In this document: in pieces, positions 1 through 64,000 of the stretch
Layout: each line of letters starts with the position of its first letter
Position numbering within the stretch: the first letter of the stretch is position 1
Assembly (NCBI GenBank): GCA_905178155.1
Contig: CAJINV010000010.1
Location: 932,425-996,424, forward strand
DNA: 64,000 nt
Source: Amoebophrya sp. A120
Lineage: Eukaryota > Protista > Dinoflagellata
Direction of reading: 5' to 3'
Made by a program: the position numbers and the translations under genes
The notes under the pieces: model-generated
Database searches by the model: none
Told to the model about the DNA's origin: nothing
What the model saw: only the letters and a program-made list of their open reading frames with translations

Positions 1-3000
1 CCTTTGAAAAGCGAAAACTGGAGAGCAGCAATTCCGCCACGGATTTGGTATGTCCGAGCAGTCCCGACCACCTGACGCGGCAAGACAGCGCCGCAGCCGC
101 GTCGCACGCCTTTGTGCAGAAGAGTCCGAAAAACCTGCGCCGGGTGTCCGACACCAGTGCCTTTAACGTGCCGGGGATGGGCTTCGGGAACTCGCTATGC
201 AATACAAATTTCATATTCATCATTCTGTACACGACGTACTGCAAAATGCGTCACAATTTTCTCGCTTGATAGATTTAGAGTGTAAATAAAACACGACCTT
301 CTTTATTCATGCTGACTAGAAGGATTGATGAAGGTATCAGGTGGTTTTGTCAGGCAGAAACCGCATTGCCGGTACGTGTGTGTGTGGGAAATTTGCTGTG
401 GATAGTCGCCTAACGGGAAAGGACAGGCGTCAGAAGCCAACTCCCCCTCCAACGCGGCAAAACTCAGTGCGAGCAAGAGACACAGCAGCTCCTCGAGCTC
501 CACCGTGAATGCATTCCGCGCGGCGATCGACCGGTCATTGTCAACCACCTTGCAATATCAAATGCAAAAGTGTCTGGGTCTGGAAGAGTGTAAACCTGTC
601 ATGCAGGTTTTCCATGACCCATGAGGTCTGGAATGCGGGACTTGGCATGACAGACTCTGTGAGGTCTCTGCCATGCCTATCCTGCAGGAGAAACTCCCTC
701 CAAACTTGGTCAAAAGTGGATAGTTTCGGGCACTCACGCAACACAGATTTTTGAATGATTCGGATTTAGCATGACAAGTTGCAATCTTCCAGACCCAGAC
801 ACTTTTGGAATCCATATGCAAATGAACAGCACGCTGAGAAATCAGAGATCCACAACCGACGACGCGGACGACGCAGCGTCCACGAGCAGTGTCGGCCGGG
901 CCAGTTCGCAGGCCGGCAACAACACGTCCACGACGAGTGGAAACGGTACGCACAACGCCGCGACCGTATCACGGGGAAGCTGCAGCAGCAGTCACAATAT
1001 GCATTGCAAATATGTAATGTGGGTCTGGAAGGATGCAAGGTTTGTCATGCTTGTCTGGCGTGACTGAAGAGTTTGTGATGCGTGTCCAAGAAGAGACCCT
1101 CTTGCTCGTCATGCAAGCCGCAGTCTGTCATGCGGAAAGCGCAGTAGTAAGCAGCGCAGATTTTTCTCATGCTTGACTGTGCATCACAGAGATGTCACTA
1201 TTCACAACTCAGCATTACAAGTTTCCAGACCCAGATCGATATTTGCATTTGATACACAAAAAACGCCGGTCCAGTCGGAACTTTTTCAAGAGCAGCTCCG
1301 GCACAACTGCTGCGATGAACAGAAGCTCGTCTTCCATAGGAGCGCCCTCCCCTGCGAAGAAAAAGAAGAAGAAATCGAAGAAGAAACGAAAGAGCAGCTT
1401 GATAGGTCGACCGACGAACGGTAGTATGTTGGTAAAGGACGACGGAACCACGTCCAGTATCACCACCAATTTGGAAAACGGCACTGAACTGTCTGGGGCG
1501 GAATCACAGTCGGAATCCCAGTCGGAGAACAATGACGACGCGGAGGACCTGCATTCCGGGGGGGAAGAGGAGCACGGGATGAAAATGAGCTCCGGTATCA
1601 ACTGCAAATATGTCTGGGTCTGAAATAAACTTGTGATGCTGAATGGCGTACCATGATGAGGCCACAAGTGACGGCTCAGCATGACAAGTTTCTGAGCTTC
1701 TAGGTGTTGCCTATTGTGCATGGCAAACTGTAACTGCGTTTCTACATCACAGAAAGTTGGGGCTTTAGGGTAACGTGCATGACAGACTTGAGAGCTTTGC
1801 TAGCAGAGCATGAGAAAGTTGCATTCTTCCAGACCCAGGGATATTTGCAATGCATATCCGGCGACGAGGAGCAAGATAATTGCACTCCTGACGATGCTGC
1901 TGGCGAATGTGTTGACATAAAAAATGACGAAGAGAAGAGATTAGGCGTCGGGAGTACTAGTGGTCCGCCGGGTGGTGCGGCTTCGGCAAGTATGGATTGC
2001 AAAAATGTCTCGGTCTGGAAGAGTGCAAGAACTTGTGATGCTATTTTTGGAATCTAAAAAAGTCTGTATTGCATGAGCAGCAAGAGGCGTCCAGTTTTTG
2101 CTCCGCGGAGAGGGCATTTGTCATGCGGGATGGGCATCAAGATACCCGCAAAAAATCTGTCATGCTAGGTCATGCATTACAGGCAAGGCATCATAGCCCA
2201 TGAAAAATATGCATGACAAACCTTGAAATCTTCCAGACCCAGACATTTTTACAGTTGATAGCAAGAACGGTGCAACCGGTGGTGTTTCAGCAGCTGCAGA
2301 AACACGAACAGAAGATGCGAAACCTGTACAAATATCAAATGCAAAAATGTCTGGGTCTGGAGGGTCAGAACTTGTGATGCTAACTTCGGACTCTAAAAAA
2401 GCCTGTATTGCATGACCAGCAAGAGGAGTCTAGTTTGTGCTACGCGGGGAGGGCGTTTGTCATGCGGAGTAAGCATCAGGAAGCCCTCTAGAAATCTGTG
2501 ATGCTAGCAGGTCGTGCATTACAGACATCCTGGGTCATGCAAAACATACATGAGAAGTCTCAGAATCTTCCAGACCCAGACGCTTTTGCATTTGATACCA
2601 AAAATAGCAGGCTGATGTCGGACTCGCTACCCGAGGTGGCAGATGTCCGGGAGCAAGTGAAAGCGAGGGTCAGGGCAGTAGTGGGAGGCGGAGCTGCGCC
2701 GGGGGCCACTTCTAGTGGTCTGACAGATTCTAGCGCCGCGGGTACGTCTATCGGTACAACAGGTGGCGACAAAGCTAGAAAGGCGGAGGAACTACTGGAG
2801 AGAGAGCAATCTCCTACTCCTTCCACCAGAAATAGTAGTAATCGCGCGAGGATGGTGGATCTGCATTGCATCGAAGTGCCGACAACTACAACAGCTTCTC
2901 GTGCCGCGCATGCAGCAAGAACTGGCATTGACGTCGACCACCAGGATCAGGAGGATGAGACGGAGGCGATTATAAAACAGGTAGAGCATATCGCAAGAAA

Positions 3001-6000
3001 AAACTGTGGTAGTTCTTGCACTGTGAAGAGCTTGTGATGTTGCAGAGAATGAAAAGCAAAAGTGTTTGTCGTACTACACCCGCAAGAGAAGTTATTGGAT
3101 GTTTAATTGTGTTTATTTCCCTTCACTTGGGAGGCGCGCATGGCAGATTTATTCCTGTGTCATGATGATGTATTAATGCACTTCTTGCAAAAAAAATCTA
3201 TCATCGATCACAGTGAAGAAACAGTTTTTTTTTCGTGGGATAGAGCAGGTTATGGCCGAGGGGGAAGAGGAAGAGGTGGACGCCGTAACGGATGATGACG
3301 ATATGGATTGGAAAAATGTCTGAGTCTGGAAGATTGGAACTTGTAATGCTAGCTCTCCGTACCTAGAAAATCTGTATTGCGCCATAACCAACAAAAGTCA
3401 CAGCGTCTTTTGTCATGCAAAAACGCAGTTTCTCATGCGGATTGCCTATGAGAAAGCGTTTTGGGAAGTTGTCATGCCGGACTGCATTCGGAAGCGTTTT
3501 CATCATGCACATCTTAGCATCACAAGTTTCCAGACCCAGACATTTTTGCATTTGATAGACGAAGATGAAAACCAACAAGACGAGGAAATAAACGAATACG
3601 AGGACTTCGTCATTCCAAGGTCGCCTTCGCCGGATCGCGGATCGAGAAACGAAAAGATAGACCTGATTGTAGGCAACCTGCAGAAAAAAGACAAGAAAAA
3701 CACGACGAGTTGTAGTAAAAAAGCGACCGGAGGAGCTGCAGCTGGTACAACCAATGACGCGTCGGACAGCGGGGGGCTGTCTTCCACGGACACGGGGGCC
3801 TCGGACACCGACGAGCTGACTGAATCTTCGGAAGAAATTATTGGGAGGAAAAATCCCCCCTCCACCGCATATTGGACAGGAAATTTGGTTTGCTGGATTT
3901 GCGTACACAAGTCGGTTTGTATTGCCAGAAGGGCAAGAGACGCAGGCGTGGCCGTGTTTGCGGGCAATTTGCCATGCTGTTCCCCACTTCCAGTTGTCTC
4001 CTGTCATGCTGAACATGCAAGGCCTTGTTCGCACGCCAGCCAGGAGCACTACATTTCGTATCTTTTGCCTTCTAGCATGACAACATGACTTGTGGTCGCG
4101 AATCGTGCTACACAAATCCCCGTCTTTATATGGGGACGAGGGGGATTTTTCATTTTGATAGAAATGGACGAAAAAGCGAGGCAGTACCGCTTCATCGAGC
4201 ACATTAAGGAAATCTTTCGCCAAAACTGGAGTCAGATGGGAACAAGTAGTGGCGGTCGTGGGAGTTCTTGTATAACCAAGAACAATAGCACGAGTGGTTT
4301 GAGTTTGACTACGTCTACGGAGACGGACTCCTCGTCCAGAATAAATCCACCAGGAGTGCCGGACAGTGTAGAGTCTATCATCGACCGGCTCTACGATGTG
4401 TATGCGGATAGCGAGACCAGGGGGACAACGAAAAAATACTGCCGAGCGATGGAAAAGCAATCCAATGGCCGGGACGATTTCAGTTTCTTCTACTCTCAGG
4501 ATGCGAAGGTAGTACAAGATGAATATATCAATTTCTATTGGACGTTGATTGTTTGCCTGTTTCGATAACTTGTCGTGCATGTTGCACAAGGATTTCTGTC
4601 GTGCTCGTGCAACAAGAAGTAAGTACATTACATATGAAAGCGATGTTTCAACACCTACTATTCCACACAGCTCGCAAAAACCCCGGAGGAGCGGCGACGG
4701 GCGGAGATCGAGATCCAGAAAAACCGTGCGTTGTACAGTGAACGGAGTGACAAGATCACAGCGGAGTACACCGAGGAAGATGCGTTTTTGGATGCGCTGC
4801 TAAAGGCCATGCCCCGATCCTTCCACACCTTTTACGGCGACGCGGCGGCCTACATTTTCAAGTCGCCGCACCTTTCCCGTGGACGGGGATTGAAAGTGAT
4901 GACTTGCATATCGCAAGAAAAAACTGTGAACTTGTGATGCATAGAATGGAACACGGAACTATTTGTCTTGCTACACCTGCAAGACCTTCTTGACTCTTTA
5001 TTAACGGCGTTTTCCCTTTGGAAGTGCGCGTGCCAAATTTTCTCCGTCACGTGTAAGAAACTTGTGATGCAGATCTTGCACAATCATCTTCATCACAGTG
5101 AAACAGTTTTTTCGAGGGATATTGCAGGGGAAAGCTACGCCCAATGCTCGAGGAGGCGTACTTTTTTATTTGTGAATTATCAGTCTGTTTCTTCAATAGA
5201 TCTTTCCTGCATAACATGCAACATCTGTACACAAAAGCGTTTTCGTTCTTATATGAGCGAAACGAAACTCAAAATAGAAAAAAATGCAAACATTCAGGTA
5301 TTCGCGCTCCGCCCTGAACCAGCGCTGGTTTTGCATCGTCCAGAAGTATCTCGAGAAACCCTTTCTCGTTGACTACCGGGGGGAGTGCGTCAAGTGCGAT
5401 TTGCGGCTGTGGGTGAGCGCCTTGAATTGGAACCCGGTGGTTGCGCTGGTGCACCACCAACCCTATTTCCGGTTCGCAACCAAGCCCTTCGGATTTTCGA
5501 GGGTAAAGCAAGACCAGCGGGCGCACTTGACCAACCGAACGATCCAGGAGACCAACGATGGCGTGGCGAAGGGAGCGGAGGACGACGACCCCGACTACCA
5601 GCTGGTTTTCGAAGAGTTTCTGAATTATTTGCGGAAAAACTACGGGGAGCCCTGGGTCGAGAGGTGGCACAGTTTCACCTGGCCACTGATGCTCGACGCC
5701 GCCCGGTGCGCCTTGCTCGCTTCGCAGGACGCCGTGACCCACGCGCACTTCACCTACACGAAAAAAGCCGCCTCGAAGCTGGAGCGTGTGGGGCGGCAGG
5801 TGCAGGACGGGCCGAAGGCGTTCGAGCTCTACGGGGTGGATTTTTCCCTGGACTACGAACTGCGGCCCTGGTTGCTGGAAGCGAACGTATCGCCGGACTT
5901 GCTGGGACACAGCGGAAAGACGCTGAAGCAGCAGTCGCGGGACGCGCTCGACGAGCTGCTGACCATCGTGCTGAAGGAGCCAAAATTATCAAACAAAAAA

Positions 6001-9000
6001 GTTCATCGTCAGAATCACGCATGCGCATTGTTGCAATACAAAACTTTCTGTCATGCGTAAAAATGCATCACAGCCAAACTTCATAAGGGATCTCGTCCCT
6101 AGTGTTTCTGCAATACAAGGAAAAGCTGTCAACGTGCTAAAAAAAAATGTGTAATGCAAAGCCTGCAAGTTAGTGACTGTGATAAACTTTTTCGCGCCAT
6201 GAAAATCGGTGCCGATCGGGATGCAGAACGTGGTGCAGAACCCGAAGATCGCCGGGCAGAATTTCACCCCGAACATTCCGCACAGCTGTCTGCCCCCGAA
6301 TATCCTGTGCAAAAGTATCGTACTCGTATAAATGCAAGTCTTGCATTACAAAAACAAATCCTTTTCTTAAGGTAAATCGAAATCCGCATTACAAATTTTA
6401 TTTCTCATGCTGAGGGAATTTGTAATGCATTTATACCTGAACCTGTGCGAAGATACTTGTGCAATGCATACCGAACATTGCGCGGCAGAAGGTGTGCTGC
6501 AACGACAGCACCTGTTTCACGCGACACGGCGTCAACCTGGTTCCGCCCGCGCTGGTGTGCGGGTACCAAATCGGCGAGAAGAAATGGTCACTGTTTCTGA
6601 AGGGGCCCCGCTACGAACCAGTGGAGCTCGCGGACCAGTTTTCCCGGCGGAAGGCCATCGAGTGGAGCAAGCGCGCACCGTACGCGCAGAGCTGCTCGAA
6701 CAACAAGGAAAGCGCGCAGCCGGGACACGAGGCCGTGATCCGGAGGTTGCTCCTGAACACGCCCTACAGTAGGGTGTCGAAGGAACAAGCGGAACAATTA
6801 CTGAAGAAGAACGGGGGGCAGCTGTCTTCCAGCCCGAAGTCCCCGAAGAGACCCTGGAACGCAGTGAAGTCGCACTTTGAGCGCGACCGCGAGAAGATGG
6901 AGTACTACAAAAAGTTCCAAAGCGGGAATATGAGTAACGCAGCCTCTATCAAGTCCAAATATGTCTCGGTCTGGAGGATAGCAAGATTTGTCATGCTAGT
7001 CTGGCACGACTCTGCACTCTGTATTGCGTGGCCACAAACGGCCTCTCTCATTTGTCATGCAAAAACGCAGCTTCTCATGCGGAATACTTACGCAGCACAG
7101 AAGCACGAAAAAACTTGTCATGCTTGGCTGCGCATTAGAGTTCACCTTCACTTATTGTTCACTGACTTGCATCGCAAGTTTCCAGACCCAGACATATGTG
7201 CAATGCATAGCCTCCTCCCCCAAAATCGGCGCCTCCGCTGCAAGCGAGATGATGCAGGAACAAGGAGCCAAAGACTCTCCGAGGACCAAGATGTTGAACC
7301 AAATCTCGGATGCGGCGGAATTCGTGTCCAATGTGTTGAAAGGGAGCAAGGAGCGGATGGGACAGTTGGGAAGTGGCGCCTCATCATCATCTCCCGGCAT
7401 ACCCGGCTGCGAGTTTGGGTTGACCAAATCTGGGCGCCCACGGACCAGCGGAAACAGTATCGTGCACAATCTGTCCTGCGAGATCCTGCCGACGATCCCC
7501 TCCAACACCAACGACAGCGAGAATGCCGACGTGGAGATCAACGGGGCAGTCAACGACGTCAGCTTAACGACCCCGAATGACGACGTGCTGGCGGGAAACC
7601 CGCAGTCGGGCACATCGCCGATATCAAATGCAAAAATGTCTGGATCTGGAAGATTCTGAGACTTGTCATGCATGTTTTGCATCATGACCCAGCATGTCTG
7701 TACTGCACGACCTAGCATGACAGATTTTTAGTGGGCTTCCTGATGCCTACTCCGAATGACAAACATCCTCCCCGCGTAGCACAACTCCTCTTGCTGCTCA
7801 TGCAATACAGATTTTCTTAGAGTCCAAAGTTAGCATCACAAGTTCCAAACTTCCAGACCCAGACATTTTTGCATTTGATAACCGAGCTCGAATAACAAAT
7901 CTCCGCAGTTGTTGTTTCTCAACAATTATCCTCTGGCGCAATAACTTATATCGCACTCGTATGATAGTAGGTGGTGCAGTCTGGCATGACAGATCTACCT
8001 TCGTATACCTGAAACTGCATGAGAAGTTGTTCTATTCGTGGATATTGATGAACTGTTTCTGATGCAATAAATTTGTTCGTACTACTACTAGTGCGATACA
8101 TAGTTTTTGCAATGCATCACAAGCAGCAAGACCAGTCACTGTCCCCAGTTTTGGTCCGAAACTCGCAGGAAGAGCTAGACTCTGTCGCGGCCTACTACGC
8201 GCAAAGTCCCACGACGCCGATGCAGCAGCACAGCCCGGGACTTCTCGCGGAACAGCATCAAGCGGGTGGTACTAGTGGTAGTCAGGCAGGGATGATGAAC
8301 TGGCAACCGAACAACAAGGCGGTGTCTCTATCCTATGTGAAAACGTCCCCACCCCAGAGTTATCATGCAAATGCGCATGGTAAAAATGCTTCTCATGCGG
8401 AGCCCCATGAGAGGCATTTTCTAGTCGTGTTTTGGAATTTGTCATGCTCTAATACGCATGCTATGCCAAATCTGTCATGCTGCTGAGCAAGCTAAACTGG
8501 ATTACACTACGAGGCCAAACTTGTCATGCGCAGCAGCCAAAGCTGGTTGATTTGTCTAGCAGATTCCCCAACTTGACGATGGGGTGGGGACGTTTTTGCT
8601 CAGGATAGTCGCCTACACTCTTTTCCGCCGCGGCCTTGGGGAAAAACAAGCAGTACGAAGGCAGCCCCTCGTACGGAAGCGTCAGGATTGAAATCGTCAA
8701 AGTTGAAATAGTTTGTGATGCATAAAATGCAACCCGCAAAATGTCTGTCTTGCAGAGTAGGCAAGGGAGGCAGATTGCAAGCCTATTGAAGGGTGGGAAT
8801 CGGGCTGCTAAAGTAGCATGACAAAAGGCGTCTGCCTTACCCAAGCAGCATGACAAACTGGATTTCGGTTCTACCCAAATTTGTCATGCGCCAGTTAGAA
8901 ACTGGGTTACAGCTGGCATTTGTTTTTATGCATCACAAATCATAATTTCACCTTTGTGGATTTCGATCCTGACGCTTCCATACCTCGGAACAGTGGGTCG

Positions 9001-12000
9001 TCGAATCGTTTTCGCCGAACCATCTAATGACGGCAAACGTGCTCGCAGTGCAGGGAGCGGTCGCGAACCGGAGCAACACGGCGTCGAAATCTTCTGCCAC
9101 AGGCTCCACAGTGTCCGGCGCGAGCGCGACGACCAGCTCGAGTAATCTACAGAACAACAGCCAAGCTGCCACCGGCTCGCCGGCCGCGAAACAGTTTCTG
9201 TACCCCGGCGTGGTGCAGCAGAGTAATTCGAACTCCGGAGCTGCTGGGGTAGCTGCAACGACTAATTTCACGGCTTTCACGACCAAGGAGCAGCGTCGCG
9301 GCTTCCAGGAGGGCCCAGTTCTCGGGTCCAATTTCTCCCTCAGTCCCTACCACAACAAAAACAAAAAAAGCAGCCGGATTCGCGGCAACAAGTACGAGTT
9401 GCGGGCCCGCGTCAGCTCGGGCGGGGGCTACAACTCCGCAAACATGTTGAATGCAGGAAGTGGTCTAGCGCAGAAGAGTCCGAGCGGGTCGCAGATTAGC
9501 AAGCAGTCGCTGCTGGCAGAAATGATGGAGAAGTCCGAAACCAACCCGCGGTCCGCTACGCGCGTCATGGAATTGAATACAGCGCTTGGTGAGCAGCTCC
9601 ACCAAGTGGCCATGCGGTTGGAAAATTCTGCCTCCGGTTTGCTCGTGCCCGAGAATTGCAACAGCGGCTATTTGGACATGAACAGTCGGGAGTTGAACAA
9701 CACTTCTTCGCACCAACATGGCGAAGATCAGTTGCAGCTGCCGCGGGTGGACTCGTATCGAATGCAAAATTGTCTGGGTCTGAAAGGATGCGCATGCGAA
9801 CTTGTGATGCATACTTAGATCACACAAAAATCTGTCATGCCTGGACAGCAAGAGGAGCTCTTTTTCCTGTCGCCGAAAGAAGGTGTTTGTCATGCGGTTG
9901 CGGATTAGGCATTGGGATTGGGAAACCGTCTCATAACCTGTGATGCGAGGTCTTGCATGCCACACCTTCTGTGTCAAGCAGATACAGCATCACAAACCTC
10001 AGCAATGTTCCAGACTCAGACATATTTGCAGTTGATAACTCGCCCAAAATCCACCACATCAAACCTTCCACCTCCAACACAAGTCCCCGAGCCGCAGATC
10101 ATAAACCGCACTACGGCAGCGGGGGCGTAACTTCAACCCGGGCCTACACCGCAAGTAGTCTGCATGGTAACAGTCCTAAACACCCCACGAATTCATCCAG
10201 CAACCGGCTACCGCCGAAACCCACGCCAAACCAAGGAGTGATTCCAACCTGGAAAATTTTAAAAAAATCGTCCAAATCCCCGACGGATGTTGACGCAGTG
10301 AACGGCAGTCCCACGACGAATCACCCCTACCACGGCGAGATGAAGTACAAATCGCAATATGTTGGAGCAGGAGCAGCAACGGGCAGCACGTCTCACTTGC
10401 CATTGCAAGGCCGGTCCCCGCAGGCGTTGCTCACTCTGCTGCAGCAAGCTGGCGGGAAGGGCGGTGATGCTGAGGAAGAGGAACAATTGTACAGCTTGGA
10501 CGACGTGGCTGATGGCGCAGCAGAGAAGAACAAATCTTGGACGCCCATCGTGGACTACGGAGGTGGGAGCAAAAATATGGAGCCGGGCGCTGCTAGTGCT
10601 ATCGCTGGGAATATCAATTCTCGCAGTAGTCCGGACCACGGGGCTAACAAGGGGTCGCCGTCCACCTCTCCTTACATGTCGCCGCAGCACTCCACCAGCT
10701 CCAAGCACCAACTTATCACAAGGAAAAATCCCCCCTCCCCATATCGAAAGGAAGTTTCTGATGCTGGATTTGCGTATACGAATCAGGTTTGTCTCGCAGT
10801 AGAGGACTGTAGGCTCCTGCCAAGCCTGAGTAGAGAGCTTTTGCCTAGGCGCTTAGCATGAGAAACGACTATGCTGTAAGAGCAACAGCATCACAAACCG
10901 CCTGCATAATGCGGCAGAGCCTGGGGTGTTGTCTTCTTGCAAGACAGACGTGATGTGTGGTCTCAAATCAGCAAGACAAATTTTCGGAAACATACCGTTT
11001 CGATATGGGGAGGGGGGACTTTTCCTCTCAATACAACTGCACAAGCAGCGACCCCGAGAGCGGCTTGGGTACAAGGAGCTGCAGGAACAGGTAGAAAATT
11101 CCACGTCCGGGTCGCCGAAAAACCTTTCCAGCGGCAAGAATATCAAATGCAAAAGTGTCTGGGTCTGGAAGATTCTGAGACTTGTCATGCACGGTTTGCA
11201 TGAGCCATGATGTCTGTGATGCGTGCCCTAGCATCACAATCTCTTCCAGGGATCCTTGATGCCTATTCCGCATGACAAATGCCCTCTCCGCCTAGCAACA
11301 ATTAGACTCCTTTTGCTGCTCATGCAACACAAATTTTTTAGACATCCAAATGCAGCATCACAGGTGGTTGCATTCTTCCAGACCCAGACATTTTTGCATT
11401 TGATAAAGAAGAAAAAGCTGCAACTTGACAGTTTGGATCGCGACATTTTGAACCTGGCCGCGGACTCCACTCCGCGAACGTTTCGTATTGCAGAGAAAAA
11501 AGTTAGCATAACACATTTGTATTGCAAAAACAAGTACATGGAAATTTTTGTCTTGCATACTAGCCAAAACAGGACGAGGACTCCTGCGCATGAGAACTTG
11601 TTTTCCTAGTTGCCTTTAGCATTACAAATGTCTTGTCCTCTCAGCTTTTTTCTGTGTTATGATTCGCGACAAGATTCTGCGTCGAACGGCCGCCCACCGT
11701 GTCGAGCGTGGTGCGGGGAACAGATACCTGGCCACAAGTCCGGGCGGGGGTGTGGAGCATACGGGGAGCCACAGCCACGGGGTTAATGCGGTCGAACAGC
11801 AAGTGCACTATTTGCCGCTCCGTGAAGAGATCAACTACGGGCAGCCCACCACGCACTTGGGTCAAGACGATCCGGTCCAGGAGCAGCTGTACGCAAGAAT
11901 CAAAAGTTCCAACAACCTGACGACCGGTGGTGGCGGTACTTCTTCCATGACCAATAGCAAACCTCGGAGCTACGGGGGTAAACCGAATTTGTCGGAGTTA

Positions 12001-12030
12001 ATTCAAGAGCCGTTGTCAAGAAAATTTTGA
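1..12030 (+). CDS. Tubulin-tyrosine-ligase-like protein (TTLL3/8 glycylase-like), 5'-partial, multi-exon, long low-complexity flanks
   Basis: TTL motifs: YIFKSPHLSRGRG (~4850), IVQKYLEKPFL..KCDLRLWV..NWNP (~5335-5435), FELYGVDF..PWLLEANVSPDL (~5820-5900). Exons rejoin where checked after removing introners plus one direct-repeat copy. Stop at 12028-12030. A single gene across the full span is inferred. Confidence 0.75.
196..404. mobile_element. Introner-like insertion (degenerate)
   Basis: TAT..ATA ends, DR ctcgc/gtcgc, weak TIR. Confidence 0.55.
556..816. mobile_element. TIR introner, family 1 (TAT..TGTCTGGGTCTGGAA)
   Basis: ~30-bp TIR, DR tgcaa. Confidence 0.9.
998..1254. mobile_element. 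TIR introner, family 1
   Basis: TIR, DR cacaa. Confidence 0.9.
1596..1856. mobile_element. TIR introner, family 1
   Basis: TIR, DR tccgg. Confidence 0.9.
1991..2260. mobile_element. TIR introner, family 1
   Basis: TIR, DR gcaag. Confidence 0.9.
2333..2597. mobile_element. TIR introner, family 1
   Basis: TIR, DR acaaa/ccaaa. Confidence 0.9.
2989..3242. mobile_element. TIR introner, family 2 (TATCGCAAGAAAAAACTGT)
   Basis: TIR, DR gagca. Confidence 0.85.
3302..3557. mobile_element. TIR introner, family 1
   Basis: TIR, DR gacga; very similar to 57142-57394. Confidence 0.9.
3839..4160. mobile_element. TIR introner, family 3 (GGAAAAATCCCCCTCCCCATA)
   Basis: TIR, DR gaaat. Confidence 0.85.
4909..5121. 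mobile_element. TIR introner, family 2
   Basis: TIR, DR ttgca. Confidence 0.85.
5987..6201. mobile_element. TIR introner, family 4 (AAAAAAGTT)
   Basis: DR aaaat; body is the reverse complement of part of 17157-18302. Confidence 0.75.
6301..6470. mobile_element. TIR introner, family 5 (TGCAAAAGTATCGTAC)
   Basis: TIR, DR ccgaa. Confidence 0.85.
6947..7209. mobile_element. TIR introner, family 1
   Basis: TIR, DR gcctc. Confidence 0.9.
7622..7880. mobile_element. TIR introner, family 1
   Basis: TIR, DR gccga/accga. Confidence 0.9.
8329..8607. mobile_element. TIR introner, family 6 (AAAACGTCCCCACCCC)
   Basis: TIR, DR gtctc/gtcgc. Confidence 0.8.
8672..8982. mobile_element. TIR introner, singleton family (TACGGAAGCGTCAGGAT)
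   Basis: ~24-bp TIR, DR cctcg. Confidence 0.85.
9756..10037. mobile_element. TIR introner, family 1
   Basis: TIR, DR actcg. Confidence 0.9.
10714..11033. mobile_element. TIR introner, family 3
   Basis: TIR, DR caact. Confidence 0.85.
11141..11405. mobile_element. TIR introner, family 1 (opposite orientation to 1991-2260)
   Basis: TIR, DR aagaa. Confidence 0.9.
11486..11661. mobile_element. TIR introner, family 4-like
   Basis: Weak TIR, DR tttcg/attcg. Confidence 0.65.
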
Positions 12031-13953
12031 AGAGACATAGTAGTTGCAGACCACCGCGACAAAAATTCACTACGTACTAGTTTTCTGATGTACATCAATT
12101 CAGGATCTGGCGGAACTCTTGTAGTCAAAGTCATGCTACTTGTCTGCGTGATTTCATGGCGCACTTCTGGTTTCAGATTTTTACTACAGGTGAAGCATCC
12201 GATTTCATGCGTGTCGTCAAAATCGTCATCTAGATATGGAAATCAGTTTTTTGAAATAACATCAAGACCAACCATGTAGTCGGCAGTCAGGACAGACTGC
12301 GACAAGAAATCTCAATGCTTTTTAGTTATTCTACTACCATTAAATCGAGCGAAGAGTGGTCCTCGTTAAGAGAACGGGCCACGGCGGGCGCGCGCCCGCT
12401 CATGTGACCTTTTTGTTTTTACCTATCACCTTAATTTACGTTATTACATGATCAGAAATTATACTCAATGTCACCGGTATTTGTATGATTTTCGTTTTTC
12501 CTTTTCTTTTTCATCCTTGGATCAGTATTTTCGTCAGAGAACTACAATCTAGATGCAATTTTAGGTAGAATACTCCATATTCATGTACATTACTAGACCA
12601 TTGCTGTTATTTCACATTGATTTATAATTCGAGTTTATGCGAAAATAAATTTGGAAGTTCTACTGGAGAATTTGGTACGAAGAATCAAACGAGATTTAGG
12701 TTATTTTAGAGTTCACGATCACGACCTACACCTACTTGGGTCGGCGTCGGCAGTACAGGTTGGTAGTTCTCTCTGTTTCAGTTTTTAGCATAGTTGGTCT
12801 TTCCTCTTTCTGATTCTGGTTCAACTTCAAAGTGATTTCGTCTGTATAATTTGACATTTACAGCCTTTTCTGAGGAGGCGATCGAAACGAAACAAGAAGC
12901 ACGCAGCACGATGATAATTTTTGACGAGTTTCCTCTTCAAGCCCATGGTAGGTTTTCATTCAGCATTTCGTCCACCCTTCGTGAAATAGCTTTTGCGATG
13001 AAAATGTTGTCCACTTCTTCCCACGAGGTACTCAAGTCAGTCCTGGCTGCGAGGGACGAAATTCTACCTACGTAAAGTACCAACGAGAGAACTGATCTTG
13101 TCTACGTGACAATCAGTTTCTCCTCCTTTCCCTTGCCAGTTTTGATGTTGTCCTGCGGATCATTGATATTTATTCTGTTTCTCCGTTGTACATAGCATCT
13201 TGAGCAGTAGTTTCAACATTCATGATTTTTACCTGTCGTGACAACAACTGCTGGTGTGCGACACTTGGAAGCTGAAGGTACATGTGTTTTCGTGAGTCGT
13301 AGAGAAACATTTTCTCCTCTCGTAGATGCTTTGTTCCAGGGCTGTTCGAAGATGTGTCCGGTAGAAAAGAACCTCGCGACTTTGTTGATCTTGAGGTGGA
13401 AATAAAGAGTGCAACAGCTCCACCCCAGGACCAAAAATGATCTAAATGATAATGATCTTGTTCTCTCCTCGTCGTCCCGTGCAAGACAAAGACTACTGAA
13501 AGGAGATCACTGCAGTTCTTGAGAACTAATCGAGACAAGTGAAAGAAGTTCCATAGAAGTGCTCCTCGAGACCACCGACAGCAGATCCGAAATCTTCAAT
13601 GCGTTCACTCAAGAGAATCTTCCGCAAAGGGAATTCTTTTTGTTCCCTGTAGGTACGAAAAAAAGATCACAAAGGGATCATGACGTACAGATCTGCTCTC
13701 TTCTTCATGACGTACCTCGTTGTTCTGGTGCTCTCTTCATCAATGACAGTAGTGCATTAATTATAATTTCTGACCACAGAGACGACGACCGAGGGGTAGA
13801 AATGATTTTTCGCTTAGGAGATGACGAACCACTGCTGCATATTAGGTTCGAAGTAAATTTGATGAACTTTGCATAATTCCAGTACCGTACACTACAACAA
13901 GAGCTTCCCCTTGAAAACAGAAATTCCCTTGAACGTACAGAATCTACTCCACC

Positions 13954-16900
13954 ATGGACATTTTTTCGAAATTTGCCACGAAAAAGCGGCCGTCGCCATC
14001 GGCGGCTGTTGCTCCTGCCTTGGAGAAAGTAGAACCAGTCACGCAAGGAGAAAGCACTTCTTCTATTGGTGATGCGCAAGACCTTCAGAAGAAGGGAAAG
14101 GACAAATCCCTATCATGCGAAGGAGCTCCGAGAGAAGGAGAACCAGAAGCAGACCCTGCACCTCCAGAAGACGGCGCTTTGCAGACAATACCAGCAGCGG
14201 TAGTTCCTTCATCTGAGCCCCCTGCGAAAAAGAGGAAGAAGAAAAAATCATCAAAGCTTAGTGCGAACAAAACCTCCGCCTGCCCCTCCTCGGAGAGCAA
14301 AAATGAACAAGCTGCCGGGGACCACGGAGTAGACCAGCCGAAAGATGATGAATCAACAGCTGGTGTTGACCACCGCGAGGCAACTATATTACAGCCAGAG
14401 GCACAAAGACAAACCCCACATCAACCCCCGGCACAGCAGCAGCAGCCGTACACCTCCGCGACCCACATCATGCCGAAGATGCCCTCGCTTTCTGCCACGG
14501 TGGAGTGGGAGCAGTTTGATATCGAGGCCAAGTCCAGCGCCGTGAACTGTGTCCACGAGATGGTGAAGCCGAAGGGGTACGAGTCCCCGGCCCTGACAAA
14601 GGATTTCAAGCCCGCCAAGCAGTACCCCTACACGTTGGACACCTTCCAGCGTCGCGCCATCGACTGTCTGGAGAAGCGGGAGACGGTTCTCGTCTCTGCC
14701 CACACTTCCGCGGGGAAAACCACCGTGGCAGAGTACGCGATTGCCATGGCGTGCCGGGATAACCAGCGGATCATCTACACGAGTCCAATCAAGGCGCTGT
14801 CGAACCAAAAATACCGGGACTTGTGCGACGAATTTGAGGACGTGGGGCTGATGACGGGCGACGTGACGATCAAGCCAAATGCGAGCATTATGATCATGAC
14901 CACCGAGATTCTTCGGTCCATGCTCTACCGCGGGTCCGAACTCTGCCGCGAAATGGCCTGGGTGGTGTTTGACGAGGTACTTTTTCTAGTTTTGTCGGGT
15001 TTTGTTTGAAGTTGTATATGTATTTCTGGATCAACATTTTTCGTGAAGCAGATGTAAGAAAATTTCTCCTCTGTGCATACTTACGCATGTAGCGAGTCTG
15101 TCACAACCCTATCCTCTGCCGTAGTTTCATCATCTTCCGCGTATACTTTGACTGACAGCACTGTCAACAACTGCCATTTCTTTGCAAGAATCTGCAAATA
15201 GAACCTCCACAAACGGGAAAATAGATTTAAAAAAAACTGCTTCCTCCGTTACTGCACTTACATATATACGGGATTGATAAAATCTACCAGGTCCACTACA
15301 TGAAAGACCGGGAGCGAGGCGTCGTGTGGGAAGAGACTATGATCCTCCTCCCCGACACTATTCGCATGGTTTTTCTCTCCGCGACCATTCCAAACGCGAA
15401 CGAGTTTGCCGAATGGATTTGCCGGATCAAGCATCAGCCGTGTCACTTGATTTACACCGACTACCGACCGGTGCCGTTGCAGCATTATCTGTTCCCGTCT
15501 GGGTCCGACCAGGTGTATTTGGTTTTGGACGAATTGGGAAATTTCCGGGAGGAAAACTACCAGAAGGCTATTTTGACCATGCAATCGGTATCAAATGCAA
15601 ATATGTCATCTGGGTCTGGAAGTACGTTGGAAGACTTGTCATGCCGGTTTTATTCCAGGTCGCGTGAGGTCTGTCATACATGACCCAGCATGACAGATTC
15701 TCCCCGACCTCTATCATGCCTCGTCTGGATGAGAAACTTCCTCTCAGCTTGTGTCCAAATTGGGCAGCTTTTGGGAATCATGCAACACAGACTTTTGCAC
15801 TATCCAGTATTGGCATGACAAGTTGCAACATTCTTCCAGACCCAGACCACATATTTGCAATGCATAATCCGCCACAGAAAACCAAATCACGGATGACAAG
15901 CGGAAGTACGCGAGAAGGAAACAAGATTCCGGGCTCGCGACCGATTTGGAGAAGGTATAATGCGGTGTACCTGTTAATTTTGTGTTGCTATTCGGCATCA
16001 GGATCAGCATGAAATACAGCATGAGAAAAAATGTTTGTCATGCAGCGCTGGATGCATACTAGGGTATAAAAATGATACTCCATATCAAATTCACATCAAA
16101 CTACAGGTGATCGGCATGTGTATGACAAAGAACCACCTTCCCTGTATTGTCTTCAGCTTCGCCATATGGATTGCAAAAATGTCTGGGTCTGGAAGATTGC
16201 AACTTGTCATGCTAATTCCGAATAATGCAAAAATCTGTGTTGCATGAGTGCCAAAAGCTGTCCACTTTCGACCAAGTTGGGAGGCAGTTTCTCATGCAGG
16301 ATAGGCATGATAGAACTCTGACAGAATCTGTGATGCTATGTCCTACATACCAGACCACTCATGGGTGATGGAAATCCTGCATGACAAGTCTGGCACTCTT
16401 CCAGCCCCAGACATTTTTACATTTGATACGCCAAGAAGCAGGTCGAGAAAAACGCGACGAGTTTGAAAAACCTGGATCTCACGACCACGCAGGAGAAGCT
16501 GCTGATCAAGGAGGTTTATGCATTGCAAAAGTATCGTACTCGTACAGATCGCATGACAAATTTGCTCAGCATGAGAAATACGAATTTGTCATGCTGTTTT
16601 ACCCTGAGAGGAAGATCTGTCATGCATAAGTGCGCATAGTGTTAGTACGAGTGCGATGCACTTTTGCAATGCATAAGGTTTTTCAAAACGCGGTGAAGAC
16701 TCTCCCGCTGGAGGACCAACAGCTGCCGGCGATCGAGCAGCTCTGGAACCTGGTGGTGAAGGGAATCGGCATCCACCACGGGGGGTTGTTGCCCGTGATG
16801 AAAGAAGTCGTGGAGATTCTGTTCCAGGAGAATTTGTGCAAAGTACTGTTCGCCACGGAGACTTTCGCCATGGGGGTGAACATGCCCGCAAAAACCGTGG

Positions 16901-19900
16901 TGTTCGCCCAGGTCCGGAAGTGGGACGGGAAAGAGTCCCGGGTTTTGAACACAGCGGAGTACATTCAGATGGCCGGGCGGGCGGGTCGACGCGGGAAGGA
17001 CAAGCAGGGCTTGTGTATCGTGTTGGTGGACGAGAAAATTGAACCCGAAACCGCGAAAACGATGTTTTTGGGGAACACGACAAAACTAATCTCCGCGTTT
17101 TACCTCGGCTACAACATGCTTCTGAATTTACTCCGGATTGAGGGCGGGTCCGCAGATATGGAGAGAAAAAAGTTTGTCACAGTCACTAAGTGTAAGTTGC
17201 AGGTTTTGCATTACAAATTTTATCTGCTAAGGAAAATCAGCATGCATTACACATTTCTTTGTCAAGGCAAATGAGCATTACAAAGTTTTTTCGTTTTTTG
17301 AAAGCATTTTTGATAGCATCACAAGTTTTTTCGTTTTTTGAAAGCACTTCGTTTTTTGAAAGAAAGCACTTCGTTTCTCTAAAAGAAAGCACTTCGTGAA
17401 TAAAAATAACTCATGCGAAGATAGGCGGCAGATACTTCAACACCTGCGCAGCTTGCGGGGGGGTGACTCCTGTGGTCCCCCCCCACCAGCTGTGCCATTT
17501 CTCAAATCCCACAGGCGTGCGTTTTTTTTTTTCCAGCAGAGGCTGGCGGGGAACAAATAGCCAGGGGGGCTATTTCTATGAATAAAAGTAGACGAATTAC
17601 AATTACTCGCCGCGTAGGTAAAAAGATAAAAGCGACCAGCTTCAACATCAATTCAGCTGAGTCCCTACTTTCTTCTTGTCACTATAGCAAAGTAATTTTG
17701 AAGGAGGTGCTGGGCTGTTTGTGCGACAATAGTGAAGCTAAAGAATGTATTGCTACTGGCCGGAGGATTCTCTACGGGCCGCAACCACGGGCGAGCAGGA
17801 TGCAGGGTCGGAGTCGTGCGAAGACCGAGGCGTGGCGTGTGGGGACCGAGATGCGACGGGAGCGGATCTTATCCAAAAGGTACGGCCTAAGGCCTCGGGA
17901 ACGCCGAGTACACCCGCGCACTTCTTCGTGAATCGCCCCCCGCTTTTTGCGCGACGGATATTAGAAAAAAAAAAAAGAAAAAGAACGAGAAAAGTCGGAA
18001 AAGAAAAAAAAAGAAAAAATCAAAAGAAAATAACAACAAAAAAAAAAAAGGAAAGAAAAAAAGAAATCAGAAAAAATTCAAAAGAAAACCGACCGAAATC
18101 CACGCGCGAGAAGTTTTGCAAAAAAAAAAAAAAAAAGTTTTGCATTACAAATTTTTTTAGCATCACAACTTCTCCTTGTATTGCAGAAACACTAGGGAAA
18201 TCCCTTATGAAGTGTGGCTGTGATGCATTTTTACGCATGACAGACAATTTTGTATTGCAAAAATGCCCATGAGTGATCGTGACGAACTTTTTTCTTTTGG
18301 TAGCAGAGTACATGATTGAGCGGAGTTTCCACCAGTTCCAGCGCGACAAGAAAACGTTAGCGCGGAAGGAGGAACTGGAGGCGATAGAACTGAAGTTGGA
18401 GACGAAGTTCGACGATTTGTGCGAAAGATATCTGACCGATGTGGACTACGTGAAAGAGGTGGCGGAAAGGAGGAGAAAAGAAGAATCAGCAGACGGCCAT
18501 GAATCTCAAGCAGGAGGAAAAATTTTTACAACAAGCTCGACTTCTTCAAGTTCTTCATCAAATCATAGATCTGGTTCATCTACTTCATCATCGTCCGATG
18601 CAACGAAAGCCGGCGCCGGTGCCGCGGGGGGATCTTCATGTTCTACAGGGAGCCATGATTTATCCAACAGCACCGAGTTGCCGCAGCATTTGCGGAGTGC
18701 ATCAAGTTCGAAGAAGAAGAAAAAGTCTTCGAAGGTGAACAAAATAAAGGATCATGCGACAGGACGAGAAGTCAGCTCAGCGACAGCGGCGCATAAAAAT
18801 CCAGAACTGATAAATTCTCCGCCTGTCTACAACAAACTCCAGGTGGAAAAAGAAACGAACATCAAGTCGCCCGCCCAGTTGAACGAAATTCTGCAAAAGT
18901 TCACGGATCTGAACAGCACCACGGTTCTGCTGAGAGAACAACTAAACCTGTTGAAAAACAAGCCGGAAAAAATCGCACCTTTTCTGAACGCAGGGCGAGT
19001 GGTGCAGGTGGACAAGTTCGGCTGGGGGTTTGTGCTCAACTTTCAAAGAAAAGTGTCGACTTTGCAGCAGGATAATACCGGGAAAAGGTACACCAGTCAG
19101 CAGGATGAGGAAGACGACGAGGAAAAATGGTGGAAAGAATGGGTGGTCAACGTGTTTTTACCTTGCAAAGGAGATGCTAGTAGTACCCCAGGAGCAGCTT
19201 GTGCAACATCATCTTCGGCCGCATCTACTTCTTCGACATCAAAAGATAGCGTGGCAAGCAAGAATTGTTCAACGGCGACAGGAATGGAACCAAAAATGCA
19301 ACAGGACAACTATCCCGAGCCCGGCACCGGCTCTGCCGCCGTGCTCCCCCTCGACATTTATCAAATCACCAAGGTAAGCCAGATCCGCGCCCAGCAGATC
19401 GAGAAGCGAACGAAGGAGGAAGTTTTGAAGGTGAAGGAAACGCTGCTGGCGTCTTTAACTACGATTATCACGCAATTTGAGGAGAAGGGGGGCGTTCCGG
19501 AATTACATTTGGAGAAAGATTTGAAACACGACAAGGAGACGGTCTTGGAGATTGAAAACTTGTTAAACGAGTGGAAAAAAACCGAGAAGGAAATTTGGGA
19601 CGTTGAGGACCAAGTTTTGTCCAAGTTCCACCCGGTGTTTCGGGAAATCTTGCTGGAAAAATTCGCGGAAAAGGTGAAGTTGGTGGAAAGGAAAAAGGAA
19701 TTAGAGCTGTTACTGGAAAAATCCGCGCGGATGCAGAGCGGAGGAAGTAGTTGCAGCAGCAGTAGTGGTACGGTGTCACCACCCGCTGCAGCTCTCGCAG
19801 ACGGAAATGATGATGAAGCAGCCGCGAAAAATCTGCAGCTTGATGTCACGATCTCCAGCGAAAACAACAACGAAAAGAACAAGACTTCAGCATCTTCTTC

Positions 19901-20985
19901 CGGAACAGCTACAGCCACTGCAACTACCTCCAGAAGTATTAAAAACTCGACATCTTCTACTTCAAAAGTCGAAATCGACACCGGCGTGTTGGAGGACCTG
20001 CACGGCATGCAGCAGGTGCTGCGCCAGCTGGACTTTGTCGACAAAAACAACGTTGTGCAGCTGAAGGGCAAGTTAGCGTGCGAACTCTCTTCCGCGGACG
20101 AAATCCTCATGACAGAACTCGTTTTCCGCAACCACTTCCAACAGCTGTCGCCGGAACACATCGTTGCTTTGATCTCCTGCATGGTGTTCGACGAAAACAG
20201 CAAGGTAGGAAGCAACGGCGGGAAGGGCAAGGGAAAGGGCAAGGGACATGGGGGAAAACAAGGAGGAGCCTCAAAGTCTTCTTCCTCGTCAACTGACCCC
20301 TCAAGCAGCGCAGACCCCACCCAGCAGAATGCGGCCGCGCAACCCCCGGCGACCAAGTACCCTGAGCTACAAACGGCGTACGAGAACATGCGCAACATAG
20401 CCGCGGAAGTAGGAGAAACTATGCAGAGAGCAAAGTTGCCGAACTTCGACATCGAGAAGTACTGCGACAAACTGAAGCCGCAGATGATGGATTTGTGTAT
20501 CCACTGGATGGAGGGCTACGCTTTCCAGGATTTGATGAACGCAACGGACATTTACGAGGGCAGCATCATCCGCGTCATGCGGCGGCTGGAGGAATTGTTG
20601 CGGGAATTGGCGCAGGCGCTGAAGACGATTGGGAACGTGCAATTAGAGCAAAAGTTGCAGGAAGGCCGGATGTATGAATTGCAAATATGTCTGGGTCTGG
20701 AAGAATGCAAGCCTGTCATGCTTGTCTCACATGACTCTTAAATCTGTAATGCATGAGCAGGAGGGGGAGGGCAGCTTCACTTCTTACCTGTCATGGAAAA
20801 ATGCAGTTTGTCATGCGGGAAGCGAAACACATAGGACCTCAGGAGGTTGTCATGCGTGGCTGCATAACGCAGTGCGCCCACAATGCACACACTAGCATCA
20901 CAAGTTTCCAGACCCAGACGTATTTGCAGTTCATAGGACGAAACTGAAACGCGGGATCATCTTCGCCGCAAGTCTGTATTTGTAG
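13954..20985 (+). CDS. MTR4: Exosome-associated Ski2-like DExH RNA helicase MTR4, multi-exon
   Basis: [25 protein letters not shown]|[15 protein letters not shown] (GT-AG intron 14977-15290), [45 protein letters not shown]-terminal [11 protein letters not shown]. Confidence 0.95.
15589..15866. mobile_element. TIR introner, family 1 (in MTR4)
   Basis: TIR, DR atcgg/atccg. Confidence 0.9.
16165..16428. mobile_element. TIR introner, family 1 (in MTR4 motif VFSFA|KK)
   Basis: TIR, DR cgcca. Confidence 0.92.
16517..16675. mobile_element. TIR introner, family 5 (in MTR4)
   Basis: TIR, DR aggtt; removal gives IKEVFQNAV. Confidence 0.9.
17157..18302. mobile_element. Enlarged family-4 introner with extra internal sequence (in MTR4)
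   Basis: TIR, DR gcaga; removal gives [19 protein letters not shown]. Confidence 0.85.
20673..20935. mobile_element. TIR introner, family 1 (MTR4, last)
   Basis: TIR, DR ggatg/ggacg. Confidence 0.9.
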
Positions 20986-22047
20986 ACATGCATTACAAAT
21001 TTTTTCTTAAGCTAAATCCGCATGACAAATTTTATTTCTCATGCTGAGGATATTTGTAATGCATTTATACGAGTAATAAACTTGTGAAGAAGTAGAAGAA
21101 GAGTTTTACTGGTGATGACCATTGTTTCATTTCGCCTTCCTCGCTTGAAGATGATTCTGAGAATGAAAATAACGCGCAAGAACGCAGTACTACAGAACGG
21201 CCAAAATAAATTCACCCAACACCATAAACGACGGGCGAACAAGTGCACAGGGCAGCTCTGATGTAGTTCTCTGTGCGGCCCGTGCTGTTCTGTTGAGCAA
21301 GAATGATCAACACCATTCGTGTTCCACCACCACCTGACGTTAGGAAGAGCACGTTCTTGTTCGCGTCGTGTTTTAAAACGCCAGAGGAATGTAGAACAAG
21401 CGGAATCACCGCACTACGCAGCTTGCAGTACTAGCTGTTCTGGTCTTTTCAATGAAACTACTCAAGTACTTACACTGAAGCTGAAAGATCAGAAGAGAAA
21501 AACATTTTCTAGTATCTTCATGAAGAAGAACGAAGAACAATGACATCACGACGAAGTTCACAACGCTCAAGAGGCATCTTGACGTGCTGCTGCTCCCTGC
21601 TGCAAAAGCAGAAAGACAACTTAAAGATCAAATTCTACTTAGAGTGTCATTCATACTTCTTGTAGTCAAGAAGGCACTGCCACTGTATGAATTACATGAC
21701 TCGAGAACATTTTCCACTGTATGAATTACATTTTCATTTCATTTGAAGCGGTTCCTCTTGCTTTCCTACATAAGATGAAAACCAAACGTGCTTTTTTACT
21801 TTTTATCCTTTTGTCGTACTCCTAACTTCTTTCAGCGACGAATTGAGCAACACATTTTTACTATGTAAAACCTCTCCACGGCCTGACAAAAATTTCAAAC
21901 ACGACTGGACATTAGTTCTATCTTTATCTACGCACGCCAGTCTCTTCCTTGTTCCAATAGTGATCGCGATTCTTATTGTTCTACTGGCGACAGACCACTT
22001 TATCTTTATTTCACTTCAGCGACCTTCCTAGTGGTAAGTACCCCAAA

Positions 22048-24275
22048 ATGAGTTACGACCGCGCGATCACCGTTTTTTCCCCGGACGGGCAACTTTTGCA
22101 GGTGGAATATGCGAACGAAGCCGTGAAAAGAGGTTCCTGCACGATCGGGGTCCGGGGAAAAGACTGCGTTATCCTTGCGGTCGAGAATATGGATTGCAAA
22201 AATGTCTGGGTCTGGAAACTTGTGATGCTGAGTGGCGTATCATGAAGAGGCCACAAGTGCTGGCTCAGCATGACAAGCTTTCGAGCTTCTATGTGTTGCC
22301 TATTCTGCATGACAAACTGCGGCGACGGTCTCGACAAACTGTTGCCTATTCTTGCATAGCTGCTTGCGGCGACGGTGCAAAGGTTTTTGATGTGGTGCAG
22401 TCGGGTATGCATGACAAACTGCGTTTCTCCATGACAGCAAAGTGGGGCTCTTGGGTAACGTGCATGACAGATTTAAGAGTCATGCCAGACGAGCATGAAA
22501 AACATGCACTCTTCCAGACCCATACATTTTTGCATTTGATAGAGAAGAAGGCTGTGCCATTGCTGCAGGACCCCAGAACAGTTAGAAAAATACTCGACCT
22601 GGACGGGAAAATCTGCCTGGCTTTTGCAGGTAGGAACAAATCGGTTTTATTTTGGCGAAGGATAATTGTTTCTAGACTTCTGGTTCTGTAAGACGTTCTT
22701 ACAGCAGCATCATGTGGTACAACATGCGAGTATTAAAAATCTCATTCTCATCAGCATGATCTACTTTTATTTGAAGCAAAAAAAAATATTAGGTCTCAAC
22801 GCCGATGCCCGTGTCTTGGTGAACCGAACTAGGGTAGAGCTGCAAAGCTACCGACTGAACTACGAAGACGCACCAACAGTGGAATACGTGGCAAGATACC
22901 TAGCGGCGACACAACAAAAGTATTGATGTTTTGCAAGGAAGATTTGGACACCGTTTGTTCCACATGCATCCTCATGCTTCTTCCTTGATACTGTCATAAT
23001 CACGATGGAGCACTGCGTTTTCCACCACGTAGGCAGGCATACGTGTAGCAGAAATGATACCGTAGACAGAATTCATGAATTAAGGTCTTTTATTTCCAGA
23101 CACGAGCGGATGGTGGATTTTTTCATGCCAGAAGGCCTCCTTTTGCAAAATATGCCGCGTTCGAGAAGTTTTTGTAGCCTTCACGCGAAGACGACCAATT
23201 TGGCACTGACCATCATCAATTTTCAGTCGCGTTTCTGTATACGAGAAAGGAGGTCAGAGGCTTAGTAGAATCAGTACTGCGCACGACCACAATTTACGAA
23301 ACATTAACTTGTTCCCAGATACACACACCGTGGCGGCGCCCGGCCGTTTGGCATTGGAACCTTGGTAGCAGGCTTTAACCGTGACCACGAGCCAGAACTC
23401 TACCAAACGGACCCAAACGGTATAGAGATAAAAGCTTGTGATACCGATAATATTGGAAGAAGTCAGTACAACTTACTTACACTGGAGATATTTGTAAATT
23501 CTTGTGAGGCATGACCATGATGCGTATCTAGTATGGAGGTCGTATTCAATCGATTTTGTTGTAATGTTCTTGCGATGATGAAGCTGTATCTGAAACCAAA
23601 CCTAGGCACTTACACGGGCTGGAAGGCAACCGCCATCGGACAGAATTTCAAGACGCCTCTGGATCTGTTGGAAAAAAAGTGGGAGGAGGGGATGACAGAA
23701 TTAGCGACCAAGAAGCTCGCCATCAAGGCGTTACTGGAGATCTGCGAGGCAAATGTGCAGAACATGGAAATCATGATTATCCGACCGAACGGAGGGGAAT
23801 TCATGACAGGTATATATGATGAGTTCATCTTCTATAAATTAGCGGTCTTTGACTCTGCGCGGTCTGCATGACAGATAGAATGATACTGCAGTTTCTGCAT
23901 GACTGATTTCCTGGCCGACAAGTCGACCACATTTTTACGTAAGTAATTTGAGAAAAGAAACTTTCACAGACGCCGAACTGGAGCCACTTTTGAAGGAGTT
24001 GGACGACATATGACAGTGCACAACTTCCCCTTCCCCTCATTTGTCATGCAAAATCCCAAATCCAGTTGCTGCCTTGTATCACTATTATGCATGACAGATT
24101 CCGGAAGCCCAGCAAACAGTACTGCACTAGGTACACAAATTTGTCATGCCGAGCCTCCACGGGTGCTGGTGTAGTTTGTATTGCTGTTCATGCTATACAA
24201 ATGAGGGGGAGGGGGAGCTGTGCACTCTCATACGACACAGAAGAGAGGAGGAAGAAACTGTTGGCGGACAAGTAG
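22048..24275 (+). CDS. PSMA7: 20S proteasome subunit alpha type-7 (alpha4), multi-exon
   Basis: [26 protein letters not shown]|KKAV (introner removed), [43 protein letters not shown]. Has both GT-AG introns and two introners. Confidence 0.95.
22188..22541. mobile_element. TIR introner, family 1 (in PSMA7)
   Basis: TIR, DR gagaa; removal gives LAVEKKAV. Confidence 0.92.
24009..24232. mobile_element. TIR introner, singleton family (TATGACAGTGCACA)
   Basis: Long TIR, DR cgaca. Confidence 0.85.
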
Positions 24276-25616
24276 ATCATTCGCCTACAGCAACTTCCAG
24301 GTCGAAGCGAAGAGCTTTTCAACAAGGGGTTGCTGTAGCAGGAGTCATTTCACTACCTCCTCCTTGCGACCAAAACACACTAGCGTCGACACTGCGATTG
24401 CGATGATAAAGGGGAAAAGGAATATACCTCCACGTCGACCTCTTCGCTTCTTTTTCGAGTCAACTTTTTGAAATCTGAACAAGCGTCGATACATGACAAA
24501 ACAAGCGACTAGAGTTGATGAAAACGCATCGATGACACCAACAAGAGTTTTTCAAGTAGTCAAAATAAAACATAGCGCAGGACGACACAAAAGTTCCGCG
24601 TGTAGCAGTCCCTGTGGTCGTCTACTCTCACTCGAGCTTGACGAAGGGTTTTTTTTTCAGCAATGCAAGAAGTGTTCCACCTCATCATGGTCGCAATTGT
24701 TTCGCATCGAAATTGGTTCGCCAACACTTGATGGTCTTTCAAAAGGATGATAGATGATCACTTACCTCGACGAGACTGTCAAAAGTTGAAAATTGAAAAT
24801 CGTTCTCGTCGATTATTGAGGCACGAGATGAAGAAGTCGATGGAGAAAAAGAAGTGTTTACTATTGATTGGTAGATGAGTAGTTTATTTCCGTAGCTTCT
24901 TTCTGGTTGAAGAAAAAGATGTTTATCAAATTGCAAATCGAAGATCGCACTCTTGCGGATCATCGCGATGTAGTTCTTGGAACAAAAGGTCTTGGCTTTA
25001 GTTGGTGGCTCTCTGTACAAGTCGAGGAGGCACTTGCTGCGTTTGGTATGATGTATGTTTGTACGCAGTTGTGTCTACAAGTGCCGGTCCTGTTTCACCA
25101 AATTGGGAGTCAGCGAGCCATCTTCGCTTGTTAATGAATAGAGAAATTTTGATTTTCTCAGCGAGGAAATAAATTTTGATTCTGTGAAGGAGCCCTCGTC
25201 CGCATATCGTTTGACATATCTTCGATGGATAGCGACGAGGTACTATTTTTTTCTGGTGGGAAAGAATGATTATGAAATTCGCAAAAATCTTCGTGGAACG
25301 TCCCTACCAGACCTAAGTACGCCCTTCCCTAAACTCCCATGACGGTTCAGCAGCTAGGCGTGTGGTCGTCCCCTCGAGGAGCGGGTCTAGGTTTATCTCC
25401 AGCCTGCTCGTGCTCCTCCGGCGAGCAGGGCAGTACAAGAAGTAACAGTGGCACAACAGGAGTACCTCGTCCTGGGTCGCGCCGGTATTGTGACGCTAGT
25501 GTTGAGAAGTTGCTCCACTTCTACAACTACTAGTCGCCACAGTAGTTCTTAAAAATCGAAATACAGCACGAGCACTTCTACTAGCACAGTCGGGCAACAT
25601 CAACTCCCGAAGTAAA

Positions 25617-28600
25617 ATGCCGCCTCGGAAAAGCAAGAAGTCCGAGGATGCTGCAGCAGCCACGACCGCTACTGCTGCAGCCCGGCGTGCTGGGCCGCCT
25701 CTTGCAGAGGGAGAAATAGCGACTCCTGCCGGGGACAGACCTGCTGCGCGACAGGCCGCACCTCCGAAACCGCGCGGGAGACCGCCCAAGAATCATATCA
25801 CGAACGGCAAAGGACCGGGCGCTGGACCTGTGGGGCAACAACCACTTCCAGCAAGTGGCAAACAAGCAGGAGGGAAGAACAAGAACACGAGTAACGCGAA
25901 AGCCTCTGGTAGGGGTATTAACAACAAATCTGCAGCGAAGCCGCGACTTTCTGATGAAGACTGGTCACCTGACGAAGAAGCTGATCCTGCTGAAGAGGAA
26001 GAAGAACAAGGAGAAAAAATACAAATCCACATAGAGCAGCCGCTTTTCAAAGCCCCCCGGGTTGGAAGAGGAGCAGTACAGATATCAAATGTAAAAATGT
26101 CTGGGTCTGGAAGATTGCCAGGTTTGTCATGCATACTATTTTGCATGACCCAGCGTGCCTGTAATGCACGACCTAGCATCACAGACTTTTAGAGGGATTC
26201 CTGGTGCCTATTCCGCCTGAGAAATGCCCCCTTTATGTAGCAAGAACTGGACACCTGCTGCTGGTCATGCAATACAAATTTTTTTTGGAATCCAAACACA
26301 GCATAACAAGTTGCAACCTTCCAGACCCAGACATATTTGCAATCCATAACAGAAGCCGGAAAATGATACTACGAGCACGACAGCTGGAGCAGTTGTTCTC
26401 CAGCATCGGATATCAAATGCAAAAGTGTCTGGGTCTGGAAGATTCTGAGACTTGTCATGCACGGCTTGCATGAGCCATGATGTCTGTGATGCACGCCCTA
26501 GCATCACAGATTTTTAGAGGGCTTCCTGATGCCTTCTCCGCATGACAAATGCCCTCTCCGCGTAGCAAGAATTCGAATCCTTTTGCTGCTCATCGAACAC
26601 AATTTTTTTACACATCCAAACGCAGCATGACAAGTTGTATTCTTCCAGACCCAGACATTTTTGCATTTGATATCGGACGGGACCGCCACCACCCAACAAG
26701 CCGCAGCAGCGACCACTTCCTCAGCCTGCCGAACAAACTGCGGGTCGTCCCACCCTGACCGCCAGACAGCTAAAACTCCAGGAGGATAAGGACTTCGAGT
26801 TTGCAACGAAGCTGGTCCAAGAAGAAAATAGCGCGCTCGAGCAGGACGCTACGATGGCGAGGAAAATGCAGGCACAAGAAAACCGAAAAGCAGGACGAGG
26901 AACATCTTCGAGAAAGCAAGCGAACATCACTTCGGGTAAGAAAGCGAATAATTATCCGAAAGCCGCGAAACCGAAAGCGAAGACAAGGACGTCAGCGCGA
27001 AAAAAGAGTGCGGACGACGAGGACGTTGTTATGGAAGATCAAGTATCAAATGCAAATATGTCTGGGTCTGGAAGGTGGCAACTTGTGATGCGTCTTGTGG
27101 ATCACACAAAAATCTGTCTTGCGTGATTGCCAAAAGTTGCCCTTTTCTGACCACCATAAGAGGGAGTTTCTCATGCAGGACAGGGAAGATGGAGACCTCG
27201 CAGAATCTGTCATGCTAGGCCCTGCATTCCGGACCTCACGGGGCAAGGGCATGGAAATTCTGCATTCCAAGTTCGGATCCTTCCAGACCCAGACATATTT
27301 GCATTTGATATCAGATTGCTGCGCCAGAACCAGGGGACGATGAGGTGGAAGAAGATGCAGCGGTTGAAGTAGACGGTGGGCAAGAAATTGATGAGAATCA
27401 TGGTGCACAACAACCACCAGCCGCAGGAGGTCCACCTTCGGAGCAGGGAAAAATGTTGGTGGACGACACAGATAATGTACAAATTATCGGCGAGACGCAA
27501 ACTTTAAGTGAAACGAAAGAGGACGAAGACGAGGTACTAGCAATACCGGAGGACGGGGCCGGGGCGATGATTCCCAATGAAAAAGATTGCGCACCAGGAG
27601 GACCAGGCAGTGCTGCTGAACCAGCTTCACGACAACAGACCTCCGCGAAGAAGATTCTACCACCAGGAGTAGAACAAGTTCCCAATACAGCAACAAAATC
27701 AACCGCCGGTAAAACTCGCGCAAGCGGTACTGGTGCAGCTGCAAGTGCGTTACTAGAAAAGGACCAACCGGTAATATCAACAGCGACTTCATCCACCCTA
27801 GTAGTGGCTTCTGGTACAACTACAACAGGCGTAGTAGGTGGTGGCAGTAAACCGAAGAGTCAGTACGCCGTGGCACCGAACGTTTTTAGTCCGGCGGAAT
27901 GGCAAGACGAATTGACTTGCGTTTGCAGAGCAAGAAAACCACCAGAACTTGTACAGGCAAAAGAACCAGCACAACGACCCCAAGAACCAACAGCAGTTGG
28001 TCGTGCACAAGAGCAGCCCGGTGAAAACAAGACTACCACCTCCCCCGTCGTCCCCGCGGTAAAAACTACCTCGCCTCCTAGTACCGCAGAGCCGGAGCCA
28101 GAAGACCTGGCCGCGTTTTGTCTTGTCGGCGCCTACAAGTTGTCCTTCAAGCGGAACTTTTTCACGGACACCTGCGGGCTGACAACGACGCAAAAGCACC
28201 ACAATCCCTTCGGCATCTGGAAAATCCCGAAATCCGTGCAAACGTGCACGAGCAACAGCGACATCCCCGCTTTGAACGCAGACCCGGTCTTGAGCGAAAG
28301 TCTAGCGTTCTACGGAAAGCAACGGCACCTGCCGACCGGGTTGGTCAACTGTGGTGCGACGTGCTACTTCAACTCCGCCCTGCAGAGCTGTTTCTGGAAC
28401 GAGGATGTGCGGGAGCTGATTCTGCGGGCCGACGACCTGCCGGAGGACTCGCCGTTGCGGACCCTGCAGCTGACCTTCGGGAAGATGCTGCAGAACCGGC
28501 AGAAAGCCTGCCTGGTGCGGGATTTGGTGAACGCAATGCAGATCTCCACGTCCGAGCAGGAGGACGTGTCCGAATTCTGGGCGATGTGGTGCGTTACTCT

Positions 28601-31600
28601 TACTTTTGCTAAATCGCTTATATTTCCGTTCTGTTTTTCTAAGTTCGGCGCATGCGCATTTTGGTTTGTTCGCTGCATCAGGCCACGACAGAGCAGGCGT
28701 TTTCGTTTTCGAAACATCGATTATACCACCACCTTGCATTATTTTCATAAAAAAAAATCTGTCAGGTTCGAACTCCTGCAAATCTTCAAGATGAAGGACA
28801 AGACGACAGGGCAGGAGAAAACGATGGAGTCGCTTTTCTACAGCGAGACCCTTGTCCACAGTGCACGCGTGTGTGGCCACAAGACCAAAGCGAAGGTCGA
28901 TGAAGTTTCAACCTGGAAGCTGACTTTTGCAGAGGAGGTGAATCGAAAGAGGGCACGGCTTGCAGGTATCTATGTGACTTTTTGCTGCTTTTCCATCCAT
29001 GAAAGTCCTGATAGTGTCGTCTTTGAAAATTTGGACCTGGACGTGGAAACTACTCATGAATCGTGCTTAGTTTGATAATATGTCGCTGCGGATGACCTTT
29101 TTCAGTAATTTTGAATCAAAGTAGCATGCACCTCAAAATCAAAACAGAGGAAGAGGCCAAACTGCCCGAGGCGCAAAAGCCTGCAACCCGGGGAAGTAAA
29201 GCCGCAAACAAAAATCGCGGCGTTGGTGGGGCCGACGCAGTGCGGCTTGAGGAGCTTCTGGACTCGCATTTCCAGAGCGAAAAGATGATTGGGGACAACG
29301 CTTTGGAATGCGATCAATGCACTGCTGAAAATAATGGCCAGAAGGTGAAACAGGACGTAGTGCGCACTCTGAAGATCGGTAAACTGTCGCCCTACATCAA
29401 CATGGAGCTGATCCGCTACACCTTCGACCCGGTCACGCTCAACCGCATCAAATCCCAGGACCCGCTGAATTTTCCCGTGAAGAACTTGGATTTCACAAAA
29501 TACTTCGCAACGGAGGAGGAGCTGCAGGACATGCAGTATACAACCTGTACCACAGCAACAGCCAGCAGCCAAATCCCTGCATCTTCCTCAAACATCGCGG
29601 CCAGCAGCCCTGTATCAAATGTAAAAATGTCTGGGTCTGGAAGCGAGCAACTTGTGATGCTACCTTTGGACTCTACATAAAATCTGTATTGCATGAACAG
29701 CAAAAGAGTTGTAATTTGTGCTACTTACGCGGAAAGGGCATTTCTCATGCGGTATGAGCATCAGAAAGCCCTCGCAAAATCTCTGATGCTAGGGCATGCA
29801 TCACAGACCTCATGGGTCATGCAAAATCTGCATGACAAACTCCTGCATTCTTCCAGACCCAGACATTTTTGCAATCCATACCCTGGTGCGGTGGACCACC
29901 AACATCCGAAGTCGCAAGGAAAGTCTACCAGTCAGGTATTGTGAGGAAAAATCCCCGTTCCCCATATCAAAACGAAATTTCTGATGCTGGATTTGTGAAC
30001 ACAAATTCGAGCTGTCTTGCTGGAGAGCACTGAAGGCCCATATCAAGTGCGAGTAGCGAGGTTTTGGCTTAGGCACTTAGCATGAAAAACATCCGCGCGG
30101 TAGGCCCAACAGCATGACAAACCGTCTGCGCAATGCGGCGGAGCCTGCGGAATTCCCTCCTTGCAAGACAGACACGATTTGTGACCACAAATCAGCATCA
30201 CAAATTTCCAAAAATGTACCTTTTCCATATGGGGAGGGGGGATTTTTCCTTGCAATATCAGGACGGAGACCAGGACGGAGATCCGCAGATCAGACAGCGG
30301 GACAAGGAGGCCGACCGCCGCGCGAGTGGAAATGGCCATGCGCAAAGACCATCGGGTTGTTCCGCTGGCGGTTTGGATGCGATGAAGAGCAGAACGAAAA
30401 TGAAAAATCCGGCGCCAACATGTGGTCGTGGCCACAACGGGATAATTGGCAGTAGCAGTTCTTCGTCTTCTTCTGCGGCGCAAGGAGGCGGCCCGCCTTC
30501 TGCCGCGAGCAGTACTTCTAGCAGCAGACACCTTTACGACTTGGTCGGAATGCTGATGCATTTGGGTGGCAGTGCAGGTTCCGGGCACTACACGGCGACG
30601 CTGCTGATTGACCGGAAGATGCTCGGGTCGGAAGTGCTGACCAATCCTGTCTGCAGTGAGGTGCCACCAGCGGTACCTGCGGACCACGACTCGGAAGTTC
30701 ATCTGCAGGGAGTACAGCTAGATTGCTCTCCCGCGGGACGAGCAGACTCGAGTAAAAAAGACCCGGTAGTTCCTGTGAATGGAACCACGACCGCGACTCC
30801 TGGTCCCCCTACGGAAGAAGTGGTCACCAATTGTTCTAGCAAGTCAAAGATGAAAAAGGGAACAATAAACAAACGAAGTAAAAAGCTGAGCGAGAACCAC
30901 GAGGCGTCTTCCAAATCACCAGTCCGTGCAGCTCCCATATGAAATGCAAATATGTCTGGGTCTGGGAGATTGCTAGATTTGTCGTGCTAGTCTGGCATGA
31001 CTCAAGAATCTGTGATGCAAGGGCGCGAAGCGGTCCTCTTACCTATCATGCAAAAACGCAGTTTGCCATGCGCAACGTGCAACAACAACACATAGGAGCC
31101 CGAAAATTTGTCATGCTTGGCTGCGTATTGCAGTAGAACTCTCATTCACTATTTTGCATTATAAGTTTCCAGACTCAGACATATTTGCAATGTATATCCC
31201 AAAGTGCCAATCAACTACGAGCCGGACATGCAGTGGTATACGTTTAACGACGACGAGGTCACGGAGTTTGATGGGAAAACGTTCGAGCCGCCCGAACCTG
31301 CCGTCGGGCCAACTCCGCGACCGCCGGTCGTGGTAGAAGATGTCGCGGAGGAGGAGGCAGAGGCCAACCCGTCTCCTGGGCGGCAAGGTATACTTGCTTT
31401 CTCCTGTAGTGTATTCACAAAAATGCTGTTTCAAAATAAATACCGTATCAAAATAAATACAGTGATCCAAATTTGTAATAGCTCTTTTGTGAACCGGACG
31501 TGCCCACCGCACTGCCCGCAGTTTTGTTTATGCTTCGCGCTGAACAATCTCGGGGTCCATCGCATTAGAGGCCTGGCGGGCCATTGTGGCCGCGGCTTGG

Positions 31601-34600
31601 GCTTGCTCCGTCATGCCTCAACCTGCCTTCAAGGCGGGCCAAGCATGTCGTCTCCACGCCTGGAGCATGCAGTCAGTGGTCAACGCACGTTGCTAGTCGC
31701 AACTGCGTTGTGGGACGCCGGAACTGCAAGTAGCAGTACGGCGCCCCTGGCGGCCTCGTCCGGTTCCCAAACCGGGCGTGGGAAAAAACGCCAAAGTGGG
31801 GGTACCTTAGTACCCCTGGAGCGGGAGGCCCGTAAACGGGTCCCGACCCGGGTAGATCCTCGTGCAGGCCCCGACCTGCCGAGAAGAATCCCCGGAAGTG
31901 CCCGACTGGCACAGGACGTGTGGAAGTCCAACGTAGGCGTCTGACAAACGCCGGCAAAGGCTGACGGGGTCCTCCCTCCCCTCACCTGCGCCACTTAGGG
32001 TGAGCACAGCTCCCCGAAACCCCATTCCAGTGAGCCCCTACCCGCTCACACCGAGGCGTCTCTCCCTGTTGGAAGGGGAGGGGGCCTCAATGTCACTAGA
32101 GTCACGCACTTGGGTTAATCTCAAAACTGCTTCGCGCAACCAGGCGCGTGACTCAAAATCTCCACGTGTAAAAGCGCCCGGGCGCCGTGCGCCGCACGAA
32201 AAAACGGCAAGGTAACGTGGGGCATCACGCCCCACGGTGTGTGCCGCTCGCAAGAGCGGTTGTGTCTCCCCTCCGCGTAGGAGAGAAGCGTGGCGTCGAC
32301 AGGCACCACGCAACACGCGCGCGTGTGCCTCGAGCCACCAGCACACGTGTGCCTCGAAATCGCCACGCAGTGCGAGGTCACGCGCGCGCGTGCACCTCGA
32401 AACCCTAGCCGCGATGCGGCAAGGGAACGGACTACGAGATGCAGCCGCACCGTAGTAGCCGCGTGTTCGTTTATGGTTGAAAATCGATCGACAGGACGCT
32501 GCGCAACGCGATTCGCTGCCTCAATGTCGGTCGTCGCAAGGAAACTGTCGGTCGAGAGTTGGATGAGAATGAACTTCCGTACCTCAGAGACCGTTGCGCG
32601 ATACGTACGCGAGCCGTAAAGCCGCAAGGACCTCGACATGAATGGAGTGCGAAAATCGTACAACAAACGCACGTTCAAAAAATCGTGGGCAGTACAACCC
32701 ACGCCGATCCCTAGCATTAAGGAACGTCGTCCAGTAGATACTGATCGATCGTCGAACGACCATAGACACAAACCGCAGGCAAATAAAATTCACACAGGGC
32801 AGGAGCTTAAAGTACATTGCAAACCCACGCAGTAGCTAGCACTAGGACACTCTAGAGCGCGATAGTTTACACCAATTGCAGCAATTAAGCACACTACCCA
32901 GTAAGAGACTTTTGCTTACCCCTAGCGAACAAAGCAAGTGCAACCCCACAGCACAAAACAAACCCCAATGGCGCAAGCGTACACCTTCGGAGGCGGGTCC
33001 CCCGACCCGCTGAAACTTCAACTGGAGGTGCACCCGGACCTCTTCGAGGACACGCTAAAAGCGCGAGTGGCGGCAGCATCTGCGGGATGCGACCCAGAGC
33101 ACCTGGACGCTCGCTGGAAGCAGGCTCTGGCCACGAGTACAGGGCTAGACTGCATCGTCTCCGGCCTGGAGAGTGGCGAATTCCTGGAAATCGACTTGTG
33201 GGAAAACGCGCCGCACGCGCAGCTGCCGCTGTCGGAGCACACAGTCGCGCACTATGTGCGATCCATCGTGGCCCTCACGTTGGTATACGAAAAGTACAAC
33301 TCCGTCGAGTTCGACCGTTTACCCTCGGAAAAGCTCAGGAAGATGGCGGTTATGTACGGCCTACAATCCGGCGGGAACAAAGCTGCGAGGCTGAACACCC
33401 TCCAGCTCGCCGCAGAACAAGACCACTTGTACCAGTTCCCGCTGCCACTCTGCCCAGTCGTCACGGACGGCCTGACCATCCACGACATCACCGAAACGTC
33501 GCTCCAGGTGGACGGGACCCCGGTCCTCGGACAAGCGGCGGGACCCGCCCTGCACCCCATTGTCTACCCGAATGGAGATAACGCCGCGGCGTATCAGGCG
33601 ATCCAACAGGCGGCAGCAGCTGCAGTAGCGGCGCAACAACAGGCGGCAGCTGCAGCAGCGGCGCAACAGCAAGCAGCAGCTGCAGCAGCAGCGCAACAGC
33701 AGGCAGCGGCCGCACAACAGGCGGTGCAACAGCCCGCGGCGGCACAGGGCCCAGGACAGCAAGCAGCAGGTACAAGTACCCTGCTTCTAGAGGCCTGCCA
33801 CTCTCTCGGTCGAGGCAGGCTGGCCTTACAGTAAAACGCTGCAACTCTCTGGGAAAGTTGCAGGGATCGCAGCGCGCGCGCTGCTGCTAGCTATGCACAC
33901 AAAAGCGTCACCACGTATGCCTGCAATATGTCAACCCACAAAACTCACAGGTGGAGCCGCACAAGGTGCGGCAGGCGGGGCACCACCGCCCCCAGCGGCA
34001 CAAGCGCAAGTCATGGGAGCAGCGGCGGCTGCGGGACCCCCAGGCGGAGCAGCACAGGCACAAGCCGGAGGCGTAGGTAACAGCTAACGCTTCTTCGCGT
34101 AGCTAGCCATACGGTCGCTTTCATAGCCATGACATAGCCCCTAGCTAACGTATGACTAACAGCAATACAAACAACACACAGGTGCGCAAGCGCAGCAAGC
34201 AGGAGCGGCTCAGGCAGGAGCAGCAGGAGCACCCGCTGCCGCAGTCCAGGCAGCCGCGGCGGCCGGAGCAGGTATCTTGCTTGTCGTCGCCACAAAGGCG
34301 TCCTGCATGCCCTAAATCACCTAAAGTTCGCTTGTTGAGCACGCCTTCCCTGGAAAGGTGTTGACAGTACGCGAATAGAGGCAGGAGCAAACGCGTCCCG
34401 CGCTCTGAAATTGTGTCTCGCAATTATGAAACTAACCCAACACGACCACAGGAGCGGGACAACAGCAAGGGCCACAGGCACAACAGGCGCAAAACCCGGC
34501 GCAGCAGGCACAAGCTGGGGGAGCAGCAGGTACAGCCTCCACAAGTCTGTCTTTGCCCTTCTGCGTCTTTCAGAACTCTAGACCCGCCTAGAACACTAGA

Positions 34601-37600
34601 AGCGAAGACCCCCGCAAACATGTACTTTTGTGGGAATTCGAGCGGGGTTCCAGACCTGCCAAACCAAATCAAATCCCAAACACTCAAACCACAGGAGCGA
34701 ACGCCGCGGGACAACAAGGACAGCAGGCCCAGCCACCGCAGGCAGGTGCGCAAGCAGGTATAAAGCTACCTAGTGTTGCGCATAGTTCATGCCTCGAGAT
34801 CAATGCACGTATGAGCATGCCCTTGTTGAAGCTCCGTCGCGCCCATAGCGACCCACCACCAACTGCCAACAACCTAATAAAAATAACACACAGGTAACCT
34901 ACCCATCCCGCCAGCAGCGGCCGCGGCTGCGGGGGCACAGTTACTAATTGCAGGGCTACAACAGCAACCTCCACCGCAGCAGGCGCAGCTGGGAGCGCAA
35001 CAAGCTGGACAACAACAGGTCGTGCAACAGCAGCAAGCCCCCGGACAACAACAAGCCGGGGCGCAGCAGGGTGGACAGCAACAGCTAGCTGGACAACAGC
35101 AGGTCGCGCAACAGCAACAAGCTCCAGGACAGCAACAAGCTGGGGCACAGCAGGGTGGACAACAACAGCCACCCCCGGCCGGACAGCAAAACCAAGGTGG
35201 ACAGGCCCAGCAGCCACTGCTGCCGCCCGTGGGACAGCAGGCCCAGGCGCAGGGACAGCAGAACCAAGGTGGACAAGTCCAACAGCAGCTGCAGCCCCCC
35301 GCGGCGCAGCAGAACCAGGGACAGCAGAACCAGGCTGCCGGGGCACAGCAACAATACGTCGTGATCAACGGCACGGCATACCCGGTCGCGCAACAACCGC
35401 ATCAACCGCAGCGGCAACAGCAACAGGGAGTTCAGCAGTACGCAGTAGCGCACGCTCCACAGCAACAAGGGCTACCCCTGCCGAGGGTTGGAGGAACGCA
35501 ACCTCCGCTCCCACCGCCACAGCAGCAACGGCAGGCGCAAGCACAGGCAAACGTCTACGGTGCGTTCAACACAGGAGGGGCGCAGAACGCTGGCACCGGG
35601 GGAGTCCACAACTTCGAACGGTACGCGGCAACAGCCCCGCCGCCGACTAGCAACGCGCGAACCGACATGCACAACTTCCAAAATTGGAGCGAAGACGAGC
35701 GGGCTCTGTACTTCGACACTATGGTAAAACGGGCAACGGGAACCCAAACGGGCGTACAACTGCCGGAGGAGCCCATCCTGCAACCCGTCAACGCCCACTG
35801 GCACATGCGGGATGAAACGCTAAAACCTCTGCCACGCAACCGTAGGCCGGACGATGACGCCGGGGCCGACCCCGGTTACTGGGTCATCACCAGCCAGAAT
35901 AGACCGGTGAACTTGGAGTGCTTCCCGCTGGTCTGGATGTCCAGCCAGTACAAGAGACCGCAGTCGCTTCCGAGGGTGAGAGCGAAAAACGCCGACGGTA
36001 CGTATACCAACGGCAAACCGTGGAACGAAGGCAGAGTGTACGAAGTAGAGTACATCTCGGACTTGCGAGATTTGTTGGTGTGCCACAACGCAACCGGTGC
36101 ACAGGTGCAGGTGAACATGCAGAACATCACCTACATGTCGGAACACCTTTGGGTGGATACCGATACGGTATTGTACGAATACCTCAGCAAGTTGGATCCG
36201 GAAGCAAGGCGGGAAGCCAAAATGGCTGTCCTCTGGGCGATGGCGCTCGGAATCAGGGACGAGCTCCAGCTGGTCTTGCGGGCCCTCCAGGAGGAAGAAA
36301 GCCTCACCACTAAGGGGGTACACAACAAGGACACCCTGTACAAAAACACCCCGAAGCACTGGAACGGCGTCTCCTCGGACCTGGAATGGTACATCAAGAA
36401 TGGCAAGACAATCGGCATCACTGAAGGGCAGGCGAAGTCCCTCGTCTACGAGATGCGCCGCATCATCGACAAAAAGATGACGACCGCCACCCCCAACATC
36501 ACGCAGACGGACATCGAGCACGTACAAATCGGCCACATCTATGCCTTTTGGCAAAGATGCGTTGATGGAAATTTCGAAGTCAACGGGGTACAAAGCGCCC
36601 ACCTCCCGAAAGGGGCTAACTTTGTGGCGTCCTCCAGCCGAGCGGAGAAATTCCACCACGTGTGCATTGTCGCCACGGTGCTCAACATGTACGACACAGT
36701 CGCGGGCGCTACCGCCGACCTGACCGGACTACGGGACACCATAAACATCAAGTCGGATTATGAGTTTCAGATCCAGACTTTACCAACCGTCATCTACTCG
36801 TTAGCGTCGAAGCAGCCACCGAACAAGTCGCTGAACTTGGGACTGTCCGAGGGCCAAGGTGGCAACACCAGGACTTTCAAGTACGTGGTAGAAAAGGTCG
36901 CCACGGGTCGCTGCGCCGAGATCATCAAGACGAGACAGTTCTACTTCGCCTCGAACGGGCTCGGGGACGCCAATCCGAATCCGGACAACCTCACTAGAGC
37001 GCAGAAACGCGCGGCAACGCGCCGAGGCGAGGAGGTGGGTAATCCGCACCTGAAGCACCAACGCAAGGCGTCCAGCAGCGACGAACCGATGTTCTCCAAA
37101 AGCCCCACCTTCGACCTGCCCAAGCAGGCCGGCAGCTCCTCCTGGACGAAGAACACAAACCAGTCCAAGATGGGGAAGCTCGACATCACCACCGCCAAAT
37201 ACAAGAGCGACTGGAACGCCAAAGACCCGTACTTCCAACGTAAAATGAGCGCCCAAAAGTCAGTCATCCACGCGGGAAAAATGGCGATGGTCTGCTCGGC
37301 CGCCGGCCTGGTGGAAGAGCCGGGTATCGCGGCCTTGAACTGGCCGCATAGCGTGTGCCGGGATTTCCATATGCAAGGATCCTCCTGCAACGGCGGTTGC
37401 AGAAAGTGGCACGACATTCCCGAAGAGTACAGGACGGACACGCAGTCCTGGTGGCACATCTTGAACATCCAAAGCGCCATGGCCAACAACAACTCCAAGA
37501 ACCTTCAGCAGCTCCAGCCCTGCCTCCCCATGTCACCACCCGGGAACGGCGGGAAAGGCGGACAAGGAAAAGGCAAGGGAGGAAAAGGCAAGGGCAAGAA

Positions 37601-40600
37601 AGGCAAGGGCAAGAAGGGCAAGGATAAGCAGGGGAAAGCGGCTGAAAACGAAGACTGAAGTACTAGTATGGCCACCCGCGGCAGCGGAGACGTCAGGGAC
37701 TAAATAAATAGTCAACTAGAGCTAAAAATACCACGAGCCACATAACACCACACGTACAAACAAAACTCGCCACCAATTTTGAAAATGCACGCACGTCAAA
37801 TCTGAGCACGATAAGGTAGCGCCACTTCTGAACGAGATAGCAAGTCGCGACCCTCTAACGGAACAGCTACGAACTAAGCTAGGGATCGGAAAGAGTATGG
37901 CGTCGCTCCAAAAAATGGCGTCGGGGAGTTCCGTGCAGCACGAACCACTCAAGGTGTGGAAGTTTCCAAAATTGAGCATGCGTGCGGAACATGAGTCTCG
38001 CCCAGCAAGTAGCAAGGATGAGATCCCCAGAATAGAAATCGCGTGCGTACATAGATCGAAAAGCGTACAGACATAAATCGGATGAACGACCGCAACGTAC
38101 AAAATCGGAAGAGCATGCGAGTAGACATGAATAGGTCGGAGGTCGTGTGTGAGCAATAGCATGGAATTAGAAGGAGTAGTTTACGTAGTCGCGTAGTGCC
38201 CGCACCATGTTAACATCGGAAAAGAGTCTGCGTCCACAGAGCTCGTTGGAGGTCTGCGTCCACAATGAGGAACAACAGAGCCGCCACGTCATGCGCGCCC
38301 ACCTGCGGGGCGCGCGCGTGTACGAAACCTGGGCCGACGAAACTATGTCGTGCCTCAAGCCGACCTACTACAAGGTCAACCCAGATGGAACCATCACCGC
38401 CACGGAGCGGTACTTCAAAAAGCTAAATGTCGAGAGGCCGCCTGAGGGACAGGAGCGGACTTCCGACAAGCCCCTCTTCCCGGTCATCTCGGCCCAGAAA
38501 GTAGGGGACGCAAGCGCAGTCCTGCAGGCGTGGGACTACCTTGAAGACGCCCAGCGGACAGCTCACCCCTACTTCGCGGACGAGATGAGTCTACAGCGCA
38601 ATAGCGATCAACGCACGTTGCAGGATGGAAGTTGGGGCAAAGAGGAACTACAGCGGTCGGTGCTGGCGCACGTCGAACTCTACAAGCAAGTAGGGTTCGG
38701 CACAGCGGGAGCCATCGGGACACTGCTGCAGGCGGCGGAAACCGCCGACCTCATGGACGCCTATGAAAACGGCGACGACCCCCATGTAAAATCGCCAAAT
38801 AGCTGGACAGACTCGGATAGGGAGGATCGCTTCACGCGGCTCCCTTGGCAGGAGTACCCCCACCCCCCACGCAACTGGGACGGCAAGTTCCGCGGGGAAA
38901 TATGCGACCCAGATAGCAACGATCTGTGGACGCAGCACTCGGGCCACATGCACATCCGAGATCAGGTCTTCCACCGTCGTGCCCGCCTAGGCTGGCAAGC
39001 ATAAATCACAATACCAAATCACAGGACTGACTAGCATCTTACCTCACGAGTAGAGCACCCGTTAGATGTAAGACCCCGCAACATACGCACGACATCAGCA
39101 AGAGCAACTAATTAGACAACTAAGAGGACCGCCCAAACTCAACATGGCGCCAAAAAAGAAGCACAAGAAAAACGCGGGCGACCAGCAGGACGGGACCCAA
39201 GGCCGCTCCCATGGAGGCGGGTCTAGTGCCGGACACAAACACGTAATCCGCTACAAAGAACCGGCGGCAGGGTTCATAGGACCGGAAACATACCAGGACT
39301 ACGACTTGGAACGCATGTACTCATGCACGCAAATAGACGGGCTAGTCTTCGAGATGTTCCCGGAGGGGTTCTGTCGCTATCTGCCGCCCCATCATTACAA
39401 AGTCCTCCCAGATGGAACGATAGAGGCGACCAGAGCCTACATGAAAGCAAGAGGCATTCACATGGGCACCACCCGCAGCAACCGCCCGCGCCGTCGCTAC
39501 AGCGGGGTGGCCCTGTTCCCGCCCGAGCTCCGAGCCTTCGATAACGACCTAGCGGCCGAGAAAGAGGGGCCACAGCTGAACCTCCTCACGGTATAGGACT
39601 CGAGCTCTCCGCTAACTGTGCCAAAAGTGTTACTCCAATAGCATGCTAGAAAAGTCACTCCATGGACCGTGCGTATGCTGATAAACTAACAAAACAACTA
39701 AAACACAGGCTACGCACGTTAGGAAGATCCACCAGCAATTTGGTCGGCACAGCTACCAGGCGGAGCGCCGTCGCGTCGGCTTCCTTCGGGCCCAGAGAGA
39801 CGCGGTCCATGAAGCCTACAAGAAAACGCCGCGGGCACGCTACTACCACGACTACAGCTCAGACCCCAACACCGGAAGGCACTGGGGTCCCAAACCCACG
39901 GCGCTGGACATCGAAAACGTGCACAAGGAGCAGTTCTATAAATTTCCGAACTACCACATTCGGGTGATGATGCACGAGCAGGACAAAACCGGACCACTCT
40001 TCCCGGAGGACGAGTGGTCGCAGGAAGAGCTCGCGCGCCATTTGCAGAGCCACGTGAGGGCCCTGATTAAACCCCTGCGCGACCGTAGCACCTGTGAGTC
40101 ACTCCACCCCGACAACTACCGGAACTACATGGACCCCGTGGAGTATCATGGACTGCGAGACAAGACGGGGGGCCCATGGGACAAGGGCGATGGCGCGGCC
40201 AAGGACGAGCCGCGACTCCTGCATCGAGCGTGGGCACCCACACCAAAGGAGCAGGACGCACTGGCCTCGTACCCCTCGTACGGATTTGGGCAAACGGAGC
40301 TCGAGAAGTTTAACATGCGGGTCTCCTTCAGCCCATGCGCTGAACAGGCGGGGGTCAGCTGGCAAAGCATGAGATCCCGCATCCACATCACCTGCCTAGT
40401 CACCGCGTGCCGCATGCTCGAAAAGCAACAGGGTCAGCTCGGCGACGATGAACCAATGCTCCTACCCCTGGAGTTGCACGTGTCGAAATCCCCCGAGAAG
40501 AAGCCAACCTGGGGCTTCCCGGAGGGCTACGACTGAGGTATAAGCTAGACCAAGACCTACTTAGATACTGAGCAAATCACAACTCGAGCAATAACTCGCG

Positions 40601-43600
40601 CCAAGGAGTTAACCAATGATAAGCAGAAGTCGACAACCTAAAGTAAGAACGTAACGCGGGAGCGGCACAACCATGAGACACACGCTAGGAAGTAGCTTCT
40701 GACCCGAGAAAACAGAAAGCACATACTACCCTAGTAGTGCAGAACTGCAGCTGCGCAACATGCCAGAAGCGCGCGCCCGCCTCGCCTGTTCAATCACAAA
40801 AAGAAAGCAAGTTACTGGATCCGCACAAATCTGCCTTGAAATGAGTAACGGGTCAGGATCTTTCTTAGCTAAGTTCTGGTAGAAACTCGACGCCATAAGA
40901 CCACGAAAGCACAGCAGCGCACTAGACCAGAGGCACAAGTAGCAGATAAAGCACACCCCAGCCGCGCGCTCAACACAGCACAAGTATACAACAAACCCAC
41001 AGGGAACATAGAATGGGAAATCAAGTGAGTTGCTGCATGTGCTGGGAGGAGCAGCTCTGCTGCTTCCTCGCCATATTACCAAATGGACAAAAAGTCGCTC
41101 TACCGTACGACTCTGTGTGTATCCAAAAAGATGGACGCATTCGCACGATAGGACCAGGAAACATGGTCTGGAACACGGCGGGAAACACGGAGCCGCTAGA
41201 AAGCAAGAAGCCCGTCTTCCCCGTCGCGCGCCTCCGCGCAGAGCTCCTCATCGGCACACCGGGGGGATATGCCGAAGGCCATGCCATCCCGGACGCGGAC
41301 AAAAACCAGGCAACGGCGGAGATCACACAACTCGTCCGGGAGCGCCTGGCCAATGGAGAGCAGAAAGAGCATTACACCGCATCGCAAAAGCGGAACTACG
41401 ACGAGCTCAGGTGTAAATGCTTCGCATGTGCAAAAAGCATGGATGTGCATACCCATCGCCGAGACTAAATTGCAATGCAACAAAAACCAAACAGGTGCTA
41501 CATGGCCGACAGCGTCCGCCTGTGGACTAGCGCACAAATCCACACCCGCCTCGTGCTCTACCACCGCCTCACCAAGGGTCGTGACCTCACGGAAGGAAAA
41601 TACTTCCGGCCTCACGCGTTCCTCAAGGGGCTCGAGATGCGGCTGGAGGCCAACGTTAGTGGACTGCAGCACACAAGCTTCCAGCACGCGCTCACTGGCG
41701 AAACCAACCCCCACAGCGTGTATCCCGCGGGATACTGGAAGGACACAGTGGAGCACTTCCAGTTCGTCTCGCCCGATGCGATGAAACAGTGGTGCGAACA
41801 CGCCCGCGGGACCTGGGCCGCGACGCGGGACCTGGGCCTCCACCGGCTCATGATCCGCATCAAGCGTGAGCATAGCGACCACATCGCGCAGGACGGCCTG
41901 CAGCAATGGGGACCCAGGGAACACACCGGCCTCCGCATGCTCGCCGCGGGAGAAAAGTCCGCCACGTACATCCCATCCCCGGACCCCCTCCACAGCAAAA
42001 CCCGGTGGAGGGACCACGCTGAGGGGCCACACATGCCGAACGAGGTCCCGGGCTACAACTCCCACTGCCTCGCCTGCCGGCTCATGGCTTATAACCACTG
42101 CCCGACGCCCTGTGGACGTGAGGAGTGCACACACTGTGGTCGCTGTGTGGACTGCGACCACGGCTGGGACTAGTCAGAACGGACAGCCAAATGACTAGAA
42201 AAGCCACGCACTGAGCGACCCGGTAGCCTAGCAACAGAGGTAGCAACACCAACAGAGAGCACCACTAGAAACCACACAAGTGGCCCATATATAGTAAGCA
42301 GACGGGCGAGGTCGCTAATACGGCCCCCGTAGTGGAGGCTCGCTGAGTGTTCACCCCAGTAAACCATAGCGCCCAGCACACATATGCACGCACCATAGTA
42401 AAGACTCGTTATCGGTATAACAGCCAGCACCACTAGAGAAAAGAGCACGCGTAAAAACGGAAAAACAAGATGGACGCACGGGACGCCTCCGTTATACTCC
42501 CGCCACAGGGGGTAAACCCGCGCAACATGTACAAACCACCGCAACCACGAACGGCGTCTGCGCAAATTGTCCCGACAACGCGACAGACAAACGACACCGC
42601 CCTTACGAGGACCTTCACAACACTGCAGGCGGACCTGGAGGCGCAAGCCGTACAGACGAGCACACTGAGCACCCACGCGCAACTACATGAGGCCCTGCGA
42701 AGATACATCAAGGCCACCTGGCCAAACTTCGGGGACAGCGAGCCAGCAAACCTCAAGCAAGTGGAGCTGTTTTGCCTCGACAAGGTACAAAAACAGGAGC
42801 ACAGGAGCGCCGATGTAATCTTCACCCAGCTCCTGCACTTCATGATCAACCCGCCCCTCGATGAGGATGGACGGCAGCCGGTACTGCTCCAGAACGCCCC
42901 CGCATTTGCGCCCCTGGCATTCGAGAAAGCGAGGGAGAGAGTACAGAAGGCATGCTCAGCCACGAAGTGTCCGGTCACCAAAGCCTACCCGCTGTCACTC
43001 CACACACTGCGACAGGTGGCCTTTCCGGAACGGGCAGCGCTCATGCTGTGGTATCTAGTGGGATGCAGGTCAGCAAGCATCCAGGCCATCGAGCCGGGCG
43101 ACGTCAAAATCCACACCGCGCCAGGCACAAGAGTACCCGTCAGGGTGAGCGTCTTCATCCGGTCGGATAAAGTCTGCACGGCAACATCGCGCACGGTGCT
43201 GATAGGGTGCAACTGCTTCGACGACCCCACCTGCTGTCTGCTATGCGACAAAGAACACCACGACGCAATCGACAAGCTCAAGGACAGCCACGGCAAAACC
43301 TGGCTCCCCCAGCTCGCACACTACGGCCTGGGGATCACGGAACATAGCGTGAGAAGAGCGCACGCTCTCGAAGCGAGGAGACGCATGCAAAGCGGCAAGC
43401 ATTGCAACCTAGACCAGTTCCTCCGCGATAGGGGTTGGCAGCTTCGCTCTACCTTCGCAGACTACGCGTGCGACCTCCAGGACTTCGTCCACATAAAGTT
43501 CCCGCCCATCGGCGCCACGTGGTGGCCAGCGGACCCACTGGACGACTCCACCAGCTCAAAATCCATGGTCTTCAGAGACGTCAACAAAGTCACCAATATC

Positions 43601-46600
43601 ACCCGCGCAGAAAACATTGGCACGCTGGCCACCGCCCCCTCCAACGGCCTCCCGGTGGCCCGCTCCGCCAAACAGACACGAGCCCACGGCGGCCTGTCGC
43701 CAAAGCCACCAACCCCGAAGGTAGTTCGCAAGGCAACCGAGGGCGACAAAGTCAGCAAATACACCAGCCTCGCACGAGGAAAGCCGGCGCTCACCAGTAC
43801 ACTCCGGCAAAACAAGGAGGGAAAGCTAGTCCCCACGCTGCCAACCGTGGTCAAGAAAAGCTGGGAGGAACTAGCAGGCCACACCAAAGAGAAATATGTG
43901 TACCGACCCAACGACGCCCCAAAGGAACACCGCGAGGAGGCCTGGGCGGAACGACAACGGCGAGGGGTTGGAACGGCACAAGAACCCGCAAAGCGCAACA
44001 AAAACTACAAACCCTGGCACGCCCTACCCCTTCCGGAACGGGCAAAGCTGCGAGACGGGGCCGGAGCAAAACACCAGTCTCGCGAGAAGATTGAGTATTA
44101 CCTTCAGGACATAAATCGTGAACGGGTGGCAAGCCACCGCGACGCGATCTATAGGCAGCACCCGGATAAGTCCGGCTTCTACCGAGACAAACCGGATGCA
44201 GGCGAGCTCGAGCAGCTACAGCAGGCGGGGGCGCAGCCCCCTGCGGGACCTGCGTGACGACCCGCCGGCGCGCAAGGCGTCCGAACCCTGCGAATGGGGG
44301 AACTCAGGGCGTGACGTCCACTATCGAATGGGGAAGAGAGCTGGCACCATGCCGGCGGATCGAAAAAAGAGAAAATGATGAGCCCTTCTAGAATGTGAAC
44401 TGCGAAAGCTGTAAGACAACGCAGGAAGGGCAGCTCCACTGAGCGAATCGTCATGAGGCGACACGAGCCGGCACCGCGGCGGAAAGTGTTCGCGCTCCTC
44501 TAGAAAGAGCAGAGCTGAAGTTCCACTGAGATCACGCGAATCTCATGCAAAACTGGTCCTGAAGCAATCTGCCATACTTCCGCGAGATCAAGTGGGCCCA
44601 CGGTTCCAATCTCGGCGATCCTCCTGCCGCTAAGCTCTTAGTTCCGCCATCGATCAAGGTGGGCGCGAGTAAACCAAAACACTAACACGCTAAACACACA
44701 GACACCAACGAAACGCAGTCGATCCGTTAAGTCGATCTATTTAGCAGAAGCTAGATCCGAATGTGTCCAACGAAAGATAACGACATCTGATCTAAAAATG
44801 ATCTCAGGTACCGACCGACCGGGAGAGGCCAACCCGTCTCCTGGGCGGCAAGGTATACTTGCTTTCTCCTGTAGTGTATTCACAAAAATGCTGTTTCAAA
44901 ATAAATACCGTATCAAAATAAATACAGTGATCCAAATTTGTAATAGCTCTTTTGTGAACCGGACGTGCCCACCGCACTGCCCGCAGTTTTGTTTCGCCCT
45001 TAGATGCCAAACCCATGAGCCCGAAAAAACTGGAAGACCTCACCGCCGCCGAAGCGGCGGCGCCGGACACCAGCCAACAAGCAGCCATGCAACGCACAGC
45101 CTGGGAGATGCTACACGTGACAAGAGACTACGTACGAGCAGCCCGAATGGCGAGTAGTGTCACAGTCCCGAGCGACACCATCGCAAACATCAAGCAGATG
45201 AAGGCAAATCGGACGGCCTGGGTAGCCCGAGTCAAGGCGGCCATAGCCAAAATCCGGAAAATCGGAAAAGACACTAGGAAAGAAAACGCCGAGCGACTCA
45301 GCACAGCAGAGCCACACATCCAACAGGCACTAGGATGGGGCGCCACCAAACGCAACCTGGTCGCCCTTCAGCGGCTCATAGAGTGGTCACATCACAAAGA
45401 CAAAACCCTCCCAAGCCACCTATTCCGAGGGGTGCGCACGATTGGCAACGCAGATACGACGGGGGGAGTCTGGGACCTCGACCCCACAGTCACGGCCATC
45501 GACCCCCAAGACGTGCAAGACTTCCTCGATGCTGAGGCTACACTCCTCAGACTCCAGGACGACCTTCCGCTCACGTCCTCCTTCGCACCGGAGGTACTCC
45601 GGAAGCTCCTACAAGGCTGCAGGGAGATGGTGGAAAAGGGACTCTACAAGCCGATAGAAAGAAGAAATCTCAAAGCGCGACCCAGCCCGGCCTTCCCAAA
45701 AGTCGAGTTAGAGAAGATCCGCCAGATCATCGACTCCAGGGCGCAGAACGCGTGCAGTCGGCTAGTCGAAAAGGTGCAAATCAAAGGCACGCGCACGATC
45801 AGCGAGATCCTAGAGGCCTTTATGAGACCAATAGGGAGGGAGGACGCCCTCACCCTCCCCAGCAGCGTATCTGCAAAGGAAACCTGGCGGGATACGGCCG
45901 AGACCCTGGCCCAGGTAGCTGCGGAAAGGAGTGCCACACTCCCAAGCCAGCCCGGCTCGGAACCGCGCCAGCTCGAGCGGGCCCACATCCTTGAAGAGGT
46001 GAAACAGTGGAACGCACAGCTAGCAGACCACCAAGGGGGAGGGGTCATCCCGGAGATGGGCACGAAGGACTTCGAAAAGTACTACTACGCTTTCGGATGC
46101 CTCGACCCCAAACTCAACGGCATTGCATTCTTTGACCCGGACCAGCGGGCATGGCAGTGCGTCGAAAGCTACGTCCTTAACATGGGAAACACCCACTCGG
46201 TGCCAGGAGGTACACACAGGACCCACAGACATAGAGCCGCCTCCCCGGGCGGGGTAAAAGTACGGACATGCGCAACTCGCGAAAACATGTAAGCCACGCC
46301 TCACAAATCTAACCTCACCAAAAAACCAAACAGCCTGCCGCGTATCGGAAGCCATACGGACCATACACCAGGCGGGGGGCGGCGTGTCGAATCTGTATAT
46401 CGATGACGCCATGCTCTACGGCACCGACCGTGAGACGTTCAACCTCTGTCGGGACCTCTACCTCGCTGTCGTCGAAGCCCTAGGCATCCCGCTAAGCAAG
46501 AAAGCAGCGGGCAACCAAGCATCCTGCGATGACATTCCCGGAGGAACGCGCGACTTCGTGCGAGCGCTAGGAATACGGTATGTGTGGATACGGGACCGGT

Positions 46601-49600
46601 CGGGCCGCCCCGTCCGACTCTTCTCCGTAGTACCGCGCGACAAAGTAGCCTCCGCGCAGCGGGACTGCGATAAGATACTAGCGGCCCACAGCGAGAAGGG
46701 AGGCAGAATCCAGCAAAAGGACATCCAAAAACTCCTCGGCATGGCTCAGTACGTGATATGCAACACAAACCGAGCGGGGGCGGAATTCGTCCGCCATTTG
46801 TACCCATGGGCCTCGGACGACTACTTCCAGGCCAACATCACGTGCCGCAATCTGCGCAAGGCACTCGCTACGGCCGTAACCACTCTGAGGGCGCTGATCG
46901 AGCATCTGCCCCCCTACGAGCACATCTTCCGAGTGCAGAGGGTTAACTTCATGTATCTCGACGCTAGCGGCGCCAAGGCCCCGGACGCCCCGTGTCTCGC
47001 GGACCGGGGGCCTAAAGAGCCGCCACGACTCGGGGGCATACTCGTCACCGCGGATGGGAAGGTTAAGGCTTTCACCTACCCCCTGCCGGAAGAGCACGAA
47101 CTTGCCACGTACGATATAATGACGCTGGAAACGCTGACGGTGCGACTAGCCCAGTACCTCTACAGCGAGGACATGCGCGACGCACTCTCCGTGGTGTCAG
47201 TTGACAACGTGGTGGAACTCTTCGCGCTCGTGAAGCTTAGCTCCCGGCAAAAAAGAGTGTGCAACGTAGCAAACCGCGTCGCCGTCAAAAACCAGGAACT
47301 CGGGGCCCGATGCTGGTACCGGTACACCAATACCACCAGGAACCCGGCCGACGCCTTCAGCCGCAAGGACTACCTGCAGGCTGCGCTTAACTTCTGGCGC
47401 CCAGATGAGCTCGCGCACAAGAAAAACCACCCCGAGGTCCCGGGTTTCCTGGCAAAGCAGGCCAAACCCATCGACCCACACGAGATTTTCCCCGACCGCA
47501 CAAAGCTACCCTTTGACCCGGTCAGAGACACAACGGCCCAGGCTGCAAGGCACCGCACCTGGAAGGAGCGCTCTCCAGCACTCACAGGCCAGAACATTCT
47601 GGACCTGCCTGACCGGGCACTGGACATGCTCACGATGAGCACACAAGAAGAAGCCGCTGCCGCTCTCGGCAGTGGCGGGGCAAACTCGCGTCTTCCGGAC
47701 GCCTCGCGCGTAAAACGCCCCAGCGTGCAGGAAGCTGGCACCATGCCGGCGGATCGAAAAAAGAGAAAATGATGAGCCCTTCTAGAATGTAAACTGCGAA
47801 AGCTGTGAGACAACGCAGGAAGGGCAGCTCCACTGAGCGAATCGTCATGAGGCGACACGAGCCGGCACCGCGGCGGAAAGTGTTCGCGCTCCTCTAGAAA
47901 GAGCAGAGCTGAAGTTCCACTGAGATCACGCGAATCTCATGCAAAACTGGTCCTGAAGCAATCTGCCATACTTCCGCGAGATCAAGTGGGCCCACGGTTC
48001 CAATCTCGGCGATCCTCCTGCCGCTAAGCTCTTAGTTCCGCCATCGATCAAGGTGGGCGCGAGTAAACCAAAACACTAACACGCTAAACACACAGACACC
48101 AACGAAACGCAGTCGATCCGTTAAGTCGATCTATTTAGCAGAAGCTAGATCCGAATGTGTCCAACGAAAGATAACGACATCTGATCTAAAAATGATCTCA
48201 GGTACCGACCGACCGGGAGATGACGCGGACGAAGAGGACGATGGCGACGAGGAGTGGGTGTATCAAATGCAAACATGTCTGGGTCTGGGAGATTCCGAGA
48301 ATTGTCATGCTGGTCTGGCATGACTCTGAACTCTGTATTGTGCGGCCGCGAGGAGCTCCTACGTCCTGTCATGCAAAAACGCAGTTTCTAATGCGGAGCA
48401 CGCAACTCAGAACCATGCAAAAAACTTGTCATGCTTGGCAGCGCATTACAGTGAGCTTACTATTCCCTCTCTTGCGTCACAAGTTTCCAGACCCAGGCAT
48501 ATTTGCAATGCATAGGTTGCCGCCTGGAACAACGTCCCAGGCGAAAAAACAAGGCTCGAACAAGCGCACCGCAAAAGCGAAGGCGAGCGCCAAAGCTCGG
48601 CCAAAAAAGAAAGCGAAAACGGAGCCAAAAGCAAAGGGTGGTAGAACCGCTTCGAGTAGTGAAAACAACAACGGAGCGGATACTCATGGTGCAGGGGATG
48701 AACCAGTAGTACAGGCTAATGACACTATTATATCAAGTGCTGACCCCGAGTCCGAGTTGCTCAATAAGAAGAATTTGAACGACGCCCTCCCGATTGTGCC
48801 TCCAGACAGCAAATCTGAGCAGCGCTTCCAGAACAGTCAGGTCTACATGTTGATCTACAAGCGCAAGGACCACCGGTTTTCGTACGCGGATGCGCAGAAA
48901 ATGGCGGAAGACTTGAACGCCAAGAAGCTTGAGATCCGCGAGCACATTGCGTCGATGATCGGCAAGCCGCTACCTGCGGTTGGCGGGGTAAAGCCGCAGC
49001 TTCCAGCGGGTTGTTCTATTGTGCCGTCGGCGCCGGCGGTAATCAACAGCACGGCGGGTACTAGTTGTAGCACGACTAATATCGGACCGCCGCCAGTAGC
49101 ACCCCTAGATGCTGGAGAGGCAGCACAACTACTAGCAGCAAATGGCTGCACAGTGCCCCCACCTTGCTCACCCAATAAAAAACTTGACGATGAACCAGAG
49201 CCCGCAGCAGCAATCGAGCTTTGCAGCAGCGAGGAAAGCAGTCAGGTCGCGGTGGCGGGGAGTAGCAGCGAGAATGAAGGCGCTGCGGAAGTACTAGCTC
49301 AAGGACCGCCGGAAGAACTCGCCCAAAATGCTGGATCAGCAATAATTGCTCCCACTACAACAGCCCACGCTCCTGCCAACGATGACGCCTCTACCGCCGA
49401 TGAGGCAAGCGGAAGTCCGGACGGGATGAAGAAGGAGAATGTAATTAACGGGGAACAAGACGAGGGAGGTGCCGCTGCAATGGACGTCGATGATCCACCT
49501 CCATCAGCAGCCGTGAACAAAAGTGCCAATCTAGGTGCGTCTGCCAATGACGAAGACACGTCAAAAAATCAGATTGTCTCACGACTGAAAGAGGCACAAG

Positions 49601-52600
49601 CAGAACTGAATCTGAACTACAGGCCTCCCTCTCGGAGCGCCCCTGGGACGAGCCATGTCCCCACCGGACTGACAGCCGCTAACTTCGGCACGGTCAGCAA
49701 TTCGTCTTCTTTGATGCCACCTCCCGCTCCGAAGCCGACGCCGCTTCGTGGTTCCAACTTGGGCGGCGGGCCCACGACGCCAATAAATCTGACCGGTGAA
49801 GACCACGAAGACGCGGAACTGCAGCGGGTGCTGCTGGAAAGCCAGAACCCAATTTACATGGGCGGCGGGGATGGAGGCGGGCTGATTGGAAGCACTTCTA
49901 ACACTGGCGCCGCGACATCAGATCTACTGCGCGGTAACACGATGATGAACAGCGGCTGTATAGGTGCAGCAGGAGCAGCAACGTCATCACTTCTCGGCTT
50001 GAACACCTATGGAAACACGCCGCCTCCCGGAGCAGTTGCTCCTCCAGCCGCTGGGTTATCATCAATCTCGTGCGCCTTCCAAACCGCAGCGGAAGTTTTA
50101 GCGGCTCCATCCGAGGCCACGGACGAGCGGAAGGTTGTAGAAGACAGCATCTTGCTGCGCGACGAGGCACTTGTGTTGCTGGAAATAGATGAAGGACAAC
50201 AGGATGTCGAGCTGCCAGTTGCTGTTGACGCAGAAAAGGATGAGGGTGGCCATATAACACAAGACGCTCCTTTGACAACGACTTCTACGGAGCAAGTACT
50301 GGAACAGCCTTCCAGGAATTCCAGCCATGACGCTATGGTGCGCTCCTTTTGGAAAACGATGCCGGCCGCGTGGATCTGGAACTACTGCGACGCCCAGTTT
50401 TCGGTCTCGCACAAGCGCACGGCCGGCGCCAAGGCCATGCAGCAGGAGATCGACCAGCTTGCGGAGAACCGACACCAGGACTGGGCGAAAGTGAGCGAGA
50501 AGCTGACAACCTGGAATCCGGAGTGGATGGGGACCGTCGCGCGAGAGCATTTGCTTACCGAAGTGGAGCGATTGCAGAGTGCAGCTGCGGTCGATGCGGC
50601 GGGAGGCGGGGGCGAGGAAAAGGAGTCAGAAGAAGCGGGTGCGGAGGAGGAACGGGCTGTTGCACTTCTGCCGGGTCAAGACAATGAGGTCGATGTTGGT
50701 CCAGCTGTCGCAAGTGCGGACGCAATTCCGGAAGCACAGAAAACAGCGACAGAAAGAAGAAGAAAAACACCAGCTGCACAAACACTCAACCCCGCCAGCG
50801 CGCCTGCAAATCCTACGCCAGGAAAAAACAAGACTGACGACGGGACGAAGGGCAAAGAGAAGCAAGAAAAACTTCTCCCGGCTGGTACTGAAGAAAGCAG
50901 CAGCAGCAGTAGCAGCAGCAGTGCCTTGTCCCCTTCATGTGCTTCTCCTGAGGTGGAGGAAGGAGGAAAAGATGATACCGGCATCAAAAAGAAAGATAAT
51001 GATGAACCATATGGAGATGAAGATGATAAAAAAGCGACAAGCAAAAATGGGACCAGCAGCAGCTCGTCTTTTCGTCTGCCAGAACTGGACGATGGCAACA
51101 ATCCCTCTAAAAACAAACAACAAAATTCCGCCGAGCCAGACCCCAAGCGACGAAGATTGTCTACTGCAAATGGAGCAGACTTGTCAAATGGTGGCGGTGG
51201 TGATGAAAACAGGGCACTGCTGGTGGCAAATGAGAAAGAGCCAGCAGCGAGCTGTAACGTCGTCGTTTCAACAGAATCTTCTCGTCTTCCAGAACTCGCA
51301 GTTGTAGCGCAGCAACCAGTTCCGCCTGACAGCGCGCTTGTCTTCATTCGCACGGAGTTTTGGAGATTGTGGTGCGAGGCCAAAGACGTGGAAAAGGAGC
51401 AGGAAGTGCTGCGGCAAACCAAACCGGACAGCACTATCCGCACCGGGCGGTTACTTCGCCTGCACCGAGAGTGGCGTCAGCACTACCGCACCAGCATGCG
51501 TCAGGTGCAACTTCCGAACGGGAAGCTGGATCCCTTCGCGGTGTGGGGCGGGCAGCTAAAAGTCGTACCGTTCAGCGTCGCGCGCGTCGTCCTGGGGCGG
51601 ATATTCCCGTTCGCGGAAGAGGCGCTGAAGAGCAGGTCCTGCAAGGAACTACATCAAAATTCCAGTACAATGCGCGGGAACCACCTCGAGGTGAAACCAG
51701 AGGCCCTTGTTTCAGCGGATCCGGACGCGGAAGAGGATTTGGATTTGCTTAACTACAATCCGTATTTCTTCGTTCACGAGTCCGTTTGCCTCGAAACGGC
51801 GACGTGGATCTTCCGTGCGTTAGAGCATCAGTGGCTGCGGGGGCGGAGCGTGCGGGAAGTAGTGGAGGGGAGACTCGGCAGCGGCGAGGAGTTTCGGAAC
51901 GGCGACTTGTACAAACGCTTGGACGCAATTGAGGATGAAGATGAGCGCAAGAAACAACTTCTAGAATACATTTACATCAAGCAAGCAGCCTACAAGGAAC
52001 ACTTCGAAAATCGATTCAAGTCCCAAAACAAGACGGCAGCAGCCAGAAAACAAAATATCGCTGCCGGGCCACCAGGTGCAGCAGCAGCAGCAGCAGGAAC
52101 AGCCGGTGACGCAGCCGTTCTTGCGGCACAGCGTGAAAATCAAACTAGTCACGAATTTTTCGACTGCATGAAGTTCCTGCACGAGCTGTGCAGTCTGCGG
52201 CAGCAACATCCATCGTCTACCGAGGACTTGCAGAAGGCCGTTCACGACAAACTGATCGAGGAACTGAAAATGGACAGTGACGTACGGTGCCCGTGTAAGG
52301 GCTCGGGGAAGTCGGGGCAACCGCTATCATGGATCGAGCCGCGGATTCCGGCCGTCGTCGTTCCCCGGGACCCGTTTAAGCGATTCGTGATGGCTTTCAA
52401 GAAGCGCCAACAGGCGGCGTGCCGGGTCGTCGGGGTTGCGCAAGTCGAAAGCGTGCCCTTTCTCGTCCAGAATGCGACCAGGAAAGTTTGCGAAGTCTGT
52501 GTGCAGACGCACGCACAGGAGGATGTCGAACTGAAGGAGGAGAACGACCAGAAGCGGCAGGCTTTGGACATCTTGCAGTTTGTGAATAACGGCCAGATTC

Positions 52601-55478
52601 CCCTGGTTCCGCTGGCGGACACGGTGATGAAAGACTTCTACCTGAGCTGCAGGCACGAGGATATCCGGCGTCGTCAGCACACAATCTTCAACTCTGTCGA
52701 GGCCGCGCTGCGGGACCTGTTTGCGCGGCCCCTGGGCATGGATGAGCAGACCTGGCGGCAGCAGGCCGAACTCGAGCGGACTGCCGCTGCCGCCGCCACA
52801 CGGGCGATGCGCAACGGCGGACTAGAGCTAGAGGGTCTGTCTGAACAGCAGCAACTCGATTTGGCCATGAAACTTTCGGCAGAAGACGCCGAGGGGCCCG
52901 GCGCAAGAACAGCGGAAGTAGTGGACAAAAACGCCAAGTCCTCAACACCGGAGGTTTTTGATGCCGAAAAGATCGAAGCCGAGGTTTCCGCGCGGTTCCA
53001 AGCGCTGGAGCGCGACGAAAATTGCAGGTACATTATCGAAAAGGCCAAGAGTGGAGCGAATGTGTTTTCGCGGATGTGTGAGTACCTGTGCTCCAACCTC
53101 GAACATTTAAAGCGCTTGCACGAGGGCGAGGGGGCGGACCTGTGGGAGCAGCTGTGGGACGCCGACCGTCGAGCGGCGTACAGTCCCGCCTGGAACTACA
53201 TCCGCAACGTAGTCGCGCAAAACGAGCCGGACGTCGAAATGTTTCCGTTTGACCAGTGCCACGTCCCGCAGGAAGGAATCTACTTCTGCGTTCCGCGAGA
53301 GTGGATCGATGTCGAGCTGCGGCCCTGCCTTCACACGCCCCGGAAGCGCGGTGAGCCGAAGCAAGTGGTGCGCTTTCCGGATTGGGAGCAGTATCAACAT
53401 GTGACGAGCGGGTGCTCGCACAACAAGCGGGAGCTCCAGCCATTTCCAACGATCCAGGCATACGTGCGCCGTCGGGGCGGCTACAGGATGAATGAATTTG
53501 TGCACCGGCACGAAGTAGCTTACCAATTGGTACACGTCGAAGAGCTGAAGTACGTGTGTCTCAGTTTGAAGGGTATTGTCGAGGTGCCGCGGCCGCTTCG
53601 CCTGCACGCCTTTTACATTCACCACACCCCGGAGAAAGGGCTGCAGGAGACGCCAGTGCCCCACCCTCTGTTTCCCCAGGACAGGCAATACGGTGCCCTG
53701 ACCGCGTTCGCGAGGACCGGGAACCTCCGCGAGTCCTGTCCGACCTGTATGCCGCTTTTGCGATACGTGACCTTCTTCCGTCCGTCCCCGCTCCACGACG
53801 GTGCGAAGTTTGAAGTGTGGTTCCGCAAGGAGGGCAACAAGCAATTCAAGCGGTTGGGTAGCATTGCCCTTTTCTCGGGGGAAGCGCTGAGCGAAGTGAA
53901 AATGATGCTGATGCAGGAGTTTTCCGGCACAATCGAAGGTCCGAATCGCCAGCAGCTGTCTTTCCAGAAGCGCACGAAGAATCAAAATGTCGAGTCTGCG
54001 CTGCCGCCGGCCCACGATATGTACAATCACGTGTGGACGATTCCGCAAGGCGTGCCGGTTGATGGCCCGGTACACTTATCAAATGTAAAAATGTCTGGGT
54101 CTGGAAGGGTTGGAACTTGTGATGCAAACTCTGGAACACACAAAAATTTGTGTTGCATGAGCGCCAAAAGCTGTTCATTTCGTGGCACGCAAGTAGGAAG
54201 TTTCTCATGCGGGACAGGCATCATGAGGCGCGCTCAAAACCTGTGATGCTTTTGCCTGCATCAGGATCAGACGCCATTTGCGTGATCCGAAATATGCATG
54301 ACAAATCTCGCAATCTTCCAGACCCAGACACTTTTACATTTGATAACCCTGGACTCAGAACGATAGTGTTCTGTGCCAGCTCTGCGTCACACCGTGGTCG
54401 CACCGGCTCAATGTGCAGGAGGTTACCCCGGTGGAAACCGTCGATCCCCTTCTTGGAGCGGCGTCGAGCGCTGCTGCGCTTAGCAGTAGCAAAAAGGTCC
54501 AGCGGGACGGGAAGCGATTGCAAGGTAAGTACTACTACTTTATAAAGTTGGGTTTGTATCATAGTCTTTGTGATTTCCTCGTTGTAATTAGGTCCACCTC
54601 TGAAACGTGACTACAGAAAGACGAACACAGAAACAGCATTTTTGCATACTACTAGTACTACCATACATAATGCGAACGCAAGAACATAAAATTCCTGAAT
54701 CAGGTTTCGCGAATCTGAAGAACATGATAGCGGGAAACAATCCACCGGGCGGTGGCGGGGGTGCTTCGAGTCCAGCAGAGATGAATCAAAACGCCGGCTC
54801 TTCCTCTTCTAGCAGTTCCTCCTCCTCGTCTTCCAGCAGCAGTGCTGCTGGCGTAGGTTCTACAATCGGAGCAGGTGCAGCTACATCAACTAGCAACATG
54901 ATGTCGAATCAATTTCAAAAACTCGATGCCGGAGAACTCGAGGGTGTCGAGCACCCGGACCAATTCGGAATCTTGCTGCCGAAGGATGAATATGCATTGC
55001 AAATATGTCTGGGTCTGGAAAGGGCGAACTTGTCATGCTGGTCTGCTATTCCTGGGAAATCGAAATCTGTATTGCGTGACCAACAAAACTCGGAGCCGCT
55101 TTTGTCACAGACGAAAGCGCAGGTTATCATGCGGGCTGCGTAATATGAGGAAGTGTTGTGGAAAGTTGTCATGCTTGGCCGCATTCGAATGCGTCTCCAT
55201 CATCCACATTTTGGCATCACAAGTTTCCAGACCCAGACATATTGGCATTTGATAATGAAGGACATCCCGGAGCATTTCGTCTTTCTGGTGGAGTAGACCA
55301 CACGTCGATGCAGGGTGGGAGCAAAAATGGTGACCATCGCAGTGGTGCTTCTGCTTCTGCGTCCGGAGGTTCCAATTGGATGAAAACGACGCAAGGCGCT
55401 GCGGATTCGATCCCCCCGGCTGCGCTGATTGCAGCACCAAAGGAGGTAGAGAACGAAGTAATTGAGCTCTCCGACTGA
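25617..55478 (+). CDS. Large ubiquitin-specific protease (USP48-like), multi-exon, interrupted by the YR retrotransposon at 31360-48218
   Basis: Cys box GLVNCGATCYFNSALQ (~28340), EQEDVSEF, His box YDLVGMLMHLGGSAGSGHYTA (~30535), WYTFNDDEV (~31234), then NSQVYMLIYKR (~48830) on the far side of the element. The empty site reads EEEA|DDADEEDD in frame. Confidence 0.85.
26083..26348. mobile_element. TIR introner, family 1
   Basis: TIR, DR acaga. Confidence 0.9.
26411..26672. mobile_element. TIR introner, family 1
   Basis: TIR, DR tcgga; very similar to 11141-11405. Confidence 0.9.
27044..27310. mobile_element. TIR introner, family 1
   Basis: TIR, imperfect DR tcaag/tcaga; frame restored by removing the element plus 5 nt. 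Confidence 0.85.
29613..29880. mobile_element. TIR introner, family 1
   Basis: TIR, DR ccctg. Confidence 0.9.
29937..30257. mobile_element. TIR introner, family 3
   Basis: TIR, DR tcagg. Confidence 0.88.
30938..31196. mobile_element. TIR introner, family 1
   Basis: TIR, DR tccca. Confidence 0.9.
31359..31529 (+). repeat. Split direct repeat A1 (171 bp), containing splice donor CAAG|GTATAC at 31388
   Basis: Identical by eye to 44824-44994 (offset 13465). Confidence 0.95.
32968..37658 (+). CDS. Gag-like ORF1 of the retrotransposon: six exons, Q/A/G-rich middle, CCCH-like finger, GK-rich basic tail
   Basis: Predicted phase-1 GT-AG introns 33770-33950, 34077-34181, 34272-34451, 34530-34694 and 34758-34893 join in one frame into ORF 35022-37658. 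CRDFHMQGSSCNGGCRKWH near the C-terminus. Gag identity is inferred from position. Confidence 0.7.
38207..39004 (+). CDS. Retrotransposon accessory protein A (unknown function; start uncertain)
   Basis: Open ORF sharing YKVxPDGTIxATxxY, LFP and WxxEELxRxxxxHV blocks with the next gene. Confidence 0.6.
   Translation: MLTSEKSLRPQSSLEVCVHNEEQQSRHVMRAHLRGARVYETWADETMSCLKPTYYKVNPDGTITATERYFKKLNVERPPEGQERTSDKPLFPVISAQKVGDASAVLQAWDYLEDAQRTAHPYFADEMSLQRNSDQRTLQDGSWGKEELQRSVLAHVELYKQVGFGTAGAIGTLLQAAETADLMDAYENGDDPHVKSPNSWTDSDREDRFTRLPWQEYPHPPRNWDGKFRGEICDPDSNDLWTQHSGHMHIRDQVFHRRARLGWQA
39144..40536 (+). CDS. Retrotransposon accessory protein B (paralog of A), two exons
   Basis: Phase-0 GT-AG intron 39591-39708 joins ORF 39144 to the frame of ORF 39919. 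Basic N-terminus MAPKKKHKK. Confidence 0.7.
41013..42173 (+). CDS. Retrotransposon accessory protein C: N-acylation-like N-terminus and Cys/His-rich C-terminus, two exons
   Basis: Phase-2 GT-AG intron 41411-41494 joins ORFs 41013 and 41475. Starts MGNQVSCCMCW and ends HCLAC...HCPTPCGREECTHCGRCVDCDH. Confidence 0.7.
42470..44257 (+). CDS. Tyrosine recombinase
   Basis: LWYLVGCRSASI (R), RSDK (K), TEHSVRR (HxxR), RGW..TFADYA (W/Y) in the RHRY order, followed by a long basic C-terminal extension. Confidence 0.88.
   Translation: MDARDASVILPPQGVNPRNMYKPPQPRTASAQIVPTTRQTNDTALTRTFTTLQADLEAQAVQTSTLSTHAQLHEALRRYIKATWPNFGDSEPANLKQVELFCLDKVQKQEHRSADVIFTQLLHFMINPPLDEDGRQPVLLQNAPAFAPLAFEKARERVQKACSATKCPVTKAYPLSLHTLRQVAFPERAALMLWYLVGCRSASIQAIEPGDVKIHTAPGTRVPVRVSVFIRSDKVCTATSRTVLIGCNCFDDPTCCLLCDKEHHDAIDKLKDSHGKTWLPQLAHYGLGITEHSVRRAHALEARRRMQSGKHCNLDQFLRDRGWQLRSTFADYACDLQDFVHIKFPPIGATWWPADPLDDSTSSKSMVFRDVNKVTNITRAENIGTLATAPSNGLPVARSAKQTRAHGGLSPKPPTPKVVRKATEGDKVSKYTSLARGKPALTSTLRQNKEGKLVPTLPTVVKKSWEELAGHTKEKYVYRPNDAPKEHREEAWAERQRRGVGTAQEPAKRNKNYKPWHALPLPERAKLRDGAGAKHQSREKIEYYLQDINRERVASHRDAIYRQHPDKSGFYRDKPDAGELEQLQQAGAQPPAGPA
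44339..44826 (+). repeat. Split direct repeat B1 (488 bp)
   Basis: Matches 47733-48220 (offset 3394); two substitutions seen. Confidence 0.95.
44824..44994 (+). repeat. Split direct repeat A2
   Basis: Copy of A1, directly fused to B1 through AGA. Confidence 0.95.
45015..47772 (+). CDS. Reverse transcriptase-RNase H (DIRS type), interrupted by GT-AG intron 46210-46333
   Basis: SPAFPK..KIRQIIDSRAQN, KDFEKYYY, LNMGNTHSVPG|ACRV..LYIDD, ALGI. RNase H motifs YLDASG, IMTLETL, VDN, RNPADAFSR. Confidence 0.92.
47733..48220 (+). repeat. Split direct repeat B2, containing splice acceptor TCTCAG|GTACC at 48200-48201
   Basis: Copy of B1; overlaps the last codons of the RNase H ORF (AGTMPADRKKRK*). Confidence 0.95.
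48261..48514. mobile_element. TIR introner, family 1
   Basis: TIR, DR gggtg/ggttg; removal joins DEEWV to PPGTT of the long USP exon. Confidence 0.9.
54077..54345. mobile_element. TIR introner, family 1
   Basis: TIR, DR acact/accct. Confidence 0.9.
54991..55254. mobile_element. TIR introner, family 1
   Basis: TIR, DR atgaa. Confidence 0.9.
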
Positions 55479-56509
55479 TAAAAATATCAGCCTCATCAGT
55501 ACGAGTACTTAGTTCTTGAAGATTACAGTGAATAAACCTATTTAGTTTTAGAGCTTTTTTGTAGCAACCTTGAGCAGTACTTCCAGTTGTCTATGAATAC
55601 GATCGTTTCATCTTGTGACAGTTTGGAGATGACAAGTCCAGATAGCAATGGCAAATTTATTTCGAGTCAATTGATTCCAGATTATTTTTAGTTGTGCTTA
55701 CGAGTGATCTCTACTCATCTCTCAACATTTTTATATCAGCTGGAAAGCAGACATTTTGTGGCTTTCAGATTTTCCAACGCGACTTATATATCTTACGATC
55801 TATGACAAATTCAGCATTACAAGAAACCCAATTTTCAATCTTCGGCGACAAATTTCTTCTGTAACACTGTATTCGATTAAGAGACGCAGCTGTTCTCTCT
55901 GAGCTGTGTTGACCAATAAATAAACGCGACAAGAATATCTCGATACAGAGGCAAAAACTTTTCAGCAAAAGGACCAGACAAGAAAACCGTTTTAACAACG
56001 CAAATATCAATCGCTATTTGGATTTCTGCTCTCCGGCGACACCACACTAAGTGACGAGCACACGACGACGACCTTGATGGCGGCGCTCTGAGCGGACTGA
56101 GTCTGTGTGGTCATTATCTTCAACATTGTTCTTCACTTTTCGCAGAAGATTTGAGCATTCGTCCAAACAGGCTTTCGCTGGGTCGGTTGTACTCCTGGTG
56201 TGCAGCTTCATAGACCACAGATGGCAACTTTGCCGGACTGCCACAGCTACGGCTCATTTGCAGTCGTTTCGCGTTGTCGTGTCTACCGTAGGTTTCAATC
56301 GTTCTCAAAAGTTTCAACTGCTTTTGCTTTTTACTTGTTTCGGTCCCTTGACTTCATGGTCCGTCGCAGAGAAGTACTATAGGAGACTCAAGTGAATAAA
56401 ATTCTGCTGCTCCACACGATTAAAAATCCTCGATATAGTCGAAGAAACACCGAAGTTCTTGTTGTGCGACCTACTTACTTAAGTACTTATCCACCAAGAA
56501 TACAACACC

Positions 56510-59500
56510 ATGGCAACAACTTCTGCCTCGTCTTCTGCCCAGCAAGACCAGGCGGACTTTCTGCGTTTCCGCGAGGAACTGCGGGAAACCATCCGGAGTT
56601 TTCGGCCCAGCTCCTTGCACGACTATAATTTTGCCGCCAGTTGTTCCTCGAATCAGAACTCGCCGGAGAAACTACGTCTGACACTAACCAAGAGTGTGGA
56701 ATCGCTCGGGTCCGACGAGGTTCTAAATCTGGGACGCAGCGGTAGGGATGGTTCTGGAGATTTTGTTTCGGCGGGAACAAATGGAAATGCAGGAGCTCGT
56801 AGCACCACTGCTACTATGAACAATATTGCGACGACGCGCTCGGGAGGACACCAAAGCCAACGACTGGCTACGCCGGGTGCGGCGAAGACTTCATTGGATG
56901 CTGGCGTATCCTGTGCAAAAGTATCGTCCTCGTAGTAATCGCAGTCATACATTACAAACCTCCTTCCAAATGCAAATCAGCATGACAAATTCCATTTGTA
57001 AGTAACGCTAAGCGAATTTGTATTGCAATTCATATTAGTACGATACTTTTGCAGTTCATATAGCGCCGGGAAGATCTACAATGCGACAGAATCAACATCT
57101 ACTTCAACGACCTCCTCGCCTGTTAAGAAAGTTGTCGTAACTATGGATTGTAAAAATGTCTGGGTCTGGAAGGTTGGGACTTGTAATGCTAGCTTTCCAT
57201 ACCTAGAAAATCTGTATTGCATAACCAACAAAAGTCGCAGCCTCTTTTGTCATGCAAAAACGCAGTTTCTCATGCGGATTGCCCACGAGAAAGCGTTTTG
57301 GGAAGTTGTCACGCCGGACTGCATTCGGAAGTGTTTTCATCATGCACATTTTAGCATCACAAGTTTCCAGACCCAGACACTTTTGCATTTGATAGGAACA
57401 AACAGCTCCGCGTCCGCCGCCATAGGGATAGGAGATGACGACGCAGGAGCTTCTTGCCGAGGAGCAGATCAGGAGCGTTTTGCTGGAACAACCGCGGGAG
57501 GACGCGCAGCTGGTACCTCGCCCATCTCCGCGGATTCCGCTGTGCTGCAAGGAACAACAGGAGCTTCTGGTGGTACAGCAAGCAGCGCAGAACAATCCAC
57601 TGGGTCGTCGTCGAAAATAAAGATAGACAAGATCACCCCTATCAACCTGCACCTGTTCGGCCCGCAGGGATCGGGCAAAACTTCCTTTCTCCGCACCTGT
57701 TTCCGGGCTTACTTCGGGGAGAAAAACTTGCCGAAAGAAATTGAGAACTTGGAAAAGGAGCTGTATCGGACGGACGATGGGACCTCGAAGTACAGTGTAT
57801 ACAAGCTAACCGACTGGGTGCATCTGCATGACACCCGGGGTCAGCGGGAGTACTCAGACGTGGAACTCGAGCAGTTGAGACTGGTATAATTGGTATATGA
57901 AATTGTACTTACAAGTTCTTAGGCTGCTCCTGTGAATCTGTGAATCGAAGATTCGTTGGAAATTACTATCCTTCTATAGCGGTTTGATGCATGACTGACG
58001 TGAAGCCTTATGCGGTTTTTGCATGACAAATCTCATGACCCCCCAGGTTCTCGACGGGCGTGCGATGCCGGGGTCGGTGATCGAGCAGCGCAAGCGGTAC
58101 TGGTTGATGCTGCGGTATGCAAGAAAAAAACTGTGTAAGTGTAAATCTGTGATGCAGAAAATGCAAAACAGTTACACTTGTCATGCTGGAAGTGCGTCAC
58201 AGGCTACTATCATACGTGTTTCCACTGATACTAGCTGCGCATGACAGGTTTTCCCTGTAATGCAAAACGAATTTGTGATGCTGCTCTTGCTACAAAGCTA
58301 CACTTAAAACAGTTTTTTTCCTGGATGTGCGGGAGTTTTGGAAATCCGATGAGGAGATGAAGAAAGCGTTTTCGCGGAAGATCCTGAACAACAGCAAATA
58401 CTCGAACTTGAACACTATCGAAAGGAAAAATCTCACCTCCCCATATCAAAACGAAATTTCTGATGCTGGATTTGTGTACTCACCAGAAGGAAATTGTAGC
58501 AGATACTTCGCGAATTTAAGCAGATCCAAAAGTTGCCGCTTTTTATTTTTTTGGCACTGCGAGGACGAAGGTAGCAGGTCTAGGTGGCACTCCCCATGAC
58601 GGCCATGCATCTGGCTGCATGCTGGAAAAGCTTACCGCTGAATCCGCTTGCGCGAGGGCTGTGTACTCGCTTGGGCCGATAGGGATAGAAAGGGCGACTG
58701 AGAAGTGCGGTCGGCCCCTGCAGCCAACAAAATTTCTGTGCGCCCGGTATTGCTGCCCCGGTTGCCCTCTGGCCTGCTTCTAGTCTTTTTTTGGAGCAGA
58801 CGCATTTTTTAACCTCACCATGATGGTGCTCCATCTTCATTTTTGCGCTATGCAGCCTCACCTCGTGCGCCTGCATTGACTTGCCCTTGTTGTACGATGT
58901 GGCGCATTTTCCCTGTTTGCGGCATATTCGTAGAGGCCCACGCGGCCACTCGGAAGCAAAGCAAGCCCGCCGCGACGTTTCTATTCGCGCGCGCCAAAGG
59001 TGGCGGCGCAGGGGACGTGTTGCGCGTTTCATAGGGTGGCCGGGAATAAAAAAAAACAGCTGGTTGCCGTGCGGAGCCACTGCACGAGCTGCGGCGCCAC
59101 TTCGCGACAACACCAAAAGCGAGCAAATTTTTGTTCTGCGCGAAGTTCGCGCAATTCTGAAAGAGAAGAAATTGGGCCCTCCGTGTGGAGGGTGGAGTGA
59201 GACTGTCGTGCTTCGTTGGACAGAAAATTTTGGCTTCTTCTTGCGTCGCTGGCGGCCCAGAAAGAAACCGGCCCCTCCGCCCGGAGGGGGCGGTTTCTTT
59301 AGGACCCGGAATTCAATTTTTTTACAAAAAACCTCGACTTTCGTTGTTTTCTGGGGGAAAGGTAGCGTTCCGGCTATCAAAGAAACCGCCCCCTCCGTGC
59401 GGAGGAGCCAGTTTCTTTATGGGCCGCCAGCGGTGCAAGAAGAAAGCGAAAAATAAGAAATCGATCCCTCCGCGCGGAGGGGTCGATTTCTTATTTTCGG

Positions 59501-62500
59501 AACGGCGCGCGCAGCGCGCCGAAGAAAAATTTTTTTGTTGTTGCATCTACTGGCTTCGGAAACAAGTCGTGAGCCACGCCTCCGCGCGGAGGCGAGGATT
59601 TCTTATTTTCCTAGTGCGGAGCAACGAGAACGACGGCCCATTCCTGAGGAGGTGGGCGCCGCGGTTGTCTGGTTCCTTATGTGGCATAGCGCGCGCACCG
59701 GCGTCGGGTTGCGCTCCTTAAGGCGCATGTAGCGCGGTGCGTGCGTTGTTATGGGCCTTTTGTCTGAGGGCAGCACCTGTCGCGCAGGCGCCGCTGCAGG
59801 GGATTTCGCCCCTGAGCTCGGTGGCGACTCGCGAGAGACTAAAAAGGGTATGGGCACGCATGGGGCACCGGCGCCGCGACAAAGCCAGCCAAAGGGCTGC
59901 GTCTTTGTTTGAGGCGCCCCGCGTTTCGCCCTACCTTTTTTCGCTGTGTTGTTTCTGGAAAATCAAAAATCATGCGGCAACTTTTTGGGCCCGGCGGTGT
60001 AGGGGTCGACCTTTGTTGGAGTTAACTTACTCTGCAGTAGCGGCGCCCGGCCTACAAGCTGCCGGCCGCCTTGTGCGATCGGCGACGCATTCTCCCCTGC
60101 CCTCGCCAAGGCAGCCGCAGCTTTTCTGGCGCTGGGCAATCTGCTTAAATTATTGAAGTATCTGCTTCTACTACCTGATACACAGTACACAAATCCGAGC
60201 TGTCTTGCTGGAGAGCACTGAAGGCCCATATCAAGTGTGAGTAGCGAGGTTTTGGCTTAGGCACTTAGCATGAAAAACATCCGCGCTGTAGGCCCAACAG
60301 CATGACAAACCGCCTGCGCAATGCGGCGGTTGTCTGCGGAATTGCCTCCTTGCAAGACAGACACGATTTGTGACCACAAATCAGCATCACAAATTTCCAA
60401 AAATGTACCTTTTCAATATGGGGAGGGGGGATTTTTCCTTACGATAAACACCAGTCCGCATTTTGTCTTCTTCGCCATTGATCCGACCCAACAAGAATTG
60501 CTCTACGAAGACATATCAAATGTAAAAGTGTCTGGGTCTGGAAGAATGCAACTTGTCAACATGCTGCATTTGGATTCCAGAAAAATCTGTATTGCATGAG
60601 TACCAAAAGGAGTGTAATTTTTGCTGCGCGGAGAGGGCATTTGTCATGCGGAATAGGCATCAAGAAGCTCTGAAAAAATCTGTGATGCTAGGGCATGCAT
60701 CACAGACATCAGGAGGGCTCATGCAAAACGTGCATGACAAGTGTCAGAATGTTCCAGACCCAGACATTTTTACAGTTGATAAGACACGGACTTTCGCGAC
60801 AGCTACAAGCAGCTTTTACGGGAGATGCGCGTGAAAGAAATCCCCTATGCGGTCCTGTGCACCCACGGGGACCTGCTAGACGAGAGCGGGAGAAAAAAGT
60901 TGCATGCGCTACCCAAGTTATTGCGGATCGACGATGTTCCTCAGGGTTTGGGTGGGGACAATAACAGCAGCGGACAGCAGGAAAGCGGTTATTTTCACAG
61001 TAATAGAATTAACATTAAGAATTTCATCAATTTCTTGAATGTAGTTGCCGTGGCCTTTCTTATCATTTGCCGTGCAACAGTTGTGTGACAGTTACTTTTT
61101 TTAGCTGACCTCACAATAGGGATGGATTTCCCAAAAACTACAGGCGACTCCTTCCACGCAAGCACAGACACAGAGCAATGCGCGCAGAAAGCACCCCCAA
61201 CAACCAATATGCATTGCAAAAGTATCGTACTAGTATAAATCGCAATACAAATTTTTTCAGAAGGAAAAATGGAATTTGTAATGCTGATTTCGGTAAGAAA
61301 TAAGATTTGTCATGCATATTTGCAATTAGTACGAGTGCGATACTTTTGCACAGGATAGCCAATGGATCGAAGCAATCTACTACCTCGACCATTTCTACGA
61401 AAGAAATCCGTTTACCGGACACCTATCCTGAGTAAAAACTTCCCCACGACCCCATAGTCAACTTAGTAAATCTGCAACACAAATCTTCAAGGTTTAGGAG
61501 TTGCGCATGACAAGTTTCAATCTGCAGTGTAGTGCTGGTTAGTATGGGAAGCCGCATGAAAAAGCCACTCTCTTATCCTATTTACAGCATTACAGATTCC
61601 ACCACGCGATTGGAAAATCCCCTCATGGAGATGCGCATTAGAAATGTTCCTGCAATTATCGCATATCTGCATGACAACTGTGGGGTGGGGACGTTTTTGC
61701 ACAGGATAACACCATTCGCATCGTCACAAACTATACCAAGCCAACCACGAAAATCCAGACCGACTGCGACACCGAGGAAGATCTCGATGACCCCGCCGCA
61801 AACCTTTCCGATGTGGAGTCGCTTTGCGAAGTTGTCGAGGTCGTCGACAATAATTTGAACGATATCTACAACCCTGATTTTCCGCTCCCCATCCCGCAGC
61901 AGATCGCAAACATTCAGTTCCCGCTATTACAATGAAAAACGCCCCCACCCCCGAACTTGGGAGCATTTGCATTGCAAACCTTTCCAAATGAAACATTCGC
62001 CCTCTTGCATCTGTCAGCATCACAGGTTTGTTCCAATCGTGAATAGCAAAAATTTGTATTGCAAAAGACCCCAGCTGCAAGAGTCGCGCTTGTCATGCAA
62101 GCGATGCGATACACGCCTACACTCTGCATCAGAAGGATTCATACTCCTTTCATGCAAAGCAAAAAGTTTTCATTTGGAAACTTCGCCTCACAAATTTTTG
62201 CAAAATTAAGGGTGGGAGCATTTTTCACTGTAATACCCGCCCCAGCCCCCACTGCCGCCAAAAATCTCGCTGACTGACTATGGCTTGCTCAGATGTTACA
62301 ATCTCAAATCGGTTACCATAGAATCTGAAACTTGTCTTGCATGAACGGCATGAGTTGTACCATACAGAGAAATGGGGTTTTCGCAATACAAATTTCACCA
62401 GAATCATCTCACGGGGTTTGGAGCTTCGAAACTTGTCAACATGCGCAATCCTGTTGTAACAGTCGGATAGATAATGCACTATTTGCATCACAAATTTCCA

Positions 62501-63526
62501 GATTCTAGTGTAGCGTTTGAGATTGTAACACCTCAGCGGGTCATACTGACCTCGCGTCAACCAACTGTGGATCCTCCTCAAGCAGCTCCCGATCCAGCCT
62601 CAACTATGCATCGCAAATACGTTGTCTGGGTCAGGATTTATTATTTGTGATGCCAAAGATGAAGGGCAAAAAAATCTGTGATGCATGAAGAGGAGTAGTG
62701 AGATGTTTTGTCGTGCTGGAAGCACCAGGCGGTTTGTCATGCAAAGGACGGTAGACCTCGCAGTTTGTCTTGCAAGACTCAGCCACAGCAACCCCAATTA
62801 GCTGCGTCTTCATTCCAGACTACACCGACCGATTTGCATTTGATATCAATCTCCTGCTGGACACCATGCACAAAAGCAACACCGAAGGGCCGCCGGAGCA
62901 TAACTATATTGCGCCATCTTCCGGCGGAGGGATGAAGAACTCGATGTTGAACACAGCAGCGGCAGGAGCAGCAGCAACAACCGGAGGTCCAATATGGACC
63001 GCGACCTCGAGCTCGTCCGAAGATGAGGCGACGGGGATGTTGAACAGGATGCGTGTCAGCAGCAGCACGACAAATGCGACTCCTGGCACAGGAGCTGGTC
63101 GTGCCGGGAAAAATGTTACGATGAACAGAGATTCTTCTTCCACCGCGCTTTCTCCTCCTCACCAACCGGACGAAAACGTCGAACAAGACATACATATCCT
63201 GCTGGTTCTGGTGGACGCGCTAAACCAGGCGGACCACTACCTGTCAACGAAGGGGACGAGTTATGCATTGCAAAAGTATCGTACTCGTGCGTCGTACAAA
63301 TTGAAATTGCAACCATGCACATGACAAATCTTGTCCTTGAGGTAAAACAGCATGTCCAAATCCAGTTCTCACGCTGAGGAAATTTGTGATGCCTTTATAC
63401 GAGTACGATACTTTTGCGGAGAATACGAGCGGTGCCGGCGTGGCCTCAGGCACTGTTGTTCCATCTCCGGGCATGCAGCCGTTTTCCTCTGCGTATAATG
63501 ACGAGGAGGCTTGCGCTATTTTGTAG
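56510..63526 (+). CDS. P-loop NTPase, IFI44-like, multi-exon, C-terminal CaaX (CAIL*)
   Basis: INLHLFGPQGSGKTSF (Walker A), HLHDTRG, PHFVFFAID, IPYAVLCTHGD, IVTNYT. The last exon reads ...DEEACAIL* after introner removal. Family assignment is from remembered motif similarity. Confidence 0.65.
56907..57060. mobile_element. TIR introner, family 5
   Basis: TIR, DR tggcg/tagcg. Confidence 0.85.
57142..57394. mobile_element. TIR introner, family 1
   Basis: TIR, DR gtaac/ggaac. Confidence 0.9.
58116..58327. mobile_element. TIR introner, family 2
   Basis: TIR, DR tgcgg. Confidence 0.8.
58416..60446. mobile_element. Family-3 introner carrying a nested 1.7-kb insertion
   Basis: TIR, DR aacac; the two halves match 29937-30257. 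Confidence 0.88.
58480..60184. mobile_element. Nested non-autonomous element with GTAC duplication and subterminal inverted repeats
   Basis: GTAC at 58476-79 and 60185-88; AGCAGATACTTC....AATTTAAGCAGAT is inverted near both ends. Confidence 0.75.
60514..60781. mobile_element. TIR introner, family 1
   Basis: TIR, DR agaca. Confidence 0.9.
61208..61357. mobile_element. TIR introner, family 5
   Basis: TIR, DR accaa/gccaa. Confidence 0.85.
61424..61708. mobile_element. TIR introner, family 6 (3-bp DR)
   Basis: TIR, DR acc; the frame is restored by removing the element plus 3 nt, not plus 5 nt. Confidence 0.75.
61925..62235. mobile_element. TIR introner, singleton family (TATTACAATGAAAAA)
   Basis: TIR, DR cccgc. 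Confidence 0.85.
62279..62545. mobile_element. TIR introner, singleton family (TGTTACAATCTCAAA)
   Basis: TIR, DR ctgac. Confidence 0.8.
62605..62845. mobile_element. TIR introner, family 1 (degenerate)
   Basis: TIR, DR tcaac/tcaat. Confidence 0.8.
63262..63425. mobile_element. TIR introner, family 5
   Basis: TIR, DR cgagt/cgagc. Confidence 0.85.
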
Positions 63527-63937
63527 CGGAGATGAGAACTACGAAGAACGTCAACTACGTCCATGGACTTGTGTACAAATTGACTCTAGTACCTACGGAT
63601 ACAGCTCGAAGATTGTAGACACCGTATACTTAAAAAAGTGGCACGCGTAGATGAACATCAAGTCCTCTGGTCTGTGTAGTACAACGGTTGCAACATGTCC
63701 GGAGGACTAGTGTTGGTCTTGCATTATTTTGTCAACAGGACGAGGGAACTACTGGCACGCTGTTCACACTACATTCGCTTGGTCGTTTCTTTGTTCTCGT
63801 ATTAAGCTCTTCGTGAAAACGGGGGCGGATGGGCCGCACGCGTGCAACACGGGGGCGGGATCTTGTTTGCTTTGGACTTTCTTGCGGAGGAGCTTGAGGG
63901 GGATACTCCCTTTACTGAGGCGGATGGACCACACGGC

Positions 63938-64000
63938 TTCCGTGTTTCCCGGTTTCCGTGTTTCCCGGTTTCCGTGTTTCCCGGTTTCCGTGTTTCCCGG
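63938..64000. repeat. 16-bp tandem repeat (TTCCGTGTTTCCCGGT)n, runs off the window end
   Basis: About four consecutive units are visible. Confidence 0.85.

Follow-up and report, generated by a model that had tools for sequence, protein, structure and literature searches.

The locus examined here raises the question of how a protein-coding exon can accommodate a giant retrotransposon. In a 64,000-nucleotide stretch of the Amoebophrya sp. A120 genome (the window; positions are those of the window and all features lie on its + strand), we found that an exon of a ubiquitin-protease (USP) gene hosts an intact split-repeat (A1..B1A2..B2) tyrosine-recombinase retrotransposon of 16.9 kb in sense orientation, whose closest named relatives were Amoebophrya proteins. 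Pfam UCH matches were present in ORFs upstream of the insertion. The 5′ part of the interrupted exon (31197..31358, ..WYTFNDD..EEEA) and its 3′ part (48221..48258, DDADEE..EEWV) were covered by contigs of two RNA-like runs, X3 and X6, and are flanked by host introns of the non-canonical TIR type. An X3 contig joined 30932 to 31197 across the left one, an introner (30933..31196), and X3 and X6 contigs joined 48258 to 48518 across the right one (48259..48517), which is 259 nt long, not a multiple of three, and gave stops in every frame when retained. When both TIR introns and the element were removed, the reconstructed host mRNA (30258-54076) had 0 stops. A preliminary description had placed the insertion in frame with both flanks and with a long downstream exon; the frame was indeed kept once 30933-31196 and 48259-48517 were taken out, and the downstream exon (48518..54076, ..YMLIYKR..) was open, with contigs over 48518-49500, where the aligned stretch ended, but it began at 48518 and not at the element end.

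The ends of the element are defined by its repeats. A1 (31359..31529) begins with an AGA core (31359-31361) and matched A2 (44824..44994) at 171/171 nt, while B1 (44339..44826, 488 nt) and B2 (47733..48220) both end with the core (48218-48220 in B2) and differed at 2/488 positions. Thus AGA stands at all three joints, at either end of the element and between B1 and A2, a pattern matched by the trinucleotide cores of DIRS elements (PMC7192593). The reconstructed empty site reads EEEADDADEE, in frame and with target duplication absent. A second copy was found on a DNA contig of run X2, and its left flank ended in AGT instead of AGA, indicating that the core is not strict. Depth in the DNA run X1 was 55-95 over the element against 19-23 for exact pieces, suggesting roughly 3-4 further copies, or about 5 including the present one, although depth does not equal copy number. 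Apart from this copy, the related elements comprise a 95-97% subfamily and a 65-73% A120 subfamily, with families also in A25 and AT5.2. No related loci were detected in viral contigs or in metagenome contigs, which were scanned twice. Rfam gave 0 matches, which argues against a group I/II intron or other known RNA. A hairpin across the B1/A2 joint was considered as a signal and rejected as not significant (z −0.94).

The sequence holds a donor, CAAG|GTATAC, at 31387/31388 and an acceptor, TCTCAG|GTACC, at 48201/48202 (acceptor AG 48200-48201, within B2), bounding a giant GT-AG intron of 16,814 nt (31388..48201), just as had been proposed. The predicted joint 31387/48202 was recovered in RNA-like contigs. 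In X3 it was spread across 2 overlapping contigs, and an X6 contig placed it at 31385/48200 (cut +2), skipping 16,814 nt with GT..AG ends and with 59 letters on the shorter side. The joint was absent from the contigs of DNA runs X1 and X2. Since the X3 and X6 contigs also skip both TIR introns, they behave as mRNA. These runs are 2 samples of one study, their RNA status is an automated guess, and their contigs report presence and not efficiency. For X3 and X6 the listed pieces accounted for all depth in the first bin and in the last, meaning that no contig continues from A1 into the element. A second host transcript bearing the footprint was found in 0 of the 6 X3 records, and X6 has no spare end-bin depth that could come from one. 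The element interior was nearly free of RNA-like contig cover, which we did not take as a sign of silence. Splicing of the whole element out of the host transcript, with an in-frame footprint of 45 nt, was therefore confirmed at the USP locus with RNA-type support. In a separate observation, one X3 contig stopped exactly after the AGA core, with no branching contig among the 6 X3 records.

The spliced contigs keep two short pieces of the element, the 26 nt at 31362..31387, before the donor GT at 31388, and the 19 nt at 48202..48220, which include the core. The joined frame reads ..EEEA-EANPSPGRQGTDRPG-DDADEE, an insert of 15 residues (45 nt), and a second footprint was found nowhere else in the window. 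The same arrangement occurs inside the element at the B1/A2 joint, where an acceptor, 45 nt and a donor surround the attachment site and form a potential mini-exon (44808..44852), with GTAC directly 3′ of the acceptor. No RNA-like contig lay there. The A donor scored 10.2, within the span of scores shown by the introns in the element's genes, and 9/689 GT sites did as well; 10/1,248 AG sites passed the score of the B acceptor together with the branch rule. The chance of such a donor and acceptor at both ends was about 2e-4, times 1/3 for a length divisible by three, a post hoc estimate from 8 predicted training introns. The absence of stops in all three forward frames, read earlier as a mark of design, was rejected as such evidence, since 44% of footprint shuffles and 39% of 45-mers from the element share this property. 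The 30-nt flank of the second copy had 24 purines and no stop, a composition shared by 1.7% of windows of sense coding sequence, against 0.2% of non-coding and 0.01% of antisense windows, and so a better fit to sense coding sequence (post hoc).

The genes and repeats of the element follow the order gag, X, Y, Z, YR, B1A2, RT/RH, B2. The first (32968..37658; 6 exons, ~1,307 aa), called gag-like from its position only, forms a single open frame once 5 predicted phase-1 GT-AG introns (33770-33950, 34077-34181, 34272-34451, 34530-34694 and 34758-34893) are removed, and the fifth was exactly absent from one X2 DNA contig (24 letters on the short side), an observation that bears on movement through RNA. 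ORF X (38207..39004), an open frame, showed 32.5% identity over 83 aa (E 9e-7) to ORF Y (39144..40536; predicted intron 39591-39708; spliced frame 424 aa), and ORF Z (41013..42173; predicted intron 41411-41494) has a spliced frame of 358 aa. Pfam gave no relevant match on the ORFs of the element, the gag-like gene included. The tyrosine recombinase (YR) gene (42470..44257) was assigned by the ESM Atlas (0.97-0.98 to Phage_integrase clusters, recognition 3419) and by its catalytic-type motifs R..HSVR..GW..Y, and its product was 35% identical to AT5.2 protein P0003. It had no Pfam match, no PDB match by sequence and 0 hits in a word-based homologue search, and its single-sequence fold (pLDDT 39.5) was set aside. 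The reverse transcriptase/RNase H gene (45015..47772; intron 46210-46333; 877 aa) was assigned by YIDD and RNase H motifs and by the ESM Atlas (0.92-0.94 to RVT_1/RT_RNaseH clusters), and its spliced frame aligned to AT5.2 P0003 without gaps across the 46210-46333 joint. It had 71 relatives at E<=0.001; among 27 aligned members, 8 matched RVT_1 and 3 matched RT_RNaseH, and the profile matched retroviral RT weakly (E about 0.005). In total 8 GT-AG introns were predicted within the genes of the element, 2 of them with independent support.

These data suggest a geometric explanation, towards which we lean with moderate confidence. Lying in sense orientation in a host exon, the element is spliced out of the host transcript through a donor of its own, 26 nt in from the left end, and an acceptor of its own, 19 nt in from the right end, which adds 15 in-frame residues. 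Selection has likely kept both sites, since they make sense-strand exon insertions tolerable. Under the DIRS model, a circular copy of the element would bear the AGA core at its B/A joint, and the recombinase would cross this joint with a matching host trinucleotide without duplicating any bases. As the sequence shows, integration splits the 45-nt acceptor-to-donor unit, so that its donor half comes to lie on the left of the element and its acceptor half on the right. Because the B/A joint lies inside this unit, the element becomes an intron by geometry. The host spliceosome then joins 31387 to 48202, as the RNA-like contigs show. The footprint, a multiple of three, would fall in a low-complexity acidic loop of the protease, presumably leaving the enzyme functional. 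Removal may also proceed in two steps, by re-splicing at B1, whose acceptor runs directly into GTAC. The two-step route had been put forward in the preliminary description; it keeps the frame on paper, and joints through 44808-44852 were not listed in X3 or X6.

The best-surviving alternative, which we consider unlikely without dismissing it, is that the B acceptor and A donor serve the RT mRNA of the element, so that host splicing is real but accidental and we see an in-frame insertion that survived. The 45 nt could be an exon spliced in after gag exon 1 and before RT, or the sites could be a leader acceptor and the donor of a 5′ UTR intron. Such use is suggested by gag exon 1, the mini-exon and 45004-RT, which together form a single 1,163-aa open frame, and by the phase 1 common to all 5 gag donors and the A donor, in an element with 8 predicted GT-AG introns (2 independently supported) and a single spliced insertion seen. 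However, the acceptor needed at 45003 scored −5.1 on the element's profile and lacked a branch motif, and RT can start at an ATG of its own (45015), near which an aligned AT5.2 relative also has a Met start, so that a gag-RT fusion is not needed. The 44852/45004 and gag/44808 joints were in no contig, the element being nearly uncovered in those runs, and even a by-product would require the attachment site to be located within a single 45-nt unit of the 16.9-kb element.

A much weaker candidate is a permissive host, whose flexible splicing would remove almost any exon insertion through chance cryptic sites at one locus. Transposons spliced from exons are classic, as with Ds1, Tc1 and 412. TIR introns abound in the window, and non-canonical introns exceed 60% in Amoebophrya A25 and A120 (PMC7789003). 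Against this, the joint is canonical GT-AG and its donor fits the element's own consensus; over 16.8 kb, splicing bypassed the in-phase acceptors at 34893, 39708 and (in the 45-nt register) 44807, all three with scores no lower than that of the one used, and the joint chance of both end sites is about 2e-4. We therefore regard it as very improbable. It is hardly credible that the element was missing from the USP gene in the RNA-source cells, whether by misassembly or because that allele was empty or mended. No contig spans the entire stretch and the runs are contigs only, but the transcript contigs hold 45 nt of the element at the exact host position, so that an empty allele could not be their source; of the 13 joints listed, none in the DNA runs was the spliced joint or an empty-site joint.

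We compared the element with known systems. The DIRS order (Ngaro, VIPER/TATE, PAT/kangaroo) is characterized by split direct repeats, a gag-like gene, YR and RT/RNase H (PMC4157794, PMC6681497, PMC8547959, PMC7192593). The element resembles it in its A1-B1-A2-B2 repeats, gag-like gene, YR gene, LTR-type RT and RNase H and trinucleotide core, whereas it differs in the position of B1A2, which lies between YR and RT and not 3′-terminally, in its three additional ORFs and 8 predicted spliceosomal introns, and in the splice sites that bracket the attachment site. VIPER/TATE elements share its order of gag, YR and RT/RH without a methyltransferase, but VIPER has B1, A2 and B2 all at the 3′ end, while here RT lies between A2 and B2. 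Ngaro differs in order (gag, RT/RH, YR, in the form A1-[ORFs]-B1A2B2 with 3′ repeats), and Cafeteria Ngaros are about 6 kb, against 16.9 kb here. PAT-like elements have a methyltransferase-like domain after RNase H, in contrast to the present element, whose 130-aa RT/RH tail showed none by eye or in Pfam; methyltransferase-type motifs occurred in 0 of the tails of 26 long relatives screened.

Introners of the DIRS order are not unprecedented (PMC12130899), and an earlier suggestion of novelty for this order was too strong. Dataset S2 of PMC12130899 lists three DIRS-classed families, Polarella glacialis fam3 ('VIPER/Ngaro-like') and fam5 and Lasiodiplodia mahajangana fam3, which like the present element make introns in host genes, 2/3 of them in a dinoflagellate. 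Their consensus sequences are about 150-410 nt with 45-1,709 copies, whereas here the entire autonomous element forms the intron and copies are few. Polarella fam3 carries the 5′ site and co-opts the 3′ site, and Lasiodiplodia co-opts both, while the element carries both; Polarella fam5 consists mostly of solo repeats with a 5-bp TSD (PMC12130899). The autonomous Copia introner of Panicum virgatum is likewise a full-length retrotransposon acting as an intron, but it is an integrase-type LTR element of ~7.6 kb with a TSD and co-opted, mostly non-canonical sites (PMC12130899). The Aureococcus introner has both splice sites inside and a footprint of 4 amino acids, also a multiple of three, but it is short, non-autonomous and DNA-type and leaves 12 nt instead of 45 nt (PMC9860276). 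The Amoebophrya TIR introners have the same host type, and 2 lie in the same exon as the element, yet they are ~260-nt hairpins with non-canonical ends, whereas the element's intron is canonical GT-AG and ~60x longer (PMC7789003). In the literature we found no full-length autonomous element with both splice sites around its attachment point.

At the USP locus an exon insertion has thus given a spliced intron; for copies at unrelated loci, the tally was 1 spliced copy and one 30-nt coding-like flank. The statement in the preliminary description that the element is built to mask insertions genome-wide went too far, given that a single copy was seen spliced, that copies are few, that a second copy is represented by one 30-nt flank, and that the sites have a rival use. 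More tentatively, and a little short of an even case, there may be a clade of giant YR retrotransposons with an 'attachment site inside an exon', in which the circle joint sits in the 45-nt acceptor-to-donor unit and a sense insertion into a coding exon, in any phase, would turn the whole autonomous element into a canonical intron and add 15 residues to the host protein, so that expressed exons serve as a safe harbour, perhaps with recursive splicing at B1.

The locus catches the birth of an intron in the act, from a complete and apparently mobile retrotransposon, and the rule that splice sites bracket the recombination core predicts the outcome of each new insertion. Introner screens have mostly turned up short, non-autonomous elements that are moved by machinery not yet known, while the present element brings its own. 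In a compact genome, where introns measure a few hundred bases, a canonical intron of 16.8 kb is removed here although many splice sites lie within it. U1 snRNA was undetected in the Amoebophrya lineage (PMC7789003), and together with the 16.8-kb intron this makes long-range or recursive splicing directly testable in the lineage. Analyses restricted to introns of 40-1,000 nt would miss the 16,814-nt intron. As to the smaller introns around it, the raw RNA run X9 matched only a TIR repeat of the window, the USP locus being absent from that run. An X1 DNA contig ran into one of the two flanking TIR introns, and the family of the left one has about 18-21 copies in the window.

We examined whether contigs assembled from public sequencing runs joined the host gene across the element, a tyrosine-recombinase (YR) retrotransposon at about 31359-48220 (+) in an exon of a ubiquitin-protease (USP) gene. 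Contigs or reads from five of the eleven runs listed were aligned. The stretch used for the element was 31198-48258; X3 and X6, two samples of a single study, were RNA-like by automatic guess, and X1 and X2 were DNA by behaviour. An X6 contig carried the joint 31385/48200 (GT..AG, skip of 16814, depth 5.5, shorter side 59 letters), which occurred 0 times in the DNA-like contigs of X1 and X2. In X3, one contig ended 19 letters past 31387 and the next started with 11 letters of A1 (the left copy of repeat A) before 48202, the two overlapping by 30 letters across 31387/48202. The junction that the preliminary description had predicted was thereby recovered in both RNA-like runs. The X3 and X6 contigs with this joint also joined 30932/31197 and 48258/48518, removing the flanking non-canonical TIR introns (30933-31196 and 48259-48517), while an X1 contig was continuous over 30231-30960, into the left one; both RNA-like samples therefore behave like spliced transcripts. 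Their first- and last-bin depth was fully explained by the listed pieces. The 13 joints listed included no empty-site joint from the DNA-like runs and none at 44808 or 44852, which belong to the two-step route. Neither read-through into A1 nor a second host transcript with the 45-nt footprint was assembled in X3 or X6; contigs drop rare forms and a filter discards some records, so either may still occur. We are nearly certain that the whole element is spliced out at the USP locus, and its size and geometry are unusual.

The splice sites, repeats and length arithmetic described beforehand were all present, with lengths of 16,859 nt for the element plus one core, 16,814 nt for the intron and 45 nt for the footprint. 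AGA stands at 31359-31361, 44824-44826 and 48218-48220, and the empty site is in frame once the element plus one AGA core is taken out. The copies of repeat A (A1, 31359-31529; A2, 44824-44994) are 100% identical over 171 nt and those of repeat B (B1, 44339-44826; B2, 47733-48220) mismatch at 2/488 positions, suggesting that the insertion was recent. Repeat A also has two AATAAA hexamers just 3′ of the donor (31435-31457; 44900-44922), candidate 3′-end signals. The B acceptor (44806-44812, 48200-48206) is directly followed by GTAC, which also persists in the final mRNA; A1-to-B1 joining would restore a donor-like AAG/GTAC, making B1 a possible recursive splice point.

Upstream of the element, ORFs matched Pfam UCH (E 5e-8 and 7e-5), and WYTFNDD and YMLIYKR are what we take to be the USP end motifs. 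After removal of the element intron and both TIR introns, the host frame had 0 stops over 30258-54076; with the right TIR intron retained, every frame was closed. Continuity with the long downstream exon thus held once that intron was removed, but not with it kept. A 260-nt TIR family is present in approximately 20 copies between 554 and 60802 of the window, some in each orientation; two copies are spliced as non-canonical introns, with joints that take out bases beyond the TIRs. They resemble the Amoebophrya non-canonical introns in the accessible part of PMC7789003.

The footprint is indeed stop-free in all three forward frames, but this carries little weight as evidence of design because chance alone meets it in 44% of footprint shuffles and 39% of element 45-mers; it is still required for phase-free masking. 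Using profiles from eight inferred introns of the element, 9/689 GT sites equalled or beat the A donor, and 10/1248 AG sites passed the B acceptor's score plus a branch rule satisfied by only 5/8 training introns. The chance of both sites at the element ends was ~2e-4, or 6e-5 with 3n length, post hoc values for which windows and rule were set after the data were seen. The splice sites could instead serve the element's own gene expression, for gag exon 1, the mini-exon (the B1/A2 equivalent of the footprint, 44808-44852) and RT join in frame. Masking and own expression are not mutually exclusive, and we lean towards selection for the masking of insertions. Masking is likely a family-wide strategy, with spliced evidence from one locus.

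Ds1, Tc1 and 412 are reportedly transposons spliced from exons. The part of PMC12130899 available describes introners of LTR, non-LTR, Crypton, helitron and TIR types, autonomous Copia copies included, and its Dataset S2 classes Polarella fam3 and fam5 and Lasiodiplodia fam3 as LTR/DIRS; these are short introns, and Polarella fam3 and Lasiodiplodia fam3 co-opt sites. In the portion of Dataset S2 covered (28/44 'carry both' rows and a few of the Amoebophrya rows), no row gave Amoebophrya with DIRS as final class. An introner with both splice sites adds four residues (PMC9860276, accessible part), and PMC3783388 leaves introns unmentioned. The novelty proposed for the DIRS order is therefore narrowed by the DIRS-class introners in the covered part of Dataset S2, and may stand for the full-length bracketed design: the openly readable literature searched did not describe any full-length YR retrotransposon whose attachment site is bracketed by splice sites. 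The element is a retro-introner, a kind already known, and a full-length YR element with sites bracketing the attachment site would be the new aspect.

The element is ordered A1, gag-like gene, ORFs X, Y and Z, YR, B1A2, RT/RNase H and B2, and all its genes are open frames once eight inferred spliceosomal introns (32968-47772; common pattern AG/GTAYA ... ACAG) are spliced out. Five, all phase-1, are in the gag-like gene and one is in the RT/RNase H gene, where an AT5.2 protein that matches across the joint with no gap confirms the splice. Gag intron 5 (34758-34893) was exactly absent from one X2 DNA contig that derives from another copy (shorter side 24 letters), a hint that copying may proceed from spliced RNA. 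YR and RT were identified from Atlas features, sequence motifs and relatives; direct Pfam scans of the element ORFs were blank. ORFs X, Y and Z (38207-42173) are three extra genes with no function assigned; X and Y are paralogues (E 9e-7) with a shared motif, YYKVNPDGTI / HYKVLPDGTI, and Z is weakly similar to X (E 0.01). A four-codon upstream ORF (45004-45018) precedes RT, its TGA overlapping the RT start (ATGA), and the last 13 RT codons lie within B2 (47733-47772).

X1 depth was 19-23 for exact element pieces and 55-95 for a 95-97% alike version, pointing to roughly 3-4 further copies. The single other flank among the loose ends listed comes from X2, before 31362, and lies to the left of a second copy; this flank is purine-rich, stop-free and ends in AGT vs AGA. 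In a window-based, post hoc comparison it was ~8x likelier as sense coding than as non-coding sequence and ~170x likelier than as antisense; it looks like sense coding sequence, which could belong to another element's ORF.

By its sequence features the element is assigned to the DIRS order. Judged against the accessible parts of PMC4157794, PMC8547959 and PMC6681497, it differs from PAT in having no methyltransferase motif, from Ngaro in gene order and from VIPER in repeat position, and fits none of the three cleanly. The closest named RT relatives are from Amoebophrya sp. A120 (73%, 65%), AT5.2 (44-46%) and A25 (34%), so the source of this DNA is probably an Amoebophrya. One RT relative is labelled a SAR202 bacterial MAG protein, possibly through a binning error. 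About 70 divergent RT/RNase H proteins (P0005-P0072), mostly missed by Pfam, form a clade whose sources include Amoebophrya A25, AT5.2 and other assemblies.
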